Virus record (IMG/VR): IMGVR_UViG_3300048625_000299
Span: 1-64,000 of that record
Strand: one strand, 5' to 3'
Length of the DNA stretch: 64,000 nucleotides
In this document: in pieces, positions 1 to 64,000 of the stretch
How the letters are laid out: the number at the start of each line of letters is the position of its first letter
Numbering within the stretch: position 1 is the first letter of the stretch
Made by a program: the position numbers and the translations under genes
Notes under the pieces: generated by a model
Told to the model about the DNA's origin: nothing
Databases searched by the model: none
Seen by the model: the letters and a program-made list of their open reading frames with translations, nothing else

Positions 1-2
1 AC

Positions 3-1520
3 GACGATGGCGCAGTTGTAGTAGCTGCGGGTGGCTCCTATGGGACAGTTGTTGATCTAGAGGGTGCAGCGAAAAACGAAGGCGAGCTTGTTACCAAGTA
101 TCGTGAGATGGTTTTGCACCCGGAAGTCGACTCAGCAGTCGATGATATTGTCAATGAAACAATCGTAGTTGATGATAAAGACGAAACTATTGCAATTACG
201 TTAGAAGGCCTCCGCGACCTTCCAGATAACGTCAAAAAGGCGATAGACACAGAATTTGAAAATATACTAACCCTACTAGACTTTGAACACCAAGGATATG
301 ATGTGTTCAAGCGTTGGTATGTTGATGGTCGTTTGTATTACCACGCGATCATCGATAAGAAGAATCCCAAGGACGGGATTCAAGAATTGCGTTATATCGA
401 TCCACGCAAGATCAAAAAGATCAGAGAAAATAAGCGCAAGAAGATCACAAATACTCCGGTAGGCGGAGATGCTACAGTTCCAGTTGCAGGACAAGAATAC
501 TTCCTCTACAACGATAAGGGATTTGGCGGCAAGCCGGCTGTTGGTGGAATGTCGACGCCTGTTACGACAGGGATGAAGATTGCTAAGGATAGCATCATTC
601 ATTGTACGTCCGGTCTGCTCGACAAAACAAACTCGCTGATCATTTCTCACCTACACAAAGCAATCAAGCCACTCAATCAGCTGAGAGCGCTCGAAGATGC
701 TACTGTCATCTACCGTATTTCGCGCGCGCCAGAACGTAAGATTTTTTATATCGACGTTGGTAACCTTCCAAAGATGAAGGCTGAGCAGTATTTGCGTGAC
801 ATGATGACTCGCTATAAGAACAAAGTTGTCTACGATGCATCAAGTGGCGAAATCCGCGACGATCGCAAGTTCATGACGATGTTGGAGGATTACTGGTTAC
901 CACGTCGCGAAGGTAACAGAGGAACTCAAATCGAGACGTTGCCAGGAGGACAAAACCTCGGCGAAATGACTGATGTCGAATACTTCCAAAAAGGATTGTA
1001 TCGTTCTCTCAACGTTCCTGTTGGACGTATGCAGAGCGATCAGACATTCGGTATTGGTCGTGCGACAGAGATCTCTAGAGATGAGGTTAAGTTTTCTAAG
1101 TTCATTAGTCGCCTCCGCAACCGATTCAATCACCTATTCATCAAGACGCTCGAAAAGCAATTGGTGTTGAAGCAGATCATCACACAAGATGACTGGAAAG
1201 AGATTGCTCCAAAAATTAAGTTCAAGTATGCAAAGGACAACTTCTTTGCAGAGCTTAAAGACAATGAAATATTGAATGATAAGCTAACAACTTATCAGAA
1301 CCTATTGAACACGAATGTGATTGGCAGATACTATTCACACAAATGGGCACGTTCATACATCTTCGGACAAGACGAAGAGATGATGGAGCGTATGGATAAA
1401 GAGATCAGAGAAGAGTCTAATGATCCTATCCTCAATCCACCAGTGATGCCAGATGGCACACCAGTTCCACATGGCGGTGTAGTTCCACCACCAGTGCCTG
1501 ATGTTCCACAACAAAATTGA
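3..1520 (+). CDS. gp20: portal vertex protein (5' truncated by window edge)
   Basis: Open frame from nt 3; T4 gp20 motifs WYVDGR, YRISRAPERKIFYIDVGNLP, EDYWLPRREG. Confidence 0.97.
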   Translation, partial: DDGAVVVAAGGSYGTVVDLEGAAKNEGELVTKYREMVLHPEVDSAVDDIVNETIVVDDKDETIAITLEGLRDLPDNVKKAIDTEFENILTLLDFEHQGYDVFKRWYVDGRLYYHAIIDKKNPKDGIQELRYIDPRKIKKIRENKRKKITNTPVGGDATVPVAGQEYFLYNDKGFGGKPAVGGMSTPVTTGMKIAKDSIIHCTSGLLDKTNSLIISHLHKAIKPLNQLRALEDATVIYRISRAPERKIFYIDVGNLPKMKAEQYLRDMMTRYKNKVVYDASSGEIRDDRKFMTMLEDYWLPRREGNRGTQIETLPGGQNLGEMTDVEYFQKGLYRSLNVPVGRMQSDQTFGIGRATEISRDEVKFSKFISRLRNRFNHLFIKTLEKQLVLKQIITQDDWKEIAPKIKFKYAKDNFFAELKDNEILNDKLTTYQNLLNTNVIGRYYSHKWARSYIFGQDEEMMERMDKEIREESNDPILNPPVMPDGTPVPHGGVVPPPVPDVPQQN

Positions 1521-1524
1521 AATG

Positions 1525-1532
1525 TATAAATA
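1525..1532 (+). promoter_or_regulatory. T4-type late promoter TATAAATA
   Basis: Exact gp55 consensus upstream of head genes. Confidence 0.8.
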
Positions 1533-1544
1533 ATGGAGAGAAAT

Positions 1545-1838
1545 ATGACAACACCAACTTTTACCCCTGCAGACATCGTCCAATTTGCTATCAATAAGGA
1601 CGCAGTCAACACAACAGCAGCATTCGATCAGTTGTTAGGCCAACGCGTTGCAGATGCAATTCAAAACCGCAAGGTCGAGATTGCACAGACGATGTTCAAT
1701 GAACCTGAAGAACAACTCGAAGTCGAAGATCCATCAAGCGACGAAGTCGAAGCTGGATCAGCTGAGGAAGTATCTGCTGAGGAAGAGGATAACAAAGAGT
1801 CCGAGGAATCACATGAAAACGCTGAACAATCTGCTTGA
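1545..1838 (+). CDS. acidic prohead core protein (gp67-like)
   Basis: Position after portal, acidic tail, GGAG RBS. Confidence 0.6.
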   Translation: MTTPTFTPADIVQFAINKDAVNTTAAFDQLLGQRVADAIQNRKVEIAQTMFNEPEEQLEVEDPSSDEVEAGSAEEVSAEEEDNKESEESHENAEQSA

Positions 1839-2463
1839 AGGATTAAAAGGCTTCCAGGGTCCGAAGCACGATCAAGGCTCACGTAAGCCTGGCGAGATCG
1901 GCCCTAAGAAAGTATACAAAGACAATACAGTCACGTCCGAAAAGGGTGGCCCATCTGCAGCTACGCTAGGCTCGCAAGAATTTATCGATGACCATGAGGT
2001 CGAGAAAACGACAGATGCTAATGGCAATGATGATAAATTGTTCAAGGCTTCTAATATCAAGACAGTGGAACGTAAGAATACTCGCCACGGATATGATGCA
2101 AAGCAAAGCGAAGATGTGAACGAAAAGCATCTCTCGAATGCTGAATTGCTCAAGCGCAAAGAAATTGCAGATGCAATCAAGCGCGACCATCCAGAATACA
2201 GTGACGCTAAAAAAATGGCAATTGCTACAGCAAAAGCTAAACAAGTCGCAGAAGAAGAACAATTTGATAACATCCTCGATGCTATGCTAGCTGAACAAGC
2301 CGAGCAAGAAGTCGAAGCAATTACGACAATGCTCGAAGCAGTTTATGAAAGTTTAGAGGACGACGAGTCTCGCGAACAGTTTGTAGAGATGCTCGAGTCA
2401 GATGAACAATTTGAGCAGTTGCTTCAGATGGTTCAAAACGTACTGAATGAGAGCGAGGAGTAA
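1813..2463 (+). CDS. putative prohead core/internal head protein
   Basis: GAGGA RBS, N-terminus MKTLNNLLE resembles capsid-targeting sequence; lies between gp20 and gp21. Confidence 0.55.
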   Translation: MKTLNNLLEGLKGFQGPKHDQGSRKPGEIGPKKVYKDNTVTSEKGGPSAATLGSQEFIDDHEVEKTTDANGNDDKLFKASNIKTVERKNTRHGYDAKQSEDVNEKHLSNAELLKRKEIADAIKRDHPEYSDAKKMAIATAKAKQVAEEEQFDNILDAMLAEQAEQEVEAITTMLEAVYESLEDDESREQFVEMLESDEQFEQLLQMVQNVLNESEE

Positions 2464-2465
2464 TC

Positions 2466-2735
2466 ATGTCGGATAATATTAAACTTCTAGCTAATACAAT
2501 CACACTAACAACAGCCAACGCTGTGAGTAATGCAAAGGTTGTTCGCGTAGTTAATACTGGCGCAACACCGGCACTGGTTACACAGAAGTATGCTAACGGC
2601 ACAACTGTAGGTACGCTAGTTCTAGGTGCTACTGGGTGCAACTTCGATAGCGAGTCGGTTCTTAAGCAACCAACAGATACGCTCGAAAGTAATTCAGCTT
2701 CAGCAGTATTCGCTGTATCGATCGGATACTTTTAA
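2466..2735 (+). CDS. hypothetical (virion-associated?) protein
   Basis: ORF with GAGGAG RBS in head module. Confidence 0.6.
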   Translation: MSDNIKLLANTITLTTANAVSNAKVVRVVNTGATPALVTQKYANGTTVGTLVLGATGCNFDSESVLKQPTDTLESNSASAVFAVSIGYF

Positions 2736-2746
2736 AAGAGACTAAC

Positions 2747-3400
2747 ATGAAACTATTCACAGAATTAGTAGAAGATGTTCAATACGTAGTAGAGGAACGC
2801 GGCGGCAAGAAGGACTTGTTTATTGTCGGTCCTTTCATGCAAGCAGAACAACAAAACCGCAATGGCCGTATCTACCGCAAAAGCATCCTTGAGCGCGAAG
2901 TAGAGCGTTACTCAAACGACTACATCAAGACAAACCGTGCGCTAGGCGAACTAGGCCACCCAAACGGCCCAGCAATTAACCTTGACCGTGTGTGTATCAA
3001 GATTGTTGAGTTAAAACAAAATGGCAATGATTTCATGGGCAAGGCTAAGATCCTTGGCACACCGATGGGAGACATTGCAAGAAATCTATTAGAGAGTGGC
3101 GTTCAGTTGGGCGTTTCTACACGCGGCATGGGCTCTTTAAAAGAAGTTAATGGCATCATGGAAGTCCAGGACGACTTCTTCTTGGCTACTGCAGCTGACG
3201 TTGTGGCTGATCCATCAGCTCCGGATGCATTCGTTCAAGGGATTATGGAAGGCGTTGATTGGGTGTGGGATAACGGCGTTATCAAAGCCCGACAAGTTGA
3301 GCAAATCAAAGAGTCTATCGTAAAAGCAAGCGCAAAAGACTTGCAAGAAGCTAAGATTGCTGCGTTCCAACAATACTTAAAATTCCTTACTACTAAATAG
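2747..3400 (+). CDS. gp21: prohead protease
   Basis: NRNGRIY, ALGELGHP, GVSTRGMGS, DVVADPSAPDAFV motifs. Confidence 0.96.
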   Translation: MKLFTELVEDVQYVVEERGGKKDLFIVGPFMQAEQQNRNGRIYRKSILEREVERYSNDYIKTNRALGELGHPNGPAINLDRVCIKIVELKQNGNDFMGKAKILGTPMGDIARNLLESGVQLGVSTRGMGSLKEVNGIMEVQDDFFLATAADVVADPSAPDAFVQGIMEGVDWVWDNGVIKARQVEQIKESIVKASAKDLQEAKIAAFQQYLKFLTTK

Positions 3401-3403
3401 TTT

Positions 3404-3411
3404 TATAAATA
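3404..3411 (+). promoter_or_regulatory. late promoter TATAAATA
   Basis: Consensus upstream of gp22. Confidence 0.8.
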
Positions 3412-3433
3412 ATTACCATAACAGGAGAATTAC

Positions 3434-4447
3434 ATGTCCAAAAAAGAATTGTTAGAGAAGGCATCTGACCAAGTGGGCGGTGGTGTAACAGGCGGCTCTA
3501 AGTCGGCTGACCCAGTCGCTACTGGCAATGCTCATGCTAACCGTGGTGCTGATAAGAGTCAAGGCGAAACAGCTTCGAAGAAACTCGAAGGCGAAGTTCA
3601 GACTACAGACAGCGATAACAACACCGCTCCAACAGGCGACACAGCTGCTAAAAATAAGGCATCTGTTGCTGCTAAGCCATCCGCAGCTTCTTCTACAATG
3701 AAAGAAGAAATCGACGGATTGTTTGGAGATGATCTATCCGAAGAATTCAAAGACAAAGCATCGATCATTTTCGAAGCAGCTGTTGCAAGCCGTATCGCTG
3801 AAGAGCGTACAGCATTGGAAGAAGAATTTGCTGCTAAGCAAACTGAACTCGAAGAATCTTTCGAAGCAGCTAAGGCTGAGTTGACAGAAGAATTGTCAGA
3901 GCAAGTTTCCGACTATCTCGACTATGTCGTTGAACAATGGATGGAAACAAACGAAGTCGCTATCGAATCTTCATTGAATGCAATGATCGCAGAAGAATTC
4001 ATCGAGAAGCTAAAAGGCTTGTTCGAAGAATCTTACATTACAGTTCCAGCTGAAAAGATGGACCTAGTTGCTGAAATGGCAGAACGCGTTCAAGAACTCG
4101 AAGAAGCACTGAATACATCTATCGATGAGAATATCGAATTGAGCAAAATCGTTGAAGCAGCTTCACAAAAAGAAGTGTTCGACGAAGTCTCCGAAGGCCT
4201 TGCAATGACGCAAGTTGAAAAGCTCCGCACTCTTGCTGAAGGCGTTGAGTTTGATTCTGCTGATACATACCGTGCAAAGCTCGAAATCGTTAAAGAACAA
4301 TACTTTGGTGAAAAGAAAACAGTTGCAGCCAAGCTGATCGAAGAAAACGAAATCGTTGAACTCGATGAATCTGTTGTTACGCCAACTAAAGCAGCTGGAC
4401 AAGTTGCTGGATATGTTTCTGCTATCGCAAGAACAGTCAAAAAGTAA
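3434..4447 (+). CDS. gp22: prohead core scaffold protein
   Basis: LSEEFKDKASIIFEAAV, YLDYVVEQWM; synteny. Confidence 0.93.
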   Translation: MSKKELLEKASDQVGGGVTGGSKSADPVATGNAHANRGADKSQGETASKKLEGEVQTTDSDNNTAPTGDTAAKNKASVAAKPSAASSTMKEEIDGLFGDDLSEEFKDKASIIFEAAVASRIAEERTALEEEFAAKQTELEESFEAAKAELTEELSEQVSDYLDYVVEQWMETNEVAIESSLNAMIAEEFIEKLKGLFEESYITVPAEKMDLVAEMAERVQELEEALNTSIDENIELSKIVEAASQKEVFDEVSEGLAMTQVEKLRTLAEGVEFDSADTYRAKLEIVKEQYFGEKKTVAAKLIEENEIVELDESVVTPTKAAGQVAGYVSAIARTVKK

Positions 4448-4453
4448 AAGTTT

Positions 4454-4461
4454 TATAAATA
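4454..4461 (+). promoter_or_regulatory. late promoter TATAAATA
   Basis: Consensus upstream of gp23. Confidence 0.85.
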
Positions 4462-4499
4462 AGTTTAGTCAATAATTTTTTTTAAAAAAAGGGGAAAAA

Positions 4500-5813
4500 A
4501 TGTACTTAACCGAAGACATCCAAAACAAGTGGGCTCCAGTCATTGAGCATACTGATCTTCCAAAGATCGAAAATGCTCATAAGCGTGGCGTTACAGCTGT
4601 GCTTTTGGAAAACACAGAACGTGCTTTGCGCGAGTCTGGTTCACGTGGCTCACAAAGCCTGTTGAGCGAGGCTACACACGTTAACCAAACTGGCAGCGAG
4701 ATCGACAACTTCGATCCAGTGTTGATCAGCTTGGTCCGTCGTGCAATGCCAAACCTGATTGCTTACGACATTTGCGGTGTGCAACCGATGACTGGCCCAA
4801 CTGGCTTGATCTTCGCAATGCGTGCTCGCTATGCTAACCAAACTGGTACAGAAGCATTCTACAACGAAGTCGACACATCGTTCTCTTCAATCACATCTGG
4901 TGCTAACACATTGGGTCAAAAGCACGTTGGTGGCGTTCCTGGCGTCGCAAACAACGCTGAAGCAGGCGCATACAACTTTGGTTCTGGCATGGGTACAGCT
5001 AACGCTGAAGCCATCGGTATCACTGGTGGTACTGCTATTCCAGAAATGGCTTTCTCTATCGAGAAGGTTTCTGTTACTGCAAAGTCACGCGCTTTGAAGG
5101 CAGAATACACAATGGAACTTGCACAAGACTTGAAGGCTATCCACGGTCTTGACGCTGAAACAGAGTTGTCAAACATCTTGACAACTGAAATCTTGGCTGA
5201 AATCAACCGCGAAGTCGTTCGTACGATCGCTGTTACAGCTACTCAAGGCGCTTCTGCTGGTACAACAACTGCAGGTCGTTTCGACTTGGACGTTGATGCT
5301 AACGGTCGTTGGTCTGTTGAAAAGTTCAAGGGCTTGATGTTCCAAGTTGAACGCGAAGCTAACGCTATTGCCAAGGCTACACGTCGTGGTAAGGGTAACA
5401 TCATCATCTGTTCTTCGGACGTCGCTTCCGCATTGCAGATGGCTGGTGTTTTGGACTACGCTCCAGCATTGAACAGCAACAACTTGCAAGTTGATGACAC
5501 TGGCAACACATTTGCTGGTGTATTGAACGGTCGCATCAAGGTCTATATCGACCCATATGCAACTGGCAACTACATGGTTGTTGGCTACAAGGGTGCTTCT
5601 GCATTCGACGCTGGTCTGTTCTACTGCCCATACGTTCCATTGCAAATGGTCCGCGCTGTCGATCAAGGTTCTTTCCAACCTAAGATCGGCTTCAAGACTC
5701 GTTACGGCATGGTTGCAAACCCATTCGCTGGTGGCGAAACAGCAGGTCTTGGTGCTCTCACTAAAGACAGCAACGTGTACTACCGTCGCGTGTTGGTTGA
5801 CAACATCCTCTAA
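4500..5813 (+). CDS. gp23: major capsid protein
   Basis: GVQPMTGPTGLIFAMR, ELAQDLKAIHGLDAE, FQPKIGFKTRYG. Confidence 0.98.
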   Translation: MYLTEDIQNKWAPVIEHTDLPKIENAHKRGVTAVLLENTERALRESGSRGSQSLLSEATHVNQTGSEIDNFDPVLISLVRRAMPNLIAYDICGVQPMTGPTGLIFAMRARYANQTGTEAFYNEVDTSFSSITSGANTLGQKHVGGVPGVANNAEAGAYNFGSGMGTANAEAIGITGGTAIPEMAFSIEKVSVTAKSRALKAEYTMELAQDLKAIHGLDAETELSNILTTEILAEINREVVRTIAVTATQGASAGTTTAGRFDLDVDANGRWSVEKFKGLMFQVEREANAIAKATRRGKGNIIICSSDVASALQMAGVLDYAPALNSNNLQVDDTGNTFAGVLNGRIKVYIDPYATGNYMVVGYKGASAFDAGLFYCPYVPLQMVRAVDQGSFQPKIGFKTRYGMVANPFAGGETAGLGALTKDSNVYYRRVLVDNIL

Positions 5814-5853
5814 TAAGAGAGTTGACCAAGTCCACGAAGATGGACATTTTACA

Positions 5854-5884
5854 GGAGGCCTCGAAAGAGGCCTTCTTTTTTTTA
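5854..5884 (+). terminator. intrinsic terminator after gp23
   Basis: GGAGGCCTC-GAAA-GAGGCCTTC followed by T9. Confidence 0.9.
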
Positions 5885-5909
5885 TGCCTAAATAGTTCAG
5901 GAGGCACTA

Positions 5910-6407
5910 ATGTCATACATAACAGACGAACCATCTAATAAGAACTTCCTCTCACCATTAGGGTTCAAGTTTTCAATCAAGAAGACCCCACACGTCAATT
6001 ACTTCGTACAGAACGTCAATCTTCCTGGCGTGTCTCTAGGGTCTGCTAGTATACCTACGCCCTTCGTAAAGGTGCCTTTAGCCGGTGATCATATTGGATA
6101 TGGGGATCTGCAGATTACGTTCAAGGTCGATGAGGATATGGCGAACTACCTTGAAATCTTCAACTGGATTAAAACAATCGGTTTCCCTGATTCATACTCC
6201 CAATACAATCCCGCAGAAGTATACTCGGATGCCACACTTACAGTATTGTCTAGTGCTATGAACCCAAAGTTTGATATCACGTTCGTTGACCTGTATCCTA
6301 TGGACTTGGGCGGGTTCATGTTCAACTCTACTGCAGCCGATGTCGACTACATCGAGACTGTCGCTACATTCAGATTCCGTACCTTCAACATCACTCCGTT
6401 GACCTGA
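5910..6407 (+). CDS. gp3: tail completion/sheath stabilizer
   Basis: NFLSPLGFKF, VDEDMANYLEIFNW; synteny after gp23. Confidence 0.85.
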   Translation: MSYITDEPSNKNFLSPLGFKFSIKKTPHVNYFVQNVNLPGVSLGSASIPTPFVKVPLAGDHIGYGDLQITFKVDEDMANYLEIFNWIKTIGFPDSYSQYNPAEVYSDATLTVLSSAMNPKFDITFVDLYPMDLGGFMFNSTAADVDYIETVATFRFRTFNITPLT

Positions 6408-6469
6408 CATGCTGAACACATTATAGTCAGCCTTGTTGCTGTGAATATATTATTAGCTATTACTTTATT

Positions 6470-6904
6470 ATGAAATTAGAAGAAATCCAAAACCTATGGG
6501 ATGTAGATTCCCAAATTGATCGTTCTGAGTTGGGAGATGAATCATTGCGCATTGCTAGGATGCACGCAAAGTACTTCAAAATCTTTTCACAAGAGCGGTT
6601 AATGCTGCGCAAGATGGAAGCAAACTTTAAGGAATTATACCGGGATAAATATGAGTGGTACAACGGTACTCTTGCAAAGGAAGTAATGGATCGCTATGGC
6701 TGGCAGCCAAACCCGCTAAAGATCCTAAGAACAGATATTGCGATGTACCTTGAATCGGATGCTTCTATGAGGGAAGCACAACTGAAAGTGGACCTGCAAC
6801 AAGAAAAGGTAAACTTCCTCGAATCGATTATCAAGACACTCGGCACCCTAGGGTTCAATATAAAGAATGCCATCGAATGGAGTAAGTTTCAAAATGGAAT
6901 ATGA
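6470..6904 (+). CDS. uvsY: recombination mediator
   Basis: C-terminal FNIKNAIEW motif; synteny. Confidence 0.9.
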   Translation: MKLEEIQNLWDVDSQIDRSELGDESLRIARMHAKYFKIFSQERLMLRKMEANFKELYRDKYEWYNGTLAKEVMDRYGWQPNPLKILRTDIAMYLESDASMREAQLKVDLQQEKVNFLESIIKTLGTLGFNIKNAIEWSKFQNGI

Positions 6905-8355
6905 CCGACATTATTATAGAGAAATTCAATTCGATATCAAACAAGATACATTGTGAGCCAGCAATTGGCCAAGAATTGAATGACTACTTTACGTTCCAAT
7001 CTCCAGGAGCAAAGTACCATCCCCTAGTGAAAGCAAGAAAGTGGGATGGCAAGATACGGTTATATCATGCAGCCACGCAGCTAATATATGGTGGCCTCAA
7101 TCACTACATTGAGACGTTCGCAGAGGAACGCAATTACACAGTAGGACACCTTTCAGATTTTGAAGATGATGAGTTCTCATTCGAAGATGCTAAAGCATTC
7201 TGCGGTAAGCTAGAACTGACAATGGAGATACGTGACTATCAGCTAAAGACATTTGTCCATGCTGTTAGGAAGAAGAGAGTGTTGTTTTTGTCGCCGACAT
7301 CTTCTGGTAAGTCGTTTATGATTTTCCTGACACTGATGTATACGTTGATGAAGACGAGTAGTAGAGCACTTGTTGTTGTTCCTACCACGTCTCTCGTCCA
7401 CCAAATGGTATCGGACTTCCAGTCATACACTAGGATCGATCTTAGCAGTATGTGTCAGAAGATCATGGAAGGGTATTCTACCGACGTCAAAGCACGAATT
7501 GTTGTATCGACCTGGCAATCAATATATAAGATGCCACGCAAATGGTATGAACCATTCAAAGTCGTAGTAGGAGACGAGGCACACAACTTCAAAGCAAAGA
7601 GCCTAACAACTATCCTTAGTAAGATGACAGAATGCGACTATCGATATGGTTATACAGGTACGCTTGATGGTACACACACGCATAGACTTGTATTAGAGGG
7701 TGTATTCGGCCCTGTAGTTAAGTTTATCACTACTGCTGAACTGATAGAGCAGGGGTATGCTTCTAAGTTGAACATCAACTGTATTGTGTTGAAGCATACA
7801 GATGAGCATCGTCAGCTAATGAAGAAAGCTCAATATAGAGACGAGATTGCATGGATTGTTCAAAACAATGCAAGAAATATATTCATCCGCAATCTCGCAT
7901 TGAACCTCAAGGGCAATACATTAATATTATTTCAATTCGTTGAAAAGCACGGCAATGTCCTGTATGATTTGCTTAAAGATCAACCGAATGTGTACTATGT
8001 TCATGGTAAGGTCGATGTTGAAATACGCGAAGAGGTGAGAGCGATTGTTGAAAAGCAATCCGACGCGATCATCATTGCATCGTATGGAACATTCTCTACT
8101 GGTATCAACATTAAGAACCTACATAACATAGTATTTGCAAGTCCTTCTAAATCACGCGTACGTACGCTACAGTCCATTGGACGGAGCTTGCGTAAGAGTG
8201 ATACAAAGTCTGAAGCAACACTATATGACATTGCTGATGACTTGACATGGAAGGCTTGGAAGAACCATACAATTAAACACTTCGCTGAACGTGTGAAGAT
8301 CTATGGTGAAGAGAAGTTTGATTATAAGATACACATGATTCCGCTGAAAGGGTAA
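6901..8355 (+). CDS. uvsW: SF2 DNA helicase
   Basis: SPTSSGKS, DEAH, QSIGRSLR. Confidence 0.95.
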   Translation: MTDIIIEKFNSISNKIHCEPAIGQELNDYFTFQSPGAKYHPLVKARKWDGKIRLYHAATQLIYGGLNHYIETFAEERNYTVGHLSDFEDDEFSFEDAKAFCGKLELTMEIRDYQLKTFVHAVRKKRVLFLSPTSSGKSFMIFLTLMYTLMKTSSRALVVVPTTSLVHQMVSDFQSYTRIDLSSMCQKIMEGYSTDVKARIVVSTWQSIYKMPRKWYEPFKVVVGDEAHNFKAKSLTTILSKMTECDYRYGYTGTLDGTHTHRLVLEGVFGPVVKFITTAELIEQGYASKLNINCIVLKHTDEHRQLMKKAQYRDEIAWIVQNNARNIFIRNLALNLKGNTLILFQFVEKHGNVLYDLLKDQPNVYYVHGKVDVEIREEVRAIVEKQSDAIIIASYGTFSTGINIKNLHNIVFASPSKSRVRTLQSIGRSLRKSDTKSEATLYDIADDLTWKAWKNHTIKHFAERVKIYGEEKFDYKIHMIPLKG

Positions 8356-8356
8356 G

Positions 8357-8758
8357 ATGGCAATATCACTTGTTAAACTCAACAATGGCACAGAGCTGCT
8401 AGGGGACGTAAAGAAAACTACGTCCGGTCTTAGTATCACTGACCCATTGCAGATAAACTACAAGTTCGTATCATTCCAGCCGATGCCTACAGTTAGCGTT
8501 AGCCGGTACATGCCATTTGCAGCCGATCCGACGTTCATGTTCTTCCTAGATCAGGTAGTGCATGTTGTCGAGCCGAAACAAACGATGATCGAATACTACA
8601 CTCACGCATTGTCGAACTACCAAGATGAAATAGATGCACACATTGACAGTGAGTTGATGGGTGTAGTAGGTAGATCGTCGATCAAAAGCTCCGCCAATAA
8701 AGAAGAGCTCTATACTGCATTATTGGAGCGGTTGGAAGTAGAAGGCCCAGCAAACTAA
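8357..8758 (+). CDS. conserved T4-like hypothetical protein
   Basis: ORF between uvsW and gp55, VKLxNGxE start. Confidence 0.7.
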   Translation: MAISLVKLNNGTELLGDVKKTTSGLSITDPLQINYKFVSFQPMPTVSVSRYMPFAADPTFMFFLDQVVHVVEPKQTMIEYYTHALSNYQDEIDAHIDSELMGVVGRSSIKSSANKEELYTALLERLEVEGPAN

Positions 8759-8827
8759 CACTTTTTTGTTGACCCTATCCTTATAGGTCCGTATACTGGT
8801 ACTCTGGTATGGAACATAGGAGAAATA

Positions 8828-9451
8828 ATGGCTACCCATTATGTTGACAATAAAGAATTATATCGAGTGATGGTCGAATTTAGACAGGGATCACTCGATG
8901 CAAAAGCAAATGGAACGGAACGTCCGCGTATTCCGAACTATGTCGGTGAGTGTATTCTAATGATTGCGAAGCGGCTATCGACGAAGCCGAACTTTGTTAA
9001 TTATTCGTATAGAGAAGAGATGATATCGGATGGCATAGAAAACTGTATATGCTACATCGACAACTTTGACCCATTAAAATCGACCAACCCATTTGCATAT
9101 TTTACGCAAATCATTTATTATGCTTTCCTTCGCAGGATCCTGAAGGAAAAGAAACAGACATACATCAAGCATAAGACGCTTGAGAATTCTATGCTGTTAA
9201 ACGAATTGTTCGAGCAAGGTGAATTTAGTGAGCAAGAATTCACACCAACTCATATAGACCTCGACAATGACAATATGTTCGACTTCATTAAGTCGTTCGA
9301 AGACAACCTCATTTCAAAGAAAAAGAAGCGTGCTAAGAAGGGTGTGGAGAAATTCATTGAAGAAGATGTTATGTCGGAGGATGAGGTCGGACGTGAAGTG
9401 GATGACATGACTCCAGATGTTGATAATGATATTGATAAACTAGACGAATAA
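8828..9451 (+). CDS. gp55: late transcription sigma factor
   Basis: HYVDNK, NYSYREEMISDGIENC, NPFAYFTQI. Confidence 0.96.
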   Translation: MATHYVDNKELYRVMVEFRQGSLDAKANGTERPRIPNYVGECILMIAKRLSTKPNFVNYSYREEMISDGIENCICYIDNFDPLKSTNPFAYFTQIIYYAFLRRILKEKKQTYIKHKTLENSMLLNELFEQGEFSEQEFTPTHIDLDNDNMFDFIKSFEDNLISKKKKRAKKGVEKFIEEDVMSEDEVGREVDDMTPDVDNDIDKLDE

Positions 9452-9452
9452 T

Positions 9453-10508
9453 ATGAAGATAGCCCTGCTAGGTGACACGCATATTGGTGCGCGTAACGAC
9501 AACCTGAATTTCCATGAGTTCTTCAAGAAGTTTTACGACGAAGTATTCTTTCCATACCTCCATGAACATAAGATCGACCATGTGATTCAGCTTGGCGATA
9601 TGTTCGATCGTCGAAAATATATCAACTTTCAATCGTTGAAACATGGTCGTGAGTATTTGTTGAATCCGTTAAATGATCTCAACGCTTGGGCCTTGGTCGG
9701 CAATCACGACACCTACTACAAGAATACGAACGACGTCAATTCGTTGGAGCTGTTGCTTGATGGGTACAAAAACATCAACGTAATCAACACACCTACAGAG
9801 ATCCACTTCGAAGACAAGTTGTTCCTGCTGATGCCATGGATATGTCCAGAGAATGAGCGAGAGTGTATCGACGCAATAACAAACACCAAAGCAGATGTTG
9901 TTATCGGACATTTTGAAATCACCGGATTTGAAATGTATAGAGGAACTGTGTGTGATGAGGGATTGGATGTTAGCATCTTCCGTCGACCACCAATGGTGTT
10001 GTCTGGACACTTTCACCACAGATCGCAGAATGGAAATATCCACTATCTCGGAACACCATATGAAATGACATGGTCCGATCATGGAGACATCAAGGGATTC
10101 CACATCTACGACACTGACACTGGCGAGCTCGAATTCATCCCCAACCCTCATGTCATGTTCCATAAGATCCTGTATGATGATCAGGAGAAGACGATGGAAG
10201 AAGTCACAAGCATCGATTATGAGAAGTATAGTGGAACCATTGTCAAGCTGATTGTCAGGACCAAGAATAACCCAGCATGGTTCGATCTTATGATCGATAA
10301 GCTAGAGAAGGCTGGTGTTAGTGATATCCAAGTCGTTGAGGATCATTTCCACCTAGATGTGGAAACGGATGATGAAATCATTAACGAAGCTGAAGATACG
10401 CTAACCATCTTGACGAAGTACATCGACGGGCTGCAGATACAAGGTGACAGACAACGTCTTGATTCGCTAATGCAGAACTTATATCACGAAGCATTGAGTA
10501 CAGAATAA
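9453..10508 (+). CDS. gp47: recombination endonuclease subunit (Mre11-like)
   Basis: GDTHIG, LGDMFD, GNHD, SGHFH. Confidence 0.95.
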   Translation: MKIALLGDTHIGARNDNLNFHEFFKKFYDEVFFPYLHEHKIDHVIQLGDMFDRRKYINFQSLKHGREYLLNPLNDLNAWALVGNHDTYYKNTNDVNSLELLLDGYKNINVINTPTEIHFEDKLFLLMPWICPENERECIDAITNTKADVVIGHFEITGFEMYRGTVCDEGLDVSIFRRPPMVLSGHFHHRSQNGNIHYLGTPYEMTWSDHGDIKGFHIYDTDTGELEFIPNPHVMFHKILYDDQEKTMEEVTSIDYEKYSGTIVKLIVRTKNNPAWFDLMIDKLEKAGVSDIQVVEDHFHLDVETDDEIINEAEDTLTILTKYIDGLQIQGDRQRLDSLMQNLYHEALSTE

Positions 10509-11227
10509 TGAGATTCTTGATCACAGGACATGAGGGGTTTATTGGCCGCCATGTATTCGAATACTACTCATCTAAGTATGATTGTGTAGGACTGGATATC
10601 AAATCCGGCAACGATATTACCGAGTGTGTGTTGCCAGAATGTGATGTCATCATCCACCTTGCTGGGTTGCCTGGTGTAAGGCGTAGCAAGGAGTTTCCAG
10701 AAGACTATTGGCACGCCAATGTGATTGGTAGTCAGAGGGTATTTGAACATGCTGAACGCATTGGAGCAAGGCTGTTGTATGCGTCTAGTTCGTCCGTAAA
10801 GGGGTGGTACAACAATCCATATGCCACGACCAAGAAGGTGGTGGAAATGATTGCTCCTCCACGTTCATTGGGAATGAGATTCCATACTGTATATGGCCGC
10901 GATTCTCGACCCGACATGATGTATGATATGTTGATCGGCCATCGTGCAAGGTACATTACCAACCACATGCGAGACTTTACACACGTTGATGATGTTGTAA
11001 CAGCTATAGACGTACTGTATAATAATGGGGTTTGTGGTATTGTTGACATAGGATCTAACAATCCAGTATCTGTAATTGAGCTATCGCAGGCAGCAGGCCA
11101 ATCACTACCAATAATGCAAGTGGGTGGAGAGGCCCACATTACGTGCGCCAATACCACATTATTAACTTCGCTTGGTTGGAAGCCAACGAAGCATGTATTA
11201 ACTGAAATGCGTAATGATATACTTTAA
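10508..11227 (+). CDS. NAD-dependent epimerase/dehydratase
   Basis: ITGHEGFIG Rossmann motif, YASSSS, YATTK, RDFTHV. Confidence 0.88.
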   Translation: MRFLITGHEGFIGRHVFEYYSSKYDCVGLDIKSGNDITECVLPECDVIIHLAGLPGVRRSKEFPEDYWHANVIGSQRVFEHAERIGARLLYASSSSVKGWYNNPYATTKKVVEMIAPPRSLGMRFHTVYGRDSRPDMMYDMLIGHRARYITNHMRDFTHVDDVVTAIDVLYNNGVCGIVDIGSNNPVSVIELSQAAGQSLPIMQVGGEAHITCANTTLLTSLGWKPTKHVLTEMRNDIL

Positions 11228-12929
11228 GACTATACGATGGAAGAACTTGCTCAGCACAGGCAATGTCTTTACGGAAATTCAATTCGACAAACATAAGACC
11301 ACATTGATTGTGGGTGAGAATGGTGCTGGTAAGTCGACGATGCTTGATGCGTTGTCATTTGCGATGTATGGCAAGCCGTTCCGCAATATCAAGAAGAACC
11401 AATTGATCAATACAGTCAATGGTAAGGGTGCTACAGTTGAGCTTGAATTCTCTATCGGCAAAAAAGAGTACAAGATTGTACGTGGAATTAAACCAAACGT
11501 GTTTGATATCTTCGTCGATGGCAATTTGATTGATCAGAATGCCGATGCAAAAGAGTATCAAGCGATGCTCGAGACTCAGATTCTGAAATTGAACCAGAAG
11601 TCGTTTGCTCAGATCGTCATCTTAGGCAGCGCATCATTCGTACCCTTCATGCAGTTGCAAACGGCTCACAGAAGAGAGATTATTGAAGATCTTTTGGACA
11701 TCGGCATCTTCTCGACGATGAATAGCCTGCTGAAGGATAAGGTCGCTCTGAATAAGATCAAGATGTCTGATGCTGATAATGCGATTCGTTCGAATGCTGA
11801 CAAGATCGAGATGTACAACAAGCACATCCAAATATTGAAACAGAATAACGATGAGCTGATTGAACAGAAGCGCCAACAATCGTCCAAGCTGTTGGACGAT
11901 ATCGATAATGCTAACAGCAGTATCACGAGGATCAATGGTGAGATTGAGACACTCAATGGAAGCATTACAGACCAAGACAAGGTACGGAAGAAGCTAGAGA
12001 CGATCCGAACAATGTCGGGGAAGGTGGATCATCGTCTTGAAAAGATCAAAAAGGATATTGAATTCTTTAATGCCCATGATGACTGTCCGACATGCCGACA
12101 AGGAATTGCACACGAACATAAGGCTGAGATTCTAGAAAAGAACAATGCCCAGGTTTCTGAAATCGAACAAGGTAAGAGCCAGATTACAGAAGAGCTTGAA
12201 AGTATCAACACTAGACTTACCGAGATCTCCAGCGTATCATCTTCAATCTCTACTAAAAACAGAGAAGTGTCAGACCTACTCGTTCAAGTCCGCACTTGGT
12301 CCAACTTCGTAAGAGGGATCGAGCAAGAGATTGAGAAGCTGAATAACAATACGAAGCAGATCGACACTAACGATCAAGAGATCAACACATATAAAGAAGC
12401 ATTGAAATTGGCCATTGCTTCCAAAGAAGAGTTGACGAAGGACAAGTCTACGTTCGATGTTGCAAGCATCTTGTTAAAGGATACTGGTATCAAGACGAAA
12501 ATCATCAAGCAGTATGTACCCGTGATCAATAAGCTGATTAACAAATACTTGGCAGCGATGGACTTCTTTGTTAATTTTGAATTAAATGAGAGTTTTGAAG
12601 AAACAATTAAGTCGAGGTTCCGCGATGAATTTACATACGACTCCTTCAGTGAGGGAGAAAAGAGCCGTATTGATTTGGCTTTGTTATTCGCTTGGCGCGC
12701 TGTGGCTAAGTTGCGCAATAGCGCAAGTACCAATTTGCTGATTATGGATGAGGTATTCGATAGCTCACTCGATGTGCAGGGCGGTGATGAATTGATTAAG
12801 ATTATCCAAAGCATTGTCGGCGATTCTAATGTATTCGTGATCAGCCACAAGACAGACCAACTGATGGATAAGTTTGAGCATGTAATCAAATTCCAGAAGG
12901 TAAAGAACTTCAGCCAAATAGCAACATAA
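11214..12929 (+). CDS. gp46: recombination ATPase (Rad50-like)
   Basis: GENGAGKS, CPTC hook, FSEGEK, MDEVFD. Confidence 0.96.
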   Translation: MIYFKTIRWKNLLSTGNVFTEIQFDKHKTTLIVGENGAGKSTMLDALSFAMYGKPFRNIKKNQLINTVNGKGATVELEFSIGKKEYKIVRGIKPNVFDIFVDGNLIDQNADAKEYQAMLETQILKLNQKSFAQIVILGSASFVPFMQLQTAHRREIIEDLLDIGIFSTMNSLLKDKVALNKIKMSDADNAIRSNADKIEMYNKHIQILKQNNDELIEQKRQQSSKLLDDIDNANSSITRINGEIETLNGSITDQDKVRKKLETIRTMSGKVDHRLEKIKKDIEFFNAHDDCPTCRQGIAHEHKAEILEKNNAQVSEIEQGKSQITEELESINTRLTEISSVSSSISTKNREVSDLLVQVRTWSNFVRGIEQEIEKLNNNTKQIDTNDQEINTYKEALKLAIASKEELTKDKSTFDVASILLKDTGIKTKIIKQYVPVINKLINKYLAAMDFFVNFELNESFEETIKSRFRDEFTYDSFSEGEKSRIDLALLFAWRAVAKLRNSASTNLLIMDEVFDSSLDVQGGDELIKIIQSIVGDSNVFVISHKTDQLMDKFEHVIKFQKVKNFSQIAT

Positions 12930-12937
12930 GGAAAAAT

Positions 12938-13534
12938 ATGATTTTAAATTTAGTAGACACAGGCAATCCGCTGCTGTATAAAGAATTGGAAGAGTTTGAT
13001 TTTGCAAACCCACCTTGCGACCCAGTCGAGTTAGCAAACAACCTAATCGAAACGATGGCTCATCATCGCGGTCTGGGGTTGTCATCCAACCAGTGTGGAT
13101 TGCCATATCGAGTGTTTGCGTTGTGGTCGGAGCAACCGCTTGTTGTATTTAATCCACGTATTATCGACCAGTCCTCAGAATTCGTCCAATTGGAAGAAGG
13201 CTGCTTGACTTTTCCAAATCTTTTTATTAAAATAAAGCGTCCGAAGATTATCAAGGTTCGTTTCCAAGATGTCACAGGTGCTACTCATACTGAAAAGTTT
13301 ATCGGCATGACTGCTCGTGGCTTCCTCCACGAGATGGATCATTTGGACGGCATCATTTATCAGAAGCGCGCTTCTGTACCGCAGTTGAACAAATCTGTGA
13401 ATCAGCGCAAGATGCTAGAGCGTAGGTTGAAGCGTGGTGAGGTGTATTATAAGCCAGCCGAAGTACCAGGTGTTGTATCCACAGACGGTACCATCACATT
13501 CAACACACGTACTGATACAATTACAAACGGTTAA
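12938..13534 (+). CDS. def: peptide deformylase
   Basis: GLGLSSNQ, EGCLT, HEMDH motifs. Confidence 0.93.
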   Translation: MILNLVDTGNPLLYKELEEFDFANPPCDPVELANNLIETMAHHRGLGLSSNQCGLPYRVFALWSEQPLVVFNPRIIDQSSEFVQLEEGCLTFPNLFIKIKRPKIIKVRFQDVTGATHTEKFIGMTARGFLHEMDHLDGIIYQKRASVPQLNKSVNQRKMLERRLKRGEVYYKPAEVPGVVSTDGTITFNTRTDTITNG

Positions 13535-13542
13535 GGAATTAC

Positions 13543-14376
13543 ATGGCAAAATTAAAAGTAGCAGAGTTATTTTACAGCGTCCAAGGTGAAGGACGTTACA
13601 TGGGCGTGCCGTCCGTGTTCCTCCGCATCTTCGGATGCAACTTCAAATGTGAAGGCTTCGGATTGCCTAAAGGAGAATTGAGTAATGAAAGAAACCTCGT
13701 CGATGCTGACTCAATCAAGAACTACAAAGACCTCCCACTCGTTAGCACCGGATGTGACTCTTATGCGTCTTGGGATCCTCGTTTTAAGCATCTTAGTCCT
13801 GTTCTTAGCACCGATAGCGTTGCCGATGCTATTATGGATATGCTTCCGTTTGGTGAGTGGAAAGAAGAGCACTTAGTTATTACAGGCGGCGAGCCGTTGC
13901 TCGGCTGGCAACGTGCATACCCAGACCTGCTTAAGCATCCTAAGATGTTGGCATTGAAGGAACTGACATTCGAGACGAATGGTACACAAGAGCTGACCAA
14001 AGAGTTTGCGGACTTCTTAAAGGAGTCATTTGAGTATGACCAGCTGACATTCTCTGTTAGTCCTAAGCTCAGCGTCAGTGGCGAGAAATGGGAAGAGGCG
14101 ATCTGCCCTCAAATCGTCGCTGAGTACAACAAGATCGGATACACATACTTGAAGTTCGTGGTCGCATCTGAGGAAGATGTCCAAGAAGCTGTTAAGGCTA
14201 CTGCAGAATATCGTGCAGCTGGTTTTGATGGGCCGGTGTATTTGATGCCGGTTGGTGGTGTAGAGAGCGTGTACACCATGAACGCTAAAAACGTAGCAAT
14301 CGCTGCTATGAATCTAGGTTACCGCTACAGCGATCGTTTGCAGGTACCTCTTTTTAAGAATGAGTGGGGCACATGA
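13543..14376 (+). CDS. queE: 7-carboxy-7-deazaguanine synthase (radical SAM)
   Basis: ELFYSVQGEG, GCNFKC...GCDS, ITGGEP, FETNG, SVSPK. Confidence 0.93.
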   Translation: MAKLKVAELFYSVQGEGRYMGVPSVFLRIFGCNFKCEGFGLPKGELSNERNLVDADSIKNYKDLPLVSTGCDSYASWDPRFKHLSPVLSTDSVADAIMDMLPFGEWKEEHLVITGGEPLLGWQRAYPDLLKHPKMLALKELTFETNGTQELTKEFADFLKESFEYDQLTFSVSPKLSVSGEKWEEAICPQIVAEYNKIGYTYLKFVVASEEDVQEAVKATAEYRAAGFDGPVYLMPVGGVESVYTMNAKNVAIAAMNLGYRYSDRLQVPLFKNEWGT

Positions 14377-14825
14377 TCAATTACTCTAATACAGAATTTG
14401 TAGATGACATCGACAAACTAACACACCAGATCATTGGGTCTGGTAAGCATTACGATTACATCGTTGGCGTGGTTCGTGGAGGAGCGATCCCAGCAGTATG
14501 CCTTTCGCATAGATTAGGTCTCCCGATGAAATGTGTGTCGTGGTCAACATTTCATGGAGATCAGATGCGAGAGTCTGCATGGGACATTGCAGAAGACATC
14601 CATGACGGCAAGAAGGTACTTTTAGTAGACGACATCCTCGACTCTGGACGAACGATCAAAGAATTGTTTGAAGATTGGGATGTGCAAAAGGAACAAGTTG
14701 ATGTTGCAGTGTTGATCTATAACACCGATCAGTCTATAGTACCAGAATACTATGGCAGAAAAGTAAACAAAGGTGTCGATCCGAGTTGGATCACCTTTTG
14801 GTGGGAAACAGAGGATGAGGAATAA
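14373..14825 (+). CDS. type I phosphoribosyltransferase
   Basis: RGG motif and PRPP loop VLLVDDILDSGRT. Confidence 0.88.
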   Translation: MINYSNTEFVDDIDKLTHQIIGSGKHYDYIVGVVRGGAIPAVCLSHRLGLPMKCVSWSTFHGDQMRESAWDIAEDIHDGKKVLLVDDILDSGRTIKELFEDWDVQKEQVDVAVLIYNTDQSIVPEYYGRKVNKGVDPSWITFWWETEDEE

Positions 14826-14827
14826 TA

Positions 14828-15331
14828 ATGAGTAAACCAGTCGTACAGTACAAATATACAAGTACTAAAGAGTATCATAATGCGTTTCCGGTTGCATACC
14901 GCCAATGGCGTGCCGATTCGCATTGCAACTTGATTCATGGCTATGCATTCAGCATGAAGTTCTATTTTGGGACAGATGACTTGGATGTTCGCAACTGGGC
15001 AGCAGACTATGGCGGTCTGAAGGAATTGAAAAACGTGCTCGAAAGTCAATTTGACCACACGCTCCTTGTAGCAGAAGATGATCCAGAGCTTGATTTCTAT
15101 AAAGAGATGGAAAAGCGTAAGTTGGCTAAACTTACCATCCTACCAAAGCTAGGGTGTGAAGGCCTTTCGGATCAATTATACAAGTACGTGAATGGTGTAT
15201 ACATTCCAGATATGTGGGGTCCTGCAGAAGCAGCTCGTCTGTGGTGTTACAGAGTTGAAGTACGTGAGACTCAAAGTAACATGGCCTTCCGTGAAGGACA
15301 TCGTGAATGGAATGAGGACTTGTTCGCATAA
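14828..15331 (+). CDS. queD: 6-carboxytetrahydropterin synthase
   Basis: HCNLIHGY, FDH, EVRET motifs. Confidence 0.88.
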   Translation: MSKPVVQYKYTSTKEYHNAFPVAYRQWRADSHCNLIHGYAFSMKFYFGTDDLDVRNWAADYGGLKELKNVLESQFDHTLLVAEDDPELDFYKEMEKRKLAKLTILPKLGCEGLSDQLYKYVNGVYIPDMWGPAEAARLWCYRVEVRETQSNMAFREGHREWNEDLFA

Positions 15332-15549
15332 TGGCATTCAAGCAATTTGCATGGGTCCCAGATGGGACTTATGATTATAGAGAATACCTAGTACGCTACG
15401 TTCTGAAGGACGGCAATGCTACTACAGTTCTTTCAAAGATGTGGGTTGACTCTGGCCCACCTGATGAACTATCATCAGAGTTAAAGCAACCATGGGGAGC
15501 GTTTCCAGACTTCCCTCCTAAACCACCAAAGAAAGTAGAACAGAAATGA
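15331..15549 (+). CDS. hypothetical protein
   Basis: ORF translationally coupled to neighbours. Confidence 0.6.
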   Translation: MAFKQFAWVPDGTYDYREYLVRYVLKDGNATTVLSKMWVDSGPPDELSSELKQPWGAFPDFPPKPPKKVEQK

Positions 15550-16295
15550 TCGCAGAAGGATTTGACGATAAAGGAAAAGCAGCTTCTAAGAAGAAAGCTG
15601 ATGTAGAGGGTACGTACTTGGTATCCGCCACAGTACGCAATCGACTGAAGCAAGCTAATAAGCGCTTCAATGCAAACGACAATATCTCTGAGTTCCTGAA
15701 AGAGGACGAAATTCCTAAGCTGGTTGACGAGGTCGCTGGGAAGTTCCAAGGCGTGTTGGAGAGCTTGGTTATTGACGTTGAAAACGACCCAAATTCCCAT
15801 GACACAGCTCGCCGCTTGGCGAAGATGTACGTGTATGAATTGATGGCTGGTCGCTATGAGAAGCCACCAAAAGTAACTGCGTTCCCCAACACAGGACCAG
15901 AACGATTCGAAGGCATGTTAGTTGTACGTGCTGAATTGATCTCTATGTGTTCGCACCACCACCAGCCAGTTAAGGGTACTGCTATTATTGGCATCATCCC
16001 TACAGGCGAAGTTATTGGGCTATCGAAGTATGCTCGTATTGCTCAGTGGTGTGCTCGTCGTGGTACGTTGCAAGAAGACCTCGCGAATCAAATCGCTAAG
16101 GAAATTATGAATGCAACAGACACAGAGAATTGCGCAGTGTATATCCAAGCAACTCATGGTTGTATGGAAAACCGAGGTGTGATGGCTCACTCGAGCTTGA
16201 CACAGACAAGCGTGGTCCATGGCTTATTCCACAACGATTCAGTTAAGGCTGAGTTCATGTCGAATGTGAAGTTGCAATTCGCAACAGCACGCTAA
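15546..16295 (+). CDS. folE: GTP cyclohydrolase I
   Basis: SMCSHHHQP, GLSKYAR, LQE, HGCMENRG. Confidence 0.95.
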   Translation: MIAEGFDDKGKAASKKKADVEGTYLVSATVRNRLKQANKRFNANDNISEFLKEDEIPKLVDEVAGKFQGVLESLVIDVENDPNSHDTARRLAKMYVYELMAGRYEKPPKVTAFPNTGPERFEGMLVVRAELISMCSHHHQPVKGTAIIGIIPTGEVIGLSKYARIAQWCARRGTLQEDLANQIAKEIMNATDTENCAVYIQATHGCMENRGVMAHSSLTQTSVVHGLFHNDSVKAEFMSNVKLQFATAR

Positions 16296-16322
16296 TTATT
16301 TTATTATAGGAGTGATTATATT

Positions 16323-16547
16323 ATGACACAAAAAAAGCGTATCCTTACATCATTATCATCTGGCAAAGAGTTGTCTGCAAAACAACTGACATCTTTGTAT
16401 AAGATCGCATCCCCAACAAAGGTGATCTCTACCCTCCGTGCAGAGGGTCATAAGATCCAATTGAAGAAGCACACCGACCGTTCTGGTCGCACTACATCCA
16501 AATATCATTTGGTATCTAAGTCAACTCGCAAAACAGCTACAGCTTAA
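16323..16547 (+). CDS. small winged-helix DNA-binding protein
   Basis: Basic 74 aa, ISTLRAEGHKI, AGGAG RBS. Confidence 0.65.
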   Translation: MTQKKRILTSLSSGKELSAKQLTSLYKIASPTKVISTLRAEGHKIQLKKHTDRSGRTTSKYHLVSKSTRKTATA

Positions 16548-16590
16548 TGCAATACCCGCCTAGTGCGGGTTTCACATTGAAAGGTGTAGC

Positions 16591-17121
16591 ATGATTGTTA
16601 CCACATATGAGTTGGGCGATCTTGCTAATGGTGGATTTAAAAAGTCGAAGCTGGCTGAGGAAGCATTACTTAAATTAGTTGCCAGTAAGAAGAGATTGTC
16701 GTATAGTGTAGACTTGACTGAGGGAAAGAATACAGATTGGGATGGTATGTTAGGTACTGACCCAATCGAAATTAAGTTCTCAGCCAAGATGTTTACTGGC
16801 GAAAACCGATTCGGCAATTTCTTCGAGACGCATTATAAGAGCGGAAAACCATCTGCTCTTCTATTAACAAAAGCCACGAAATATATTACAGTAAGCCCTG
16901 GTTGGTCAAATAAGTACGCATCCGTTACAGGCAAAGTGCGTATGTGGAATGTAAATGAGCTATTGAATGTAATGGATAATCCATACCCTGTAGTCGAGTT
17001 TGATTATGGTGAAAAAGGATTCTTTGTACCAAACAAGTCTTCCCTAGTTAATCACGAATGGGTTGGCGACGTTTCGTTCGATCAAGAAAAGCGTAGTTAC
17101 AATATTTCAAATTGGATATAA
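16591..17121 (+). CDS. hypothetical protein, possible PD-(D/E)XK nuclease
   Basis: WDG...IEIK spacing. Confidence 0.45.
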   Translation: MIVTTYELGDLANGGFKKSKLAEEALLKLVASKKRLSYSVDLTEGKNTDWDGMLGTDPIEIKFSAKMFTGENRFGNFFETHYKSGKPSALLLTKATKYITVSPGWSNKYASVTGKVRMWNVNELLNVMDNPYPVVEFDYGEKGFFVPNKSSLVNHEWVGDVSFDQEKRSYNISNWI

Positions 17122-17125
17122 GATA

Positions 17126-17566
17126 ATGAATACTATTAATGTGACGGGGGATTCGGTAGTGACTATCAACACCCCACCTAAGTCATACATCTGGGTTACC
17201 TTCCAGAAAGAAGGAATCCACAAATACCCAGCAGCAGCGACTGATCCCAAACTGGCAACAGGCGATTGGCTTGATGTTAGCTTCCTAGGTGTACCGCATC
17301 GCCATATTTTCCACTTCCGTGTGGAGATGGAAGTGTTCCACGATGACCGTGATGTTGAATTTATCCAAGCAAAGCGCTGGATGGAGAGCTGGTATCAGGA
17401 CGGAACATTGGCACTCGACTTCAAGTCTTGCGAGATGATGGCTAAAGAATTGTATGCGAAATGCATCAAGCAATGGCCAGATCGTGATTATGTAGTCCAA
17501 GTATCGGAGGACGGCGAAAACGGCTGCCGCATTGTGTTCGATAAACCGAAGGTGTATGGTCAATGA
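17126..17566 (+). CDS. second QueD-like T-fold protein (DpdL-like candidate)
   Basis: EGIH, HRHIFHF, SCEMMA, VSEDGENG; inside the que cluster. Confidence 0.65.
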   Translation: MNTINVTGDSVVTINTPPKSYIWVTFQKEGIHKYPAAATDPKLATGDWLDVSFLGVPHRHIFHFRVEMEVFHDDRDVEFIQAKRWMESWYQDGTLALDFKSCEMMAKELYAKCIKQWPDRDYVVQVSEDGENGCRIVFDKPKVYGQ

Positions 17567-18408
17567 TTAACTTCTGCCACATTTCCCCAACCAAGTACCT
17601 AGAGCAGTTCACAGAGCAGAATGGCGCTCATTTGATTCTGGCTCACCTAGTCGAGACTGATCCTGACTACTGCGAATTCTATGCAAACCTAGAAGATGGC
17701 AAGTATAAGATCATGGACAACTCTGCATTCGAGATGTTCAAGCTTGGCCGTCCGATGTATGACTCTGATAAGCTGATCGAAATGGCAAAGGCATGTAAAG
17801 CTGATTGCGTCGTGATGTCTGATTATCCTAAGATGCATTCATCACATACAGTTAACGCTGCTGTCAAGATGATTCCTGAATTGAAGGGTGCAGGATTCGA
17901 TACATTCTTCTGCCCACAAAGTGAACTCGGCGACATTGAAGATCTGATGTCTACGATGGCATGGGCACTGAACAATCCAAACATCGATTTGATTGGTATG
18001 TCCATCCTAGCATGTCCTATTGCAATGGGCGTGAATGAAAGCACGTTCAATGATGGCAAGCGTTCTGATTCTTATAAGATGCAACGATTCACATCGCGCT
18101 TTGCTGTATTTGATGAAATGCAACGTCGTGGCCTATTGAACGACTTGGCAATGAAGCGTTTCCATTGTTTGGGGATGGTTGATGGCCCTAAAGAGATTCG
18201 CTTGCTTAAGCAATTCGAACAATACATCTTCTCATGGGATTCAAGTGCTGCTGTATGGGCTGGCATTCACGGTCTCCAGTTCGACGGATCTCCTACTGGT
18301 CTGACGAACGGTAAGTTTGAGAAGGAAGTGGAATTTGACTACGTCGGCGAAGTGAATACACAATCAGTACAATACAATATCAATTATATCAGCGGACTTC
18401 TTAAATGA
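17563..18408 (+). CDS. DpdA/TGT-like deazaguanine transglycosylase family protein
   Basis: IMDNSAFE, FHCLG, SWDSS motifs of TGT-like barrels; context. Confidence 0.6.
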   Translation: MINFCHISPTKYLEQFTEQNGAHLILAHLVETDPDYCEFYANLEDGKYKIMDNSAFEMFKLGRPMYDSDKLIEMAKACKADCVVMSDYPKMHSSHTVNAAVKMIPELKGAGFDTFFCPQSELGDIEDLMSTMAWALNNPNIDLIGMSILACPIAMGVNESTFNDGKRSDSYKMQRFTSRFAVFDEMQRRGLLNDLAMKRFHCLGMVDGPKEIRLLKQFEQYIFSWDSSAAVWAGIHGLQFDGSPTGLTNGKFEKEVEFDYVGEVNTQSVQYNINYISGLLK

Positions 18409-18962
18409 GTTTCAAGATAATCGCCCTGACAGGGCCGAAGGGCAGCGGGAAGGATACAGTTGGTCAGTTGATCTCTGATGCGATTCCTAATGCCCAGACG
18501 ATCGCTTTTGCTGACCCCATCAAGCAAGTGATCGTCGACATATTCAAGCTGGATGGTATTAGTGATTATGATTTGTTTAAGCGTACAGTCGTTGACTACA
18601 AACTCGACTATGTGCCAAAGCATCTTGCTGGCAGACACGTAGTTCGTGAAATTGGTATGTTGATGCGCAACTATGACGATAAACAATTCAACAACTATAT
18701 CCGCACACGTGTGGAGTCTGATCCCCACAAGGTATGGATTGTTACTGATCTAAGATTTGATAATGAGTACACGTTCCTGAGGTCGCTGGGTGCTAAAATT
18801 GTTAAAATTACACGCCCGTCATATACATATGATGGCCATATTACTGAACGTGAATTCAACGACTCGCTTGTAGACCATACCATTATGAATGATGGGTCGT
18901 TAGAATACTTGAAGATTAGAACTGAAATTGTTATGAAGAATATTATACAGGAGTGGGCATGA
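18405..18962 (+). CDS. deoxynucleoside monophosphate kinase (T4 gp1-like)
   Basis: GPKGSGKDT, FADPIK, DLRFDNE. Confidence 0.88.
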   Translation: MSFKIIALTGPKGSGKDTVGQLISDAIPNAQTIAFADPIKQVIVDIFKLDGISDYDLFKRTVVDYKLDYVPKHLAGRHVVREIGMLMRNYDDKQFNNYIRTRVESDPHKVWIVTDLRFDNEYTFLRSLGAKIVKITRPSYTYDGHITEREFNDSLVDHTIMNDGSLEYLKIRTEIVMKNIIQEWA

Positions 18963-19459
18963 AGCACATTATGAGCACACATTCGAAGTCTACACTTTCG
19001 AATGTATTGAATGAAGACGTTCAGCCGAACGCAGTAGATCTTAGACTGGGTCAAGTCTTTAAGATCAAGGAAGATCTGTTTGAGATCTCTAATGAACACA
19101 AGAAGCATCGCGGCACCGACTATGAACTCAAGGTGGACCCAGAAGGATACTTCAACCTTGAGCCAGGTCATTATGAGGTGGTGATGGAAAATATTATCCG
19201 TGTGGGTGAAGGTGAAGCAGGCTGGGTGATTACCCGTTCGACACTAAACCGCAATGGTCTGTTCCTTACATCTGGATTATATGATAGCGGATATCATGGA
19301 GTGATGGCTGGTGTATTGCATGTTACTATCGGTAACGCAAGAATCAAAAAGGGCACACGCGTTGGACAATATCTCAGTTTTGAAGCTGAGGCATTGAGCA
19401 GCTACGACGGTGACTATGGATTGGGTAAAGAGCATGACAATAAATATGGAGTTAAATAA
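18959..19459 (+). CDS. trimeric dUTPase/dCTP deaminase family
   Basis: QPNAVDLRL, RSTLNRNG, YDSGYHG. Confidence 0.85.
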   Translation: MKHIMSTHSKSTLSNVLNEDVQPNAVDLRLGQVFKIKEDLFEISNEHKKHRGTDYELKVDPEGYFNLEPGHYEVVMENIIRVGEGEAGWVITRSTLNRNGLFLTSGLYDSGYHGVMAGVLHVTIGNARIKKGTRVGQYLSFEAEALSSYDGDYGLGKEHDNKYGVK

Positions 19460-20313
19460 TGGAAATCAAAGCTGAAATTGCAGACTTGCAAAAAAAGAAA
19501 CTGTTCGTAGCGACGCCGATGTACGGTGGTGCTTGTGCAGGCATGTATACAAGATCTATCGCAGACTTGTCTGCTATCTGCGCAAAATACCAAATTCCGT
19601 TGCAATTGTACTTCTTGTTCAATGAGTCATTGATCACCCGTGCTCGTAACTATTGCGTTGATGAATTCCTGCGCAGTGGTGCAACTCATTTGATGTTCAT
19701 CGACTCTGACATTGGCTTTAATCCAAATGATGTCTTGGCGCTGCTGGCATTGATGTCTGATGATAGTCCTTATGACGTCATGGGCGGTCCATACCCTAAG
19801 AAGTGCATCTCTTGGGAAAAGATCAAGATGGCTGTCGATAAAGGAGTTGCGGACGAAGATCCAAACGTACTCGAGAAGTTCGTTGGCGACTATGTGTTCA
19901 ACCCTAAAGGCAATCAACGTGAGATTCCATTGGGCGCTCCAGTTGAAGTTATGGAGATCGGCACTGGGTTTATGATGGTACGTCGTAAGACGTTCGAGGA
20001 TTACGCAAAAGCATATCCACACCAGTCTTACAAGCCAGATCATGTCCGTACCGAGCACTTCGATGGAACACGTGAAATCATCGCTTATTTCGATTGTATC
20101 ATCGACCCACAAAGCAAGCGCTACTTGTCAGAAGACTACATGTTCTGTTACAACGTAGAGAAGATGGGTGGTCGTGTGTGGTTCTGTCCATGGATGCAAC
20201 TACAACACGTTGGTAGTTATGTGTTTGGCGGAAGCTTAGCTGATTTGGCATCGATCGGTGCATCAGCAACAGCGGATGTTAATAAACTTGGCGGCAAGCC
20301 AAAAGCTAAGTGA
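19459..20313 (+). CDS. GT-A fold glycosyltransferase-like protein
   Basis: ATPMYGG, ESLITRARN, FIDSD (DxD), GTGFM, SEDY. Confidence 0.7.
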   Translation: MEIKAEIADLQKKKLFVATPMYGGACAGMYTRSIADLSAICAKYQIPLQLYFLFNESLITRARNYCVDEFLRSGATHLMFIDSDIGFNPNDVLALLALMSDDSPYDVMGGPYPKKCISWEKIKMAVDKGVADEDPNVLEKFVGDYVFNPKGNQREIPLGAPVEVMEIGTGFMMVRRKTFEDYAKAYPHQSYKPDHVRTEHFDGTREIIAYFDCIIDPQSKRYLSEDYMFCYNVEKMGGRVWFCPWMQLQHVGSYVFGGSLADLASIGASATADVNKLGGKPKAK

Positions 20314-20320
20314 GGACTGA

Positions 20321-20977
20321 ATGAAACTTGAAGGACGCACAATTTCGATATTGAAAAACTTTGCGAGCATTAATCCTTCCATCATGTTTAAGCCAGGTCA
20401 GACTTTGAGGACGATGAGTCCTCAGAAGACGATCTTGGCTCAAGCAGTGATTAAAGAAGAGATGCCGAGTGAGTTTGCGATTTATGACCTAAGTCGTTTC
20501 CTGAGTGTGATGAGCTTGTTCCAACAACCATCACTTACGTGCCACGACAAGTATGCAGTAATTAGCGATGGGTCTCAGAAGGTGAACTATACGTTCGCCG
20601 ACCCAACAATGATCGTACTGCCTTCTGATAAGACGCCGAAGTTTGAGGCTGATGTCAGCTTTCAGCTATCGGCAGATGTGCTGAATAAGGTTCAGAAAGC
20701 TATGGGCGTATTGAATATGCCAGAACTTGCGGTTGTTGGTGACGGCAACAGTATCATGGTTCAAGCAATCGACTCAAAGAATCCATCCGGCGATAGCTTT
20801 GCTATTGAAGTTGGTGAAACAGAACACACATTCAGAATGATTTTTAGAGCCGAGAATATGAAGATTATTCAGGCTGATTATGATGTCGCCATCTCTTTTA
20901 AAGGCATCTCGCATTTCAAATGTGAAGATGTTGAATACTGGATCGCGACTGAATCTTACTCTACCCAAGGAAAATAA
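20321..20977 (+). CDS. gp45: sliding clamp
   Basis: LKNFASINPS, FAIYDL, YWIATE. Confidence 0.95.
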   Translation: MKLEGRTISILKNFASINPSIMFKPGQTLRTMSPQKTILAQAVIKEEMPSEFAIYDLSRFLSVMSLFQQPSLTCHDKYAVISDGSQKVNYTFADPTMIVLPSDKTPKFEADVSFQLSADVLNKVQKAMGVLNMPELAVVGDGNSIMVQAIDSKNPSGDSFAIEVGETEHTFRMIFRAENMKIIQADYDVAISFKGISHFKCEDVEYWIATESYSTQGK

Positions 20978-21150
20978 TGAAACCTACATCTAATTTCAGA
21001 CTCAGCAAATCTTTCAAGAACCTTCTTGGAAATGGCAAGTTTAAAGACGCACATGAGCGTGGCCATTTCAAGCGTATGTTGATTGATGCCCAACTGTCAG
21101 CAGAGCAGGCTAGCCGCGCAAAGCTTGACAAGAGCGCAAGAGAAGAGTAA
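20977..21150 (+). CDS. small hypothetical protein (57 aa)
   Basis: TAATG-coupled ORF MKPTSNFRLSK..., below ORF-track cutoff. Confidence 0.6.
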   Translation: MKPTSNFRLSKSFKNLLGNGKFKDAHERGHFKRMLIDAQLSAEQASRAKLDKSAREE

Positions 21151-21151
21151 A

Positions 21152-21295
21152 ATGCAACGTAGCGTGATAGATGACTTGATCGCTGAGCTTGAAGAAGCTA
21201 TTGCTAGTCTCCAAAACAGACCTGGCAATAGCGATGTTATAGCACAATTACAAACGCAGATTGATAGTCTGCGTCAACGTTATACAGAAGAGTGA
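21152..21295 (+). CDS. small hypothetical coiled-coil protein
   Basis: ATG 1 nt after previous stop. Confidence 0.5.
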   Translation: MQRSVIDDLIAELEEAIASLQNRPGNSDVIAQLQTQIDSLRQRYTEE

Positions 21296-21302
21296 ATATA
21301 TT

Positions 21303-21563
21303 ATGATTGAAGTTGATAAGAAAGCCCTCCGTGGCTACCTAGATGAAATGTCTGCCAGCATGTTCCGTGCTGGAGGTGAACGAGATTTTCAACGCGAAGC
21401 AACCAAGGATGCTGCTGAGAAATTTGAAATGAAACCAAAGACTTTAAAGAAACTTGCTCGCGTATACCATAAGCAAAACTTCACTGATGAAATTGCCGAT
21501 GCAGCAGAATTCCAAAAGCTGTATGAGGATACCGTATTGACTGCTCCTTCGATTGCGGAGTAA
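21303..21563 (+). CDS. dsDNA-binding protein (T4 DsbA-like)
   Basis: KKLARVYHKQNF...FQKLYE pattern. Confidence 0.7.
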   Translation: MIEVDKKALRGYLDEMSASMFRAGGERDFQREATKDAAEKFEMKPKTLKKLARVYHKQNFTDEIADAAEFQKLYEDTVLTAPSIAE

Positions 21564-21565
21564 AT

Positions 21566-22510
21566 ATGCGTGACGATTTCCTGTGGGTGGAAAAGTACCG
21601 CCCTCGTACCGTGGCTGACGCAGTACTGCCGGCCGAGCTGAAAGAGACATTCCAACAGTTTGTCAATGATGGTGTCGTTCCTAACTTGATCCTTACTGGC
21701 AGAGCTGGTACGGGTAAGACTACCGTTGCACGCGCCATGCTCGAAGAGCTCGAATGTGATTACATCGTAGTCAACGGCAGCTTGAATGGCAACATCGATA
21801 CGCTGCGCTATGAGATCCAGCAGTTTGCGTCGAGCATGTCGCTTTCTGGTGGCCGCAAGTATGTTATCCTCGATGAGGCAGACTACTTGAATGCAAATTC
21901 TACACAACCAGCTCTTCGCAACTTCATGGAAGAGTTCTCAAAGAATTGTGGATTCATTCTTACTTGCAACTATCCAAACCGAATTATTAAAGAGCTGCAT
22001 AGCCGTTGTAGCGTTATCAACTTTAAGATCCCATCTGCAGAGAAGCCAAAGCTAGCTGCTGGATTTTACCGCCGTGTAGTGGATATCCTTGGTCAAGAAG
22101 GTATTGCCTTCGAAGCAAAAGCAGTTGCTGCAGTCGTCGAGAAGCACTTCCCAGATTTTAGACGTACTCTGAACGAGCTGCAACGATACTCGTCCAACTC
22201 AAATAAGACGATCGATGTTGGTGTCCTAGCAAACGTCCAAGAAGAGTCGATCAAGCAATTAGTTGCTTCGATGAGGAATAAAGACTTTTCGGGCGTACGC
22301 AAGTGGGTAGTCGAACATATCGATATGGAGCCAAGCGTTCTGTTCAGACAGTTTTATGACTATTCGCACGAATACTTCTCCCCATCTGGTGTTGCTCAGC
22401 TTGTGCTGATCCTGGCCCAATACCAATATAAGCAAGCGTTCGTCGTTGATACGGAAATCAACCTCGTTGCATGTATGACCGAAATTATGATTGATTGTGA
22501 GTTTAAATAA
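21566..22510 (+). CDS. gp44: clamp loader large subunit
   Basis: LWVEKYRP, GTGKTT, DEAD, SRC. Confidence 0.96.
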   Translation: MRDDFLWVEKYRPRTVADAVLPAELKETFQQFVNDGVVPNLILTGRAGTGKTTVARAMLEELECDYIVVNGSLNGNIDTLRYEIQQFASSMSLSGGRKYVILDEADYLNANSTQPALRNFMEEFSKNCGFILTCNYPNRIIKELHSRCSVINFKIPSAEKPKLAAGFYRRVVDILGQEGIAFEAKAVAAVVEKHFPDFRRTLNELQRYSSNSNKTIDVGVLANVQEESIKQLVASMRNKDFSGVRKWVVEHIDMEPSVLFRQFYDYSHEYFSPSGVAQLVLILAQYQYKQAFVVDTEINLVACMTEIMIDCEFK

Positions 22511-22695
22511 TGTTCAAGTTTGGAAACTTTAATCCTGATCCAGTGTGGCACCGCCACATTAGCTTTGCTAAGAGCGCAGTTCGCATTGCAGCTGGTGCTG
22601 CGTTGATGTTGGTCGACTACAGCATGTGGGCGACAGTATCGGGAGCTTTATTCATTGCAGCAGAAGTACTTGGCATCATTGAAGAGATCGTATAA
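22510..22695 (+). CDS. small membrane protein
   Basis: Two hydrophobic segments. Confidence 0.65.
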   Translation: MFKFGNFNPDPVWHRHISFAKSAVRIAAGAALMLVDYSMWATVSGALFIAAEVLGIIEEIV

Positions 22696-22982
22696 TGTTC
22701 GATCTTCTTGCCCCGACATTTGATTGGATTAAGAATGACTGGAAAAGCAATCGATTTCGTTTTTGTGTTGAGGTCTTTGCTTGGGTTCTTAGTGTTAGCT
22801 GCGCTCTCACTATGGCACTCACCGTTCCAAACCCACCTCTCAAGTTTCTATACATTCCTTGGGTTACCAGTACTATTGTATATGCTGGGTGCGCTTATAG
22901 TCGGCGTTCCTTTGGCATGCTTGCTAATTACACCCTTCTTGCCATCATCGACGGCATCGCACTAATCAAGTGGTGGGCATAA
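22695..22982 (+). CDS. small membrane protein
   Basis: Three hydrophobic segments. Confidence 0.65.
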   Translation: MFDLLAPTFDWIKNDWKSNRFRFCVEVFAWVLSVSCALTMALTVPNPPLKFLYIPWVTSTIVYAGCAYSRRSFGMLANYTLLAIIDGIALIKWWA

Positions 22983-22984
22983 CC

Positions 22985-23386
22985 ATGACTCCATTTGATT
23001 TTGTAAACGCTATTAATATGTCCAAGAAGGACCTGATGACAGGTTCTGAGGACGACGTCCAAGCTGAAAAGGACTACGTCCCATTCGTCGTTAACCGCTC
23101 ATTGTCGTATTTTCCAGATACACTGATGTATGCAAATGAGATTAACCAGTATGGCGACCTCGACAAAAAGCTTCAATTCCACTTCCTGCTAAATAGTATT
23201 CGACCGGGAAAACGTTTTTCGAAATGGGTAAAAAAGGAAGAAAGTGCAGATCTAGAACTTGTTATGCAACACTTTAAGTATGGCATCGACAAGGCCAAGC
23301 AAGCGCTACCATTATTATCTGATGAACAACTATCCATTATAAGAACTATACAAACAAGTGGAGTTGAAAATGACAAATATACTTGA
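22985..23386 (+). CDS. gp62: clamp loader small subunit
   Basis: YVPFVVNRSLSYFPD, KRFSKW. Confidence 0.93.
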   Translation: MTPFDFVNAINMSKKDLMTGSEDDVQAEKDYVPFVVNRSLSYFPDTLMYANEINQYGDLDKKLQFHFLLNSIRPGKRFSKWVKKEESADLELVMQHFKYGIDKAKQALPLLSDEQLSIIRTIQTSGVENDKYT

Positions 23387-23768
23387 CTCATTAGTCGAGG
23401 TGAGGCTTGCAAAAGAAGATGATTTTTTAAAAGTACGTGAAACATTAACGCGAATCGGAGTCGCATCGAAGAAAGATAGAATTCTATTTCAATCGTGTCA
23501 CATTCTGCATAAGCAGGGAAAATACTACATCGTTCACTTTAAAGAACTCTTTGCTTTGGACGGTAAGCCAACAAATATCTCAGACGATGATTTATCAAGA
23601 CGCAATACAATTGCAAATCTAATTGCTGAGTGGGGATTGGTGACATTGGTAGATGAACTGAAATCGAAAGACCCAGTTTCACCACTATCACAAATAAAGG
23701 TACTTCCATTCAAAGAAAAGAATGAATGGGAATTGGTAGCCAAATACAACATTGGTCATAAAAAATAA
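23370..23768 (+). CDS. regA: translational repressor
   Basis: FLKVRETLTRIG, CHILHKQGKYYIVHFKELF. Confidence 0.97.
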   Translation: MTNILDSLVEVRLAKEDDFLKVRETLTRIGVASKKDRILFQSCHILHKQGKYYIVHFKELFALDGKPTNISDDDLSRRNTIANLIAEWGLVTLVDELKSKDPVSPLSQIKVLPFKEKNEWELVAKYNIGHKK

Positions 23769-23787
23769 TTGATATAGGGTTTTGGTT

Positions 23788-24240
23788 ATGAGAGGTAAAT
23801 GGCATACACGATTTTTTGATCTTGCAACTCATGTTGCACAATGGTCGAAGGATCCAAGCACAAAAGTTGGAGCATGTATTGTGAATGCAGACAACCAGGT
23901 GCTTAGTTTAGGGTTTAATGGGTTCCCGCGCGGGATATTCGATTTCGCAAAGAGATACGACGACAAGGAAACTAAGTACTTGTTTGTATCTCATGCTGAA
24001 CGCAATGCATTAGACAATGCGTTTGGAGATACACGAGGAGCGACGTTGTATACAACATTGTTCCCATGTAATGAGTGCACGAAGGGTATCATCCAAAAGG
24101 GAATACGGACGATCGTCACGCCTAGACCAGATACAACCAGAACACATAATCACTACGACATAACATTAGCAATGTTGCGCGAGGCTGAGATACAAGTTTT
24201 GTTCATTGAGCAGTTCGCTGAATTCGAAGAACAAAAATAA
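23788..24240 (+). CDS. cd: dCMP deaminase
   Basis: SKDPSTKVG, HAE, PCNEC. Confidence 0.93.
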   Translation: MRGKWHTRFFDLATHVAQWSKDPSTKVGACIVNADNQVLSLGFNGFPRGIFDFAKRYDDKETKYLFVSHAERNALDNAFGDTRGATLYTTLFPCNECTKGIIQKGIRTIVTPRPDTTRTHNHYDITLAMLREAEIQVLFIEQFAEFEEQK

Positions 24241-24253
24241 TTTACAAAAACTG

Positions 24254-24283
24254 TTGACTAGAGATATAATTTAGATATATACT
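24254..24283 (+). promoter_or_regulatory. sigma70-type promoter of the leader/tRNA island
   Basis: TTGACT-N18-TATACT. Confidence 0.6.
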
Positions 24284-24315
24284 AGACAAATATTAATCTT
24301 ACTTAAAAGAAACAA

Positions 24316-24432
24316 ATGTTCTCCATAGTCGTATCCACAACAAAACATGAGCAACCGAGCTATCTCAGCTTGGCCGCACGCTCATGCTTTATTGGTAATG
24401 GACGCGATTGGGCTAGCCGGGGAACCATGTAA
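24316..24432 (+). CDS. putative attenuator leader peptide (38 aa, all 20 amino acids)
   Basis: MFSIVVSTTKHEQPSYLSLAARSCFIGNGRDWASRGTM between a promoter and a terminator. Confidence 0.6.
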   Translation: MFSIVVSTTKHEQPSYLSLAARSCFIGNGRDWASRGTM

Positions 24433-24460
24433 CTGTCACTGTAAGTAACTAGAAACAAGG

Positions 24461-24497
24461 AACCCCAGGCATCGAAAGATCCTGGGGTTTTTTATTT
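24461..24497 (+). terminator. intrinsic terminator (attenuator candidate)
   Basis: AACCCCAGG...CCTGGGGTT followed by T-tract. Confidence 0.85.
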
Positions 24498-24513
24498 GTG
24501 GTTATCCAGACTG

Positions 24514-24683
24514 TTGACCAGAATGATGTTCTGGAATATAGTTTACGAATCGACTGAATTAATTTTTGATCGATCATGTTGATAAGATTGTTGTTCTGTA
24601 TTACAATCGAGTCTTCGGCAGATGAGTTAGTTGAAAAATTAATTACAAATGCTGTTGACTTTGATCTTGTATTGAACTACAAT
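24514..24683 (+). promoter_or_regulatory. tandem sigma70-like promoters
   Basis: Three TGTTGA-led boxes paired with TATAGT, TACAAT and TACAAT. Confidence 0.5.
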
Positions 24684-24790
24684 TGAGTCTGAGATAATTT
24701 TGCATTAGAGATCATCGAGTCTCTTAGCAGTAAAGGTTCTTTCACAATTTGTGGATGGTGGTTTCTGTAAGGGCTTGTTCTCTTACAGAG

Positions 24791-24918
24791 GCCATACCAA
24801 AATATGCTTACGCACATACTGCCGCAATTAGAGCGGTTGTTATCTGCGGTGGTTCTGACAGACTGCAAAAAGTCGACGGGTCAGCGTTGATGAACGTATG
24901 AGCATGTTTTGATATGGC
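24791..24918 (+). ncRNA. long-stem structured element S1
   Basis: GCCATACCAAAATATGCTTA / TGAGCATGTTTTGATATGGC terminal stem. Confidence 0.5.
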
Positions 24919-24921
24919 TAT

Positions 24922-24997
24922 GGTGTGTTCGTCTATCGGTTTAGGACGCTGCCCTTTCAAGGCGGAAAGACGAGTTCGATTCTCGTACGCACTACCA
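24922..24997 (+). tRNA. tRNA-Glu(TTC)
   Basis: Cloverleaf, TTCGA loop, CCA. Confidence 0.92.
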
Positions 24998-25119
24998 TTA
25001 ATTAAAATCTCTGTAAGCTCGGAGGCACAGTACATGCGTTATGTAACTATACTAATACGCCGTAATCGATCGTAAAGCGGTTGAGGTATAGCAAATAGTG
25101 CAGAGATTTTAATTAATGG
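24995..25119 (+). ncRNA. long-stem structured element S2
   Basis: CCATTAATTAAAATCTCTG / CAGAGATTTTAATTAATGG. Confidence 0.55.
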
Positions 25120-25123
25120 AAAT

Positions 25124-25200
25124 GCTTCGTTAGCTCAGTTGGTTAGAGCGCATGCCTGTCACGCATGAGGCCGTCGGTTCGAGCCCGATACGGGGCGCCA
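25124..25200 (+). tRNA. tRNA-Asp(GTC)
   Basis: Canonical cloverleaf, CCA. Confidence 0.95.
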
Positions 25201-25209
25201 AGTTATTTT

Positions 25210-25283
25210 ACCCGGATAGTTAAATGGTATAACGTGCGCTTGATAAGCGCTTATCGCAAGTTCGATTCTTGCTCTGGGTACCA
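25210..25283 (+). tRNA. tRNA-Ile(GAT)
   Basis: Cloverleaf, CCA. Confidence 0.9.
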
Positions 25284-25291
25284 AGTTTTAT

Positions 25292-25367
25292 ACCGTAGAG
25301 ATCCTCTGATGGGGATACCTCACTGTCTATGAGGATGTGGCGGGTTTGATTCCCGTCTACGGTGCCA
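25292..25367 (+). tRNA. tRNA-Asp(GTC), atypical
   Basis: All four arms pair; non-canonical D and T loops. Confidence 0.75.
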
Positions 25368-25371
25368 GTTT

Positions 25372-25442
25372 TAGAATAGTTACAGCAACACACAAAGAAC
25401 ACCAAACTTTTAATTTGACATGTTCGTCAACGCTATTCTGTT
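25372..25442 (+). ncRNA. stem-cassette RNA A (Lys-UUU anticodon-loop-like cargo)
   Basis: TAGAATAG-TTAC-AGCAA ... CTATTCTG-TT. Confidence 0.75.
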
Positions 25443-25448
25443 ATATTT

Positions 25449-25523
25449 GGGGACAGTAGTGGGCTACGGTTCTCCCTTGCAAGGAGGATGTCTAGAAGGA
25501 TTCGATTTCCTCGGTCTCCACCA
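25449..25523 (+). tRNA. tRNA-Ala(TGC), minimal D-arm
   Basis: G3:U70, TGC loop, CCA. Confidence 0.7.
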
Positions 25524-25532
25524 ATTTTTTAT

Positions 25533-25607
25533 ACTGCGTTCGACTTCAGGTGAGGTCATCACCCTTTCAAGGTGACTAGACGGGTTCGATACCCGTACGC
25601 AGTACCA
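25533..25607 (+). tRNA. tRNA-Glu(TTC)
   Basis: Cloverleaf, CCA. Confidence 0.9.
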
Positions 25608-25612
25608 GTTTT

Positions 25613-25687
25613 CGGTTGTAAGCTTTGATGGCGAAGTACCCGGCTCTTACCCGGATTAACGGAGTTCGATTCTCCGACGACCGACCA
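25613..25687 (+). tRNA. tRNA-Lys(CTT)
   Basis: Cloverleaf, CCA. Confidence 0.85.
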
Positions 25688-25691
25688 GTTT

Positions 25692-25813
25692 TAGGATACT
25701 TGCAGCAATGACTTAAAAGTCAGTAGGTTCGATTCCTACATTTGGAGCTTTCCAAATCCGTCGTAAGGTACGACAAACGATTGAAACTCGTTCAACTAAA
25801 AAGGTATCCTGTT
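25692..25813 (+). ncRNA. stem-cassette RNA B (permuted tRNA-Phe-like cargo)
   Basis: TAGGATAC-TTGC-AGCAA ... GTATCCTG-TT; cargo order V, T, acceptor, D, anticodon(GAA). Confidence 0.8.
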
Positions 25814-25821
25814 GTATTTGT

Positions 25822-25896
25822 AGGGGGCTTGTCGTCTGGTGATGACACTACGCTTTGACCGTAGGAAGATGAGTTCGATCCTCATGCCCCCCGCCA
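25822..25896 (+). tRNA. tRNA-Gln(TTG)
   Basis: Cloverleaf, CCA. Confidence 0.85.
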
Positions 25897-25929
25897 GTTT
25901 TTGTTTAACTAATTTAATGGAGGCAGTCT

Positions 25930-26064
25930 ATGAAAAAGACGAAACCGATCGTGCGCGAACGTAACTGCTTCGTTCGATTAGCACTATTCCGTAAAGCAGG
26001 ATCGCACCGCAAGTCTAACAAGGCATTGCGTAAAGCGATCAACCAATCATCGTTGGGTTTATAG
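25930..26064 (+). CDS. small basic protein (44 aa)
   Basis: GGAGG RBS; MKKTKPIVRERN...KAGSHRKSNK; stop lies inside tRNA-Lys. Confidence 0.6.
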   Translation: MKKTKPIVRERNCFVRLALFRKAGSHRKSNKALRKAINQSSLGL

Positions 26065-26131
26065 TTTAACGGCAAAAACATCTGGCTTTTAACCAGTAAG
26101 AGTCTCGGTTCGAATCCGAGTAGACCCACCA
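26055..26131 (+). tRNA. tRNA-Lys(TTT)
   Basis: Cloverleaf, CCA. Confidence 0.92.
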
Positions 26132-26210
26132 TATGAAAGCATACTACCGAAGTTGGTTCGGTTAGACAGGGAGATCCAATTGCCTATGTCGTTAGTGTGT
26201 TTTTATATGG
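26129..26210 (+). ncRNA. long-stem structured element S3
   Basis: CCATATGAAAGCATACTA / TAGTGTGTTTTTATATGG. Confidence 0.55.
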
Positions 26211-26273
26211 TACGTAATTTGAGTACAATGGTCACACGCCCTTGCTTAGATTACAAACGCCATAATAATTTAT

Positions 26274-26349
26274 TCCATCTTAGTATTCTCGGTGAGTACG
26301 CCCGGCTGTTAACCGGAGAAGGTTGGTTCGAATCCAACAGATGGAGCCA
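26274..26349 (+). tRNA. tRNA-Asn(GTT)
   Basis: Cloverleaf, CCA. Confidence 0.85.
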
Positions 26350-26354
26350 GTTAT

Positions 26355-26413
26355 GGGGCAAAAAGCGGATTCTGTCCAATGAATCTTTTGCAGCACACTG
26401 TAATGCCCCGCCA
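26355..26413 (+). ncRNA. 59-nt D-armless tRNA-like mini RNA
   Basis: GGGGCA/TGCCCC-GCCA acceptor plus two hairpins. Confidence 0.5.
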
Positions 26414-26417
26414 AATT

Positions 26418-26481
26418 TAGGATCCTTTCAGCAAAACTTATACTTTCACTTTTGGCTGTGAAAAGCAAAGCGGATCCTGTT
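26418..26481 (+). ncRNA. stem-cassette RNA C
   Basis: TAGGATCC-TTTC-AGCAA ... GGATCCTG-TT. Confidence 0.75.
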
Positions 26482-26487
26482 GAACAT

Positions 26488-26565
26488 GCCCACGTAGTGC
26501 AATTGGTAGGAGACAACGGTCTTAGAAGCCGAACAGTGTCGGTTCGAATCCGACCGTGGGCACCA
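26488..26565 (+). tRNA. tRNA-Leu(TAG), short variable loop
   Basis: Cloverleaf, A73, CCA. Confidence 0.88.
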
Positions 26566-26568
26566 AAT

Positions 26569-26637
26569 TTATACACAGATGTTGGTTCGATTCCAACCCT
26601 GATGAAGAGTAGCATAATATGGCAATGCAGTGTATAA
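26569..26637 (+). ncRNA. stand-alone permuted tRNA-elbow mimic
   Basis: TTATACAC / T-arm / short linker / D-arm / GTGTATAA. Confidence 0.55.
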
Positions 26638-26688
26638 TCCAAGCCTCGCGCTGACTTGTCGCGTATAATGAGATAAATTACAAGTCAC

Positions 26689-26791
26689 TTTTCTAGAGCA
26701 TATCGCGGCTGAGGCTAGGCCGTTATGTGGATCATAGCTGGGCCTTTCGGCTTGGTCGCCAGTTCAATTCTGGTAGATGTGTTCTAGAAAA
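26689..26791 (+). ncRNA. cloverleaf-like element S4 with extended terminal stem
   Basis: 16-bp closing stem, D-like arm, GCCAG-TTCAATT-CTGGT T-arm, no CCA. Confidence 0.5.
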
Positions 26792-26795
26792 GTTT

Positions 26796-26870
26796 GGGCT
26801 GATAGTGATAATGGGAGCACAGTGGCTTTGCAAGCCTCGGGTCGGGGTTCGATCCCCCGTCGGTCCACCA
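26796..26870 (+). tRNA. tRNA-Ala(TGC)
   Basis: G3:U70, CCA. Confidence 0.88.
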
Positions 26871-26879
26871 AATTTTAAT

Positions 26880-26956
26880 CCGTCCGTAGCACAATTGGAG
26901 AATGTTCCGTCCTACGAAGTCGAGAGGTGGGGGTTCGAATCCCTCCGGACGGACCA
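26880..26956 (+). tRNA. tRNA-Arg(ACG)
   Basis: Cloverleaf with weak anticodon stem, CCA. Confidence 0.82.
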
Positions 26957-27105
26957 TACTATAGTGTATTCTTCGTCATATGCGGGGTTTCAGGTTCCAC
27001 GTCAAATGTGCCAGAATGAGAATAGTCCTGCAGGTTAATGCTCAGGGTAACACATTAATACTTACAGACAGGTTGACACTTGTTTGGGAATGCATTATAA
27101 TATGG
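26954..27105 (+). ncRNA. long-stem structured element S5
   Basis: CCATACTATAGTGTATTCT / GGAATGCATTATAATATGG. Confidence 0.5.
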
Positions 27106-27110
27106 TTTAT

Positions 27111-27183
27111 GCGGGGTTAGTTTAGTGGTAAAACACTTTCCTTCCAAGTAAGAGTTGCGGGTTCGATTCCCGCACCCCGCTCC
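27111..27183 (+). tRNA. tRNA-Gly(TCC), no encoded CCA
   Basis: Canonical cloverleaf ending TCC-C. Confidence 0.9.
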
Positions 27184-27207
27184 CTTGAGTCGATGTCAAG
27201 ACTCGAA
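27182..27207 (+). repeat. 26-nt direct repeat, copy 1
   Basis: CCCTTGAGTCGATGTCAAGACTCGAA, identical to 28690-28715. Confidence 0.9.
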
Positions 27208-27223
27208 ACTTATAAATAAAAGT

Positions 27224-27763
27224 ATGGAAAAAACATACTATACAATTTATAAGATAACGAATCGGATTAATGGCAAGATCTATATTGGATCGCATAAGAC
27301 CAAAAATCTGAATGACAACTATATGGGTTCTGGAAAATACTTAAAGTATGCCCAAGACAAATATGGTATTGAAAAGTTTGAAAAAGAAATATTGTTCGTA
27401 TTTGATACGGCGCAAGAGATGTACGCTAAGGAAGCGGAAATTGTCAATGTTGAGTTCTTAGCTGAGCATAACACTTACAACATTAAAGTTGGAGGGTTTG
27501 GCGGTTGGGATCACATTAATAATGATGTAGAATTTCGTACGCAGAAAAATCAGCTAGCAAGGGCACGAGCTCAAGCTGCAGGGGCTTCGGATAAAGCAAA
27601 GTTATACAACACTGAACGGAGACGTCAGTATGATCTGAATCCAGCACGATGCGCTTCATGTAGCCAACCGCTTGATTTTTTAAAGCGCAAGAATAAATTC
27701 TGTGGGCATAGTTGTTCAGCTAAGTTGACCAACACCACTAGAGTTCGCAAATCGAACAAGTAA
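27224..27763 (+). CDS. GIY-YIG (Seg-like) homing endonuclease
   Basis: YTIYKITN...KIYIGSH, YMGSG, YN motif; late promoter at 27211. Confidence 0.9.
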   Translation: MEKTYYTIYKITNRINGKIYIGSHKTKNLNDNYMGSGKYLKYAQDKYGIEKFEKEILFVFDTAQEMYAKEAEIVNVEFLAEHNTYNIKVGGFGGWDHINNDVEFRTQKNQLARARAQAAGASDKAKLYNTERRRQYDLNPARCASCSQPLDFLKRKNKFCGHSCSAKLTNTTRVRKSNK

Positions 27764-27767
27764 GTTT

Positions 27768-27829
27768 TAGGATAGTTACCGCAATCAAAAAGCTAACTAT
27801 GGTTGTCTAGCGACAAAAGCTATCCTGTT
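27768..27829 (+). ncRNA. stem-cassette RNA D
   Basis: TAGGATAG-TTAC-CGCAA ... CTATCCTG-TT. Confidence 0.75.
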
Positions 27830-27836
27830 GATTAAT

Positions 27837-27918
27837 GGATGAGATGCTCTAATGGTAGGGCAGCGGGCTGTAACCCCGTGGCTTCGGCAAGTAGGTTCGA
27901 TCCCTACCTCATCCACCA
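27837..27918 (+). tRNA. tRNA-Tyr(GTA)
   Basis: Class II cloverleaf, CCA. Confidence 0.9.
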
Positions 27919-28104
27919 TTTAAGTGACCAGTTTCCGTAACAACTAGAGATGACTGGATCCATCATGATGAACAGTTACGGACGAAGCGTGGGAGTGGAA
28001 GAAGGTCTTGTTGTGTCTCCCGAAAATAAATGACGAAAGTCTTAGCGACAACGAGTAATATCAGTATAACCTAAGGGCGATGGCAAGCCTCTGATAGCCT
28101 TTAT

Positions 28105-28191
28105 GGACGTGTAGGAAAATTGGTAACCCCAGGAGACTGTAAATCTTCCGCCCGCAAGGCACTACTGGTTCGACTCCAGTCGCGTCCACCA
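28105..28191 (+). tRNA. tRNA-Tyr(GTA)
   Basis: Class II cloverleaf, CCA. Confidence 0.88.
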
Positions 28192-28193
28192 AA

Positions 28194-28376
28194 TTAATCG
28201 AATACAAATCTACAGTTGATTTGTTTTAACTGTCCGTCGAGTTTGAATTCAGTTTCGACTTTCGGATAGCAATCGGCAAATGTGCCAACGCAAGTAGACG
28301 TTTTAGTCTCTTTGTAAGGTTGACCATCAGCTAGCTTGTAAAGCAGTTTGAGGTTGTATTCATCATCATATGCCAT
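28194..28376 (-). CDS. small antisense-oriented protein (60 aa)
   Basis: GGAG upstream of ATG on the minus strand; exactly fills the gap between two tRNAs. Confidence 0.5.
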   Translation of the reverse strand: MAYDDEYNLKLLYKLADGQPYKETKTSTCVGTFADCYPKVETEFKLDGQLKQINCRFVFD

Positions 28377-28388
28377 AGAAATATTTAT

Positions 28389-28466
28389 CTCCGATTCGCC
28401 TAGTCTGGTATGGCACTTCGTTTGGGACGAAGAATAACGGGAGTTCAAATCTCTCATCGGAGACCA
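28389..28466 (+). tRNA. tRNA-Pro(TGG)
   Basis: Cloverleaf, CCA. Confidence 0.9.
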
Positions 28467-28618
28467 AGAATTAGTCGGAAAGCAAGAGCCGAAAAGTAAA
28501 TAGTAGGCGACCTAGCCACCTCGGTCGTCTTTGTAGTGTATACTGCGTCAGGGAGCCTGGAAGGGTAACTTGAGAAACACTGGGGTAAGAATCCCAATTG
28601 ATGGTGAGCGCAAATTTC

Positions 28619-28691
28619 CAGGGGGTATGATAGTGGTAGTCGCCGAGGTTTGGAACCTTGTAGTGGGAGTTCGATTCTCCCTCCCCTGACC
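28619..28691 (+). tRNA. tRNA-Pro(TGG), no encoded CCA
   Basis: Cloverleaf ending ACC-C. Confidence 0.85.
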
Positions 28692-28715
28692 CTTGAGTCG
28701 ATGTCAAGACTCGAA
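28690..28715 (+). repeat. 26-nt direct repeat, copy 2
   Basis: Identical to 27182-27207. Confidence 0.9.
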
Positions 28716-28726
28716 CGATTATAAAT

Positions 28727-29389
28727 ATGTGTATGTATTACACTGTTTATAAAACGACGAATAAGATTAATGGCAAGATCTATATTGGATCACATAAGAC
28801 CAAAAATCTTAATGATAATTACCTGGGTTCAGGTAAGTATTTGAAGCGTGCCATAGAAAAGTATGGAGTAGATTCTTTCACTAGGGAAATACTGTTCATA
28901 TTTGAAACAGCAGAGGAAATGTATGCTAAAGAGGCGGAGCTTGTGAACGCAGAGTTCCTAACTGAAGAAAATACATACAACCTCAAGGTTGGAGGTTTTG
29001 GTGGGTTTGACTATATAAATTCCAACCCCGAAAAATACCTAACGCCCAAGAGGCTTGCAGCGCTGATGCCTGGACATGAGTTGCAAAGGCGGCTGTGGGA
29101 AAAATATTATTCCGATCCTGCGTTTAGAGCCAAGCGCCAAGAGCAATCTAGACATGCTCTAAACGTAGCTAGAACAAAATCGCGTGCTCCCTTCAAAGGA
29201 CGCAAGCATTCGGATGTTGTAAAACAAAAAATAGCTGCAAAGGCTAGAGAAAGATCTGCAGATAATCCACAAGGAAACTCCCAGTATGGGACGATATGGA
29301 TTACAGATGGTGTTGAAAATAAGAAGATTAATAAAACTGATGTCTTACCAGATGGTTGGTATAGGGGCAGAGTTTTTAAAAAAGTATAA
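28727..29389 (+). CDS. GIY-YIG (Seg-like) homing endonuclease with NUMOD3-like segment
   Basis: YTVYKTTN...KIYIGSH; FKGRKHS; WITDG...GWYRGR; late promoter at 28720. Confidence 0.9.
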   Translation: MCMYYTVYKTTNKINGKIYIGSHKTKNLNDNYLGSGKYLKRAIEKYGVDSFTREILFIFETAEEMYAKEAELVNAEFLTEENTYNLKVGGFGGFDYINSNPEKYLTPKRLAALMPGHELQRRLWEKYYSDPAFRAKRQEQSRHALNVARTKSRAPFKGRKHSDVVKQKIAAKARERSADNPQGNSQYGTIWITDGVENKKINKTDVLPDGWYRGRVFKKV

Positions 29390-29390
29390 T

Positions 29391-29468
29391 GTCTGGGTGG
29401 CAGAGCGGCCCATTGCAACGGATTGCAAATCCGTAAAGTCGTCGGTTCAAATCCGACCCCAGATTCCA
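29391..29468 (+). tRNA. tRNA-Cys(GCA)
   Basis: U73, CCA. Confidence 0.9.
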
Positions 29469-29476
29469 ATTTTAAT

Positions 29477-29550
29477 GCGTGGTTAGTTTAATGGTAAAAT
29501 CAGACGTTGCCAACGTTTAGTTAAGGGTTCGATTCCCTTACCCCGCACCA
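29477..29550 (+). tRNA. tRNA-Gly(GCC)
   Basis: Cloverleaf, CCA. Confidence 0.88.
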
Positions 29551-29556
29551 GTTTAT

Positions 29557-29632
29557 GCTCCTTTCGTATAGTGATTTATTACATCGGTTTTGTAGTCCGA
29601 GAACAGCAGTTTGATTCTGCTAGGGAGCTCCA
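29557..29632 (+). tRNA. tRNA-Thr(TGT), atypical
   Basis: Cloverleaf, TTTGA T-loop, CCA. Confidence 0.78.
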
Positions 29633-29640
29633 GTTTATTT

Positions 29641-29716
29641 GCTCGCGAAGTATTAGTTGGTGGTATGCCGCTTTCGTAATGCGGAGGATCGGGTTCGAGG
29701 CCTGACGTGAGCACCA
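29641..29716 (+). tRNA. tRNA-Thr(CGT)
   Basis: Cloverleaf, CCA. Confidence 0.8.
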
Positions 29717-29720
29717 AAGT

Positions 29721-29940
29721 TTTGTAAGTGTCAGCAAGTGCAGTCACGCTAGTGATGGTAAGTTCGAACTACCTAACTAGTAAAAGGGGACGGGTTCAAC
29801 TCCCGGCTGATCGGAAGATCGGTGCAGATTGGTTGCTAACTGGACAGGTACCCAAGTGATATCCATCGCGTGACGGGGTCAGGCTAGGCGGCCGGTAGGT
29901 CCTGACTAAATCTACGATAAACGTGACGTAGGCTTACAAA
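29721..29940 (+). ncRNA. 220-nt structured RNA X with two T-loop-like hairpins
   Basis: TTTGTAAG-TGTC-AGCAA ... CTTACAAA; GTCACG/CGTGAC helix. Confidence 0.55.
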
Positions 29941-29949
29941 TTTAATTAT

Positions 29950-30024
29950 GGAGTAGTTAGTTTAGTGGCAAAACCGCGGGTTGTGATTCCGCTATCACGG
30001 GTTCGATTCCCGTACTTCTCCCCA
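29950..30024 (+). tRNA. tRNA-His(GTG)
   Basis: G-1:C73, CCA. Confidence 0.9.
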
Positions 30025-30141
30025 TATGAAAGTATTCTTGGTATAAGTCAAAGCGGAAGAAGAGACCCACGTGGATGCATACGCAACGGTCTCAGAGCTC
30101 AGTCTCCTTCTAGGCCTGCATTCGAGAGTGCTTTTATATGG
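30022..30141 (+). ncRNA. long-stem structured element S6
   Basis: CCATATGAAAGTATTCT / AGAGTGCTTTTATATGG. Confidence 0.55.
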
Positions 30142-30146
30142 CATAT

Positions 30147-30234
30147 GCCTCGGTGTTGGAATTTGGTAGACAAGCTAGAATGAGAGTCTAGTATCCGAAA
30201 GGATGTGTGGGTTCGATTCCCATCTGAGGCACCA
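30147..30234 (+). tRNA. tRNA-Leu(GAG)
   Basis: Class II cloverleaf, CCA. Confidence 0.9.
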
Positions 30235-30249
30235 ATTAAAAAGTACATT

Positions 30250-30325
30250 GCCTGTGTAGCTCCAATGGTAGAGCAGTGGATTGAAAATCCATGTGTTGCT
30301 GGTTCGAGTCCAGCCATAGGCACCA
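30250..30325 (+). tRNA. tRNA-Phe(GAA)
   Basis: Canonical, CCA. Confidence 0.95.
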
Positions 30326-30336
30326 AGTTTGACCAT

Positions 30337-30456
30337 TAGGTTCATTTCAGCAATCAAAATAATCTTTCTTAGAAAAAGAGGGTCTGGGTTCGAATCCCAG
30401 CGCGGAGTTGGTCTTCCGTGTGGTGTAAGGGTAGCACGAAAAAAGTTGAACCTGTT
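30337..30456 (+). ncRNA. stem-cassette RNA E (permuted tRNA, TAG anticodon)
   Basis: TAGGTTCA-TTTC-AGCAA ... TGAACCTG-TT; cargo order anticodon, T, acceptor, D. Confidence 0.82.
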
Positions 30457-30470
30457 AAAATAAATGCAAT

Positions 30471-30547
30471 GGCTCAGTAGTTCCAATTGGCAGAACGGCG
30501 GATTCCAAATCCGCGTGTTGGAGGTTCGAATCCTTCCTGGGTCGCCA
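30471..30547 (+). tRNA. tRNA-Trp(CCA)
   Basis: Canonical, G73, CCA; U11-A24. Confidence 0.95.
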
Positions 30548-30554
30548 AAAGTTT

Positions 30555-30656
30555 TAGGATAGTTACAGCAAAACAAAACGCTTGTCATTGGTTGACAATT
30601 TGCCTTCTAAGCAAACCTAGCAGGTTCAATTCCTGCAGCAAAACAACTATCCTGTT
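30555..30656 (+). ncRNA. stem-cassette RNA F (acceptor-less tRNA-Arg(TCT)-like cargo)
   Basis: TAGGATAG-TTAC-AGCAA ... CTATCCTG-TT; D, anticodon and T arms in normal order. Confidence 0.8.
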
Positions 30657-30665
30657 GATTATCAC

Positions 30666-30756
30666 GGAGAGCGAAGCAGACAGGCGCGCTGCCACCGCCT
30701 TGAAAGCGGCTGGATCCTGAAAGGGATTGGATTTCGAGTATACCCGCTCTCCGCCA
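30666..30756 (+). tRNA. tRNA-Ser(TGA), atypical T-arm
   Basis: Class II, G73, CCA. Confidence 0.8.
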
Positions 30757-30763
30757 AAATTAT

Positions 30764-30878
30764 GTCGCGATGGTGTAATGGTAGCACGCTATAAAAGGTG
30801 ATCCTGATTAGGATACGTGCAGCATACATTTTCCACTGTCAATGGAGATGCCCAGGTTCGATTCCTGGTCGCGACGCC
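30764..30878 (+). tRNA. tRNA-Asp(GTC) interrupted by a 42-nt insertion (30789-30830)
   Basis: GTCGCGA/TCGCGAC acceptor with D, anticodon and T arms intact; insert carries cassette motifs in swapped order. Confidence 0.75.
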
Positions 30879-30883
30879 TCTTT

Positions 30884-30989
30884 TAGGATGAATGCAGCAA
30901 CATAAAAACTCTTCCACCATTCAGGGAGGCCGGCCCGCAGGGGGCATGTCGTTGGGTTCGAGTCCCGGTCTTAGACACATCATCCTGTT
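30884..30989 (+). ncRNA. stem-cassette RNA H (T-arm-containing cargo)
   Basis: TAGGATGA-ATGC-AGCAA ... TCATCCTG-TT. Confidence 0.78.
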
Positions 30990-30998
30990 ATTCAATGT

Positions 30999-31074
30999 TC
31001 CCTCTTCGCCAAGTTGGTAAGGCATCGGATTTTGATTCCGACATTCGGTGGTTCGAGTCCATCAGGGGGAGCCA
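30999..31074 (+). tRNA. tRNA-Gln(TTG)
   Basis: Canonical, CCA. Confidence 0.93.
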
Positions 31075-31221
31075 AGTTTTTGCAGTCTTAGCCTGGAGCT
31101 AGGGTAAAGGGTGTTGCGGGTGGCATCGAGACTCTACGGAGATTCGAGCGTTAAAGTTATCACCGATAAACATCGTAGCGCAACTTCAATCAATATGTGG
31201 AGCCTGCTGCAGAATTAATAT

Positions 31222-31310
31222 GGAAGATACAGCTGTGTGGTCACAGCATCCGCCTGGAACGCGGACGGTTGGTTCTGCTGGCCGGAGTTCGACTCTCCTA
31301 TCTTCCTCCA
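31222..31310 (+). tRNA. tRNA-Ser(GGA)
   Basis: Class II, CCA. Confidence 0.82.
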
Positions 31311-31434
31311 TATAAAAGCTCTTTGAGCAGCTACACTGGAGTTCATCAAGTAACCGCCAAGTCGACTACGCGGTAAACGTTGCCAGGAAGTAGGGCTGCC
31401 ATGGATTCAAGTACCGCAGAGAGCCTCTATATGG
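31308..31434 (+). ncRNA. long-stem structured element S7
   Basis: CCATATAAAAGCTCT / AGAGCCTCTATATGG. Confidence 0.55.
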
Positions 31435-31520
31435 ACGATTACCTAGTCAGGGACTAGCACTGATTCGAAACCAGTTGGATTCAGAAATGGGTTGGGGTTC
31501 GATACCTCAGTCGTCCGCCA
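31433..31520 (+). tRNA. tRNA-Ser(CGA)
   Basis: Class II, G73, CCA. Confidence 0.85.
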
Positions 31521-31542
31521 TTCACAAATTAAGGGGATACCG

Positions 31543-31677
31543 ATGAAACGAAAAGATGTATTCGATAAGGCATATGGTAGTGTCCCCCATGAAGTTGGCT
31601 TCAATGTCGACCTAGATATTAATGTATTCAGAGGATTCAGGTATTATTACTTGAAGATGATACGTTTCTTTAGATAG
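31543..31677 (+). CDS. small hypothetical protein
   Basis: AAGGGG RBS, 44 aa. Confidence 0.55.
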   Translation: MKRKDVFDKAYGSVPHEVGFNVDLDINVFRGFRYYYLKMIRFFR

Positions 31678-31684
31678 GAGCATT

Positions 31685-31933
31685 ATGTCAAATGAGCAAC
31701 ACAAAGAACAACATTCCAAACGTCTGCATCAAAAAGAGACGCATGTTGCAAAGCAAGTAAAGATCGCTAAGGCGTATGGCATATCTGTTAAAGAGCCACA
31801 CAAGCTAGCAAAGCATAATGCAATGAATTGTGGAGATCCAAACTGCTTGATGTGTATGAATCCCCGCAAAGCATTTAATGAGAAGACGATTCAAGAACGT
31901 CGATTTGATCAGCCTTTAGCTCAAGGAGAGTAA
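31685..31933 (+). CDS. conserved phage hypothetical protein (CxxxxCxxC)
   Basis: AGGAG RBS; CGDPNCLMCMNPRK. Confidence 0.7.
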   Translation: MSNEQHKEQHSKRLHQKETHVAKQVKIAKAYGISVKEPHKLAKHNAMNCGDPNCLMCMNPRKAFNEKTIQERRFDQPLAQGE

Positions 31934-31934
31934 A

Positions 31935-32609
31935 ATGAAAAAGGTAATCGAGATTCGCGCTGCTGAAGGCGGCGACGATAGTAAATTATTCGTAAAGGAC
32001 CTAGCGCAAAGCTACGTCAAGTTCGCAGACCGCAAGGGCTGAACTACCCGCCTGATAGGTGAGTACCTCGGAGAGCTTCATATTGAAGTCAAGGGGTCTG
32101 ACTTATCCGGACTAGAAAACGAAGCAGGCGGGCATCGAATCCAAAGAGTTCCTCCGACGGAACGAAAAGGTAGAGTACATACTAGCACCGTCACGGTCGC
32201 TATCATTGATAGCGCATCCGAGATCAAGACGGAATCTATACCAGACCATGAATTAAAAGTGGAGTGGTATAGCGGGACGGGGGCTGGTGGGCAACATCGA
32301 AACAAGCATCAAAACAGTTGTAGACTAACACACATTCCAACTGGAATAGTAACTACTGCACAATGTCGTAGTAGAGAGAATAGTCTGAACGAAGCACGAT
32401 CGTCATTGACACATCGTGTGAACTCGTTGACTAAGGATGCGTTTCATAGTAATGTAGCCAGTAACAGAAAACAACAAGTTGGTTCTGGGATGCGTGGCGA
32501 TAAGATCAGGACATATCGTTTCCAAGATGATCGTGTGCAAGACCATAGAACCGATAAAGTAGTCAGCTTGAAGAAAGTGATGGCTGGCGCGTTTGATCTG
32601 TTTTGGTAA
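31935..32609 (+). CDS. class I peptide release factor-like protein with in-frame TGA at codon 36
   Basis: EIRAAEGG, HRIQRVPPTERKGRVHTS, GAGGQHRNK, KIRTY in one frame across TGA 32040-32042. Confidence 0.85.
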
Positions 32610-32628
32610 ACACAACAAAGGAAGTATA

Positions 32629-32820
32629 ATGGCAAATCGTATTAACGAGTTTGAAGAAGTAGTTTCAGCAATGCGTGCTGATTTCGAAAAGTTCTATGAT
32701 AAAGAAACTAATGCTGCTGGCGCTCGCGTCCGTAAGCATTGCCAAGCGCTGGCTGTTCTCTGTAAGGAAGTTCGTAAGGACGTCACTGAAGTGAAAGCTG
32801 CACGCGCTGCTGCAAAGTAA
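32629..32820 (+). CDS. histone H1-like (Hc1-type) small protein
   Basis: KFYDKETNAAGARVRK...KEVRKDV. Confidence 0.65.
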   Translation: MANRINEFEEVVSAMRADFEKFYDKETNAAGARVRKHCQALAVLCKEVRKDVTEVKAARAAAK

Positions 32821-32905
32821 TTCTGCTTGCAAGCTGATCTCGGTGCTCCCGTTCTCCCGAGTTAGAATAGCTGATAATGTTTCAGTAAGACGGGGCCAAA
32901 TTTAA

Positions 32906-32995
32906 GGTGCGGTCCCATAATGGTATTGGAGCGGATTGCTAATCCGTCGGTCGGCGAAAGCCGGCTTCTGAGTTCGAGTCTCAGTCGCACCGCCA
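32906..32995 (+). tRNA. tRNA-Ser(GCT)
   Basis: Class II, CCA. Confidence 0.9.
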
Positions 32996-33000
32996 GTTCT

Positions 33001-33090
33001 CCCGCTGTAGCTCAAGGAGAGCAGGGGGTCTTATAAGCCCTTAATCTAGATAAGGTCCAGGATGTGGTTCGATTCCACACAGCGGGACCA
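33001..33090 (+). tRNA. tRNA-Ile(TAT) with long variable region
   Basis: CTTATAA loop, A73, CCA. Confidence 0.8.
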
Positions 33091-33097
33091 AAAGTTT

Positions 33098-33300
33098 TAG
33101 GATCCATGCAGCAACATAAAATGCATTGAAAGCCTCGTGTTGGTGGTGCAAGTCCACCCTCCCTCACTAAGGGCACTTTATGGAGTGACCCGCCATACTA
33201 CTAAAGGATCGCAACCTGTAGTAATATCCAACGTATGGTATTGTGCCCTTAGTGAGGGAGTAGCTCAAGTAGTAGAGCAGAGTAAAAAGCGGATCCTGTT
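33098..33300 (+). ncRNA. stem-cassette RNA I (YrlA-like permuted module with 18-bp acceptor)
   Basis: TAGGATCC-ATGC-AGCAA ... GGATCCTG-TT; T-arm, CTCCCTCACTAAGGGCAC/GTGCCCTTAGTGAGGGAG, D-arm. Confidence 0.82.
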
Positions 33301-33307
33301 GTTTAAG

Positions 33308-33385
33308 GCCCAGGTAGTGCAATTGGTAGGAGACAACGGTTTCAAACGCCGTACAGTGTGGGTTCGAATCCCATCCTGGGCACCA
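33308..33385 (+). tRNA. tRNA-Leu(CAA), short variable loop
   Basis: Cloverleaf, CCA. Confidence 0.88.
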
Positions 33386-33400
33386 AATTGAAAGTTAATT

Positions 33401-33625
33401 ATGTTTAAGGTTTACTGGACAAGTGATGGTGGTGTACATGCAAGTACGTTCGACGGCTTGTCGGAAGCTATTAAAGAATGTGAAGTGTTACGTAAGGATG
33501 GAATGACCTTTGTTACGATGGTATCAGAGAATCCAAACTCAGTAGGCAAGCCTGGAGTAGATGCTGTCGTCGATGGCAAATGTCCAGACGGTGTAGATTA
33601 CACTTGGAAGAAGAGAAGAATATGA
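33401..33625 (+). CDS. conserved hypothetical protein
   Basis: FVTMVSENPNSVGKPGVD...YTWKKRR. Confidence 0.7.
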   Translation: MFKVYWTSDGGVHASTFDGLSEAIKECEVLRKDGMTFVTMVSENPNSVGKPGVDAVVDGKCPDGVDYTWKKRRI

Positions 33626-34329
33626 TCGGTCTAATTGGAAGAGGCGTTGTGGGTGGCGCAATCGAAAACGCCTACACTAAATTAAATCGTCCGCTTGTCG
33701 TTGTTGATAGGGGCGATGATTTCCGCGCACTCGACCAATGTACCATGATTTGGGTAGCTGTCCCCGAGTGGGAAATTGCTAATGTAGCAAGACAGGTCAC
33801 CAACCGCAATGCGCTGTATGTGATTAAGAGCACTGCAGTACCTGCTCAATTCGAAACGCTATTCAAGCGATTTGTATATGTGCCTGAATTTTTGACAGCA
33901 AAGAATGCCAACGCTGATTTCTTCAACCCACCGCTGCTTCCGATCGGAACAGATAATCAGCAAGATGCTGACATGGTGTTGGATGAGATGTTTGCATTGA
34001 ATGTATACTGCTATCATGCTAGATATGTGACAGTCGCTGAAGCGTCTGCCATTAAGTACTACGCAAATTCGTTCCTAGCAACAAAAGTGATATTCAACAA
34101 TCAGTTTGCGAACTATTGTGAAGACATGGGAGTTGAGTGGAATAAGATTGCAAGCGTTCTTGGTGAGGATACCCGACTCGGACATACGCACTGGCAAGTG
34201 CCTGGGCCTGATGGGCTGCCAGGATATGGGGGAGCATGCTTTCCGAAAGATGTCCGTGCATTGGTACATGCTACAGATCGGTTGACATTATTAGAACAAG
34301 TCGATATAATAAACAAATCGATGAGATAA
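33622..34329 (+). CDS. UDP-glucose/GDP-mannose dehydrogenase-like protein
   Basis: GRGVVG, IKST, PEFL, KYYANSFLATKV, GYGGACFPKD. Confidence 0.88.
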   Translation: MIGLIGRGVVGGAIENAYTKLNRPLVVVDRGDDFRALDQCTMIWVAVPEWEIANVARQVTNRNALYVIKSTAVPAQFETLFKRFVYVPEFLTAKNANADFFNPPLLPIGTDNQQDADMVLDEMFALNVYCYHARYVTVAEASAIKYYANSFLATKVIFNNQFANYCEDMGVEWNKIASVLGEDTRLGHTHWQVPGPDGLPGYGGACFPKDVRALVHATDRLTLLEQVDIINKSMR

Positions 34330-34333
34330 CAAT

Positions 34334-34408
34334 CTGGCGTTCGTTCAACGGATAGGACATTTCTCTTCTAAAGAAATTATGGGGGTTCGATTCCCTCACG
34401 CCGGACCA
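34334..34408 (+). tRNA. tRNA-Arg(TCT)
   Basis: Cloverleaf, CCA. Confidence 0.92.
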
Positions 34409-34413
34409 AATTT

Positions 34414-34488
34414 GCGTTCATAGTTCAACGGATAGAATTCAGTCTTCCGAAGTCTGAGATTGTGGTTCAATTCCACATGGACGCACCA
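34414..34488 (+). tRNA. tRNA-Arg(CCG)
   Basis: Cloverleaf, CCA. Confidence 0.88.
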
Positions 34489-34577
34489 TAATAAAACGTA
34501 AAAGCGGTGGTATGGGCCGGATCAACGAGCGAGTGCTTCCTACATGCAGGAGCGGCGATTGGTACGTTTTATTATGG
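34486..34577 (+). ncRNA. long-stem structured element S8
   Basis: CCATAATAAAACGTA / TACGTTTTATTATGG. Confidence 0.55.
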
Positions 34578-34722
34578 TAAGGTCACATCTGAAAAGAAAA
34601 CATCCCTTCGAAAAGGATTGTAGCAGTAAGACAAGATAAGCAGCGAGATTAGGTAGGTAAGGGATAGCGGCCCAACGTTACCACTTAGTTTGCTTAGTAA
34701 GGCGCACGAAAGGCAAACTGGC

Positions 34723-34751
34723 TTGACTTATCATAACTAATGAAGTATAAT
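34723..34751 (+). promoter_or_regulatory. sigma70 promoter
   Basis: TTGACT-N17-TATAAT. Confidence 0.7.
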
Positions 34752-34829
34752 GCGGCGGTAGTGCAATTGGTAGGAGACAAGAGACTTAAACCCTCTACAG
34801 TATGGGTTCGAATCCCATCCGCCGCACCA
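34752..34829 (+). tRNA. tRNA-Leu(TAA), short variable loop
   Basis: Cloverleaf, CCA. Confidence 0.88.
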
Positions 34830-34831
34830 AT

Positions 34832-34907
34832 GCGTTGGTAGCTCAATGGTTAGAGCAGTGGTCTCATAAACCATTGGTTACAGGTTCGAGTCCTGTCCGA
34901 CGCACCA
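34832..34907 (+). tRNA. tRNA-Met or Ile2 (CAT)
   Basis: Canonical, CCA. Confidence 0.92.
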
Positions 34908-34944
34908 TGTTATTTTTATGATGATTATTTTGAAAGGTGAATAT

Positions 34945-35715
34945 ATGACGAAGTTACACGAATTGCTGGCAGTTGAGAAAACACGCACATCAGCATCAAC
35001 GAAGATCTTGCAAGAGACTGTTCAGAAGTTCAGTAAATCTGAAATGTTCTCTGGTCAAGTTAAGACGTTGTCGATGATCGAAGACTCCCCAACAAACAAA
35101 GTGTTGGAAGCCACTGCTTATGAAGAGCGTGAGTTGCCAACAACTGTTGCAGAGACATTGAGCTATGCATTGAACATCTGGGCTACGGCTGAAGATGTGT
35201 TGATGCAAAAGAACTCAACCAACCAAACTGCTGTTGCAGACTTATTCTACAATGGCGAAGTGATCGCAGACAATGTTCCAGTTGATGAATTGCTCGGCTT
35301 GGAAAATCGTTTGGAAACATTGCGCAAAGTGTTTGAAGCAATGCCAACATTGTCTGCTGCAGTGTCTTGGGATCGTGACCTCCAATCAGGCCGTCAAGGC
35401 GCTTGGAAGGCAACTGATGTCGACAAGACAATCAAGACAGAAAAGACAACGGTGCCTGTTGTGTTGTACGAAGCAACTGACAAGCACCCAGCACAAGTTA
35501 AGGAAGTCAGTCAAGATAAGACTGTCGGTACTTTCAATATTGTGAAGTTCAGTGGCGCTGCTACATCTGCTCAAAAAGCAGAAGTGTTGGCAATCGTCGA
35601 TGAATTGCTCACTGAAGTGAAACAAGCACGTATGCGTGCAAACAGCGTTGATGCTGTCAATCGTCGAATTGGTCAAACATTGACTAAGTTGATCTTGGCT
35701 CCATTCAGCGTGTAA
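34945..35715 (+). CDS. uncharacterised helical protein upstream of a large ncRNA
   Basis: AAAGGTG RBS; MTKLHELLAVEK...ARMRAN; codon style resembles highly expressed genes. Confidence 0.8.
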   Translation: MTKLHELLAVEKTRTSASTKILQETVQKFSKSEMFSGQVKTLSMIEDSPTNKVLEATAYEERELPTTVAETLSYALNIWATAEDVLMQKNSTNQTAVADLFYNGEVIADNVPVDELLGLENRLETLRKVFEAMPTLSAAVSWDRDLQSGRQGAWKATDVDKTIKTEKTTVPVVLYEATDKHPAQVKEVSQDKTVGTFNIVKFSGAATSAQKAEVLAIVDELLTEVKQARMRANSVDAVNRRIGQTLTKLILAPFSV

Positions 35716-35735
35716 TGTAAAGAATTGTAAGTTTT

Positions 35736-36226
35736 TGAGGACAGCGTTATAGTTATCGTCAGATCGTAACGCACCTGATAACTCTAAATGTGGTGGTTCG
35801 AATCCATCCCCAAGCACAAATCGTAGTGATAGTATTATTTGTGCTTGGGTAGCCGAAGTGGTAGAGGCAAAGAGACGGGTGTAGAGATCAAGTATCGTTA
35901 TAGTAGTTGTATCGACCTCACAGACTTATTGTAAGGGTTTAACTTACCCGCCGGAGAGCTTATCCTTATACTAAACATATAAAGATAAACAAGATTATGC
36001 TGGTTCGAGTCCAGCCTGCGTCGCCAAAGTGATACGTAGATTGCTTTGGGACGCAGTGAGCAAATGGTAAAGCTGCTTGTTAATTAATACATCGTTATCG
36101 TAACGGCTCTAGTGTGCAAAACTAAGTTAAACGTGAAGAATCTTCACAAGAGACGCTTATACTCAACAGCTACGTTGTATAAGCGGTTCTTCTAAAGCGA
36201 TCTGTAAAAGATTTCTTCAGAAGAAT
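35736..36226 (+). ncRNA. ~500-nt structured RNA with two permuted tRNA modules
   Basis: T-arm, closed acceptor, D-arm modules at 35782-35875 and 35988-36081. Confidence 0.7.
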
Positions 36227-36228
36227 AT

Positions 36229-36303
36229 GGACGGTTATTTCAGCGGTAGAATATCACATTGACATTGTGAAGGTCACTGGTTCGATCCCAGTACCGTCCA
36301 CCA
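36229..36303 (+). tRNA. tRNA-Val(GAC)
   Basis: Cloverleaf, CCA. Confidence 0.92.
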
Positions 36304-36325
36304 TATTTTGAACATATATAATTGT

Positions 36326-36401
36326 AGCGGAGTGGAGAAGTGGTATCTCGTCAGTCTCATAAGCTGAAGATCGGTGGTTCGAATCCACCCTTTCGCAACC
36401 A
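36326..36401 (+). tRNA. tRNA-Met(CAT), initiator-like
   Basis: 1:72 mismatch, A11-U24, CCA. Confidence 0.85.
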
Positions 36402-36406
36402 AATAT

Positions 36407-36482
36407 TGGCATATAGCTCAGTCGGTAGAGCATTTGACTGTTAATCAAAGGGTCCCTGGTTCGAGCCCAGGTTTGCCAGCCA
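36407..36482 (+). tRNA. tRNA-Asn(GTT)
   Basis: Canonical, CCA. Confidence 0.95.
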
Positions 36483-36498
36483 ACGTAAAGGAATTGAA

Positions 36499-36579
36499 AT
36501 GAAATCAGAAGGTAGCGGTTACGCAGTCGAAGGTTGGGATGATATCACCAACGACGACCTCAATCCGATTGCAATTTAA
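36499..36579 (+). CDS. 26-aa acidic micro-protein
   Basis: AAGGA RBS; MKSEGSGYAVEGWDDITNDDLNPIAI. Confidence 0.4.
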   Translation: MKSEGSGYAVEGWDDITNDDLNPIAI

Positions 36580-36588
36580 TTCTCAAAC

Positions 36589-36664
36589 GCCGAAGTAGCA
36601 CAATTGGTAGTGCAGTGCTCTTGTAAAGCAAAGGTTGAGGGTTCAAGTCCTTTCTTCGGCACCA
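36589..36664 (+). tRNA. tRNA-Thr(TGT)
   Basis: Canonical, CCA. Confidence 0.93.
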
Positions 36665-36674
36665 AAAATTTAGA

Positions 36675-36745
36675 CGCGGGGAGTCAGGTGAGGAAGCAGT
36701 CTCATAAGCTCGTTTCAGAAGGTTCAAATCCTTCCCCCGCAACCA
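36675..36745 (+). tRNA. degenerate initiator-like tRNA-Met(CAT)
   Basis: CGCGGGG/CCCCGCA-ACCA, reduced D-arm. Confidence 0.65.
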
Positions 36746-36750
36746 CACAT

Positions 36751-36825
36751 GGTGATATGGCGTAGATGGATGCGCACTGGCTTCATAAGCCAAGGAGAGT
36801 GGTTCGATACCACTTATCACCACCA
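36751..36825 (+). tRNA. tRNA-Met(CAT)
   Basis: Cloverleaf, CCA. Confidence 0.85.
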
Positions 36826-36842
36826 ACACACAGGAGTTCGTT

Positions 36843-37031
36843 ATGTCAGATGGTGGAAAAGGGTCTGCACCAAGGCCTTTCAGTGTTAGCCAACAAGAAT
36901 GGGACAATCGCTGGGATGCGATCTTCTCGCGCGATCTTGATAAGAAACAAGAAGCACAGGAGAAGATTGAAATGCCAGGCACCACAGGTGGTGCAAAGAT
37001 CGTTTTTCCCGAAGACGAATCCAACAAATAA
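36843..37031 (+). CDS. conserved small phage protein
   Basis: AGGAG RBS; GGKGSAPRP...WDAIF. Confidence 0.7.
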   Translation: MSDGGKGSAPRPFSVSQQEWDNRWDAIFSRDLDKKQEAQEKIEMPGTTGGAKIVFPEDESNK

Positions 37032-37044
37032 TTAAATACCAAAA

Positions 37045-37080
37045 TAGTAGACCTTATAAATAAAAAGAAAAGGTCTACTA
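37045..37080 (+). promoter_or_regulatory. late promoter within a start-codon-sequestering hairpin
   Basis: TAGTAGACCTT...AAGGTCTACTA with TATAAATA at 37055. Confidence 0.75.
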
Positions 37081-37499
37081 TGAAAACATATAAATGTGTT
37101 TCGTGTGGTGTTGATGCTAAATTTGGGTATAGCAAGCTGAATAAGTTTTGCAGTAATATATGCCAAGGAGCATTTAAATGGCTCACGGAAACTGTTCCTC
37201 GTATTGAGCGAGGTGAGTGTGGGGAAGCTTCTACACTTAGAAAGTATTTAATTGAAAAGCACAGTGAGTGCTGTACACAATGTGGTACGACAGGCACTTG
37301 GCAAGATAAGCCACTAACGTTGCACGTTGACCATATAGATGGAAACAGCGATAATAATACAACAGATAATTTGAGACTGCTATGTCCTAACTGTCATTCC
37401 CAAACGGACACATGGGGAAGCAAGGGGCACGGTAGCAGACTCAAGAAGCAGTCTAAGCGTGCTATAAGCAGCAGACTGTATAGAGGTATGCCTCGGTAG
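37080..37499 (+). CDS. HNH homing endonuclease
   Basis: HVDHIDGNSDNN...LCPNCHSQT. Confidence 0.9.
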   Translation: MKTYKCVSCGVDAKFGYSKLNKFCSNICQGAFKWLTETVPRIERGECGEASTLRKYLIEKHSECCTQCGTTGTWQDKPLTLHVDHIDGNSDNNTTDNLRLLCPNCHSQTDTWGSKGHGSRLKKQSKRAISSRLYRGMPR

Positions 37500-37563
37500 T
37501 TTAATGGTAGAACGCCATCCTTACACGGTGGATACGGGAGTTCAATTCTCCAACGAGGTACCA
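37490..37563 (+). tRNA. tRNA-Val(TAC)
   Basis: Cloverleaf, CCA; overlaps HNH stop. Confidence 0.88.
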
Positions 37564-37567
37564 AATT

Positions 37568-37641
37568 GCTCTTGTCGTATAGTGACATTACACATCCTTG
37601 GTACGGATGTTACACGAGTTTGATTCTCGTCGAGAGCACCA
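37568..37641 (+). tRNA. tRNA-Thr(GGT)
   Basis: Cloverleaf, CCA. Confidence 0.82.
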
Positions 37642-37642
37642 G

Positions 37643-37671
37643 TTGCATATTATGTCGGTCTTCGATATAAT
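37643..37671 (+). promoter_or_regulatory. sigma70 promoter for cassettes J, K and the TROVE-like gene
   Basis: TTGCAT-N17-TATAAT. Confidence 0.6.
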
Positions 37672-37688
37672 AACGCCAACATAGAATT

Positions 37689-37926
37689 TAGAGTAGATTC
37701 AGCAAACCAAAAAATCCAGGAGTAACGTCCTGATTACTACCCCCTACCGTACCCCGAAAAGGGTTTCCGAAAGGATGGAGGGAATGCGTCAACCTAGTAA
37801 TAGGTTGGCTTTGTAGTCTTGCGAGATCAAGGATCGGGCGCCAACGATTGGCGATAGGGTCATGGGGCTATGGCAAGTGCCAGATGTGGATGACCAGAAA
37901 ATAATTACTGTCCCGCCTACTCTGTT
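37689..37926 (+). ncRNA. stem-cassette RNA J (long multi-hairpin cargo)
   Basis: TAGAGTAG-ATTC-AGCAA ... CTACTCTG-TT. Confidence 0.78.
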
Positions 37927-37931
37927 GTTTT

Positions 37932-37988
37932 TAGGTTAAGTTCCGCACAACAATTTCTATTCATAAAAGAGAAAAAGTTTAACCTGTT
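37932..37988 (+). ncRNA. stem-cassette RNA K
   Basis: TAGGTTAA-GTTC-CGCA ... TTAACCTG-TT, 19 nt before the ATG. Confidence 0.75.
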
Positions 37989-38007
37989 GATTGAAAAGGA
38001 GTTCATT

Positions 38008-39441
38008 ATGTCAACATTCGCTGAAGCTGTAGTAAACCAAGAAGCCCGTACCACGAATGGTATGGTGGCACGCAAGTCCACTGCAAATGCGTGCGTCGAT
38101 TTATTCTTCAAGATCGGTGCTTCCCGCGGTAAGGACATCACGAAGGATTTCGTGGCCGCATACGCTGAGAACAAAGATGTCGCGTTGCGCATCGCTCAAT
38201 GGGTCCGTGATGCTCGTGGTGGGGCAGGCGAACGTGATCTGTACCGCCAGATCTTGAAGTATCTCGAAAAGCACGATAAGGACGCTGCTGCAGCTTTGCT
38301 GTTGAAGACTCCTGAAATCGGTCGCTGGGATGATATCTTCGTGTTCGAAGACAAAGATTTGAAGGCTAAGGCTTTCACGATGTTGGGAGATGCTCTCCGC
38401 GTACGTAACGGTCTCGCTGCAAAGTGGACGCCACGTCAAGGTAAGCTCGCTGCTGAAATCCGGTCATTCTTCGGAATGTCCCCAAAGTTCTATCGTAAGT
38501 CGTTGGTTGAATTGACCAACGTTGTGGAACAACAAATGTGTGCAAAAGAATGGGATGCAATCAACTTCTCGCATGTGCCGTCCGTGGCTGCTGCTCGTTA
38601 CAAGAAAGCATTCAGCCGTAACACACAAGAGTATACCAAGTACGTTGCTGAGTTGATGAAGGATCCAAAGGATCGTAAAGTCAACGTCAAGATCAACGCT
38701 GGCGCTGTGTTTCCATATGATGTGTTGAAGGGCGTTATCGGTGCATACCGCAACAACTACAGCGCAACTGAACTCGGAGCATTGCAAGCTCAATGGGATG
38801 CGATGGAAAACTTCATCGGCGACGCAAACGTCTTGCCGTTGGTAGACGTGTCTGGTTCGATGTCATGTCGTGCTGGTGGTTCTGCTTCCCAAAGCACGAC
38901 TACTTGTATGGATGTCGCAGTGTCGCTAGGTTTGTACCTTGCTGACAAGAACAAGGGTAAGTTCAAGGATACGTTCTTGACATTCTCAGGTTCACCAGAG
39001 TTGCTGAACCTGAAGGGCAACATTGTTCAGAAAGTCCAACAAATGTCATCCTCTAACTGGGGTATGAACACAGACTTGGTGAAGGCGATGGATAAGATCT
39101 TGAGCACAGCCAAGAACGGCAATGTTCCTCAAGAAGAAATGCCAGACATGCTGTTGATTCTTTCAGACATGCAATTCGATCAATGCGCTCGTTTCGACGA
39201 CTCTGCAATGAAGATGATTGCACGTAAGTTCGAAGAAGCAGGCTACGAATTGCCAAAGATCGTATTCTGGAACCTGAACGCTGCGGACAATGTCCCAGTT
39301 AAGTACGACACTCGTGGTGTTGCTTTGGTGTCTGGCTTCTCGCCAGCTATCATGACGGCAGTACTCGGTGGCGATGCTGATAAGTTCACACCAGAAGCTA
39401 TGATGCTGAAGGCAGTGATGCTTCCACGTTACGATCTGTAA
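38008..39441 (+). CDS. Ro60/TROVE-like protein with vWA domain (DUF2828-type)
   Basis: RDARGGAGER, GRWDD, AAKWTPR, MIDAS DVSGSM, SDMQFD, VFWNL, VSGFS. Confidence 0.82.
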   Translation: MSTFAEAVVNQEARTTNGMVARKSTANACVDLFFKIGASRGKDITKDFVAAYAENKDVALRIAQWVRDARGGAGERDLYRQILKYLEKHDKDAAAALLLKTPEIGRWDDIFVFEDKDLKAKAFTMLGDALRVRNGLAAKWTPRQGKLAAEIRSFFGMSPKFYRKSLVELTNVVEQQMCAKEWDAINFSHVPSVAAARYKKAFSRNTQEYTKYVAELMKDPKDRKVNVKINAGAVFPYDVLKGVIGAYRNNYSATELGALQAQWDAMENFIGDANVLPLVDVSGSMSCRAGGSASQSTTTCMDVAVSLGLYLADKNKGKFKDTFLTFSGSPELLNLKGNIVQKVQQMSSSNWGMNTDLVKAMDKILSTAKNGNVPQEEMPDMLLILSDMQFDQCARFDDSAMKMIARKFEEAGYELPKIVFWNLNAADNVPVKYDTRGVALVSGFSPAIMTAVLGGDADKFTPEAMMLKAVMLPRYDL

Positions 39442-39454
39442 GACGTAACACCCA

Positions 39455-39478
39455 GCCAAGGCTTCGGCCTTGGCGTTT
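39455..39478 (+). terminator. hairpin after the TROVE-like gene
   Basis: GCCAAGGC-TTCG-GCCTTGGC-GTTT. Confidence 0.55.
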
Positions 39479-39495
39479 AAAAATTGAGGTGTACC

Positions 39496-39993
39496 ATGAA
39501 GAAAATTGATCTTGCTGAAGTGAAAAGATTCATCGAAGCACAATCTGAAGATACCAAAATCTATATCGGCGCCGATTCGACGCGATTCAAGATGGAGGGC
39601 AGATGGTATGCTGACTACACTCTTGCAGTTGTAGTCCACATCGACGGTAACCATGGTTGCAAAATCTTTGGTGAAGTACAACGTGAACTAGACTACGACC
39701 AAAAGAAGTCGAAGCCAGCAATGCGTCTGATGAACGAAGTGTATAAGGTTTCGGAACTATTCCAAAATCTTTCGGAAGTGTTAGAGGACCGTTATGTCGA
39801 AGTTCACTTGGACATTAACCCTAACATGATGTATGGCTCCTCGTGCGTCGTACAACAAGCTATCGGATACATCAAGGGTACGTGTAACGTCACGCCAATG
39901 GTGAAGCCACAAGCGTTCGCAGCTTCGTATGCAGCTGACAGACTGAAAGAAGTCTTGGCATCCGACAAGATGAAAGCAGTAGCGACAGCATAA
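39496..39993 (+). CDS. RNase H-like YkuK family protein
   Basis: IYIGADS, RLMNEV, EVHLDIN, AASYAAD. Confidence 0.8.
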   Translation: MKKIDLAEVKRFIEAQSEDTKIYIGADSTRFKMEGRWYADYTLAVVVHIDGNHGCKIFGEVQRELDYDQKKSKPAMRLMNEVYKVSELFQNLSEVLEDRYVEVHLDINPNMMYGSSCVVQQAIGYIKGTCNVTPMVKPQAFAASYAADRLKEVLASDKMKAVATA

Positions 39994-39994
39994 G

Positions 39995-40020
39995 AAAGGA
40001 CCTTCGGGTCCTTTTTTTTT
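39995..40020 (+). terminator. intrinsic terminator
   Basis: AAAGGACC-TTCG-GGTCC-T9. Confidence 0.9.
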
Positions 40021-40176
40021 GTTCCATTCAATGGTTGATTTTACCCATTGGAGAGAATATAATAGATAAATACCCCATCTCATCGGGATGGGAACTAGGC
40101 TGGTATCCTAGTCAATATCTACCTCTAATGCCTTCGGGGTTAGACTTTTTAAACTCGCTTATTTAAGGAGCACAAT

Positions 40177-40389
40177 ATGACTTTTTTCGCAGACACAGCT
40201 ATTGACGCAGTTCAAGACGCTAAGGCCACATTCGTTAAAACTTTCGTTAAAGACGAAAAGCTGGCAACTCCACTCCAATCATTTGTAGAATCGCAACGCG
40301 CATTTGCTAAGCAAGTCGCAAAGACGACAGGCGATATCTTCACAGCTTCGTATGATGCTGCTCAGAAGTTTGCATACCCTGCTAAGTGA
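40177..40389 (+). CDS. small phasin-like protein
   Basis: IDAVQDAKATFV...FVESQRAFAKQ. Confidence 0.55.
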   Translation: MTFFADTAIDAVQDAKATFVKTFVKDEKLATPLQSFVESQRAFAKQVAKTTGDIFTASYDAAQKFAYPAK

Positions 40390-40401
40390 TAGGAGACAGC
40401 C

Positions 40402-40863
40402 ATGACAATACTCACAACATTTAAGGACTTCGATAAGTTCTTCGTTGGTTTCGATGATCAGTTTAATCGTCTCGCAAAGATGCATGACGACCTGACAAAG
40501 AACATCCCTAATTACCCACCTTACAACATCAAGAAGACAGGCGATACGACGTATGTCATCGAACTCGCTGTTGCTGGCTTTGCCAAGCAAGACATCGAAA
40601 TCGATCTTGAGGATAATAAGATGATCATCAAGGGCAACGTCCAAAATGACGAAGGCAACGACAACTTTCTATTCAAGGGAATCGCTACACGTAACTTCAC
40701 ACGCACATTCGCATTGGATGACCAAGTGGAAGTTAAAAACGCTGAGATGTTGAATGGTATGCTTCAGGTGTTCTTGGAACGAATCATTCCAGAACACAAG
40801 AAGCCAAAGAAGATCGAAGTTAAGGAATCCAAAGCTAAGGCTCTTTTAACAGACAAGGCTTAA
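40402..40863 (+). CDS. small heat-shock protein Hsp20
   Basis: NYPPYNI, AVAGF, KGIATRNFTRTF, NGML. Confidence 0.95.
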   Translation: MTILTTFKDFDKFFVGFDDQFNRLAKMHDDLTKNIPNYPPYNIKKTGDTTYVIELAVAGFAKQDIEIDLEDNKMIIKGNVQNDEGNDNFLFKGIATRNFTRTFALDDQVEVKNAEMLNGMLQVFLERIIPEHKKPKKIEVKESKAKALLTDKA

Positions 40864-40873
40864 CATACCTTCG

Positions 40874-40904
40874 CCGACTCTCACAAGGGGTCGGCTTTTA
40901 TTTT
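40874..40904 (+). terminator. intrinsic terminator
   Basis: GCCGACTCT...GGGGTCGGC-TTTTATTTT. Confidence 0.8.
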
Positions 40905-40929
40905 GTCCAAAAGACATATGGGTAGAACC

Positions 40930-41070
40930 ATGCACATACTTTCTAAAATCGTTGGATACTTTTTCAACAATACGCGCCGCCTAGACATAGACTCATACCT
41001 CGCCGAGAGTCAAGACATATTCGATCTCGAACAGCGGATCAATTTGTTAGCACGTAAAGGCATATTATGA
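40930..41070 (+). CDS. DUF3563-like small protein
   Basis: YLAESQDIFDLEQRI. Confidence 0.55.
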   Translation: MHILSKIVGYFFNNTRRLDIDSYLAESQDIFDLEQRINLLARKGIL

Positions 41071-41627
41071 TCCCCCATCGCTTATTCCGTTCGTTTCATA
41101 TTGCAATGGTGATTGAACATTTGAAGCGATTAAAAGAAACTGATCGGCGACTGCGCTTTGGTGCAATGTTGCCGGACGATGCAATCGAAGATTATGTGTC
41201 TCGCAGCTGGAGCGATAATGATGTTTGGTTTGGTGTAGTGCAGGACGGTGAAGTGATCGCTGCAGTACACGTTGCTCAGGAAGACACCCATACGCGTGCC
41301 GAGTTGGGATTGTCTGTTGATCCTGAGTGGCGCGGCAATAAGCTAGGACAGTCGCTATTTGAACGAGCTGTCATTGCTCTAAAGGCTAGAAACATCCGTG
41401 ACGTGTATATGCATTGCCTAGCAGAGAATGCAGTCATCAAACACATCGCTCGTAAGAATAAAATGGTGATGGTCACTGAGTATGGTGAAACGGACGCCGA
41501 CCTCATCCTAACGGAAAGCACGCCAGCTGATATAAGCACAAACATAGCATTTGAGCAGCTCGCACTATACGATTCGTTGATTAGAAACACTAGCGGTGCA
41601 TGGAAGAAAATATATGAAAACAATTAA
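41067..41627 (+). CDS. GNAT acetyltransferase
   Basis: DRRLRFG, AELGLSV, WRGNKLG, CLAEN. Confidence 0.85.
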   Translation: MIPHRLFRSFHIAMVIEHLKRLKETDRRLRFGAMLPDDAIEDYVSRSWSDNDVWFGVVQDGEVIAAVHVAQEDTHTRAELGLSVDPEWRGNKLGQSLFERAVIALKARNIRDVYMHCLAENAVIKHIARKNKMVMVTEYGETDADLILTESTPADISTNIAFEQLALYDSLIRNTSGAWKKIYENN

Positions 41628-41709
41628 ACAAATAGTCGTTGCCTTTGTCGAGGCAATCCAGGAAAGTAGACAAGCTAAAGCACGCCGCTATCTAATCGGC
41701 GGTTATTAA
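41614..41709 (+). CDS. 31-aa hypothetical peptide
   Basis: Short ORF filling a gap. Confidence 0.4.
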   Translation: MKTIKQIVVAFVEAIQESRQAKARRYLIGGY

Positions 41710-41724
41710 TTAAAGGAATATATT

Positions 41725-42021
41725 ATGAGCGTTATCTGTTTGAAAATGACAAGCGGTGAAGAATTGATCGGCACATTAGTTAAAGATACTGAACAGGCAT
41801 TTCAGATTAAGGAAGTGTCTGCAGTAATGATGATGCAAGGCGAAGTTCCAGGCCAATTCCGTATGGGATTGATGCCGTTCCTTCCATACTCTGATACAGA
41901 AGAATTCACAATTGCCAAACATGCAGTGGTGACGAGCTTTGCACCGAGCCTCGAAATGATCAACAACTACAACCGCAAGCATGGTGCAGGCATTCAAGTT
42001 GTTCAGTCGCTGAACGGTTGA
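41725..42021 (+). CDS. conserved T4-like hypothetical protein
   Basis: LKMTSGEELIG; RBS. Confidence 0.7.
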   Translation: MSVICLKMTSGEELIGTLVKDTEQAFQIKEVSAVMMMQGEVPGQFRMGLMPFLPYSDTEEFTIAKHAVVTSFAPSLEMINNYNRKHGAGIQVVQSLNG

Positions 42022-42066
42022 CCTCCCATCAAATAAGTAGTATAATATACTGTTAATGGAGTTGCT

Positions 42067-42987
42067 ATGAAACTTGCTTTATGTTCTGATCTGCATTTGG
42101 AATTCGGTCCTATCTCTTTGGAGAATACTGAAGGTGCAGACGTGTTGATTTTGTCTGGCGATATTTGTATCGCCAAAGAAGTGATGGACCACGATCCATA
42201 TGGATTAGTTCCAAACACTCGCAGCTCCATGTTCCACACATTCTTCCAAGAATGTAGCGCTCGTTTTCCTCATGTGATTTACATTGCAGGCAACCATGAG
42301 CACTATCATGGCGACTACGCCAAATCGCTTCCGAACCTTAAAGAACGACTCGCGTACCTGAAGAACGTCCATGTATTGGATAAAGAAGTGCGAGCCATCG
42401 GCGACGTCATCTTTATCGGTGGTACATTGTGGACAGACATGAACAAAGAAGACCCAAACACTTTGTTCACGATCAAAGGGTACATGAACGACTACAAGAT
42501 CATCGAAGATAGTAGTGAGGTAGTTCATTATAAGGTGTACCATGATAAGATGAAGAGTGTTGGCATGACTGATGAGGAGTGGGTCGCTCTTCCACCAGAA
42601 GAGCGTGTGTATGTTGAATTTAAGACACGCCCTGCCAAATTTTCACCCGAAAAGTCGGTAGAAGATCACAAGAAGATGCTGGAGTTTATTCGCACTACCA
42701 TCGCGACGAACCCGTTCAGCAAGTTTGTGATAGTCGGACATCACGCTCCATGCAAGATGTCTACAAAGCCGCAGTATGAAAAGGACGTAGTCGTTAATGG
42801 TGCGTATAGTTCTGATTTATCGGAGTTCATCTTGGACCATCCACAAATCAAGTTGTGGACGCATGGACATACCCATGATGTGTACGACTACCTAGTCGGC
42901 ACAACTCGAGTTGTATGTAATCCTCGCGGGTATATTGCATATGAAGATCGAGCAGACCGATTCGAACTCAAGTTCCTAGACGTTTGA
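42067..42987 (+). CDS. metallophosphoesterase
   Basis: SDLHLE, GD, GNHE, HH, HGHTH. Confidence 0.9.
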   Translation: MKLALCSDLHLEFGPISLENTEGADVLILSGDICIAKEVMDHDPYGLVPNTRSSMFHTFFQECSARFPHVIYIAGNHEHYHGDYAKSLPNLKERLAYLKNVHVLDKEVRAIGDVIFIGGTLWTDMNKEDPNTLFTIKGYMNDYKIIEDSSEVVHYKVYHDKMKSVGMTDEEWVALPPEERVYVEFKTRPAKFSPEKSVEDHKKMLEFIRTTIATNPFSKFVIVGHHAPCKMSTKPQYEKDVVVNGAYSSDLSEFILDHPQIKLWTHGHTHDVYDYLVGTTRVVCNPRGYIAYEDRADRFELKFLDV

Positions 42988-43048
42988 TTGTTGCCCCAGC
43001 GTATAATATCTCCGATAATGCGCTGGGGCCTTTTTATTGGAGCTTGTT

Positions 43049-43339
43049 ATGGAAAAAGAGTGGGTATTAGTCGAGACCATTAGCCAATTTCGTATGCGCT
43101 ACATGGTTCAGGTGCCAAAGGGTAGAGATACATGGGCATTAGACACCGTCACCCTAAACGAAGCAAAAGAATTCTCACAGCAACACTTGGGTGAGACTAT
43201 CGTTTCTCATCGCGTGCTGACTGAGAAAGCAGCACTGATCCAGTGCGATATTGATAATGATTATGTCTATGGCAAATGGACAGATGAACAAAAGATGAAT
43301 GCCTTCTTCACAGAAGAAGGTTATAAACCGGAAGACTAA
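43049..43339 (+). CDS. hypothetical protein
   Basis: GGAG RBS, abuts gp43. Confidence 0.7.
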   Translation: MEKEWVLVETISQFRMRYMVQVPKGRDTWALDTVTLNEAKEFSQQHLGETIVSHRVLTEKAALIQCDIDNDYVYGKWTDEQKMNAFFTEEGYKPED

Positions 43340-45853
43340 ATGAAATTTTACACGAACGTACACTTATACCGCAATGAAATCTTATTGAGAGGGTATGAGG
43401 ACGGTCAGCGTGTACAAAGATCTATAGCATATCAGCCGTATCTATTTGAACCAAATAAAGTATACCGAGAACGGGGCGTAGAGACCCCATATCGCACATT
43501 GCGTGGCGAGCCTCTCTACAAGCGAGATTTTGATTCAATGCGCGATGCGCGTGATTATGTTAAAGAGTATCGTGAGATAACAAACAAACAGATCTATGGG
43601 CTGACCAACTACCAATACGCATTTATCAACGACTCATATCCTGGCGCGATCGATTATGATCCGAAGATGATCTCTGTCGTTACACTCGACATTGAGACGT
43701 CCACACAGGGCGGATTCCCAGATATTGAGACAGCAAACCAATCAATCACAGCTATCACTGTTCGTAAGAACGGAATGTCGTTAGTACTTGGGTTGAGACC
43801 ATATACACCTAAGCTCGATGGTGTCAAATACTTCCACTGTAAGAGTGAAGAAGACCTGCTCGAAAAGTTTCTGACTATTTGGCAATCGAAGGAATTCTCA
43901 CCCGACGTTGTTACTGGATGGAACGTTGAGTTCTTCGATATTCCATACCTCGTCAATCGTATCCGTAGACAGCTTGGCGACAAGTCTGCTAAGCGTCTAT
44001 CGCCTTGGGGTATCTTGGAAGAACGTCAGCTTGAGATCATGGGTCGGATGTATACATGCTACATTCCTGTTGGCATCAGTATCCTCGACTACTTGCAAGC
44101 GTACAAGAAGTTCTCATTCTCACAACAAGAATCATTCAAGCTCGACCACATTGCATTCGTTGAACTCGGTGAGCGTAAGTTGGATTACTCTGAGTATGAA
44201 TCGATGCATGAGTTCTATGAGAAGGACTTCGAGAAGTACATCGACTATAACATCCATGACGTTATCTTGGTAGATAAGCTCGAAGACAAGCTGAAGTTCC
44301 TTGAACAGATCTTTGCTATTGCATATGACGGCCATGTCAACTTTGTCGATGCGTTCACGTCTGTGCGTATGTGGGATATTATTATCCACAACTACCTGCT
44401 ATCTCAAGGGATCGCTATTCCTATGACCAGCCGTCAAGAGAAGGACGGCCAGATCGTTGGTGCTTATGTTAAGGATCCGCAAGTCGGCATGCACGACTGG
44501 ACAGTATCATTTGACTTGAACAGTTTGTACCCACACTTGATCATGCAGTACAACATCTCACCTGAGACGTATGTCGGTCAGCTGCAAGGTTTGTCGATCG
44601 AGTCAATCCTCGATGGGGCATTAGATGAGCACCAAGAATATATGATCCAACAGAACGTTGCAGTTGCAGCTTCTGGGTGCATGTTCGATCGTGATCGTCA
44701 AGGGTTCCTGCCAGCACTGATGTTGAAGATGTATAACGATCGTGTGTTGTATAAGAAGCAGATGATTGCAGCCAAACAACAATATGAAAAGACGCCAACA
44801 TACGAGCTCGAGAAGGAAATCGCTCGCTGTCATAATATGCAGCTTGCTAAGAAGATTCAATTGAACTCAGCTTATGGTGCTCTCTCGAACGTATACTTCC
44901 GTTGGTTTGATATCGATCTCGCCGAGTCGATCACGAAGTCTGGTCAGCTGTCTATTCGTTGGATGGAACGTCACATCAACCAATACCTCAACAAGACGTT
45001 GAACACGACTGGCGTCGATTATGTGATTGCTTGTGACACGGACTCGATGTATTTGAAGCTCGGCAAGCTCGTCGAGCAAACATGCCAAGGTAAGTCGACA
45101 GACGAGATTGTTAAGTTCCTCGATAACGCATGCGAAAAGATATTCGAGCCATACATCGACAAGACGTATCAGAAACTCGCCGACTATGTTAATGCATATG
45201 ATCAGAAGATGAAGATGAAGCGTGAAGCTATCGCTGATAAGGGCATCTGGACTGCGAAGAAGCGTTATATCTTGAACGTGTATAATAACGAAGGTGTGCA
45301 GTACGCTGAGCCTAAGTTGAAGTTGTCTGGGATTGAAGCTGTTCGTTCATCTACGCCATCCGCTTGCCGTGATAACATTAAGGAAGCGCTGAAGGTTATT
45401 ATGAATGGAAAGGAAAGCGAGCTCGTTGACTTCGTACAGAATTTCAAAGAGCAGTATCAAAATCTACCATTTGAAGAGATTGCGTTTCCGCGTTCAGTTC
45501 GTGGATTGTCGAAGTATATCGACAGCACAACGATCTATCGTAAGTCGACTCCGATTCACGTTAAGGGTGCTTTGATATACAACCACATCCTAAGAGTGCG
45601 TGGGCTATCAAATAAATATCCTGTAATCGGTGAGGGTGAGAAGATTAAATTCTGCCATCTACGTCAGCCGAACCCAACAACAGCTACGGTGATAGGAGCT
45701 CCTGGTTCCATTCCACCCGAACTCAACCTCGAGCAATACATCGACCGAGAGGTACAGTTCAACAAATCTTTCGTTGAACCAATTAAGACAATCACGGATG
45801 CTATCGGCTGGAGTATTGAGGGTAAGCGTAATACGATCGAAGACTTTTTCTAA
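43340..45853 (+). CDS. gp43: family B DNA polymerase
   Basis: DIET, FDLNSLYP, KIQLNSAYG, DTDS, KKRY. Confidence 0.98.
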   Translation: MKFYTNVHLYRNEILLRGYEDGQRVQRSIAYQPYLFEPNKVYRERGVETPYRTLRGEPLYKRDFDSMRDARDYVKEYREITNKQIYGLTNYQYAFINDSYPGAIDYDPKMISVVTLDIETSTQGGFPDIETANQSITAITVRKNGMSLVLGLRPYTPKLDGVKYFHCKSEEDLLEKFLTIWQSKEFSPDVVTGWNVEFFDIPYLVNRIRRQLGDKSAKRLSPWGILEERQLEIMGRMYTCYIPVGISILDYLQAYKKFSFSQQESFKLDHIAFVELGERKLDYSEYESMHEFYEKDFEKYIDYNIHDVILVDKLEDKLKFLEQIFAIAYDGHVNFVDAFTSVRMWDIIIHNYLLSQGIAIPMTSRQEKDGQIVGAYVKDPQVGMHDWTVSFDLNSLYPHLIMQYNISPETYVGQLQGLSIESILDGALDEHQEYMIQQNVAVAASGCMFDRDRQGFLPALMLKMYNDRVLYKKQMIAAKQQYEKTPTYELEKEIARCHNMQLAKKIQLNSAYGALSNVYFRWFDIDLAESITKSGQLSIRWMERHINQYLNKTLNTTGVDYVIACDTDSMYLKLGKLVEQTCQGKSTDEIVKFLDNACEKIFEPYIDKTYQKLADYVNAYDQKMKMKREAIADKGIWTAKKRYILNVYNNEGVQYAEPKLKLSGIEAVRSSTPSACRDNIKEALKVIMNGKESELVDFVQNFKEQYQNLPFEEIAFPRSVRGLSKYIDSTTIYRKSTPIHVKGALIYNHILRVRGLSNKYPVIGEGEKIKFCHLRQPNPTTATVIGAPGSIPPELNLEQYIDREVQFNKSFVEPIKTITDAIGWSIEGKRNTIEDFF

Positions 45854-45861
45854 GGACACAA

Positions 45862-46149
45862 ATGGCTACAACTAATCTAGGTGATTTTGATTTCGGATTC
45901 ACCGCAGTTTCTGAGACAGAGCTGAAAGCAAAAGAGGCTCAACTACAACAAACTGTACAAGAGAAGAGCGCTGAGCTAGAAGAAGTATCTCGCACATATG
46001 AAGAGAAGCTCAATACATTATACAAGATGGTGATGCCTTTGCTGAAAAACTTAGCAAAGGATAGCGACAAGGACTACATCTTTTGGCCCGACCGTCAAAA
46101 GAAGATGGTTGACTTCATCGCTAAAGTCAACACACTAATGGAAAAGTGA
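45862..46149 (+). CDS. conserved hypothetical protein
   Basis: FDFGFTAV...YIFWPDR. Confidence 0.75.
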   Translation: MATTNLGDFDFGFTAVSETELKAKEAQLQQTVQEKSAELEEVSRTYEEKLNTLYKMVMPLLKNLAKDSDKDYIFWPDRQKKMVDFIAKVNTLMEK

Positions 46150-46150
46150 A

Positions 46151-47050
46151 ATGCTGAATTATCTCATGTTGCTGGTAGCATTAGCGCTATCTGCAGTTGC
46201 TGCATATTATTCGATTGCTGGATTGGTTGTGCTGTTCGCAGCCGCAGCTATCCCAGTGATGGTTATGGCATCGACTCTAGAGCTTGCTAAGGTCGTCGCA
46301 ACGTCATGGGTGTACCGTAACTGGCACACCGCCCCAAGAATAATCAAGTACTATCTCGTGATTGCTATCTTCATTCTGATGGCAATCACATCGATGGGTA
46401 TTTTTGGTTTCTTGAGTAAGGCTCATTTAGATCAAGCGATTCCTAGTGGCGACGTCGCTGCCAAGATCGGAATATATGATGAGAAGGTGAAGATCTCGAA
46501 GGACAATATAGATGCAAACCGCAAAGCTCTTAAACAACTTGATGAAGCGGTCGATCAGGTTATGGGCAGATCGACAGACGAAAAGGGTGCCGATAAAGCG
46601 GTGGCAATACGTCGATCGCAAAACAAAGACCGAGCAAGGCTCTTATTGGAGATCCAAACCGAACAGGCAACTATTAGTAAGATCATGGAAGAGTCGGCTC
46701 CACTTCGCGCAGAGGCTCGCAAGGTCGCTATCGAAGTTGGTCCAATAAAGTATGTTGCTGAATTGTTCTATGGCAGCTCTGATGCAGAGATCGTAGATAA
46801 GGCGGTGCGTTGGGTGATCGTTATGATTGTCGCTGTGTTTGATCCGATGGCGATCATTCTGCTAGTAGCAGCAAACCATTCACTAACGAATCCAATGGTG
46901 CCAGGCGCGCAACAACAAAATAAACTTGTCAAGGCCAAAATGCCGGATTGGTTGAGAACGGCCACCCGCGCAAAGCGTATGAAGAGGATTCACGAGAATC
47001 GCCGTAAGAATACAATCGAGATTGACAAGGCATCTATCTTTAAAATGTAA
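46151..47050 (+). CDS. membrane protein with coiled coil
   Basis: Several TM segments; GIFGFLSKAH, VGPIKY, VFDP. Confidence 0.75.
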   Translation: MLNYLMLLVALALSAVAAYYSIAGLVVLFAAAAIPVMVMASTLELAKVVATSWVYRNWHTAPRIIKYYLVIAIFILMAITSMGIFGFLSKAHLDQAIPSGDVAAKIGIYDEKVKISKDNIDANRKALKQLDEAVDQVMGRSTDEKGADKAVAIRRSQNKDRARLLLEIQTEQATISKIMEESAPLRAEARKVAIEVGPIKYVAELFYGSSDAEIVDKAVRWVIVMIVAVFDPMAIILLVAANHSLTNPMVPGAQQQNKLVKAKMPDWLRTATRAKRMKRIHENRRKNTIEIDKASIFKM

Positions 47051-47364
47051 TGTCGCCAGAGAAGTTAGCATCGCTTAATCGTGAGGTGGTTCAAGCGGGA
47101 ATATACATACAACCCAAGCTTCCGCCCTTAGCCAGCCATCCTAATGGACGAAATGGAATAGCTCACGTATATTCCGTCATCCAAATGGTGATGGGTGTGC
47201 CAATGAAGGAATGTAGAGATTGCCGATACCTCGATATCTCAAGTATCATAACATCACTGTACGCTGTTGCAGATGGGCACCTAACATTGAATGAAGCGGT
47301 TGAACGGTTGAAGCTTGAGAGAGAGCCCTACTGTGAGCCTGCAACGCTCGAAAAGTTTATATGA
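47050..47364 (+). CDS. hypothetical protein
   Basis: HPNGRN motif, TAATG-coupled. Confidence 0.6.
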   Translation: MSPEKLASLNREVVQAGIYIQPKLPPLASHPNGRNGIAHVYSVIQMVMGVPMKECRDCRYLDISSIITSLYAVADGHLTLNEAVERLKLEREPYCEPATLEKFI

Positions 47365-47409
47365 GTTGACTATAGCTAGTTAGCGTAGTATAGTATAATG
47401 GAGTTTATT

Positions 47410-47625
47410 ATGAAAATAGTTTTGGGATTACCCATTGCTCTAATGATGTACATCTTATTACAGGTCACATCTTTGCTAGCAAGGGGAATGGCGGTACTGT
47501 CTGTCGCTGTAGCAGCTGTCACTGTCAATATAATATTATGGACTGGATCACAATGGTTGATAGACCGAGTGTTAACTAGAATGTTGAATACAGATACAAA
47601 CGATAATACGAAGGAAATACAATGA
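47410..47625 (+). CDS. small membrane protein
   Basis: GGAG RBS, hydrophobic; follows TTGACT/TATAGT promoter. Confidence 0.55.
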   Translation: MKIVLGLPIALMMYILLQVTSLLARGMAVLSVAVAAVTVNIILWTGSQWLIDRVLTRMLNTDTNDNTKEIQ

Positions 47626-48689
47626 GCTTATTAGATAAAATACGCAAGAATACAACGATCAAAGACACCGACATACTAGCAAAATCTAAGTTCTTCACTA
47701 AGAAGGACATGATCCCAACAGCAATCCCAGCAATCAATGTGGCACTTAGCGGCCGCTTGGATGGTGGATTGACACCAGGCCTCACAATGTGGGCAGGCCC
47801 ATCAAAACACTTTAAGACTGCATTCAGCTTGCTGATGGCTAAGTCATATATGGACAAGTACCCAGAATCGGTCATGTTGTTCTATGACTCAGAATTCGGT
47901 ACACCGCAAGCATACTTCGATTCTTTCGGTATCGATACAGGACGTGTTGTCCACACTCCAATCACCGATGTTGAGCAATTGAAGTTCGACATCATGCAGC
48001 AATTGAACAACATCGAACGCAATGAGCGCGTGATCATCATCATCGACTCCATCGGCAACTTGGCTTCCAAGAAAGAAGTTGAAGATGCATTGGAAGGTAA
48101 GTCTGTTGGCGATATGTCTCGTGCCAAGCAAATCAAATCATTGTTCCGTATGGTTACACCACACTTGACAATGAAGGATATTCCGATGGTTGTCGTCAAC
48201 CACACATACAAGACTTTGGAATTATATTCTAAGGACGTCGTTGGTGGCGGTACTGGTTCATACTACTCTGCAGACAACATCTTCATCTTGGGTCGTCAGC
48301 AAGAAAAAGAAGGTACAGAAGTCGTTGGTTACAACTTCATTATCAACGTCGAGAAGTCGCGCCACGTACGTGAGAAGTCAAAGATCCCAGTTACAGTCAA
48401 GCATGATGGTGGTATCTCCACGTGGTCTGGCTTGCTCGACATGGCTCTTGAGTCTGGACACGTTGTTAAACCATCAAATGGTTGGTATAGCCGAGTCGAT
48501 GAAGATGGCGTCGTGGAAGATAAGAAGTGGCGTATCAAAGACACCGACTCTAAAGAGTTCTGGAGTCAGCTGATCACCGCTAAAGGCTTCCAAGAAGCTA
48601 TCAAGAACAAGTACCAAGTTGCTCACGGATCGATCATGTCGACTGAAGAGAGCATTGACGAAGAATTGAAAGCAATCCTAGAAGAATGA
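47622..48689 (+). CDS. uvsX: RecA-like recombinase
   Basis: GPSKHFKT, YDSEFG, DSIGNLASKKE. Confidence 0.97.
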   Translation: MSLLDKIRKNTTIKDTDILAKSKFFTKKDMIPTAIPAINVALSGRLDGGLTPGLTMWAGPSKHFKTAFSLLMAKSYMDKYPESVMLFYDSEFGTPQAYFDSFGIDTGRVVHTPITDVEQLKFDIMQQLNNIERNERVIIIIDSIGNLASKKEVEDALEGKSVGDMSRAKQIKSLFRMVTPHLTMKDIPMVVVNHTYKTLELYSKDVVGGGTGSYYSADNIFILGRQQEKEGTEVVGYNFIINVEKSRHVREKSKIPVTVKHDGGISTWSGLLDMALESGHVVKPSNGWYSRVDEDGVVEDKKWRIKDTDSKEFWSQLITAKGFQEAIKNKYQVAHGSIMSTEESIDEELKAILEE

Positions 48690-48865
48690 TACTAATGGCA
48701 CACACTACAGGAACACCCGCAAAACTGGTAACTAAGAAACCTAAGAAACCAAAGCAGGAGAAAGCTCCTGTAGTTGCTGTGTCTTTAGAGGATTATTACA
48801 GCACGACGCCGATACGACGCGATGAAATGAAGTGCTACCTACTGACGAAACCGAAAAAATAATAT

Positions 48866-50251
48866 ATGATTGAACAGGTGATTTTCGCCAACCTAGTTGG
48901 TAATGAAGAGTTTGCAAGAAAAGCCCTGCCATTCATCAAGACTGAATACTTCAAGAACCGACTAGACAAGGTCCTCTATGATATTATTCAGAAGTTCGTT
49001 GTCAATTACAATCAGCTGCCAACAAAGGCAGCATTGATTGTTGAAGCTGACAACCAAACTTCTTTGAACGACGATGAGTGCTCTAAACTAAAAGACCAGA
49101 TTGCTGCAATAGAGACCAGCAAAGTAGACCTACAATGGTTGTTGGATGAGACTGAAAAGTTCTGCCAAGACAAGGCGATCTACAACGCCATCTTTAAGAG
49201 CATCAGCATCATTGACGGAAAGAGCGACGATTCAAAAGGGTCGATCCCGCAAATCCTATCTGAAGCCTTGGCGATATCGTTCGACTCACACATCGGTCAC
49301 GATTTCTTAGAGGACTCAGAATCTCGCTATGACTTCTACCACAAGAAAGAGAAGCGTGTCGCGTTCGACATCGACTTCCTCAACCGAGTGACGAAGGGCG
49401 GCGTCCCAAACAAAACACTAAACATCATCCTTGCTGGTACTGGCGTTGGTAAGTCGTTGGCTATGTGTCACATGGCGGCTGCCAACCTAACCAAGGGATT
49501 GAATGTCCTCTACATTACAATGGAAATGGCAGAGGAAAGAATTGCTGAGCGTATCGATGCTAATTTACTAAATACGTCGTTAGATGAGTTAGAGATCATG
49601 CCGCGCGATGCCTATCAGAAAAAGATGGAACGCGTAAAGCAAACAACGAAAGGTAAACTGATCGTCAAAGAGTACCCAACCTCTTCTGCCGGATCAGCAA
49701 ACTTTCGCCACCTGTTGAACGAATTGAAGCTGAAGCGCAATTTTAAGCCTGATATCATCTATATCGACTACTTAAATATCTGTGCTTCATCAAGGATCAA
49801 ACATGGCGCGAACGTCAACTCGTACACTTACATTAAAGCAATTGCGGAGGAGTTACGTGGTTTGGCGGTCGAGTTCGATGTACCGATTTGGAGTGCGACT
49901 CAAACTACTCGCTCTGGATTTTCAAGTTCAGACGTTGGCCTCGAAGATACAAGTGAATCGTTCGGACTCCCAGCAACCGCCGACTTTATGATTGCATTGA
50001 TCTCTACGGAAGAATTGGCTGAACTGAACCAGATCCTGATCAAACAGCTGAAAAACCGTTATGCAGATCCTGGCAACTACCGTAAGTTCATTGTCGGCGT
50101 AGATCGTTCCAAAATGAAGCTATACGACGTCGAACAACATGCTCAAGACGACTTGGTTGATTCGGGACCTGCGTTCGACAACACAGATTCTGGTAAACGA
50201 GTGGGCCAAGAACGCAAGTTTGACAAAGACAAATTCAAAGGGTTCAATTGA
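48866..50251 (+). CDS. gp41: replicative helicase
   Basis: AGTGVGKS, EMAEERI, IDYLNI, SESFGLP. Confidence 0.97.
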   Translation: MIEQVIFANLVGNEEFARKALPFIKTEYFKNRLDKVLYDIIQKFVVNYNQLPTKAALIVEADNQTSLNDDECSKLKDQIAAIETSKVDLQWLLDETEKFCQDKAIYNAIFKSISIIDGKSDDSKGSIPQILSEALAISFDSHIGHDFLEDSESRYDFYHKKEKRVAFDIDFLNRVTKGGVPNKTLNIILAGTGVGKSLAMCHMAAANLTKGLNVLYITMEMAEERIAERIDANLLNTSLDELEIMPRDAYQKKMERVKQTTKGKLIVKEYPTSSAGSANFRHLLNELKLKRNFKPDIIYIDYLNICASSRIKHGANVNSYTYIKAIAEELRGLAVEFDVPIWSATQTTRSGFSSSDVGLEDTSESFGLPATADFMIALISTEELAELNQILIKQLKNRYADPGNYRKFIVGVDRSKMKLYDVEQHAQDDLVDSGPAFDNTDSGKRVGQERKFDKDKFKGFN

Positions 50252-50452
50252 GATTCCTAACATTATTAGGTGCGTGGGTGGTGATTTTCCCGATAAAACT
50301 GCTAGTTTTGTTGTTTGAGATCGCCTGCCTCACAATAGAATTACCGGCTCAAGTGTGGAGTGATTTGGAAGAGATCCTAGATGATATACATAGAAGTGGG
50401 TAGTTCAGCAACTCACTGATAGGTACGTATGAGAAGATGTAGGAAGCCTAAA

Positions 50453-50923
50453 ATGGATCTCGAAATAACAGGAATCAAGTCCAAACGCGAGCAGGTAATC
50501 ATAGAAGACGCAATGACGTTTTACCTATGCAAACTCCTTCCCCATAGGATTACTAAGTCCCTAATCATAGACCTAGCTTTCAGCAAAAAGCTGGATGATG
50601 ATGCAGACGGATACTGCATGGTTACTGGGTATAATACCAAGAAACGCGCTCGTGAGTTTGAAATCGATGTCCAAAATAACCCGTCGATGAGGTATAAACT
50701 GATGACGCTTGCGCACGAATGTGTGCATCTCAAGCAATATGCGCTTGGCGAAATCGATGAAAAAATGAACACCTGGAAGGGTGTTAGAATATCTAATTCG
50801 GTGGATTACTGGGATTCTCCATGGGAAATCGAAGCACATGGCCGTGAGCGCGGCCTTTATATACGTTTTTGTGAAGCATATGGCCTCAAATTCCCAATCA
50901 CCCAAAAAGAACGCGACGCGTAA
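50453..50923 (+). CDS. HExxH metallopeptidase-like protein
   Basis: LAHECVHLKQ, PWEIEA. Confidence 0.75.
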   Translation: MDLEITGIKSKREQVIIEDAMTFYLCKLLPHRITKSLIIDLAFSKKLDDDADGYCMVTGYNTKKRAREFEIDVQNNPSMRYKLMTLAHECVHLKQYALGEIDEKMNTWKGVRISNSVDYWDSPWEIEAHGRERGLYIRFCEAYGLKFPITQKERDA

Positions 50924-51139
50924 GACGTTCAGGTTGGTATCGCTGGAACCCATTCATATGAATGGGTGGATAGTGCAATCCAACGTGCTTAACAACGTAA
51001 CCATCTGTATTATGCTATACAATACAGTCACATTCGAATGCCTCATTAGGTATTTCCGAGATGAGGTGGAAGCACATATGTTCTTTACAGATGTGGTTCA
51101 TGGAAGCGGTGATCCGCTATCAGACGAATATTAAGTGAT

Positions 51140-51147
51140 TATAAATA
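51140..51147 (+). promoter_or_regulatory. late promoter TATAAATA
   Basis: Consensus before virion gene block. Confidence 0.8.
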
Positions 51148-51192
51148 GATTACTATCAGTATAGGCTAAGGCAAACCTGAACAGGAATCACA

Positions 51193-52227
51193 ATGAAGAA
51201 AACGAAATCCCAACCAGGGAAGCAAAAAGCTGCCCCTGCGTCCAAGACAACCAAGCAAAAGGCCGGCACTACGCTGCTCGGAACCCCTGCTGATCTGGTT
51301 GTAGTTAACCCCGAAGATAAAAGATTAAACGAAAAAGTTGTCAACATGACAACTCGCATGCATCGTGCCGTCAGTGCAAGAAAGAATAAATCACGTCTTT
51401 CTCGTGCTCGCGAACTTGCGCGCCACCGCCTAGCTAAAGCACCAGCTCTTTCACGCCGGTCGATGAAAAGAGCGAAGAACATCCTTCGCAACCGTCTTGC
51501 TGGCCAAGCTGGCAAGAATTATAGCACCCTCACAGTATCGCAAAAGATTGCTATTGATAAGATGGTCGACCGTAAAAAGGGTGCAATCAAGAAAATTGCA
51601 TTGAAGATTGCACCTAGAATCAAGGGTGACGAAATGCGTAGATTGCAAGCTGCAACGGCAGGCAAGAGCTATAAGACATCAACACTCGTCGTATCATCAT
51701 TCCAACAACTCGCGGCTAATATGCTGACTGAGAAAGAACAGCGAGCGATCATCGAGAAAGCAGAAGCGTCTGGTTTCAATTACGAAACGTTGCTATCAGT
51801 ATTCAATCGTGGCAAGACGGCTTTCAATAAAACAAACACAGCACCAGGCAAAACGCCAAGCCAATATGCGTTTGATAGATTGAATTCATATATCAAGGGC
51901 GGCAAAGCCTTTAAAGAGGATGTAGATTTGCACGAACAAGTCAAACCGACGATCAGAGATATACTTGCAAAGGGCATGCATACAGCCCGTAATATCGAAA
52001 CAATCGATACAAAGAACATCAAACCAGTTCAACCGGCTGCACAACATGCAGCTCACATCAAGGACACTAACGACGATCCTGAAGATGTAAAGAAGAGAAA
52101 GCGTGCAAACATCATTAGACGCAAAACGACTGAGTATGTGCGTAAGGTAGTTGAGGCACGTGGCGTGAGAGACACAACTAGCCCATCTCTTTCCGAATCA
52201 GTTGCAGCTCTAGTAAAGGTAAAATAA
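51193..52227 (+). CDS. basic late protein, putative internal head protein
   Basis: Late promoter; K/R-rich; VFNRG...QYAFDRLNSYI. Confidence 0.65.
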   Translation: MKKTKSQPGKQKAAPASKTTKQKAGTTLLGTPADLVVVNPEDKRLNEKVVNMTTRMHRAVSARKNKSRLSRARELARHRLAKAPALSRRSMKRAKNILRNRLAGQAGKNYSTLTVSQKIAIDKMVDRKKGAIKKIALKIAPRIKGDEMRRLQAATAGKSYKTSTLVVSSFQQLAANMLTEKEQRAIIEKAEASGFNYETLLSVFNRGKTAFNKTNTAPGKTPSQYAFDRLNSYIKGGKAFKEDVDLHEQVKPTIRDILAKGMHTARNIETIDTKNIKPVQPAAQHAAHIKDTNDDPEDVKKRKRANIIRRKTTEYVRKVVEARGVRDTTSPSLSESVAALVKVK

Positions 52228-52772
52228 TGGAACAACTAATCATCAAAATGAATGAACTGCAGGCCACGACGTTTGCGTTCTACCTCAAAGCACATAACTT
52301 CCATTGGAATGTCCGTGGAAAAGATTTCAGCCAGCTCCATGAATTCTTCGGTGACCTGTACGCCGAAGTGTGGGGTGCTGTAGACACGACTGCTGAACAA
52401 ATTAGAGCACTAGGCTCCCCTGTTGCAGGTGCACTAGGCGTATATCAAAGCCAATCGCGCATCAACGATGAAATGGGTGTCCCATCCGCTGCAGCTATGA
52501 TATTCTCACTCTACTACGACAACAATACTGTAATCGATGTCCTCAACGAAGCACACGAACTAGCAACAATTAATAAGCAATATGGTCTTATTAATTTCAT
52601 CGAAGGCCGTCTTGATACACATAAGAAGCATGGTTGGATGTTGAGCGCCAGCATGGATACTCCTGTTGCCGAGCAAGCTGAGTCTAGCACTGCTGTAGTC
52701 GAAGAAAATATCCAAGAAATAGAATCACTGACGGAAGAAGTGAAAACATACTTCCTGAATCCAGAACAATAA
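52227..52772 (+). CDS. dps: Dps/ferritin-like protein
   Basis: HNFHWNVRG, LHEFF, AEQIRALG, HKKHGWML. Confidence 0.88.
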   Translation: MEQLIIKMNELQATTFAFYLKAHNFHWNVRGKDFSQLHEFFGDLYAEVWGAVDTTAEQIRALGSPVAGALGVYQSQSRINDEMGVPSAAAMIFSLYYDNNTVIDVLNEAHELATINKQYGLINFIEGRLDTHKKHGWMLSASMDTPVAEQAESSTAVVEENIQEIESLTEEVKTYFLNPEQ

Positions 52773-52805
52773 ATAATACAACATTTTAATTAACTAAGGA
52801 ACAAA

Positions 52806-54359
52806 ATGAACCACTTCAATCTACCAAAAGGCCTTCTCGACTCCGTCAGCAAAGTGATGAAAGAAACGAAAGTCGACAACACACCTTTGCAAGAGAAACT
52901 TATTCAAGGCAACCAAGCTGCTGTTAAATCTACGACAGATTTCGACAACGCTGTTGCTTCCGTCGTTGCAGAAGGTCGTAAAAAGGCTGCTGCTGATCAA
53001 GCTAGATTCTTCGAAGCTTCTGTCGCTGCACATAAGGGTATGGGCAAGTCGATTGCTGAAAGCAATGTTGCTAAAGAAGAAGCGACTGTTGATTGTATCA
53101 TCGCTGAAAGCGCATTTGTAGAGATTGCTACTCGCATGAAGAATGTTGGTGTTGCTCGTCGCATGCAAAATGTGACAGAACAAAAAGAAACAATCGCTCA
53201 AATGGCACGCACATTCGCTGCTTCGTTTGACCAAGTGGTCGAATCTAATCTGTCAGCCGAGCTTCGTAGTGAGGAAGCTATCCAAGAAGCATTGCAAGCT
53301 GTTAAGGCTGAAATCCGCACTCAAATGTTGAATGCTGTCAATGTTGCTAATGCAGCACGTGTCGTCGACGAAGCATATAAGATTGTTGCTTTGTTGTCTG
53401 TTCAAGAGGCATTGAAGGGCAAGCAAAAGAAGCTCGATGCTAACAAGAATGGCAAGATCGATGCAAATGATTTTGAAGTATTGAAGTCACGCCATGCTAA
53501 GACAGGTTCTGATGCTGTTGACGAAGGCAAAGTCCTTGATACGCTGAAGAAGGTCGGCAAGAAAGCACTCGAAACTCTCGGCCACGGCTCCGATGAAGAT
53601 CTGAGAAAAGATCTCCAAAAGAAGATGGGTGCTAAGCCAGAACAACAAACTGGCAAGAAAAGCATGGCTACGTACAACGAAGATGTTGAGCAAGTTGATG
53701 AATTGAAGAAGTCTACACTAGCATCCTATGTCGATAAAGCAGCTCAATCTGCTGTTGGTAGCGGTATGGCTGCAGGCGATAAGCACACATTTACGGACAA
53801 CGCTCGCGCTAAGAATTTCAACAGCGCATTGACTCGCTTGTCTAACATCAAGAAGGCCACAAAACGTCTGGCCAAAGAAGAAGTAGAAATAGGAGAAGAT
53901 GTGGAATTGACGTTGGAAGATTTTACATTGGAAGAGTTGCAAGACTTCATCATCTCTGAAGATTTCCAACAATTGGACGAACTTGGCCGTGCAACATTGA
54001 CTAACTATATCACAAAGGTTGCTAACCAACGTGGCGCTCAAGCTGGTTCACGTACAGCTGGTTTGATGGCTGCTGCTAAGAGACTTCGTGCAATGAAGAA
54101 GAAGCCAGCTATGGCTGAGGAAGTCGAACAAGTCGAAGAAGATCGTTCAACTGGTACAGTGTTTGATGCCAAGGTTGCAGCTCAATTCAAGAAGAAGAAG
54201 CCAGGCGAAAGTGCTGGATTTGATTCTAAGAAGACTTCCACAGGCACTGTGTATAATAGAAAGCCAAAGAAGGACGAAGAAGACGATGTGAAGGAATCTG
54301 TGTTGTCTTCTGAAGAAGCAGATCGCATCGCCCAAATTGCTAAAGATCTGGGGCTGTAA
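52806..54359 (+). CDS. putative internal head protein with repeats
   Basis: E-rich linkers, repeated EL-x3-TLxxYxxK module. Confidence 0.65.
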   Translation: MNHFNLPKGLLDSVSKVMKETKVDNTPLQEKLIQGNQAAVKSTTDFDNAVASVVAEGRKKAAADQARFFEASVAAHKGMGKSIAESNVAKEEATVDCIIAESAFVEIATRMKNVGVARRMQNVTEQKETIAQMARTFAASFDQVVESNLSAELRSEEAIQEALQAVKAEIRTQMLNAVNVANAARVVDEAYKIVALLSVQEALKGKQKKLDANKNGKIDANDFEVLKSRHAKTGSDAVDEGKVLDTLKKVGKKALETLGHGSDEDLRKDLQKKMGAKPEQQTGKKSMATYNEDVEQVDELKKSTLASYVDKAAQSAVGSGMAAGDKHTFTDNARAKNFNSALTRLSNIKKATKRLAKEEVEIGEDVELTLEDFTLEELQDFIISEDFQQLDELGRATLTNYITKVANQRGAQAGSRTAGLMAAAKRLRAMKKKPAMAEEVEQVEEDRSTGTVFDAKVAAQFKKKKPGESAGFDSKKTSTGTVYNRKPKKDEEDDVKESVLSSEEADRIAQIAKDLGL

Positions 54360-54360
54360 T

Positions 54361-55611
54361 ATGAAGAAGTTCATCCAACTGGTCAATGAGATCAAGATGA
54401 GCGACAGCGAGGAAGCGCGTAGTGTTGCATATAGTGGCAAACGCGCTACTAATCTTCTCAAGCACTCATGGGCACAACATGATGTCAGCAAAGAGAAGAA
54501 GACAGCCGGCGATGTAGAGGGTGCAGCGAAGGCTGCGTCTACTGGCAGCCGCGCCCACAAGCTGTATTTGAAAGCTCAGAAACAACATCAGGCCCGTACG
54601 CCAGAGCAACACAATGCTCGCGCATCACAAATGATGTCTGGCGCATCGCAAGACTATAAAGACCAAGAAAAGAAGCGTGGTGTTGGTCACGTTCGTGATT
54701 CTGTAGAATTGAGTGGCCCAGCAATCAATGAGATTAGTAAGCAGCTAAGAGATCGCTACGTGGAACGTGCTGTAACCGCCCATGGCGGTTATAATATGGC
54801 TCGTCGCAACACGACAGGTAAGGACCAAGAGTACTTTGCTCGTAAAGAAGCCAATACTAAGAAGGGCATCGCCCGTGCCCTCAGCGATCACCGCCTTGCT
54901 AAAGAAGAAGTCGAACAGGTCAATGAAATCTCTAAAGAGCTTGCAAACCGGTACATGCATTCGGCCATTGCTGATCGCAGAAATATTGACCGTAAGACGT
55001 TAAAGTTGCAGGCCAAGCAAAGTGGTGGAGATAAGTTTTTTGTAAATCACAAGAAAATTTCAAAGTTGCTAGCAAAGAGTGATAAGCGCACTACTGGTAT
55101 TAGTCGCGCCCTGTCTACAATTACTAAAGAAGAAAGCGACGTTTGCCACGTATGCGGTCAGACGCCTTGTAACTGTACTCATATCGCCGAAGTATCTAAG
55201 AAGGCATTGGGTTCATATATCGAAAAGGCAGTTGCTGACAAAGAAACTGCAGCTACTGCATCATCGTTTGTCGCAGGACGTCATGGTAAACAAGTGTATA
55301 ATGATGCTAGTGAATCGCCACGCGAACAAAAGCGTGCCGTAGGAATCAAAAAAGCATTGACACGTCTTACTAAAGAAGAAAATGAACTACAGTCCAAGGA
55401 AAATATCAACGAGTTGAAAGTTTCTACGTTACTGCGTTATACTACGAAAGCCAACAGATCTGCAACCAAACTTGGCGGGGATGCTGCGCGCGCAAGAGAC
55501 AGCGGCGATATGGAATCATGGGCTAAGAAAGCAAATAAGGCCGATGTCCGCGAAAAGGGTATCCGTGTTGCTACTTTCAAAATGCATAAACAATTAAACA
55601 AGGGTAAGTGA
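54361..55611 (+). CDS. putative internal head protein with four repeats
   Basis: MKKFIQLVNE start; repeated modules. Confidence 0.65.
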   Translation: MKKFIQLVNEIKMSDSEEARSVAYSGKRATNLLKHSWAQHDVSKEKKTAGDVEGAAKAASTGSRAHKLYLKAQKQHQARTPEQHNARASQMMSGASQDYKDQEKKRGVGHVRDSVELSGPAINEISKQLRDRYVERAVTAHGGYNMARRNTTGKDQEYFARKEANTKKGIARALSDHRLAKEEVEQVNEISKELANRYMHSAIADRRNIDRKTLKLQAKQSGGDKFFVNHKKISKLLAKSDKRTTGISRALSTITKEESDVCHVCGQTPCNCTHIAEVSKKALGSYIEKAVADKETAATASSFVAGRHGKQVYNDASESPREQKRAVGIKKALTRLTKEENELQSKENINELKVSTLLRYTTKANRSATKLGGDAARARDSGDMESWAKKANKADVREKGIRVATFKMHKQLNKGK

Positions 55612-56471
55612 TGAAAAAATTAACAGATATTGTTGAGGTTGCAAAGTTGATGCATCCGAACGCACTGCATGTGAGTCCAGTAAAGGTTGACGGCCAGACA
55701 AAATATAAAGTCAAAGCTGTTGGTAAGAACCTTGCCGATGGTATCAAGGTAGGTGAACATTTGACCGATACTCACTTGGACGATGCTGCCGAGATGGGCG
55801 CTAAGATCAAACACATCAAGGAAGATGTCGAACTCGATGAAGCAATTAAGATCGGTTCTAAAGTAAAAGTTCATGCTCCAGGTAAAGACTACCACGGTGA
55901 GGTTGGACACGTTGGCGAAATCCGCCATGGTGCATACAAAGGCGCTCCGAAGACGTACACAGTTGACTATAGCGATAGCAAATCGGTGCAGCTTGGTAAG
56001 GATAGTATCAAATCAATCAAAGAAGAAGCTGAGCAGATCGATGAGATCTCTACTGGCAAGTTGGCCGACTATGTCGCCGCTGCATCAAGAGATGTCGGCC
56101 GCCGCATCGAAAAGGCTGAGCCGGGCATTGAGCCATTCAAGAAAGTACTGAAGCGTTCAGGAAAGATCGGTAGAGCATTGGGTGCTATCAAATACAAGGC
56201 TAAACAAGGCGTGAAAGAAGAAGTTGAGCCAGAAGCAGATATGAACATCTTGGTTCAACTGAGAAAGCCAATCGATATTCTAGAACATGGCACACAAGGT
56301 GGTGCTGATATCGTGTTCGGAGATGGACAAAAATTATTCGTTGAAGGTACTGTGGCTAAGAAGCTAGTCGAATCAATGGAACAACTCAAACCAGAAGACA
56401 GAGTGAAGGTTGCAGAGTTTCTGTACCAATCGCACGACAATATGATGTCTGTGTTTGCCCGTCTCAAATAA
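55608..56471 (+). CDS. putative internal head protein
   Basis: One repeat module; E-rich linkers. Confidence 0.6.
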   Translation: MMKKLTDIVEVAKLMHPNALHVSPVKVDGQTKYKVKAVGKNLADGIKVGEHLTDTHLDDAAEMGAKIKHIKEDVELDEAIKIGSKVKVHAPGKDYHGEVGHVGEIRHGAYKGAPKTYTVDYSDSKSVQLGKDSIKSIKEEAEQIDEISTGKLADYVAAASRDVGRRIEKAEPGIEPFKKVLKRSGKIGRALGAIKYKAKQGVKEEVEPEADMNILVQLRKPIDILEHGTQGGADIVFGDGQKLFVEGTVAKKLVESMEQLKPEDRVKVAEFLYQSHDNMMSVFARLK

Positions 56472-56515
56472 TCCATAAATAACAACAATAACAATAATTC
56501 TTAGGAGAGAAAACC

Positions 56516-57364
56516 ATGGCACTATGGGGAAAAAACGATGCTGCTTCTAACAGCGTCATCTATGCAGTAAACCAATTTGGCGTAACTGCTAATAGCGACA
56601 ACAGAACAGCATTCTATGGCAACACTACTCAGGGCGCTATCCAAGCTGGCGTTGCTGTCGGTCAATTTGCTGTTAGCGCTGCAGAAGCTGGCGTTGATGG
56701 TGGTCCAGTCGTCGACATTGTGATTCTTACTAGCGGCTCTGGATACACTGCTAATGCGACAGTCACTTTGACAGCAGTCAATGGTGGATCTAGCGCAGTG
56801 GCAAATGCTCAAGCCAACGCAACTGGTCGTATCGCAGCATTGAATGTGTCTACAGCAGGTTCTGGATACAAGTCTAGCCCAACAGTAACAGTCGCAGCTC
56901 CAGCTGCTACAGCGTTCAATGCTAACACAGCTGTTACAGGCGGTACAGGCAACAACGGCAATAGCGTTATCACTATCGCATCAGCTGGCAAGTTTGCTGC
57001 TGGTGATAAGATCACATACGCAGTCGCTGCAGGCAACACAGCAGTTAGCCCATTGGTAACTGGCACACAATACTTCGTTCAATTTGCTAATTCCACAGTC
57101 GTTGCTCTTGCAGCTACTAAGGGCGGCTCACGTATCGTGTTGGTTCCAAGCGATACGAGCGAAACTGGCCACACTCTGCAAGGTGAGACTGCTACTGGCG
57201 TCGCATCTGTTGGTGGCGGTGCAAACAAGAAAGCAACTGCTGGCTGGAACATCCGTAAAGAAGGTTCTGGCGGCCGTGCAGGACGCGTGCAGTACGAGTG
57301 TTTGGTTGCTATGCGCAACATCACCGGCGACGGCAGCGACGATACTGTTCTTCCAGACGCATAA
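56516..57364 (+). CDS. virion structural/decoration protein
   Basis: A/G/T/V-rich; MALWG...GRAGRVQYECLVAM. Confidence 0.7.
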   Translation: MALWGKNDAASNSVIYAVNQFGVTANSDNRTAFYGNTTQGAIQAGVAVGQFAVSAAEAGVDGGPVVDIVILTSGSGYTANATVTLTAVNGGSSAVANAQANATGRIAALNVSTAGSGYKSSPTVTVAAPAATAFNANTAVTGGTGNNGNSVITIASAGKFAAGDKITYAVAAGNTAVSPLVTGTQYFVQFANSTVVALAATKGGSRIVLVPSDTSETGHTLQGETATGVASVGGGANKKATAGWNIRKEGSGGRAGRVQYECLVAMRNITGDGSDDTVLPDA

Positions 57365-57368
57365 GTAG

Positions 57369-57698
57369 ATGACGATCAATCGCGCAAAAAAGATATCAGA
57401 GTTGGTGGCGATGACGTCGCCTTCTCCTGATGACTTGCTGGTCATAGTAGACACACCTTCCGCCAACGCTGTTACTAAAAAGGTGACTGTTGGCGCTTTG
57501 TTGGGCAACAGTTCTGCTAACGTAACTGTTAGCAATAATTCGTTCTTGTCTACGAGAAATATGATCGTCCGCCGTAAAGAAACGCCCATTGGTTCTAATA
57601 CCAACGACCAATTGGGCACGATTTACTTTGATGATAACTATCTTTATATTGCTACATCAAATGGTGCGATAAAGAGGGTTCCCCTAAACTCATTCTGA
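57369..57698 (+). CDS. putative fibre-associated structural protein
   Basis: KKISEL, DDNYLYIA. Confidence 0.6.
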   Translation: MTINRAKKISELVAMTSPSPDDLLVIVDTPSANAVTKKVTVGALLGNSSANVTVSNNSFLSTRNMIVRRKETPIGSNTNDQLGTIYFDDNYLYIATSNGAIKRVPLNSF

Positions 57699-57702
57699 TA
57701 TT

Positions 57703-58101
57703 ATGACAGACAAGGTTGACGAGACCAATTTTTTATTATACGCTGCGAAGCACTACGACAACCCTCATTGTTATGATACTGTTGAGTTCTATGAAGATTT
57801 AAACAGGTTCAAATATATCAAACGATTGTTGAACAAATACCAGGAGAGTGGTGATATCAAAGAAAGATTGATTATCAACCACTTGACTGTGATTTATAAT
57901 GTATTCGGTGCTGTTGCTGGGACGAGATTGTTGTTCTTGAAATTGAGAGAACACTTATCGATGGTCAAGCCATTCCTCTTACTGATGGGCACATGCCCTG
58001 ATGTTGTAGAGGCGATCGGACTAGAAGGTAAGAATATACACACCAGCGACATAGATATGGATCCGGTAATAGTGGAAGTACTAAGGAAAATAAATGGCTA
58101 A
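57703..58101 (+). CDS. conserved T4-like hypothetical protein
   Basis: YAAKHYDNP, DLNRFKYIKRL, RLIINH. Confidence 0.8.
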   Translation: MTDKVDETNFLLYAAKHYDNPHCYDTVEFYEDLNRFKYIKRLLNKYQESGDIKERLIINHLTVIYNVFGAVAGTRLLFLKLREHLSMVKPFLLLMGTCPDVVEAIGLEGKNIHTSDIDMDPVIVEVLRKING

Positions 58102-58597
58102 TAAATTAGTCGACTCATATTTGGTATACCAACTTGTCAGCCGACTGATTAAGCCATTTGCTCAGTGGGATGCTTTCAGACTGGGTATCATTGACAAAGA
58201 CGGTAATGTCATTAAACACCGTAAAGATTTAACACCCCAAGAGGAAGAGACTTGGGGTTATTTTGATATTCTCGTTGCGAATATTAAGAAGATGATTGGT
58301 AAGTTGCCTGGCGGGAAAACTCGCCTTGCAAACTTTGCTGCTGCGGTGTTCTTGATGAAGGAGCACAAGCAGTACTCTGAAGATCAAATTGATCAATTGG
58401 TTGAGGCTTGTGAAAAGCATCTCACTTCCTTGCAGGAGGATATGGGCGCTGTTGCTATTAATAATGTAGGCCAAGGTAGCATTGCGAGTGTGGGTGTAGG
58501 GCCTAATGGTGAACCTCCTGGCAAGCTGGCTGTAATGAAAAAAGCAAGAATGCTGACGAGGAAAAAACTAAATGTGGGTTCTAAAATTTCTACCTGA
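58094..58597 (+). CDS. conserved T4-like hypothetical protein
   Basis: WDAFRLGIIDKDG. Confidence 0.75.
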   Translation: MANKLVDSYLVYQLVSRLIKPFAQWDAFRLGIIDKDGNVIKHRKDLTPQEEETWGYFDILVANIKKMIGKLPGGKTRLANFAAAVFLMKEHKQYSEDQIDQLVEACEKHLTSLQEDMGAVAINNVGQGSIASVGVGPNGEPPGKLAVMKKARMLTRKKLNVGSKIST

Positions 58598-58985
58598 TTG
58601 GGTATTCTACGGATTAACACTAATCGGTTTCGCTGGTTTATTTTTAAGTAAATACATTCCCGCCTACTATAGAACAGCCGCGCTACCAGTAGCAGCGGCT
58701 TTCTTCGTTTTCGGCGTCTATATGAGTGGCGCTATTTCCAACGAAGCATGGTGGCAGGCTAAAGTAAAAGAGCTGGAAGAAAAGATCGCAGTAGCTGAAC
58801 AACAAAGCAAAGAAGCAATTAACAAACTGACGACAAAGCTAGATACCAAGACAGAAGCGTTGAAGCAACGTAATGTAGAGAGTATCAAATACATAGAAAT
58901 TGAACGCGAGAAGATCGATGCTACATGCACGGTTCCACAAGAGTTCATATTCATAGTTAACAAAGCTGCAGAGCAACCACAATGA
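58572..58985 (+). CDS. inner-membrane spanin (Rz-like)
   Basis: N-terminal TMs plus coiled coil; lysis context. Confidence 0.65.
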   Translation: MWVLKFLPDWVFYGLTLIGFAGLFLSKYIPAYYRTAALPVAAAFFVFGVYMSGAISNEAWWQAKVKELEEKIAVAEQQSKEAINKLTTKLDTKTEALKQRNVESIKYIEIEREKIDATCTVPQEFIFIVNKAAEQPQ

Positions 58986-59290
58986 AATCATTTATAGCAT
59001 TCATAAGAGAGTCTGAACTAGCGGACGTAATTGTTCGTCTAGACGCACACAGAGCGAAGCTGGCGAAACTACCAGCAGATAAGCATATCGAGAAGTTGGA
59101 TAAGACTGCTCATACTATCCGCAATCATGTAATGTCGGGCGGCAATACAAATCATGCTCGTGCACATGAGTTGATTAGTAGATATGATAGTCACTATGAG
59201 GCATTGAAGGACAATCATCCAGAAGCGCACCGTGCATGGTTAAAGAGTAGGGGTGCTGTTTCGCATAGTGGGTTCGACCTATACGCATAA
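58982..59290 (+). CDS. hypothetical protein with capsid-targeting-like N-terminus
   Basis: MKSFIAFIRE; His-rich. Confidence 0.55.
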   Translation: MKSFIAFIRESELADVIVRLDAHRAKLAKLPADKHIEKLDKTAHTIRNHVMSGGNTNHARAHELISRYDSHYEALKDNHPEAHRAWLKSRGAVSHSGFDLYA

Positions 59291-59300
59291 GAGGAAAAGT

Positions 59301-59561
59301 ATGAAGTATGCATTGATTATGGCTTTAGTATTGACTGGTTGTTCGACAGCTGTCCCGGTGAGTAGAAGCTTTCCTGGCATCCCGGATAAATTAATGGAGA
59401 AGTGTCCTCCACTAAAAACACTCAAAGAAGATGTGCGGTTGAGCGATGTCGCAGAAACGACGGTGAGCAACTACACGACATATTATGAATGTTCAGTGAA
59501 AAATGATGGATGGATTGAATGGTATCAAGAACAGAAACGCATATTTGAAAGTGTGAAGTAG
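59301..59561 (+). CDS. outer-membrane spanin lipoprotein (Rz1-like)
   Basis: Lipobox LTGC, Pro-rich, CPPL. Confidence 0.75.
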   Translation: MKYALIMALVLTGCSTAVPVSRSFPGIPDKLMEKCPPLKTLKEDVRLSDVAETTVSNYTTYYECSVKNDGWIEWYQEQKRIFESVK

Positions 59562-59627
59562 CACTTTGTGAAAAGCTGATTGGAGTTTATATGATGGTTA
59601 CAAAAATAACAACTATAAGGAATCATC

Positions 59628-60251
59628 ATGGAACTGACGAAAGAACAGCTAAAGCAGCTGCTCCCTAAAAACCCATATATCGACCACTGGCACCACGCTC
59701 TAGAGCAATTGCTGCCAGATTATGAAATCAATACACCCGAGCGTATTGCAGCATTCATTGCTCAATGTTCACATGAGTCTGGTGGCTTCATGGTCCTCAA
59801 AGAAAACCTCAACTACAGACCAGCTTCATTACGTAAGCTATTCAGTAAGTACTTCCCAACAGACGACCTTGCTGAAGCGTACTGCAAGATGCCTAACAAG
59901 CAAGAAGCAATCGCCAATAGAATCTATGCTAACCGCATGGGTAATGGCGATGAGCATTCTGGAGACGGATACCGCTACTGTGGACGCGGTCTTATCCAGC
60001 TGACTGGTAAATCTAATTACGAAGCATTCGCTGCATCGTTGGAAATCACACCAGAAGAAGCTTCTGAATACCTAGCAACTTTCGAAGGTGCAGCACAGTC
60101 TGCATGTTGGTTCTGGGAAAACAACAATCTAAATCAATGGGCCGATAAGGGTGATATTCTTACATTAACGAAGCGAATTAACGGCGGAACTATCGGATTA
60201 GAGGATCGAGTTAAACATTACGATCACGCTTTGCACGTATTAGGAGTATAA
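59628..60251 (+). CDS. glycoside hydrolase 19 endolysin
   Basis: FIAQCSHES, ENLNY, GRGLIQLTG, TKRINGG. Confidence 0.92.
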   Translation: MELTKEQLKQLLPKNPYIDHWHHALEQLLPDYEINTPERIAAFIAQCSHESGGFMVLKENLNYRPASLRKLFSKYFPTDDLAEAYCKMPNKQEAIANRIYANRMGNGDEHSGDGYRYCGRGLIQLTGKSNYEAFAASLEITPEEASEYLATFEGAAQSACWFWENNNLNQWADKGDILTLTKRINGGTIGLEDRVKHYDHALHVLGV

Positions 60252-60252
60252 C

Positions 60253-60723
60253 ATGGCAGAAGAAGTAAAAGTAGAAAAACAAGAAGAAGATTGGATGACG
60301 AAAAAATGGCGTCCAATGATGGCAATGATGTATATGCTTTGCTGTCTATGCGACTTCGCAATATTTCCGATCATGTTTACGATCGTTCAGTTCTGGGAAG
60401 TCCAGGCAGCGAATGATGCGTTCAGACAATGGGTTCCAATTACACTCCAAGGTGGTGGTCTATTCCACGTTGCCATGGGTGGTGTACTTGGTGTATCCGC
60501 ATATGGACGCACTCAAGAGAAGCTGGGTGGAGCGACCACTCCTAGCGTACCAACTCCAACGTTGACGACAGCTACACCAGTAGTCACAGCTCCAGTTGCT
60601 ACACCAGACCCTGCACCTACATACTCTACACCAGTCGTTGCTGCAGCGCCAGCTCCTGGTCCAGTCGTAGCAGGTTTCGGAGGTAAGGCAGCACCGCCAG
60701 CAGCTCCACAACCACTGATTTAA
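60253..60723 (+). CDS. putative holin
   Basis: WRPMM, TM segments, AYGRTQEK; next to endolysin. Confidence 0.65.
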   Translation: MAEEVKVEKQEEDWMTKKWRPMMAMMYMLCCLCDFAIFPIMFTIVQFWEVQAANDAFRQWVPITLQGGGLFHVAMGGVLGVSAYGRTQEKLGGATTPSVPTPTLTTATPVVTAPVATPDPAPTYSTPVVAAAPAPGPVVAGFGGKAAPPAAPQPLI

Positions 60724-60735
60724 GGATTCATAAAT

Positions 60736-60951
60736 ATGTCATACATCAAACTAATCATCTTGTCTATCGCTCTGACGATGGGCCTAGCATCTCCTGTCTT
60801 CGCTGAGGCACAGCTCAAAGAAGTATGTAAGGATACAGTCGGCAAGGACGGTAAGCCAGTCAAAAACAAAGACGGCTCAGTCAAGCAGACTTGTAAAAAG
60901 ATCAAGGTTCATAAAAAGCTCGAAGGGACGGAAGTACCTGTAAAGAAATAA
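60736..60951 (+). CDS. small exported protein
   Basis: Signal peptide, two Cys. Confidence 0.6.
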   Translation: MSYIKLIILSIALTMGLASPVFAEAQLKEVCKDTVGKDGKPVKNKDGSVKQTCKKIKVHKKLEGTEVPVKK

Positions 60952-60955
60952 GAAA

Positions 60956-61321
60956 ATGTCAGACAATGTCACTCGTATACGTGATTATGGTGGAGATGTT
61001 AGACAGCGTATTGCTTCCTTGGAAACGCAAATGCTAAACGTCGCCCACAGTGTGGAAAAGATTGAGACTCGTGTAGATACTCACTATCAAACCTTGCACT
61101 CGCGTATTAGTGATATGCGTGATGAACTCCGACAGGACATCGACGATAAGCACGAGAAACTGATTGCGAAATTGGACGAGCATGCTAAGAGCGAATCAGA
61201 AACAAATAAGTCTATGTCCACTAAAATTTCAGCGATGGAAAAATGGAGATGGATGATTATGGGAGGTGCTATTGTCGTGGGATACATCATCGCTCACGTC
61301 AAACTAGACAAATTGATTTGA
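60956..61321 (+). CDS. coiled-coil protein with C-terminal TM
   Basis: EKWRWMIMGG. Confidence 0.65.
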   Translation: MSDNVTRIRDYGGDVRQRIASLETQMLNVAHSVEKIETRVDTHYQTLHSRISDMRDELRQDIDDKHEKLIAKLDEHAKSESETNKSMSTKISAMEKWRWMIMGGAIVVGYIIAHVKLDKLI

Positions 61322-61391
61322 TTTGCAGTTGAATCGATCAACTAACCCCGGTATAGTCGACTTGTAGTTGAAAATATCGGGGTTTTATTTT

Positions 61392-62411
61392 ATGGATTGG
61401 ATTGATCAGAAGTATATTGGGCTTATTAGTAATAGAGTACAACTATTCAAGCGCCAGTCTAATACTTCTTACAACATGCGGTGTCCTATTTGTGGGGACT
61501 CTAAGACAAACAAACACAAAGCACGCGGTTACATTATCGAAAAGCCAGTTGTTGGGACGATTTACTTCTGTCACAACTGTGGTGCATCGATGTCGCTTAC
61601 TAATTTTCTCAGTCACATCGATAGCGATCTTACGGAGCAGTATAAACGCGACCGTTTCTTAGAACGTAACAATGTTGCTGAAAAGCCTCCTGAGCCAGAC
61701 ATTGCGAAGGTTGTGGTACCGAAGTATCTCAAAGGAAACGAGCCACTAAAGGCATTAAAGAAGATTTCACAGCTGGCACACGACCATCCTGCAAAGATAT
61801 ACGTGCAGAGAAGGAAAATCCCTTCCTCGTCGCATTTCAAGCTGTTCTATGCGCCAAAATTCAATGCTTGGGTTAATACGATTATACCTGAGAAGTTGAA
61901 CGAAGAGCACGATCAGCCTCGTCTTGTTATTCCGTTCATCGATAGAGCTGGAAATTTGTTTGGCTTCCAAGGTCGTTCCTTTGCAAAGAATCCCGCAATC
62001 CGGTATATTACGATTATGATCGACCCCATGAAACATAAGGTGTTTGGGCTAGATACATTAAACCCTTCAGGAATGGTGTGGTGTGTGGAAGGGCCAATCG
62101 ACTCGTTGTTTTTACCGAATTGTGTTGCGATGGCTGGAGCTGATGTCGATCTAAATACAATACTCCCTAATAAGCCCGCTAGCGAGTTCGTCGTCATCAT
62201 GGATAACGAACCACGCAACGAGCAGATCATTCGACGGATCGAAAATTCAATCGATCGTGGATACAACGTTTGCATCTGGCCAAACGACCTTCCTTATAAG
62301 GACGTCAATGATATGGTACTTGCGGGGCTTGATCCTGAGGCCATCATTAGAGATAATATTAAGTCTGGGTTGTCTGCGCTTGCAGCATTAACACAATGGA
62401 AAAAAATATGA
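61392..62411 (+). CDS. gp61: DNA primase
   Basis: RCPICGDS, CHNC, EGPIDSLF, DNEPRN, KDVND. Confidence 0.96.
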   Translation: MDWIDQKYIGLISNRVQLFKRQSNTSYNMRCPICGDSKTNKHKARGYIIEKPVVGTIYFCHNCGASMSLTNFLSHIDSDLTEQYKRDRFLERNNVAEKPPEPDIAKVVVPKYLKGNEPLKALKKISQLAHDHPAKIYVQRRKIPSSSHFKLFYAPKFNAWVNTIIPEKLNEEHDQPRLVIPFIDRAGNLFGFQGRSFAKNPAIRYITIMIDPMKHKVFGLDTLNPSGMVWCVEGPIDSLFLPNCVAMAGADVDLNTILPNKPASEFVVIMDNEPRNEQIIRRIENSIDRGYNVCIWPNDLPYKDVNDMVLAGLDPEAIIRDNIKSGLSALAALTQWKKI

Positions 62412-62596
62412 GTAAATTATTGAGTGAATTTGTACAGGATAGTCGTCGAGCTGTTGTACTCGCAGTCGACAACGGGTATGCAGTCGAGTTATGGGAAAGC
62501 GATACACTAAAGCGCACCCAAACTATTACTGGACATACAGAGCAGTATGCAGATGACTGCGCAGAGAATTGGGTAATCGGAGTAACTAAACAATAA
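62408..62596 (+). CDS. hypothetical protein
   Basis: YADDCAENWV. Confidence 0.65.
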   Translation: MSKLLSEFVQDSRRAVVLAVDNGYAVELWESDTLKRTQTITGHTEQYADDCAENWVIGVTKQ

Positions 62597-62600
62597 CATT

Positions 62601-63290
62601 ATGAAAATTAAATTAGTGAGCCATTCAAAGCCAACGAGAGATTTGGCATCAGAAGGTCTTTATGATATGCAGGAGCTGGTAGCATACTGCGCTAGGGTAT
62701 CTAATCCAGCTAATCAGATGAATATGGCGACATCTGAGAAATTGATCAAGTATCTAATCGCTAACCAACATTGGTCACCGCTCGAGATGGTTAGCGCATG
62801 TATCGAGATTGAAACGACCCGAGACATTGCAAGACAGATCCTACGTCATCGATCATTCTCTTTCCAAGAATTTAGCCAACGCTACGCTGACCCTACAAAA
62901 GAGTTGGATGAAGCCTTTGTCCTAAGAGAATGCCGGTTGCAAGATGAGAAGAATCGTCAGAACAGTATTCAGATTGATATTTCTAATCCCGATCAGCGTG
63001 CACTCGCTATCGAATGGGAAAGATCACAGAAGCGTGTTCTCACGTGGGTTAAACAAGAGTATGCATGGGCAATCAAGAGCGGTATTGCCAAGGAGCAGGC
63101 CCGCGCATTGCTCCCAGAAGGCCTAACAATCTCGCGTCTTTATATGAACGGAACATTGCGTTCTTGGATTCACTATATACAACTCCGTGCAGCAAACGGG
63201 ACTCAACGAGAGCATATTGAAATCGCTAAAGCATGTGCTGAAGTAATTGCAGAAGTCTTCCCACTGACTAAGCAATTGGTACAAGAATAA
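62601..63290 (+). CDS. thyX: flavin-dependent thymidylate synthase
   Basis: RHRSFSFQEFSQRY. Confidence 0.96.
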   Translation: MKIKLVSHSKPTRDLASEGLYDMQELVAYCARVSNPANQMNMATSEKLIKYLIANQHWSPLEMVSACIEIETTRDIARQILRHRSFSFQEFSQRYADPTKELDEAFVLRECRLQDEKNRQNSIQIDISNPDQRALAIEWERSQKRVLTWVKQEYAWAIKSGIAKEQARALLPEGLTISRLYMNGTLRSWIHYIQLRAANGTQREHIEIAKACAEVIAEVFPLTKQLVQE

Positions 63291-63309
63291 TAATAAAATT
63301 GGAGTGTTT

Positions 63310-64000
63310 ATGGAAGATGTAGTTCACGGCATCAAGGTCGACTATTCGCGAGACCAGCTGTTCGATATATTAGGTATTAAGCGACTCAGAGAGTCGTATA
63401 TGAAAGAAGAAGAGAAGTCCCCACAAGAAAGATTCGCGTATGTATCAAATGCGTTCGGCTCAAATGAAGCGCACGCTCAACGTCTGTATAACTATGCTAG
63501 TAAGCATTGGTTGTCATATAGCACTCCTATTCTTAGTTATGGCCGCTCTGCCCGTGGTCTTCCTATATCATGTTTCCTACCTTATCTCCATGATTCGTCG
63601 TCGGGATTGGTAGACACGCTTTCAGAAGTTAACTGGCTGAGCATGCTCGGCGGTGGAGTTGGTATTGGTGTCGGCATTCGGTCAGCGGACGACAAATCGG
63701 TCGGCGTAATGCCTCACCTCCGCACATATGATGCTAGCAGCTTGGCATATCGTCAAGGTTCTACTAGACGTGGATCGTATGCTGCTTACCTTGATATCAG
63801 CCATCCAGATATTCACATCTTCTTGGATATGCGCAAGCCAACAGGTGATCCTAATATGCGTGCATTGAATCTGCACCACGGAATCAATATTCCAGATGCG
63901 TTCATGGAAATCATCGAACGCTGTATGAAGGACCCTACTGCAAATGATGATTGGGAATTGAAAGATCCCCATGATGGAGCCGTTCGCGAAGTTGTGTCGG
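63310..64000 (+). CDS. nrdA: ribonucleotide reductase alpha subunit (3' truncated)
   Basis: STPILS, LPISCF, GGGVG, QGSTRRGSYAAYL, HPDI. Confidence 0.93.
   Translation, partial: MEDVVHGIKVDYSRDQLFDILGIKRLRESYMKEEEKSPQERFAYVSNAFGSNEAHAQRLYNYASKHWLSYSTPILSYGRSARGLPISCFLPYLHDSSSGLVDTLSEVNWLSMLGGGVGIGVGIRSADDKSVGVMPHLRTYDASSLAYRQGSTRRGSYAAYLDISHPDIHIFLDMRKPTGDPNMRALNLHHGINIPDAFMEIIERCMKDPTANDDWELKDPHDGAVREVVS

What the first reader, a model, noticed from the sequence alone, without database searches (positions are those of the whole stretch)
13543..20313. 7-deazaguanine cluster without queC, with a second T-fold enzyme, PRTase and kinase
Seen: queE, PRTase, queD, folE, a QueD-like paralogue, a TGT/DpdA-like gene, dNMP kinase, a dUTPase-like gene and a GT-A protein are contiguous, with no queC or queF in the window. 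Known: FolE, QueD and QueE make CDG; QueC is needed for preQ0; some phages carry CDG or decarboxylated 7-deazaguanine in DNA, with a QueD-like paralogue proposed as decarboxylase. Inference: the DNA carries 7-deazaguanine or CDG, possibly via a nucleotide-level route (PRTase plus kinase) allowing extensive G replacement.
Basis: partly seen in the sequence, partly recalled or inferred. Interest (0 to 1): 0.66.

Follow-up and report, generated by a model that had tools for sequence, protein, structure and literature searches.

The report
Phage 7-deazaguanine DNA cassette (DpdA3/DpdL)
A T4-like environmental phage carries the gene set that in a cultured phage replaces every guanine in the DNA by 7-deazaguanine; the kind was described in 2023, but the genes beside its 'transglycosylase' (a dNTP pyrophosphatase and a nucleotide kinase) suggest the swap may be made on free nucleotides, not on finished DNA.

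Summary
Window 13543-20313 (+ strand) encodes QueE, a purine-type PRTase, QueD, FolE, a QueD paralogue, a TGT-fold protein, a dNMP kinase, a dUTPase/DCD-fold protein and a GT-A-fold protein.

- **Paralogue and TGT-fold protein:** the paralogue (17126-17566) carries the published DpdL signature LxxxHRHxF. The 281-aa protein is a DpdA3-family member by fold and profile.
- **What it is:** the phiST-type route to 2'-deoxy-7-deazaguanine DNA, so a new member of a known kind. It is widespread: 418 IMG/VR contigs, inserted between PDF and gp45 of T4-like phages.
- **Corrections:** the GT-A gene belongs to the phage backbone, not the cassette. The PRTase is accessory (13 of 42 loci). A very divergent QueC-like gene lies 118 kb beyond the window's end, in an unrelated module.
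- **New point:** DpdA3 is flanked by a nucleotide phosphohydrolase and a P-loop or DUF3310 kinase in four independent lineages, using non-homologous enzymes. It is fused to DUF3310 in one phage.
- **Further support:** the window's DpdA3-like protein lacks the dsDNA-binding insertion of bacterial DpdA.
- **Consequence:** this reopens a pre-replicative, T4-like (gp56/gp42/gp1) route for complete G replacement. It is untested.

The parts
13543..14376 (+). QueE-like radical SAM enzyme (CDG synthase)
   Evidence: phrog_2076 E 9e-53. It matches five NCBIfam QueE models, all below cut-off. Pfam Radical_SAM is 25 bits, below cut-off. Present in 42 related loci.
14364..14825 (+). Small purine-type phosphoribosyltransferase (accessory)
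   Evidence: Pfam Pribosyltran 69.8 bits. The nearest solved structure is P. horikoshii purine PRTase 1vdm, E 1e-14. The DDILDSG PRPP loop and the C-terminal W..F.WE motif are conserved. Phage homologues sit beside 7-deazaguanine synthesis genes (FolE/QueE/QueD) in immuto, BUCT-ZZ01 and StAshley, and in phiST beside a kinase and RNR about 20 genes from its cluster. Found in 13 of 42 related loci.
14828..15331 (+). QueD (CPH4 synthase)
   Evidence: Pfam PTPS 47.7 bits and phrog_2389 E 5e-34. The motif is HCNLIHGY, that is CxxxHGY, as in all related phage QueD. It is the only Pfam PTPS match in the genome.
15331..15549 (+). Conserved 72-aa protein of unknown function
   Evidence: No family match. 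Present between QueD and FolE in 37 related loci.
15546..16295 (+). FolE (GTP cyclohydrolase I)
   Evidence: Pfam GTP_cyclohydroI 138 bits and NCBIfam FolE E 9e-42.
16323..16547 (+). Winged-helix protein (HTH_39), accessory
   Evidence: Pfam HTH_39 36.8 bits. Found in only 13 of 80 related loci.
16591..17121 (+). 176-aa protein of unknown function, accessory
   Evidence: No family match. Found in only 8 of 80 loci. The Atlas gives only a weak lead to PD-(D/E)XK-like clusters.
17126..17566 (+). DpdL (QueD paralogue, proposed CDG decarboxylase)
   Evidence: 35% identical, E 3e-17, to phiST DpdL CGPG_00067. The signature LxxxHRHxF is present as LGVPHRHIF and recurs across the related loci with minor variation. 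Present in 78 of 80 loci. No Pfam PTPS hit.
17563..18408 (+). DpdA3-family TGT-fold base-exchange enzyme
   Evidence: AF2 pLDDT 90.5. Z 16.5-17.4 to ArcTGT, TGT and DpdA. hhalign probability is 98.3% to immuto DpdA3 and 96% to phiST DpdA3, and the profile finds CP220 CPT_0056. D52, D87 and D226 are invariant. There is no Pfam TGT hit.
18405..18962 (+). T4 gp1-type dNMP kinase
   Evidence: Pfam DNMK 74.5 bits and phrog_139 E 2e-39. It is the only copy in the genome. In related loci this slot holds either this kinase (48 loci) or a DUF3310 ORF (31 loci), never both.
18953..19459 (+). dUTPase/DCD-fold dNTP pyrophosphatase
   Evidence: Pfam DCD 54.7 bits; the NCBIfam archaeal-type dUTPase model scores 85.8 bits against a cut-off of 130. 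It is the only copy in the genome. Present in 78 of 80 loci, at a fixed offset just downstream of the DpdA3-like gene. Among 50,697 phage records, homologues occur only in the four phages that carry this DpdA3-like subfamily.
19459..20313 (+). GT-A-fold protein; phage backbone gene, not part of the cassette
   Evidence: The AF2 model (pLDDT 72.8) has only GT-A enzymes among its top Foldseek hits, and DSD is invariant. It is also present, upstream of gp45, in DLP_6 and Cr30, which lack the cassette.

Best explanation
**Layer 1 (confidence about 0.8): what the cassette does.**
- It is inserted between the peptide deformylase gene and the GT-A/gp45 genes of a T4-like phage.
- It makes the free base 7-deazaguanine from GTP. 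FolE gives H2NTP, QueD gives CPH4, QueE gives 7-carboxy-7-deazaguanine (CDG), and DpdL removes the carboxyl group.
- A DpdA3-family TGT-fold enzyme then exchanges this base for guanine on a deoxyribose.
- The virion DNA therefore carries 2'-deoxy-7-deazaguanosine (dDG). Replacement is probably complete or nearly so, as measured in Cellulophaga phage phiST.
- Enzyme identities are shown by homology and fold. The chemistry is inferred from the published families.

**Layer 2 (my commitment on the exchange step): about 0.45 for nucleotide level, 0.40 for DNA level.** The exchange is made before replication, in the logic of T4 gp56/gp42/gp1:
1. The DCD-fold enzyme turns dGTP into dGMP.
2. DpdA3 swaps guanine for 7-deazaguanine on dGMP.
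3. The adjacent dNMP kinase (in sister phages a DUF3310 protein) re-phosphorylates the product.
4. Cellular NDK and the phage polymerase finish the job.
5. The optional PRTase recycles the released guanine to GMP, then GTP, the substrate of FolE.

All of layer 2 is inference from gene neighbourhoods, a gene fusion and the absence of a structural element.
For: **Layer 1**
- Family and fold assignments.
- DpdL signature and 35% identity to phiST DpdL.
- Full-length profile match to the DpdA3 of phiST, immuto and CP220.
- No canonical QueC, no QueF and no other TGT in the complete genome.
- The same gene order in 80 related viral loci, out of 418 found.
- phiST DNA contains 302,000 dDG per 10^6 nucleotides and its dG peak is gone; DpdA3 phages are completely modified (PMC10516641).

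**Layer 2**
- (i) The DCD-fold protein lies at a fixed offset just downstream of DpdA3 in 78 of 80 loci. Among 50,697 phage genomes it has homologues only in the four that carry this DpdA3 subfamily.
- (ii) The slot between the two holds a DNMK kinase in 48 loci and a DUF3310 ORF in 31, never both. In Rhizobium phage RHph_I1_18 the DUF3310 domain is fused to the DpdA3-like protein. That domain matches PHROG 'nucleotide kinase' families.
- (iii) Three other DpdA3 lineages place non-homologous analogues beside DpdA3:
  - phiST: MazG + AAA_18 kinase.
  - immuto: PRA-PH/MazG-like hydrolase + AAA_28 kinase.
  - CP220: HD hydrolase fused to AAA_33, plus an AAA_28 kinase.
- (iv) Three non-DpdA3 clusters have no annotated pyrophosphatase beside DpdA, and only one has a kinase.
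- (v) The protein has only 55 residues after the putative nucleophile D226. In bacterial DpdA the 128-residue Ins8 there forms the dsDNA-binding surface (PMC10164549). The family is acidic, pI about 5.
- (vi) Literature:
  - The ADG nucleoside was seen in CP220-infected cells.
  - DpdA3 plus DpdL gave no dDG in E. coli.
  - A modified dGTP was earlier proposed for Campylobacter phages.
- (vii) That polymerases accept 7-deaza-dGTP well is established knowledge.
Against: **Layer 1**
- No chemical data exist for this phage or its close relatives.
- DpdL activity has never been shown in vitro (PMC10516641).
- A divergent QueC-like gene exists elsewhere in the genome and could in principle divert CDG.

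**Layer 2**
- Every characterised TGT/DpdA enzyme acts on a polynucleotide.
- The kinase and the DCD-fold gene are each the only copy in this genome. They may simply be the phage's general gp1-type and dUTPase functions that travel with the cassette.
- The 80 loci come from one phage clade, so their synteny may reflect descent rather than selection.
- The DCD-fold protein most resembles dUTPases, and no purine-specific member of that fold is known to me.
- One DpdA2 cluster also carries an adenylate-kinase-like gene.
- The field's stated view is post-replicative insertion (PMC10516641; PMC12783734).
Confidence: 0.75

Rival explanations
1. Post-replicative insertion, the published model. The base 7-deazaguanine is made as above, and DpdA3 exchanges it for guanine directly in double-stranded phage DNA. 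The dNMP kinase and the DCD-fold enzyme are the phage's ordinary gp1-type kinase and dUTPase. The PRTase salvages the excised guanine.
For: - DpdA3 is homologous to TGT and DpdA, which act on tRNA and DNA (PMC10164549).
- The kinase and the DCD-fold gene are each single-copy in the genome, so the phage needs them anyway.
- The dNMP kinase family is generic, with 244 phage records.
- The authors' own assignment (PMC10516641).
Against: - It does not explain the recurrent phosphohydrolase + kinase pair beside DpdA3 in four lineages built from non-homologous enzymes.
- It does not explain the DpdA3::DUF3310 fusion.
- It does not explain why the DCD-fold subfamily has exactly the distribution of this DpdA3 subfamily.
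- The dsDNA-binding insertion Ins8 of bacterial DpdA is absent.
- Heterologous DpdA3 + DpdL gave no dDG.
Confidence: 0.4
2. PRTase-entry ribonucleotide route. The PRTase joins 7-deazaguanine (or CDG) to PRPP. The ribonucleotide is phosphorylated, reduced by the phage ribonucleotide reductase, and incorporated by the polymerase. This follows the way the tubercidin and toyocamycin pathways build deazapurine nucleotides (recalled from memory; not tested here).
For: - The PRTase lies between queE and queD.
- Its phage homologues lie beside FolE/QueE/QueD in immuto, BUCT-ZZ01 and StAshley; in phiST the homologue sits next to a kinase and RNR, about 20 genes from the 7-deazaguanine cluster.
- PA5oct has a further PRTase between DpdL and QueE.
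Against: - The PRTase is present in only 13 of 42 related loci that cover that region.
- tblastn finds no homologue in Ahp1, D479, RHph_I1_18 or Bakedbeans, which keep DpdL and DpdA3.
- All homologues keep the third Asp of the DDxxD(S/T)G loop. In 6-oxopurine PRTases that residue acts on N7, the atom missing in 7-deazaguanine (the residue's role is from established knowledge of HGPRT/XGPRT).
- This route leaves DpdA3 without a role.
Confidence: 0.1
3. The distant QueC-like protein completes the preQ0 or ADG branch, so the DNA carries dPreQ0 or dADG rather than dDG.
For: - A 208-aa PP-loop protein at genome 181687-182313 matches Pfam QueC at 41.5 bits over its C-terminal half.
- It keeps the C-terminal Cys cluster.
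Against: - It scores 34.6 bits against a cut-off of 150 on the QueC equivalog model.
- Its match to B. subtilis QueC is E 0.0095 only.
- Its PP-loop reads SSGLES.
- It has only three relatives near 50% identity among 5.8 billion proteins.
- It always lies in a module with a DUF4815 giant protein, radical SAM, fatty-acid desaturase, ketoacyl synthase and methyl- or sulfotransferase genes.
- It is absent from all 80 cassette loci, while DpdL is present in 78.
Confidence: 0.05

Closest known systems
Cellulophaga phage phiST dDG system (FolE, QueD, QueE, DpdL, DpdA3; Cui, Hutinet et al., NAR 2023, PMC10516641)
   Same: - The same five core functions, and no canonical QueC.
- DpdL signature LxxxHRHxF, with 35% identity.
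- A DpdA3 of about 260-280 aa without a Zn subdomain.
- A homologous PRTase (32% identity).
- A dNTP pyrophosphatase and a P-loop kinase inside the cluster.
   Different: - The host phage is a 235-kb T4-like myovirus, not a 79-kb siphovirus.
- The DpdA3 shares only about 26% identity with phiST's in the profile alignment.
- The pyrophosphatase is DCD/dUTPase-fold rather than MazG.
- The kinase is DNMK rather than AAA_18.
- The PRTase lies inside the cluster instead of near RNR.
[quoted passage not shown]
   Same: - A DpdA3-family enzyme (hhalign 98.3% to immuto; the profile finds CP220 CPT_0056).
- Flanking nucleotide phosphohydrolase and kinase genes.
- immuto also has the PRTase.
   Different: Those phages carry QueC/QueF/DpdN (immuto) or, per the paper, a QueC-type ADG route (CP220). 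They lack DpdL, so the end product differs.
Bacterial DpdA (PDB 7ui4) and tRNA-guanine transglycosylases
   Same: - The same TIM-barrel fold: Z 16.5-17.4, rmsd about 3.2 A over about 235 residues.
- Three conserved Asp in comparable motifs (PMC10164549).
   Different: - No Pfam TGT match and no sequence hit to any PDB chain.
- About 100-130 residues shorter, lacking the Ins8/Zn region that binds DNA or tRNA.
- No DpdB partner was recognised among the neighbouring genes; the genome was not searched for one.
T4 hydroxymethylcytosine pathway (gp56 dCTPase, gp42 dCMP hydroxymethylase, gp1 dNMP kinase)
   Same: It works alike if layer 2 is right: a dUTPase-superfamily pyrophosphatase, an enzyme that alters the dNMP base, and a gp1-type kinase, encoded side by side in a T4-like genome, giving complete base replacement. 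The T4 pathway is established knowledge.
   Different: The base-altering enzyme would be a TGT-fold transglycosylase, not a thymidylate-synthase homologue. The DCD-fold protein gave no tblastn match below E 1e-5 to any phage record outside the four DpdA3-like carriers. There is no experimental support yet.

Membership tests
DpdA3 (phage 7-deazaguanine transglycosylase subfamily) | TGT-type TIM-barrel fold | tested here: met
   AF2 pLDDT 90.5. All top-50 Foldseek hits are TGT or DpdA. VIA-align Z 17.4 (1iq8), 16.7 (TGT), 16.5 (7ui4).
DpdA3 (phage 7-deazaguanine transglycosylase subfamily) | Full-length homology to the named DpdA3 proteins (phiST CGPG_00065, immuto gp206, Campylobacter phage homologue) | tested here: met
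   hhalign 96% (E 3.7e-9) to phiST and 98.3% (E 2.3e-14) to immuto. The profile finds CP220 CPT_0056 at E 6.8e-6.
DpdA3 (phage 7-deazaguanine transglycosylase subfamily) | The three catalytic or base-binding Asp of TGT/DpdA | tested here: inconclusive
   D52 (DNS), D87 and D226 (WDSS) are invariant in 30 homologues. In the hhalign alignments D52 (DNS/DNG) and D226 (DSS/DSC/DTS) align with Asp in phiST and immuto DpdA3; D87 aligns with an Asp too. Residue-by-residue superposition on Asp95/130/256 of DpdA was not available.
DpdA3 (phage 7-deazaguanine transglycosylase subfamily) | Guanine/7-deazaguanine exchange activity, and its substrate (DNA or nucleotide) | not testable with these tools
   Needs an enzyme assay. 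The authors could not show DpdA3 activity in E. coli (PMC10516641).
DpdL (proposed CDG decarboxylase) | Signature LxxxHRHxF in place of QueD's CxxxHGH | tested here: met
   LGVPHRHIF in the window. FLxxPHRHxFHF is the prevailing form across the related loci, with minor variants.
DpdL (proposed CDG decarboxylase) | Homology to phiST CGPG_00067 | tested here: met
   BLASTP 35% identity over 121 columns, E 3e-17.
DpdL (proposed CDG decarboxylase) | Co-occurs with FolE, QueD, QueE and DpdA but not QueC | tested here: met
   Caveat: there is a divergent QueC-like gene in an unrelated module.
QueC (7-cyano-7-deazaguanine synthase), for the ORF at genome 181687-182313 | Reaches the equivalog model cut-off | tested here: not met
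   TIGR00364 34.6 bits against 150.3; PRK11106 18.3 against 378. Pfam QueC 41.5 bits, over the C-terminal half only.
QueC (7-cyano-7-deazaguanine synthase), for the ORF at genome 181687-182313 | PP-loop SGGxDS and a C-terminal Zn Cys cluster | tested here: inconclusive
   The PP-loop reads SSGLES. The Cys cluster C-x8-CGRCSNC is present. The motif definitions are from general knowledge of QueC.
QueD (CPH4 synthase) | PTPS fold family and CxxxHGH motif | tested here: inconclusive
   Pfam PTPS 47.7 bits, above cut-off. The motif is HCNLIHGY (CxxxHGY), as in all related phage QueD including the phiST and immuto types.
6-oxopurine phosphoribosyltransferase (XGPRT/HGPRT type) | PRPP loop with three acidic residues, DDxxD(S/T)G, and a C-terminal aromatic platform | tested here: met
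   VDDILDSGRT and W..F.WE are conserved in 17 phage homologues. The best PDB matches are archaeal purine PRTases and XGPRT. All NCBIfam equivalog models score below cut-off. Substrate is not testable here.
dUTPase / dCTP deaminase superfamily | Family HMM over cut-off, and the Arg-Ser and GxxDxGY motifs | tested here: met
   Pfam DCD 54.7 bits against a cut-off of 27. RSTLNRNG and GLYDSGYHG are present. The archaeal dUTPase equivalog scores 85.8 against 130, so it is not an equivalog. Base specificity is not testable here.
GT-A glycosyltransferase (19459-20313) | GT-A fold with a DxD motif | tested here: met
   Foldseek top hits are STIV A197, ppGalNAc-T, Mnn9 and ColGalT1 (E 3e-7 to 1e-4), from a model of pLDDT 72.8. 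D82-S-D84 is invariant.

The most novel reading that the evidence does not exclude
DpdA3 enzymes are not DNA transglycosylases. They are nucleotide-level (dGMP) guanine/7-deazaguanine exchangers that work between a dGTP-directed phosphohydrolase and a nucleotide kinase. On this reading, the complete replacement of G in DpdA3 phages (dDG, dADG, fdPreQ1) is pre-replicative, like T4 hydroxymethylcytosine or the Z-genome. [quoted passage not shown]
Probability: 0.4. Interest if true: 0.85.

Novelty: new member of a known kind. Interest (0 to 1): 0.58.

Why it matters
- **Abundance.** The DpdA3/DpdL route to 7-deazaguanine DNA is common in uncultured T4-like phages. There are 418 IMG/VR contigs and about 1,550 proteins at E below 0.001 in the word-search database. 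It is not a curiosity of a few marine siphoviruses.
- **Practical consequence.** Such DNA should resist many guanine-dependent restriction enzymes. The behaviour of 7-deazaguanine DNA in cloning and nanopore work was not examined here.
- **Open question made testable.** Is complete G replacement made on DNA or on nucleotides? Four phage lineages have recruited a pyrophosphatase, a DpdA3 and a kinase from different protein families, and one phage fuses two of them. That defines a three-enzyme in vitro experiment that can settle it. It may also explain why DpdA3 has failed in heterologous tests.

Tried and rejected
- **No DNA relatives among phage records.** Megablast of the region against 50,697 phage records found no match.
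- **TGT-like gene invisible to sequence models.** Pfam, NCBIfam and a PDB profile search gave nothing for it. Only fold and profile-profile comparison placed it.
- **QueC-like gene in IMG/VR.** The search for related loci found nothing. Its relatives came from the word search and contig look-ups.
- **Kinase and dUTPase-like gene as extra copies.** I considered this and rejected it: each is the only copy in the genome.
- **GT-A gene as part of the system.** Rejected, because cassette-less T4-like phages have it too.
- **PRTase as obligatory entry enzyme.** Rejected on its patchy distribution.
- **Net charge of DpdA3** (pI about 5). This is only weak evidence and is not relied on.
- **Rfam scan of 10-24 kb.** No RNA family and no riboswitch.
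- **Literature.** Searches for a PRTase, a kinase or a nucleotide-level route in 7-deazaguanine phages found no paper addressing them. A search for data on Aeromonas phage Ahp1_CNU-2021 found only an unrelated podophage of the same name.
- **TGT-like gene in PA5oct, ACP17, BUCT-ZZ01 and StAshley.** Neither Pfam TGT nor my DpdA3 profile detected one. This is a limit of sensitivity, not proof of absence.

Full report
**Setting.** The window is the first 64 kb of a complete, terminally redundant viral record of 234,864 bp. The finding lies in the replication module of a T4-like phage. Upstream are a Rad50-like gp46 (11214-12929) and a peptide deformylase (12938-13534). Downstream are the gp45 clamp (20321-20977), DsbA, gp44 and gp62. 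GC content is an even 42-48%. Megablast found no close DNA relative among 50,697 phage records.

**Checking the observation.** Twelve + strand ORFs with abutting or overlapping ends fill 13543-20313.
- **Family scans** confirm these:
  - QueE: phrog_2076, E 9e-53.
  - A phosphoribosyltransferase: Pfam 69.8 bits.
  - QueD: PTPS 47.7 bits.
  - FolE: 138 bits.
  - A T4 gp1-type dNMP kinase: DNMK 74.5 bits.
  - A DCD/dUTPase-fold protein: 54.7 bits.
- **The 'QueD-like paralogue'** is the ORF whose ATG lies at 17126. It gives no Pfam hit. It is 35% identical (E 3e-17) to CGPG_00067 of Cellulophaga phage phiST, the founding DpdL. It carries LGVPHRHIF, the published DpdL signature LxxxHRHxF.
- **The 'TGT/DpdA-like gene'** (17563-18408) matches no Pfam, NCBIfam or PDB sequence model.
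  - An AlphaFold2 model built on 30 homologues (pLDDT 90.5) aligns with archaeosine TGT, bacterial TGT and the DNA preQ0 insertase DpdA. Z is 16.5-17.4, with rmsd about 3.2 A over about 235 residues.
  - Its profile matches the DpdA3 proteins of immuto (98.3%) and phiST (96%) over the full length. It also finds the DpdA3 of Campylobacter phage CP220.
- **The last ORF** (19459-20313) has no Pfam hit, but it folds as a GT-A enzyme with an invariant DSD motif.
- **queC and queF.** Neither occurs in the window, and QueF occurs nowhere in the genome.

**The QueC question.** One 208-aa PP-loop ORF at 181687-182313 matches the C-terminal half of Pfam QueC (41.5 bits). It scores 34.6 bits against the 150-bit cut-off of the QueC equivalog model, and E 0.0095 against B. 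subtilis QueC. Only three relatives near 50% identity exist among 5.8 billion proteins.
- Like the window phage's copy, those relatives lie in a conserved module. The module holds a 2,186-aa DUF4815 protein, a radical SAM enzyme, a fatty-acid desaturase, a ketoacyl synthase and a methyl- or sulfotransferase.
- The gene never lies near the cassette in 80 related loci.
- I conclude that it is not the pathway's QueC, though an action on CDG cannot be excluded.

**What the cassette is.** The DpdA3-like protein has about 1,550 relatives (E below 0.001) in the word-search database, and 418 IMG/VR contigs encode one. In the 80 best loci the order is gp46, PDF, QueE, (PRTase), QueD, a 72-aa ORF, FolE, (wHTH, 176-aa ORF), DpdL, DpdA3-like, kinase, DCD-fold, GT-A, gp45.
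- T4-like phages DLP_6 and Cr30 have gp46, PDF, GT-A and gp45 with none of the genes in between.
- The cassette therefore runs from QueE to the DCD-fold gene, and the GT-A gene belongs to the backbone.
- FolE, QueD, QueE, DpdL and DpdA3 without QueC is the gene set of phiST. Its DNA contains 302,000 dDG per 10^6 nucleotides and its dG peak is gone (PMC10516641).
- The window phage is therefore predicted to carry dDG. This is a new member of a kind described in 2023.

**The PRTase.**
- *Fold and motifs.* It resembles small archaeal purine PRTases and XGPRT. It keeps the DDxxD(S/T)G loop, whose third Asp acts on N7 in 6-oxopurine PRTases, and a C-terminal aromatic motif.
- *Distribution.* Its phage homologues lie beside FolE, QueE or QueD in immuto, Synechococcus phage BUCT-ZZ01 and Brevundimonas phage StAshley. 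In phiST the homologue lies next to a kinase and RNR, about 20 genes from the 7-deazaguanine cluster. A more distant PRTase lies between DpdL and QueE in PA5oct.
- *It is optional here.* It occurs in 13 of 42 loci that cover the QueE region, and tblastn finds no homologue in Ahp1, D479, RHph_I1_18 or Bakedbeans.
- *Most economical reading.* It salvages the guanine that every exchange releases: G to GMP to GTP, the substrate of FolE. Making a deaza-ribonucleotide is the less likely reading. Neither is tested.

**Where the exchange happens.**
- *Within this clade.*
  - The DCD-fold gene follows DpdA3 in 78 of 80 loci.
  - At E below 1e-5 it has homologues in only four of 50,697 phage genomes. 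These are exactly the four that hold this DpdA3 subfamily.
  - The slot between them holds the DNMK kinase in 48 loci and a DUF3310 ORF of about 90 aa in 31, never both.
  - In RHph_I1_18 that DUF3310 domain is fused to the C-terminus of the DpdA3-like protein. It matches PHROG families annotated 'nucleotide kinase'.
- *Across lineages.* Three other DpdA3 lineages repeat the pattern with unrelated proteins:
  - phiST: MazG, DpdL, an AAA_18 kinase, DpdA3.
  - immuto: a PRA-PH/MazG-like hydrolase, DpdA3, DpdN, an AAA_28 kinase.
  - CP220: an HD hydrolase fused to an AAA_33 kinase, DpdA3, an AAA_28 kinase.
- *Controls.* Three clusters with other DpdA types showed no annotated pyrophosphatase, and one showed a kinase. 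This is a small sample read from annotation.
- *Structure.* Bacterial DpdA binds dsDNA through Ins1 and the 128-residue Ins8 that follows the nucleophile Asp256 (PMC10164549). The window protein has only 55 residues after the corresponding D226 and no Cys cluster.
- *Literature.*
  - The ADG nucleoside was found in CP220-infected cells.
  - DpdA3 plus DpdL gave no dDG in E. coli.
  - A modified dGTP had been proposed for Campylobacter phages before DpdA3 was recognised.
- *My reading.* These points fit a T4-style pre-replicative scheme: dGTP to dGMP, base exchange on dGMP, re-phosphorylation, polymerisation.
- *Against it.*
  - No TGT-fold enzyme is known to use a mononucleotide.
  - The kinase and the DCD-fold gene are each the only copy in this genome, so they could be general functions.
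  - The 80 loci belong to one clade.
  - The DCD-fold protein most resembles dUTPases.
- *Estimate.* About 0.45 for nucleotide level against 0.40 for DNA level.

**Novelty and verdict.** The gene inventory is confirmed, and dDG DNA is well supported by homology. The system is a known kind, so it is not a new class. The added value is threefold. The cassette is abundant in T4-like phages. And a comparative pattern makes the pre- versus post-replicative question directly testable.

**Limits.**
- No chemistry was available, and no residue-level superposition.
- The neighbour controls are few.

Noticed in passing
genome G000:C1:170000-189999 (L096), outside the window: A conserved module lies next to a 2,186-aa DUF4815 protein. 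It holds a divergent QueC-like PP-loop protein, a Methyltransf_24 protein (a sulfotransferase plus an APS-kinase-like gene in relatives), a radical SAM enzyme, a fatty-acid desaturase/hydroxylase and a ketoacyl synthase. QueC-like enzymes (Cap9, QatC) gave weak matches. A phage that makes CDG and also has a QueC-like ligase near a giant structural protein might be worth a look.
   Followed up: partly
L006, L007, L097, L098, L108 (phage records) and window 14364-14825: A family of small purine-type PRTases recurs in phages that carry 7-deazaguanine synthesis genes: this clade, phiST, immuto, BUCT-ZZ01, StAshley and, more distantly, PA5oct. It sits beside FolE/QueE/QueD in all but phiST, where it is near RNR. 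The papers I could search do not discuss it.
   Followed up: partly
L042-L091 (31 loci) and L004:8001-9269: A DUF3310 ORF of about 90 aa replaces the DNMK kinase in the same slot. In Rhizobium phage RHph_I1_18 it is fused to the DpdA3-like protein. This suggests that DUF3310 proteins here act as, or with, a nucleotide kinase.
   Followed up: yes
L107 (ACP17), L108 (PA5oct), L097 (BUCT-ZZ01): In these phages DpdL sits beside GT-B (GT1/GT4)-like proteins and large proteins without a family match. PA5oct adds an epimerase-like gene and a PRTase. Neither Pfam TGT nor my DpdA3 profile finds a transglycosylase in these genomes, so how they insert 7-deazaguanine was not resolved here.
   Followed up: partly
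window 10508-11227: An NAD-dependent epimerase/dehydratase gene (Pfam 81 bits) lies just upstream of gp46. Its function here is unknown. PA5oct has an epimerase-like gene inside its DpdL cluster.
   Followed up: no
window 14828-15331 and related loci: Phage QueD proteins of this and other 7-deazaguanine clusters read HCxxxHGY, not the textbook CxxxHGH. The Tyr was present in every homologue recovered.
   Followed up: partly
window 16323-17121: The winged-helix gene (13 of 80 related loci) and the 176-aa ORF (8 of 80 loci) between FolE and DpdL occur only in a minority of related loci. They look like a later insertion. The Atlas gives only a weak lead to PD-(D/E)XK nucleases.
   Followed up: partly
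window 12938-13534: A peptide deformylase gene is part of the conserved backbone of this T4-like group. It is also present in DLP_6, Cr30 and RHph_I1_18.
   Followed up: no
L012 (IMGVR_UViG_3300041986_000038): A separate 26-kb IMG/VR contig encodes this cluster's proteins at 100% amino-acid identity, in the same order.
   Followed up: no

What the first reader, a model, noticed from the sequence alone, without database searches (positions are those of the whole stretch)
24254..24497. Candidate pan-amino-acid attenuator: a 38-codon leader with all 20 amino acids in front of the tRNA island
Seen: a promoter is followed by ORF 24316-24432 (MFSIVVSTTKHEQPSYLSLAARSCFIGNGRDWASRGTM) and then a strong intrinsic terminator. 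The peptide contains every amino acid and samples different synonymous codons (ATA/ATT, GTC/GTA, CTC/TTG, GCC/GCA/GCT, CGC/CGG, TCC/TCA/AGC). GCCGGGG (24416-24422, last codons) can pair with CCCC(A)GGC (24463-24470) in the terminator 5' arm. Known: ribosome-mediated attenuators use leaders enriched for one amino acid. Inference: a ribosome reaching the stop masks the antiterminator, so transcription ends. Stalling at almost any codon, for example after host tRNA cleavage, frees it and switches on the full tRNA set, giving a general sensor of tRNA-pool damage. Caveats: the Shine-Dalgarno is weak, and further sigma70-like promoters lie downstream of the terminator.
Basis: partly seen in the sequence, partly recalled or inferred. 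Interest (0 to 1): 0.86.

Follow-up and report, generated by a model that had tools for sequence, protein, structure and literature searches.

The report
Translation-sensing terminator before phage tRNA genes
A freshwater T4-like phage and its relatives carry, just ahead of their tRNA gene cluster, a conserved unit made of a promoter, a folded 37-39-codon reading frame and a strong terminator, wired like a ribosome-dependent attenuator; the "all 20 amino acids" feature that drew attention is not conserved, and most relatives also have separate promoters for the tRNA genes.

Summary
What I added:
- **Conservation:** the same module sits between the dCMP deaminase gene and the first tRNA-Glu in five diverged phage lineages. 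It is missing in two others.
- **RNA-level constraint:** between the window and a relative, 74 of 140 third codon positions differ in the deaminase gene, yet the leader ORF differs at 0 of 117 bases.
- **Reading frame:** the frame stays open in every lineage, and indels are multiples of three. A chance ORF of this kind appears in 1-2% of shuffles per lineage.
- **Antiterminator:** a G-run near the ORF's end pairs with the terminator's 5' arm about as strongly as the terminator pairs with itself. In the model, only a ribosome on the last 8-10 codons (or, with the footprint assumed, the stop) prevents this.
- **Controls:** two other terminators in the window show no such upstream complement.

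This supports a ribosome-gated terminator.
- Amino-acid variety is 20, 19, 19, 19, 20 and 17 kinds across variants, and the balanced base composition explains part of it.
- No lineage has a good Shine-Dalgarno.
- Promoter-like sites, strong ones in the window's own lineage, lie downstream of the terminator in most lineages.

Verdict: partly supported. It is probably a new variant of attenuation, but no experiment has tested it.

The parts
24254..24283 (+). Promoter of the module: -35 TTGACT, 18-nt spacer, -10 TATACT. The likely transcription start is near 24290.
   Evidence: Both hexamers are conserved in L003 and L171, while the L171 spacer is rewritten. An overlapping TTTACA-18-TATAAT site at 24241-24270 is not conserved in L171.
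24290..24315 (+). A-rich 5' untranslated region with no clear Shine-Dalgarno (AAAAGAAAC).
   Evidence: Genuine genes of this phage mostly have AGGAG or AAGGA upstream of the start.
24316..24432 (+). 38-codon leader ORF. As RNA it folds into a closed rod.
   Evidence: Fold z-score is -3.2 for the ORF alone. It differs at 0 of 117 bases from L003 and 3 of 117 from L171, whereas third codon positions of the neighbouring deaminase gene differ in 74/140 and 83/138 codons.
24319..24325 (+). Segment 1 (GUUCUCC), which pairs with GGGGAAC at the ORF's 3' end and closes the rod.
   Evidence: MFE structures. All lineages pair a pyrimidine-rich 5' part of the ORF with a purine-rich 3' part.
24416..24426 (+). 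Segment 2 (GCCGGGGAACC), the antiterminator strand. It lies 4-14 nt upstream of the stop codon.
   Evidence: duplex with segment 3 is -16.1 kcal/mol, P = 0.057 against shuffles (0.016 in L171); it is masked once the ribosomal A site is at codon 32 or later.
24433..24458 (+). Spacer between the stop codon and the terminator. The motif GUAAGUAACUAGA is shared with lineages A and C.
   Evidence: There are 29-37 nt between the stop and the terminator's C-run in all lineages.
24459..24470 (+). Segment 3 (GGAACCCCAGGC): the terminator's 5' arm plus four upstream bases. It pairs either with segment 2 or with the terminator's 3' arm.
24463..24497 (+). Intrinsic terminator: 7 bp, a bulged C, 3 bp, a GAAA tetraloop, then UUUUUUAUUU.
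   Evidence: -16.2 kcal/mol. The same architecture, with changed stem bases and a GNRA loop, is found in lineages A-E.
24514..24683 (+). Three sigma70-like promoters downstream of the terminator (24514-24542, 24579-24607, 24655-24683).
   Evidence: The middle one is deleted in L003. L171 has two perfect consensus promoters in the equivalent region.
24690..24921 (+). Structured, conserved leader of the tRNA precursor.
   Evidence: Fold z-score -4.0. About 88% identical to L003, with one compensatory hairpin change.
24922..24997 (+). tRNA-Glu, the first of 40 tRNA genes (24922-37641). It is the first tRNA after the module in every lineage that carries the leader ORF.

Best explanation
The module is a ribosome-gated terminator, meaning a transcription attenuator that senses translation. 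It sits at the entrance of the tRNA island.

Transcripts from its own promoter, and from the upstream replication-gene operon, run into a short ORF whose RNA folds on itself. A purine-rich G-run segment lies just upstream of the stop codon. It can pair either with the pyrimidine-rich start of the ORF or with the C-run of the terminator's 5' arm.

- If a ribosome has reached the end of the ORF when the polymerase makes the terminator, it covers the G-run. The terminator then folds, and a roughly 205-nt RNA is released.
- If no ribosome has got that far because translation is slow, stalled or absent, the G-run pairs with the C-run. The polymerase then reads on towards tRNA-Glu and the rest of the array.

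The device therefore reports whether translation is completing on time. It does not report the supply of one amino acid.

Shown here: the anatomy, its conservation, the RNA-level constraint and the thermodynamic competition. Inferred: that the ORF is translated, that termination changes with ribosome position, and what this means for the phage.
For: 1. The module lies between the dCMP deaminase gene and tRNA-Glu in five lineages whose deaminases are only 66-71% identical (W against A-D), with 37-39 codons each.
2. The frame is kept open. The offsets of the conserved core from the ATG are 54, 54, 48 and 51 nt, all multiples of three, although the N-terminal halves are rewritten. An ATG-started ORF of at least 37 codons ending 15-45 nt before the terminator arises in 0.9-2.3% of shuffles per lineage. 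Most other frames carry 1-7 stops.
3. Constraint acts on the nucleotides. The ORF has 0 of 117 changes against L003 and 3 of 117 against L171, while 53-60% of deaminase third positions differ. In L171, the two amino-acid-changing substitutions create a new helix, UAGCCC/GGGCUA, and keep the fold energy.
4. The ORF RNA is more stable than its shuffles in every lineage, with z from -1.6 to -4.2, and its two ends always pair.
5. The duplex between the ORF's 3' end and the terminator's 5' arm is -15.5 to -20.4 kcal/mol, about equal to the terminator hairpins (-15 to -19). P against shuffles is 0.001-0.057 in five of six variants. Lineages A and B differ by matching changes, GGGGGUCU:AGGACCCCC against GGGGGUUCU:AGAACCCCC.
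6. Two control terminators in the same window lack any such complement (P = 0.74 and 0.57).
7. In nascent-RNA partition functions, the C-run is paired to the G-run with probability about 1 (0.42 in B with no ribosome; 0.10-0.38 in B with the A site at codons 19-22). It falls to 0 once the A site is at codon 30-32 or beyond. At the stop itself the modelled footprint leaves 0.35 in L007 and 0.93 in L012.
8. In lineage C, no sigma70-type promoter lies between the terminator and tRNA-Glu, so that tRNA needs read-through.
9. In L006, a 211-codon YhhQ-like gene ends with the same G-run, stop, 29-nt spacer and homologous terminator. This suggests that the ORF's end plus the terminator is the working core.
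Against: - No lineage has a good Shine-Dalgarno, although this phage's genes usually do. Translation has not been shown.
- Promoter-like sites lie downstream of the terminator in lineages W, D and part of A, and the W ones are strong. Read-through could therefore add only part of the array's transcription.
- The element is absent from two relatives with the same gene order, L008 and L013.
- Only about five distinct lineages are available. The RNAalifold covariation term is slightly unfavourable (+2.88), and only 7 of 51 pairs show double changes.
- The antiterminator complement is not significant in lineage D (P = 0.22).
- Loop sequences such as AGUAUU and the core around GGCUCAUGGGAU are frozen across lineages A-D. 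An attenuator does not require that.
- Metatranscriptome contigs gave no usable 3'-end or read-through information.
Confidence: 0.45

Rival explanations
1. The module is a self-contained small gene. About 205 nt of structured RNA is made from its own promoter and always ends at its own terminator. It acts in trans, as a small regulatory RNA and/or as the mRNA of a small protein (a dual-function sRNA). The terminator also simply closes the upstream operon and shields the tRNA promoters.
For: - It has its own conserved promoter and a very strong terminator.
- In most lineages promoters follow directly, so the array does not depend on read-through.
- Nearly every base of the ORF is conserved within the W lineage, including loops.
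- The C-terminal half of the peptide, and the loop sequences, are conserved across A-D.
- Gene callers predicted the ORF as a protein in 14 metagenome variants.
- The terminated leader RNA and leader peptide of a real attenuator can act in trans (Sinorhizobium trpL, PMC7298713, abstract seen).
Against: - A competitor for the terminator's 5' arm that is as strong as the terminator itself would be harmful to a constitutive terminator. Yet it is enriched over chance here and absent at the control terminators.
- The peptide is only 22% identical between W and the other lineages, and its N-terminal half evolves freely.
- No family match was found in PHROGs, and none in Rfam for the ORF (the only sub-threshold hit, 26.4 bits against an 88-bit cut-off, covers the terminator hairpin).
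- L006 keeps the G-run, stop and terminator but not the small ORF.
Confidence: 0.28
2. The module is a riboswitch-like or protein-binding RNA switch. The folded domain closed by the end-to-end helix binds a ligand, a protein or a tRNA. This stabilises the closing helix, holds the G-run and so permits termination. On this reading the ORF is incidental.
For: - The 3' strand of the closing helix doubles as the antiterminator strand, as in OFF-type riboswitches.
- Lineages A-D share a four-helix junction with frozen loop and junction bases.
- No Shine-Dalgarno is present.
Against: - The ORF is kept open, with frame-preserving indels, in all lineages.
- The start codon and the next three codons are left unpaired in lineages A-D, as needed for initiation.
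- The interior fold of W differs from that of A-D, so no common binding pocket exists.
- No T-box or other Rfam family matches the folded domain.
Confidence: 0.12
3. The leader was selected to contain every amino acid, so that loss of any charged tRNA, for example after host anticodon-nuclease attack, stalls the ribosome and switches on the whole phage tRNA set.
For: - Amino-acid variety is high in most variants: 20, 19, 19, 19 and 20 kinds in 37-39 residues, against a null mean of 16.5.
- The modelled antiterminator forms for a ribosome at almost any of codons 1-30 (exception: lineage B, codons 19-22).
- The array downstream encodes tRNAs for all 20 amino acids.
Against: - Lineage D has only 17 kinds, which is the null mean.
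- The closest variant of the window's own peptide has lost Val through two substitutions that preserve the RNA fold rather than the residue.
- Val is missing in lineages A, B and D.
- Balanced base composition already raises variety: the other reading frames give 14-19 kinds.
- With the shared core held fixed, my hand estimates for the variable parts are P of about 0.1-0.3.
- One all-20 ORF among 122 of similar length in the window is about what chance gives.
- The array has its own promoters.
Confidence: 0.1
4. It is a chance ORF in front of an ordinary operon terminator and has no regulatory role.
For: - The 20-amino-acid property alone is within chance for the window.
- The Shine-Dalgarno is weak.
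- The terminator is one of only three strong + strand terminators in the 64 kb, and it closes the replication-gene cluster.
Against: - ORF retention across lineages.
- Extreme nucleotide conservation.
- Significant folding.
- An antiterminator complement that is absent at the control terminators.
Confidence: 0.05

Closest known systems
Leader-peptide transcription attenuators of amino-acid operons (trpL, hisL, thrL, leuL, ilv leaders; from textbook knowledge)
   Same: A short ORF is followed by an intrinsic terminator. Three mutually exclusive pairings (1:2, 2:3, 3:4) are possible. A ribosome at the end of the leader masks segment 2, so the terminator forms. The antiterminator is about as stable as the terminator.
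   Different: There is no run of codons for one amino acid. The downstream genes are tRNAs rather than biosynthetic enzymes. The stop codon lies after segment 2 rather than between segments 1 and 2. At equilibrium 2:3 outcompetes 1:2, so the state without a ribosome may be read-through rather than super-attenuation. Promoters lie downstream of the terminator in most lineages. There is no clear Shine-Dalgarno. The element is phage-encoded.
General translation-stress-sensing upstream ORFs, e.g. toiL of E. coli topAI-yjhQ (PMC12121999) and antibiotic-responsive leader ORFs found by Term-seq (background in PMC5314783)
   Same: In both, a short ORF is proposed to act as a sensor. Ribosomes stalled at different positions within it remodel the downstream RNA structure and relieve premature termination. 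The signal is translation failure in general, not one amino acid.
   Different: toiL works through occlusion of the ribosome-binding site and Rho-dependent termination inside a protein-coding gene, and responds to antibiotics. Here the terminator is intrinsic, the downstream genes are untranslated tRNAs, and no inducer is known.
OFF-type transcriptional riboswitches and T-box leaders
   Same: A folded domain is closed by a helix whose 3' strand is shared with an antiterminator, upstream of a terminator. T-boxes also link tRNA status to read-through.
   Different: No Rfam family, T-box included, matches the folded domain. The interior fold is not conserved between W and A-D. A conserved ORF spans the domain.
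Attenuator-derived or dual-function small RNAs (Sinorhizobium rnTrpL/peTrpL, PMC7298713; SgrS/SgrT type, from own knowledge)
   Same: A short terminated transcript with its own promoter, a strong fold and a small ORF. The released roughly 205-nt RNA could act in trans.
   Different: No target or trans activity is known, and no sequence similarity was found.

Membership tests
Leader-peptide (ribosome-mediated) transcription attenuator | A short leader ORF that is translated | tested here: inconclusive
   The ORF is kept open with frame-preserving indels in five lineages, and its start region is unpaired in lineages A-D. However, the Shine-Dalgarno is weak or absent in all of them, and no translation data exist.
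Leader-peptide (ribosome-mediated) transcription attenuator | An intrinsic terminator between the leader and the downstream genes, on the same strand | tested here: met
   Hairpin 24463-24487 plus T6. Homologous terminators are present in all lineages.
Leader-peptide (ribosome-mediated) transcription attenuator | Mutually exclusive 1:2, 2:3 and 3:4 pairings, with the ribosome at the leader's end masking segment 2 | tested here: met
   Met by computation only: MFE and partition-function folding and duplex energies against shuffles. The control terminators are negative. At the stop-codon position itself, the assumed footprint does not fully mask segment 2 in L007 (0.35) and L012 (0.93). Covariation support is weak because only five lineages are available.
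Leader-peptide (ribosome-mediated) transcription attenuator | A cluster of regulatory codons for the amino acid that is sensed | tested here: not met
   No amino acid is repeated in a run. The 5' segments are merely rich in Ser, Leu, Ile and Thr codons, as expected for a pyrimidine-rich pairing strand.
Leader-peptide (ribosome-mediated) transcription attenuator | The regulated genes depend on read-through, with no promoter between attenuator and genes | tested here: not met
   Promoters are found at 24514, 24579 and 24655 in the window, two perfect consensus promoters in L171, and a 17-nt-spacer promoter in A variants and in D. The feature is met only for tRNA-Glu of lineage C. It is borderline in L007 and in B, where the spacer is 14-15 nt.
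General translation-stress-sensing uORF (toiL type) | Stalls at several different positions in the uORF all relieve termination | tested here: inconclusive
   An equilibrium model gives antiterminator probability of about 1 for A-site codons 1-30 in most lineages; lineage B drops to 0.10-0.38 at codons 19-22. Kinetics and real stalling were not tested.
General translation-stress-sensing uORF (toiL type) | Acts through occlusion of a ribosome-binding site and Rho-dependent termination | tested here: not met
   The downstream genes are tRNAs with no ribosome-binding site, and the terminator is intrinsic.
T-box riboswitch | Stem I specifier loop and the conserved T-box antiterminator sequence (Rfam RF00230) | tested here: not met
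   The permissive and gathering-threshold Rfam scans found only tRNAs and sub-threshold noise.
OFF-type riboswitch | An aptamer core conserved in sequence and architecture across members | tested here: not met
   Lineages A-D share a four-helix junction, but W has a different interior fold.
Trans-acting or dual-function small RNA | An independent transcript with its own promoter and terminator | tested here: met
Trans-acting or dual-function small RNA | A defined trans target or partner | not testable with these tools
   The host is unknown and there is no isolate. The metatranscriptome contigs were uninformative.

The most novel reading that the evidence does not exclude
The phage feeds back on its own tRNA supply. 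A short, amino-acid-diverse leader ORF times ribosome progress against the polymerase. When the host tRNA pool is depleted or cleaved by a defence nuclease, ribosomes lag, the antiterminator forms, and extra transcription enters the 40-tRNA array. That would make this a pan-tRNA damage sensor selected for codon and amino-acid coverage.
Probability: 0.1. Interest if true: 0.9.

Novelty: new variant of a known kind. Interest (0 to 1): 0.6.

Why it matters
Phage tRNA arrays are now seen as counter-measures to host tRNA-cleaving defences (PMC10264068; PMC11555353, abstracts). How their expression is controlled is essentially unknown.

I found no description of an attenuator that reads general translation progress rather than one amino acid and sits at the door of a tRNA array. 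If it works as proposed, it would link tRNA gene transcription directly to translation performance. It would also extend classical attenuation to non-coding target genes and to phages.

The module is only about 250 bp long, so it can be tested directly with reporter fusions. Even if the module turns out to be a stand-alone RNA, it is a strongly constrained and uncatalogued phage RNA.

Tried and rejected
- **GenBank phages, DNA search:** only tRNA hits, so there is no close isolate.
- **Two DNA pattern scans of IMG/VR:** they found only the known lineages plus chance hits in coding regions or in an unrelated high-GC phage.
- **Peptide searches of 5.8 and 1.8 billion proteins:** only two clusters turned up, lineage A variants and one W variant.
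- **PHROGs and Rfam:** PHROGs gave no match and Rfam nothing above any family's cut-off. The best sub-threshold Rfam hit (Rev39_5p_UTR, 26.4 bits against 88) covers only the terminator hairpin.
- **nhmmer profile against all fetched DNA:** one copy per locus and none elsewhere in the window.
- **Metatranscriptome runs:** only assembler contigs were available. A contig break at 24436/24446 and a depth of 110 against 408 cannot be read as transcript ends.
- **Structure-pair counting across W and A-D:** dropped because MAFFT aligns the G-run of W to a different purine block of A-D and shifts the terminator arms.
- **Ideas rejected after inspection:**
  - type I toxin (the peptides are not hydrophobic);
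  - lipoprotein signal (the lipobox is poor);
  - boxA/nut-like antitermination site (only a loose match);
  - tRNA-like or tmRNA element (ARAGORN and Rfam both negative).
- **Resemblances noted but treated as coincidence:** the thrL leader's start (MKRISTT, from my own knowledge) and TnaC-like W-D-P spacing.
Full report
**Observation.** The window is the first 64 kb of a 235-kb IMG/VR contig from a freshwater T4-like myovirus. Its clamp loader is 58% identical to that of Stenotrophomonas phage DLP6 and 57% to Methylophilales phage Melnitz.
- Promoter: TTGACT-18-TATACT at 24254-24283.
- ORF: 24316-24432, encoding the quoted 38-residue peptide with all 20 amino acids.
- Terminator: hairpin 24463-24487 followed by T6 (7 bp, a bulged C, 3 bp, GAAA loop, -16.2 kcal/mol).
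- Pairing: GCCGGGG at 24416-24422 can pair with CCCC(A)GGC at 24463-24470.
- Downstream: 40 tRNA genes from 24922 to 37641 and three further promoters at 24514, 24579 and 24655.

**Is the 20-amino-acid property more than chance?** Taken alone, it is not. The probability is 0.003 with the phage's amino-acid usage and 0.007 with nucleotide shuffles of the ORF. The window holds 122 ORFs of 35-41 codons, and exactly one of them has all 20.

**Relatives.** No GenBank phage matches the region apart from its tRNAs. I used the neighbouring dCMP deaminase as an anchor and fetched IMG/VR and metagenome loci. In relatives whose deaminase is 66-90% identical, the gene is followed by a tRNA array, which starts with tRNA-Glu in all of them except L006. 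Five lineages carry, between the two, a promoter, a 37-39-codon ORF and a strong terminator.
- W: the window, L003/L005 and L171.
- A: L007, L010, L172 and L173.
- B: L011 and L091.
- C: L009 and L043.
- D: L012.

L008 and L013 lack the module. L006 has only its 3' part. A profile search finds one copy per locus and none elsewhere in the window. Protein databases hold only two clusters of this ORF. PHROGs gives no match, and Rfam gives nothing above any family's cut-off for the element.

**What is conserved?** The first answer is the RNA.
- Between the window and L003, 74 of 140 deaminase third codon positions differ, with 69 synonymous codon changes. The leader ORF is identical at all 117 bases.
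- Against L171 the figures are 83 of 138 third positions for the deaminase, but only 3 of 117 bases for the leader. Meanwhile the promoter spacer is rewritten around intact -35 and -10 hexamers.
- Two of those three changes alter amino acids (Val-Val to Ala-Leu). They replace one helix (AGUCGU/GCGAUU) with another (UAGCCC/GGGCUA), and the fold energy is unchanged.
- The ORF RNA alone is more stable than dinucleotide shuffles in every lineage, with z from -1.6 to -4.2. Its pyrimidine-rich 5' part always pairs with its purine-rich 3' part.

The second answer is the open frame.
- The peptide is only 22% identical between W and lineage C, and the N-terminal halves are rewritten among A/B, C and D.
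- Even so, the offsets of the conserved core from the ATG are 54, 54, 48 and 51 nt, all multiples of three.
- The start region is unpaired in lineages A-D.
- A comparable ORF arises in only 0.9-2.3% of shuffles per lineage.

Within the A-D core, 9-10 codons are frozen at synonymous sites. Much of the apparent peptide conservation (EHNNGSWD.F.PSI) may therefore reflect constraint on the RNA.

**Attenuator anatomy.** In W, A, B and C, the best partner for the terminator's 5' arm anywhere in the ORF is the G-run a few bases upstream of the stop codon.
- The duplexes are -15.5 to -20.4 kcal/mol, which matches the terminator hairpins. P against shuffles is 0.001-0.057. Lineage D is weaker, with P = 0.22.
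- Lineages A and B differ by matching changes on both strands.
- The other two strong + strand terminators of the window have no such upstream complement, with P = 0.74 and 0.57.

I folded the nascent RNA up to the terminator loop while masking a ribosome footprint at each codon in turn. The C-run is paired to the G-run with probability about 1. The exceptions are lineage B: 0.42 without a ribosome and 0.10-0.38 with the A site at codons 19-22. The probability falls to 0 once the A site is at codon 30-32 or beyond. With the footprint I assumed (12 nt upstream of the A site), the stop-codon position itself still gives 0.35 in L007 and 0.93 in L012, because the G-run there lies further from the stop. 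The stop codon lies 29-37 nt before the terminator's C-run in every lineage, so a terminating ribosome would not hinder the terminator itself.

In L006, a 211-codon YhhQ-like gene ends with the same arrangement of G-run, stop, 29-nt spacer and homologous terminator. The duplex there is -13.6 against a hairpin of -14.2, with P = 0.06. This suggests that the end of a translated frame plus the terminator is the functional core.

**Most likely mechanism.** The module is a ribosome-gated terminator.
- When a ribosome finishes the ORF on time, it hides the G-run and transcription ends, releasing a roughly 205-nt RNA.
- When ribosomes lag or are absent, the G-run captures the terminator's 5' arm and transcription continues towards tRNA-Glu.

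The anatomy, the conservation and the energetics are shown here. That the ORF is translated, the kinetic outcome and the biological signal are all inferred. One point stays open. At equilibrium 2:3 beats 1:2, so the outcome without any ribosome depends on folding kinetics, which I could not compute.

1. Amino-acid variety is 20 (W), 19 (L171), 19 (A), 19 (B), 20 (C) and 17 (D).
   - The shuffle null is 16.5 because the base composition is an even 25% for each base. The other frames of the same RNA give 14-19 kinds.
   - Val is absent from A, B, D and the closest W variant.
   - Given the shared core, the variable parts add the missing kinds no more often than chance. My hand estimates give P of about 0.1-0.3.
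2. No lineage has a good Shine-Dalgarno, although this phage's genes usually do.
3. Promoters follow the terminator in most lineages.
   - Found: three in the window, two perfect consensus promoters in L171, 17-nt-spacer promoters in part of A and in D.
   - Exceptions: lineage C has none before tRNA-Glu. L007 and B have spacers of only 14-15 nt.
   - Consequence: read-through can add to array transcription but not fully control it.
4. Covariation statistics are weak with five lineages.
5. Metatranscriptome contigs were uninformative.

**Rivals.**
- A stand-alone small RNA or small-protein gene (0.28) explains the unit's own promoter, the downstream promoters and the frozen loops. It does not explain a terminator competitor as strong as the terminator.
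- A riboswitch-like sensor with an incidental ORF (0.12) fits the shared closing-helix/antiterminator strand. It does not fit ORF retention or the different interior fold of W.
- The full pan-amino-acid design (0.10) is a special case of the best model, with little specific support.
- Pure chance (0.05) is excluded by the conservation.

**Comparison with known systems.** The module works like a leader-peptide attenuator but fails two of that family's defining features. It has no cluster of regulatory codons, and promoters lie downstream of the terminator. In concept it is closest to uORFs that sense translation stress in general, such as toiL (PMC12121999). It differs from those in using an intrinsic terminator ahead of tRNA genes in a phage. 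I found no description of such an element. I therefore class it as a new variant of a known kind, of moderate to high interest, awaiting a simple reporter test.

Noticed in passing
window 24690-24921: The region between the downstream promoters and tRNA-Glu is a strongly structured, conserved tRNA-precursor leader (fold z-score -4.0). Its hairpin near 24766-24790 shows a compensatory A>G / U>C change in L003.
   Followed up: partly
L007 4748-4767, L009 4817-4836, L011 4770-4789, L012 3531-3550; window 24744-24760: The motif ACAATTTGGATCAC lies directly 5' of tRNA-Glu in lineages A-C (AAAAATTTGGATCAC in D). UUGGAUCAC matches the beginning of the 16S rRNA 3' tail (from my own knowledge). The window has a related CACAATTTGTGGATGG about 160 nt further upstream of the tRNA. 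It may be a processing signal.
   Followed up: no
L006 4504-5752: A porin-like ORF of about 180 residues and a 211-residue YhhQ-like (queuosine-precursor transporter-like) ORF are inserted between the deaminase gene and the terminator. The YhhQ-like ORF ends with the module's G-run, stop and terminator arrangement.
   Followed up: partly
L006 5760-6250: About 490 nt of non-coding sequence lies between the terminator and the first tRNA (Tyr). No Rfam match was found. It could be another structured RNA.
   Followed up: partly
L003 4505-5056 (also L005): The same porin-like ORF (183 residues, with a signal-peptide-like start) is inserted between the deaminase gene and the leader module in a phage whose deaminase is 90% identical to the window's.
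   Followed up: no
window 31223-31306: Rfam's tRNA model scores 41.7 bits here, but ARAGORN lists no gene at this position. It may be a 41st tRNA or a tRNA-like element.
   Followed up: no
L007 4470-4499 (lineage A variants): An in-frame ATG lies 2 nt after the -10 box, 10 codons upstream of the conserved ATG. Gene callers use it, giving 49-55-residue products. In lineages C and D, the conserved ATG itself sits 3-4 nt after a TATACT box. Leaderless initiation is therefore conceivable.
   Followed up: partly
window 23358-23768: The ORF upstream of the deaminase gene corresponds to a RegA-type translational repressor gene (PF01818 in the L173 counterpart). This gives the gene order clamp loader, regA, cd, leader module, tRNA array.
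   Followed up: no
window 5854-5883 and 42993-43035: These are the only other strong + strand intrinsic terminators in the 64 kb. The first also has a GAAA tetraloop. Neither has an upstream antiterminator complement.
   Followed up: yes

What the first reader, a model, noticed from the sequence alone, without database searches (positions are those of the whole stretch)
24791..34577. Family of CCAT...ATGG long-stem elements that start at the CCA of the upstream tRNA
Seen: seven spacers (24791-24918, 24995-25119, 26129-26210, 26954-27105, 30022-30141, 31308-31434, 34486-34577) are closed by 15-20-bp AU-rich stems with G-U pairs, typically CCATAT-RAAAGYAT...RTGYTTT-ATATGG, around unrelated structured interiors. 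In six, the stem begins with the tRNA's own CCA. In S7 the closing GG is also the first two bases of the next tRNA. Inference: either a second carrier scaffold for small RNAs (RNase III-like release) or a switch that sequesters CCA ends and controls maturation.
Basis: partly seen in the sequence, partly recalled or inferred. Interest (0 to 1): 0.6.

Follow-up and report, generated by a model that had tools for sequence, protein, structure and literature searches.

The report
Long-stem RNA cassettes on tRNA ends
In the tRNA gene array of an uncultured freshwater T4-like phage, seven inserts fold into helices of about 20 base pairs that start with the CCA end of the preceding tRNA and enclose variable RNA. 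The family is real, common in related phages and apparently undescribed, but its job, most likely control or processing of tRNA 3' ends, is inferred and not shown.

Summary
All seven spacers close with 15-24-bp helices on the tRNA strand. Across the 235-kb genome, CCAT/ATGG-anchored stems of 15 or more pairs occur only in the array.

Related IMG/VR phages carry at least 74 distinct elements of this kind. The helix starts at the tRNA's CCA, usually pairs the discriminator too, and ends about 20-21 bp in. G-U pairs outnumber A-C mismatches 95:16, so selection acts on the tRNA-strand RNA. The elements sit preferentially behind tRNA-Glu(UUC), Gln(UUG) and Lys(UUU).

One subfamily keeps an invariant stem, including an A-C mismatch, around unrelated 28-66-nt interiors. 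Other cargos (S2-type, S6-type) are conserved, covarying RNAs that appear behind different tRNAs in different phages. Elements are gained and lost at the CCA boundary.

A Ro60-like gene lies nearby, but complete genomes have the elements without it, and KVP40 has the gene without the elements. A Y-RNA role is therefore unlikely. No Rfam family or known ribozyme matches.

Best reading (confidence about 0.4): a cis-acting module that sequesters the NCCA end and is removed by a dsRNA endonuclease, with mostly tolerated inserts. The kind is known (processing stems); the variant is new.

The parts
24764..24789 (+). Leader hairpin (10-bp stem) that abuts S1 and stands in for an upstream tRNA. It is followed by GG-CCA.
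   Evidence: MFE fold of 24698-24923. The same layout (hairpin, then element, then tRNA) lies behind the Ro60-like gene in at least 15 relatives.
24792..24917 (+). S1: 126-nt element with a 22-position closing stem (17 WC, 3 G-U, 2 A-C). tRNA-Glu(UUC) starts 4 nt after it.
   Evidence: (z -4.5). Homologue in L009 624-749.
24995..25119 (+). S2: 125-nt element. Its 21-bp stem starts at the CCA of tRNA-Glu(UUC) (24922-24997). tRNA-Asp starts 4 nt after it. The cargo is a conserved structured RNA ('S2-type').
   Evidence: z -5.9. Seven-sequence alignment A2: 96.6% of cells paired, 17 of 38 pairs with double changes, 0 of 500 shuffles reach the observed value.
26129..26210 (+). S3: 82-nt element starting at the CCA of tRNA-Lys(UUU) (26055-26131). 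The stem has 4 G-U pairs.
   Evidence: (z -5.0). The same cargo lies behind the Ro60-like gene in L024 and L052. The orthologous site in L009 holds an unrelated 133-nt cargo.
26954..27105 (+). S4: 152-nt element starting at the CCA of tRNA-Arg(ACG) (26880-26956). tRNA-Gly(UCC) starts 5 nt after it.
   Evidence: Absent in L009 and in a relative in run X5 (joint 26963->27109). The cargo lies behind the Ro60-like gene in L022, L027 and L069.
27073..27101 (+). Perfect sigma-70 consensus promoter (TTGACA, 17 nt, TATAAT) inside S4. The -10 hexamer lies in the 3' arm, placed to start transcription just before tRNA-Gly(UCC).
   Evidence: It is the only such case among 54 elements.
30022..30141 (+). 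S5: 120-nt element starting at the CCA of tRNA-His (29951-30024), with a 20-bp stem holding 5 G-U pairs. tRNA-Leu(GAG) starts 5 nt after it.
   Evidence: (z -3.6). A co-occurring variant lacks S5 plus tRNA-Leu, joined exactly after the CCA (joint 30024->30248).
31308..31434 (+). S6: 127-nt element starting at the CCA of tRNA-Ser(GGA) (31223-31310). Its last GG is the start of tRNA-Ser(CGA) (31433). The cargo is a conserved structured RNA ('S6-type').
   Evidence: 11 of 37 pairs with double changes. The same cargo lies behind Leu-UAA, Lys-UUU, Phe-GAA and Leu-CAA tRNAs in relatives.
34486..34577 (+). S7: 92-nt element starting at the CCA of tRNA-Arg(CCG) (34414-34488), with a 15-bp all-Watson-Crick stem. 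The next tRNA is 174 nt away.
   Evidence: (z -3.5). The interior (64 nt) is identical in L001 and L009; a related cargo lies behind tRNA-Glu in L026.

Best explanation
The elements are cis-acting modules of the polycistronic tRNA transcript.

Anatomy: a helix of about 20 bp, AU-rich at its base, pairs the 3'-NCCA of a tRNA (or of a surrogate hairpin) with a downstream UGG(U) arm and encloses an insert of 30-200 nt.

Shown:
- the helix is selected at the RNA level on the tRNA strand;
- it begins at the CCA, usually takes in the discriminator, and has a preferred length of 20-21 bp;
- it is attached preferentially to tRNA-Glu(UUC), Gln(UUG) and Lys(UUU);
- it is gained, lost and re-equipped with different inserts among related phages.

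Inferred: in the primary transcript the helix hides the CCA end, which both aminoacylation and RNase P contact need. The tRNA therefore stays an inactive, exonuclease-resistant precursor until a double-strand-specific endonuclease cuts the helix; a host RNase III-type enzyme is the obvious candidate. The A/U-rich, C-poor remainder behind the CCA is then trimmed by 3' exonucleases, and RNase P removes the other arm as the leader of the next tRNA.

Most inserts are tolerated filler. A few (S2-type, S6-type) have become conserved structured RNAs that would be set free by the same cuts.
For: - Closing helices are real.
- In 1208 tRNAs of related loci, long stems pile up at offsets -2 to +1 of the CCA.
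- In 58 distinct CCA:UGG-anchored elements, positions 4-18 hold 730 WC, 95 G-U, 16 A-C and 29 other pairs, with many pair types per position. The discriminator is paired in 83%.
- Stem length peaks at 20-21 bp.
- tRNA preference: Glu-UUC 19/38, Gln-UUG 11/25, Lys-UUU 7/23, against 53/753 overall. An independent set drawn with a 16-mer of the 3' arm gives Lys 36, Gln 9, Glu 7 of 58.
- 28 distinct Lys-linked elements share an invariant stem, including an A-C mismatch at position 8, around unrelated interiors of 28-66 nt. In that subfamily the function lies in the stem.
- Positions 4-11 behind the CCA are 2% C.
- Where no tRNA precedes, a hairpin directly abuts the helix.
- Indel boundaries lie exactly at or near the CCA.
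- RNA-library contigs show no peak over S3-S6, while other spacers peak 10-20-fold.
Against: - No end-mapping or cleavage data exist; only contigs could be laid, not reads.
- The phage has no RNase III gene and the host is unknown.
- S2-type and S6-type interiors are conserved with covariation. At least some cargos therefore do something, and the helix might only be their clamp.
- In about half of the elements the 3' arm is more than 20 nt from the next tRNA.
- S4 carries a perfect promoter, and S6 pairs slightly better on the minus strand.
- The tRNA preference comes from related genomes and is partly inherited synteny.
Confidence: 0.4

Rival explanations
1. Carrier scaffold. The helix is only a stabilising clamp, and the interiors are trans-acting small RNAs (regulators, decoys or protein sponges) cut out of the tRNA transcript by tRNA-end processing.
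For: S2-type and S6-type cargos are conserved, with compensatory changes in internal helices and conserved unpaired motifs. The same cargo is found behind five different tRNAs. Cargos are exchanged inside a constant outer stem at the site behind the Ro60-like gene.
Against: The largest subfamily has unrelated interiors in an invariant stem. A clamp would not need to use the tRNA's own CCA and discriminator, nor prefer three tRNAs. No accumulation is seen in RNA-library contigs.
Confidence: 0.25
2. Selfish or neutral palindromic cassettes. They spread and persist in tRNA arrays by recombination between their similar arms, helped by the homing endonucleases of the array, and have no function for the phage.
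For: Presence/absence polymorphism among close relatives. The same cargo appears at different junctions. Many elements share arm sequences that could serve as recombination substrates. Two Seg-like GIY-YIG genes in the array are themselves polymorphic.
Against: The strong G-U over A-C asymmetry and the compensatory changes show selection for pairing on one RNA strand. Stem length is conserved, as is an A-C mismatch. A position behind tRNA-Glu is occupied in most genomes despite cargo turnover. No target-site duplication was seen.
Confidence: 0.12
3. Y-RNA-like partners of the phage's Ro60-like protein (window 37987-39441). The constant stem binds the protein ring and the variable loop recruits effectors.
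For: - The protein folds like Ro60: all 13 Foldseek matches in the PDB with E at or below 0.001 are Ro60/TROVE structures (best E 2.5e-8, TM about 0.57).
- The elements share the Y-RNA layout of a long terminal stem plus a large loop.
- They lie on the same strand 3-13 kb upstream of the gene.
- Elements of this type lie 30-77 nt behind the gene in at least 15 relatives.
Against: - Double dissociation. Four genomes that CheckV rates 100% complete (G002, G003, G005, G008) carry the elements but have no Ro60-like gene. KVP40, and relatives whose protein is 64% identical or less, have the gene but no such elements.
- No GNCGAAN0-1G motif or bulged helix is present.
- Rfam YrlA does not match.
Confidence: 0.07
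4. A DNA-level feature: hairpins or cruciforms in single-stranded DNA that serve recombination or replication, or promoter cassettes.
For: G-T pairs are also tolerated in DNA hairpins. S4 contains a perfect promoter. TATAAATA follows four of the elements behind the Ro60-like gene.
Against: All elements have the orientation of the tRNAs and start at the transcribed CCA. A promoter is found in only 1 of 54 elements. Covariation extends to internal helices of the cargos.
Confidence: 0.04

Closest known systems
RNase III processing stems that flank 16S and 23S rRNA in bacterial rRNA operons, and the T7 early-mRNA R1.1-type signals (own knowledge)
   Same: Sequences on both sides of an embedded RNA pair into a helix of about two turns within a polycistronic stable-RNA transcript. 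AU-rich helices with wobble pairs or mismatches are typical substrates.
   Different: Here the 5' arm is the functional CCA end of a tRNA, the enclosed RNA is small and often unconserved, and cleavage has not been shown.
Y RNAs / YrlA (PMC4201824; Thermus phage phiLo Yrl1/2, PMC12135203)
   Same: 80-250-nt RNAs with a long stem made of the two ends around a large variable loop, several per genome, on the same strand as and near a Ro60-like gene.
   Different: No GNCGAA motif or bulged helix, no tRNA-like domain in S1-S7, no Rfam match, and no co-occurrence with the Ro60-like gene across genomes.
T4 species 1 and 2 stable RNAs (rnaC, rnaD) in the T4 tRNA cluster
   Same: Small non-tRNA RNAs encoded in the tRNA gene cluster of a T4-like phage, directly behind tRNA-Arg.
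   Different: rnaC folds as a tRNA-like RNA with a T-arm. Neither RNA has a 20-bp closing helix that uses the upstream CCA, and there is no sequence similarity.
tRNA-miRNA chimeras (TMERs) of murine gammaherpesvirus 68 (own knowledge)
   Same: A viral tRNA-like unit is followed immediately by long hairpins, so tRNA 3'-end processing defines the hairpin's 5' end.
   Different: TMERs belong to a eukaryotic virus, use RNase Z and Dicer, and their hairpins do not pair with the CCA. Nothing comparable is known in bacteria.
NCCA:UGGN pairing in T-box riboswitches, and CCA:GGU pairing with RNase P RNA loop L15 (own knowledge)
   Same: The tRNA's 3' NCCA is read by Watson-Crick pairing to a UGG(N) tract.
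   Different: There the pairing is in trans and 3-4 bp long. Here it is in cis and is the base of a 20-bp helix.

Membership tests
Y RNA / YrlA (Rfam RF02553) | Long stem formed by the 5' and 3' ends around a large internal loop, about 80-130 nt | tested here: met
   definition from PMC4201824
Y RNA / YrlA (Rfam RF02553) | Encoded within a few kb of a Ro60/TROVE gene, on the same strand | tested here: met
   The Ro60-like fold of 37987-39441 is shown. Elements lie 3.4-13 kb upstream in the window and 30-77 nt downstream in at least 15 relatives.
Y RNA / YrlA (Rfam RF02553) | Co-occurrence with a Ro60 gene across genomes | tested here: not met
   G002, G003, G005 and G008 (100% complete by CheckV) have the elements but no match to the protein or to PF25043. 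KVP40 has the gene but no elements. Arrays whose Ro60-like protein is 64% identical or less have none.
Y RNA / YrlA (Rfam RF02553) | GNCGAAN0-1G motif or bulged Ro-binding helix in the stem | tested here: not met
   None of the 13 motif matches in 24-40 kb lies in S1-S7. The stems are near-perfect helices.
Y RNA / YrlA (Rfam RF02553) | tRNA-like domain (T and D arms) in the loop; covariance-model match | tested here: not met
   No RF02553 match reaches the gathering score. Only 7 of 120 interiors hold a T-arm-like hairpin.
Y RNA / YrlA (Rfam RF02553) | Binds Ro60 | not testable with these tools
   Needs EMSA or a pull-down.
RNase III processing stem | Helix of about two turns formed by sequences that flank an RNA in a polycistronic transcript | tested here: met
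   Stem length peaks at 20-21 bp, plus the discriminator pair.
RNase III processing stem | Cleaved by RNase III; the enzyme is available in the infected cell | not testable with these tools
   No PF14622 match in the phage; host unknown; only contigs of the RNA runs were available.
Known self-cleaving ribozymes (HDV-like/theta, hammerhead, twister, pistol, hatchet) | Match to the family model; nested double pseudoknot or conserved catalytic core | tested here: not met
   cmscan at E up to 1 over 23.5-38.5 kb finds only tRNA-related and chance matches. The 5' arm pairs continuously with the 3' end, which is not the HDV-like topology (the topology argument rests on own knowledge).
MITE / terminal-inverted-repeat transposon | Terminal inverted repeats | tested here: met
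MITE / terminal-inverted-repeat transposon | Target-site duplication; near-identical copies within a genome; complementarity alike on both strands | tested here: not met
   The joints have no shared letters at their sides. Interiors within the genome are unrelated. G-U to A-C is 95:16.
T4 species 1/2 stable RNAs | Similarity in sequence or fold to rnaC or rnaD | tested here: not met

The most novel reading that the evidence does not exclude
The constant CCA-anchored helix is a display scaffold. Fast-changing loops of 30-65 nt, swapped by recombination inside the stem, would act as decoys or guides in the arms race over exactly those tRNAs (Lys-UUU, Gln-UUG, Glu-UUC) that U-specific anticodon nucleases attack. 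Each vulnerable phage tRNA would then be made together with a variable protective RNA, and the tRNA 3' end would serve as the cassette's insertion and processing site.
Probability: 0.1. Interest if true: 0.9.

Novelty: new variant of a known kind. Interest (0 to 1): 0.62.

Why it matters
Phage tRNA arrays are usually read as plain codon-supply or anti-defence gene sets. Here a widespread family (more than 120 IMG/VR contigs hold one arm variant alone) ties the CCA end of selected tRNAs into a conserved 20-bp helix.

If the helix delays or gates maturation, it would be a new layer of control over phage tRNA supply. It would concern precisely the Lys, Gln and Glu tRNAs that anticodon nucleases are known to target.

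If the cargos are released, the array is also a production line for small RNAs and a natural counterpart of the engineered 'tRNA scaffold' used to express RNAs in bacteria.

The work also gives a clean negative result: these RNAs are not obligate partners of the phage Ro60-like proteins, whose RNA partners are still being sought (Bas63 gp130, bioRxiv 10.1101/2024.10.10.617714).

Tried and rejected
- Rfam. At E up to 1 over the array, only tRNAs and chance matches were found. Four other phages with the Ro60-like gene have no YrlA match either.
- Y-RNA/Ro60 partner idea. I pursued it through a fold of the protein (the single-sequence model failed with pLDDT 42; the alignment-based model reached pLDDT 76.8), Foldseek, the literature, a motif scan, synteny and co-occurrence. 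It was demoted by the double dissociation.
- T4 rnaC and rnaD are not alike.
- Phage-encoded RNase III and CCA-adding enzyme are both absent.
- Promoter-cassette idea: only S4 carries a promoter.
- tRNA-fragment origin of the cargos: only 7 of 120 interiors have a T-arm-like hairpin.
- Close cultured relatives: none in the phage collection. megablast finds only single tRNAs, the DNA polymerase is at most 51% identical and the Ro60-like protein at most 48%.
- RNA evidence. The runs are held as contigs only, so no ends, strand or levels could be read.
- One paper search was badly phrased and gave nothing.
- The Tyr-Tyr spacer and the other highly covered spacers have no or few homologues and were not pursued.

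Full report
CONTEXT. The window is the first 64 kb of a 234,864-bp IMG/VR virus record with direct terminal repeats and 45% G+C. It encodes T4-type portal, capsid, UvsW and DNA polymerase proteins. The polymerase is at most 51% identical to those of cyanomyoviruses. The DNA occurs in freshwater metagenomes and metatranscriptomes, and there is no close cultured relative. Between 24.7 and 37.6 kb lies a tRNA array: 40 genes by ARAGORN, plus further tRNA-model hits that ARAGORN either missed (for example 31223-31306) or parsed differently (30764-30876). All are on the + strand, behind several sigma-70-like promoters at 24.2-24.7 kb.

THE OBSERVATION. Each of the seven spacers folds with its two ends paired. 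Stems run 15-24 positions; pooled, they hold 117 Watson-Crick, 19 G-U, 5 A-C and 5 other pairs. Six have MFE z-scores of -3.1 to -5.9. CCAT/ATGG-anchored stems of 15 or more pairs occur nowhere else in the genome. Of only nine unanchored stems with 19 or more pairs on the + strand of the whole genome, five are these elements. The interiors of the seven are unrelated to each other.
- S2 to S7 begin with the CCA of a tRNA. For S6 that tRNA is a tRNA-Ser(GGA) that ARAGORN missed.
- S1 begins with a CCA that follows a 10-bp hairpin near the start of the array.
- The overlap of the closing GG with the next tRNA belongs to 31308-31434, not to 34486-34577.

THE FAMILY IN RELATIVES. Two neighbouring proteins were used to fetch related IMG/VR loci: 18 with the DUF7873 protein and 65 with the Ro60-like protein. 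Most of the latter carry arrays of 20-34 tRNAs.
- Over 1208 tRNAs, long stems pile up at offsets -2 to +1 of the CCA.
- I found 74 distinct elements, 58 of them anchored CCA:UGG.
- At stem positions 4-18 there are 730 Watson-Crick, 95 G-U, 16 A-C and 29 other pairs. Most positions show three to five pair types.
- The six-fold excess of G-U over A-C means the pairing is selected on the tRNA strand, that is, in the transcript.
- The discriminator is paired in 83% of elements (A-U 64%, G-U 19%), and pairing fades beyond position 19-20.
- Stem length peaks at 20-21 bp.
- The base of the helix is A/U-rich. Positions 4-11 of the 5' arm are only 2% C.
- A common consensus is CCAUAU-NN-AAACACAYU paired with AGUGUGUUU-NN-AUAUGG(U). 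S2-type stems have quite different sequences and keep only the pairing.

WHICH tRNAs. In 28 non-redundant arrays the elements follow tRNA-Glu(UUC) in 19 of 38 cases, tRNA-Gln(UUG) in 11 of 25 and tRNA-Lys(UUU) in 7 of 23. The overall rate is 53 of 753, and it is zero for 18 of the 30 tRNA species seen at least five times. As an independent sample I searched one 16-nt variant of the 3' arm. In the 80 loci returned, 81 of 92 matches have a partner arm of 15 or more pairs. Of those, 58 start exactly at a tRNA CCA: Lys-UUU 36, Gln-UUG 9, Glu-UUC 7. These genomes are related, so part of the preference is inherited synteny. The cargo behind a given tRNA nevertheless differs from phage to phage.

CARGOS AND TURNOVER. 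Two behaviours are seen.
(a) Constant stem, unrelated interior. Twenty-eight distinct elements behind tRNA-Lys(UUU) share a practically invariant 17-bp stem, including an A-C mismatch at position 8. Their interiors are 28-66 nt long and unrelated.
(b) Conserved cargo, variable context.
- S2-type has 7 sequences and 38 pairs. 96.6% of cells are paired, 17 pairs show changes on both sides, 0 of 500 shuffles reach the observed value, and slid controls pair only 34-41%.
- S6-type has 11 of 37 pairs with double changes.
- S6-type lies behind Ser-GGA in the window, Leu-UAA in L009 and L001, Lys-UUU in L041 and L043, Phe-GAA in L083 and Leu-CAA in L084.
- S3- and S4-type cargos lie behind the Ro60-like gene in other phages.
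Close relatives differ by presence or absence.
- L009 lacks S4 and has another cargo at the S3 site.
- Contigs of public runs show a form without S4 (joint 26963->27109).
- Another form has tRNA-His joined, exactly after its CCA, to the spacer before tRNA-Phe. It lacks S5 and tRNA-Leu (joint 30024->30248).

THE Ro60 LEAD. The protein at 37987-39441 matches Pfam DUF2828 plus DUF7788 and PHROG 850, 'RNA-binding protein'. Its alignment-based model (pLDDT 76.8) matches Ro60 structures, including that of Thermus phage phiLo (E 2.5e-8, TM about 0.57). Homologues occur in 709 phage records and are typically next to tRNA arrays, as in KVP40. Y RNAs have the same general layout as the elements.

In at least 15 distinct relatives an element of this type lies 30-77 nt behind the gene, preceded by a 9-bp hairpin and usually followed by a tRNA. 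The background rate of such stems is about 0.02 per kb.

The link fails on co-occurrence:
- Arrays whose Ro60-like protein is 64% identical or less have no elements, and neither does KVP40.
- Four genomes that CheckV rates 100% complete carry bona fide elements behind Glu, Lys, Ser or Leu tRNAs. None has a match to the protein or to PF25043, whereas a fifth genome served as a positive control.
- The YrlA motif GNCGAAN0-1G is absent from S1-S7, and Rfam's YrlA model does not match.
I conclude that the gene and the elements are independent tenants of the tRNA region.

OTHER TESTS.
- No Rfam family or ribozyme model matches.
- T4's rnaC and rnaD are different.
- The phage has no RNase III or CCA-adding enzyme gene.
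- S4 alone contains a perfect sigma-70 promoter, with its -10 in the 3' arm.
- In the RNA-library contigs of run X2, depth peaks 10-20-fold over other spacers (27.8-28.2, 28.4-28.6, 29.6-30.0 and 31.0-31.2 kb). One fragment, 29734-29875, is bounded by adaptor sequence.
- The bins holding S3-S6 stay at the level of neighbouring ORFs. This is weak evidence, because contig depth is an average and DNA may be present in the library.

MECHANISM (INFERRED). Four things are constant: an NCCA at the left edge, a helix of two turns, an A/U-rich and C-poor base, and attachment to particular tRNAs. The interior is not constant. This points to a function at the tRNA 3' end.

In the primary transcript the CCA, and usually N73, are base-paired. 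They are then unavailable to aminoacyl-tRNA synthetases and to the CCA-binding loop of RNase P, and 3' exonucleases cannot pass the helix (established properties of these enzymes; own knowledge).

Release needs an endonuclease. A helix of 20-22 bp with wobble pairs is the classical RNase III substrate. After a cut the short A/U-rich tail would be trimmed back to CCA, and RNase P would remove the other arm.

Whether this serves timing, dosage, protection of the precursor or release of the cargo cannot be told from sequence.

NOVELTY. Full-text searches found no description of such elements. Papers on phage Ro60 homologues propose Y-like RNAs or tRNA genes as partners, but not these. The kind, processing stems and tRNA-linked hairpins, is known. 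The CCA-anchored, modular, tRNA-specific variant is new.

LIMITS. All relatives are uncultured contigs. Counts of elements depend on a gapless stem finder that allows at most one mismatch, and on ARAGORN calls. No raw reads were available. The host is unknown.

Noticed in passing
window 25368-25450, 25688-25822, 26413-26487, 30548-30660, 30880-30998, 33091-33307, 37687-37790 (approximate): A second spacer family. Behind CCA-(A)GUUUU comes a stem UAGGAU-NNNN with a conserved CAGCAA, closed by NNNN-AUCCUGUUG. It often encloses T-arm-like hairpins. It occurs in relatives whose Ro60-like protein is 63% identical or more.
   Followed up: partly
window 37987-39441: A Ro60/TROVE-like protein (DUF2828 plus DUF7788, PHROG 850) lies just behind the array. 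Homologues occur in 709 phage records, typically next to tRNA arrays, for example in KVP40 and Cronobacter phage S13. Its RNA partner remains open.
   Followed up: yes
window 30764-30876; L088 3519-3631, 3642-3762, 5316-5428; L091 7874-7994, 8004-8116; L089 7732-7845; L090 10349-10461: Oversized tRNA-like genes of 113-121 nt (tRNA-model matches with an insert of about 40 nt) recur near the Ro60-like gene in distant phages. They are candidates for the protein's Y-like partner.
   Followed up: partly
window 31935-32610: An ORF with PCRF and RF-1 domains (class-I release factor-like, GGQ motif) lies inside the tRNA array and has an in-frame TGA at codon 36. ARAGORN calls a tRNA with anticodon CUA in relatives L022, L024 and L069.
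   Followed up: partly
window 27224-27763 and 28727-29389: Two Seg-like GIY-YIG homing-endonuclease ORFs, each directly behind a tRNA (Gly-UCC, Pro-UGG), share the same 26-nt leader. Both are absent from relatives in runs X3 and X5 (joints 27183->27816 and 28691->29389).
   Followed up: partly
window 27073-27101 and 34282-34310: Two perfect 12-of-12 sigma-70 consensus promoters lie on the + strand inside the array. One is within S4, the other is before tRNA-Arg(UCU).
   Followed up: partly
window 27789-28186, 28386-28584, 29580-29977, 30973-31171: In the metatranscriptome contigs of run X2, depth over these non-tRNA spacers is 3-20 times that of neighbouring stretches. Adaptor sequence bounds a fragment at 29734-29875 and marks a start at 28483. 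These are probably abundant stable RNAs.
   Followed up: partly
window 27916-28104: The spacer between the two tRNA-Tyr genes also starts at the CCA. Its stem is bulged and imperfect, and the spacer contains two GNCGAA(N)G motifs. It is absent from L009 and from relatives in X3 and X5 (joint 27918->28100), and it has no homologue in the fetched loci.
   Followed up: partly
window 25291-25364, 25823-25893, 31223-31310: tRNA or tRNA-like genes found by the Rfam models but not by ARAGORN. The last is a tRNA-Ser(GGA).
   Followed up: yes
L022 2802-2901, L023 5597-5699, L026 300-405 and others; L001 2671-2745, L026 1800-1903: Two further long-stem families occur in relatives. One is about 100 nt long, with arms like GAAUUCUUUGGGGUG, between tRNA-Lys(UUU) and tRNA-Phe. 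In the other, the 3' arm pairs with eight bases of a tRNA-like 3' end (CUCCUCCA...UGGAGGAG).
   Followed up: no
L089 1758-2158 (Synechococcus phage BUCT-ZZ01): A permuted tmRNA gene lies about 4 kb upstream of that phage's Ro60-like gene.
   Followed up: no
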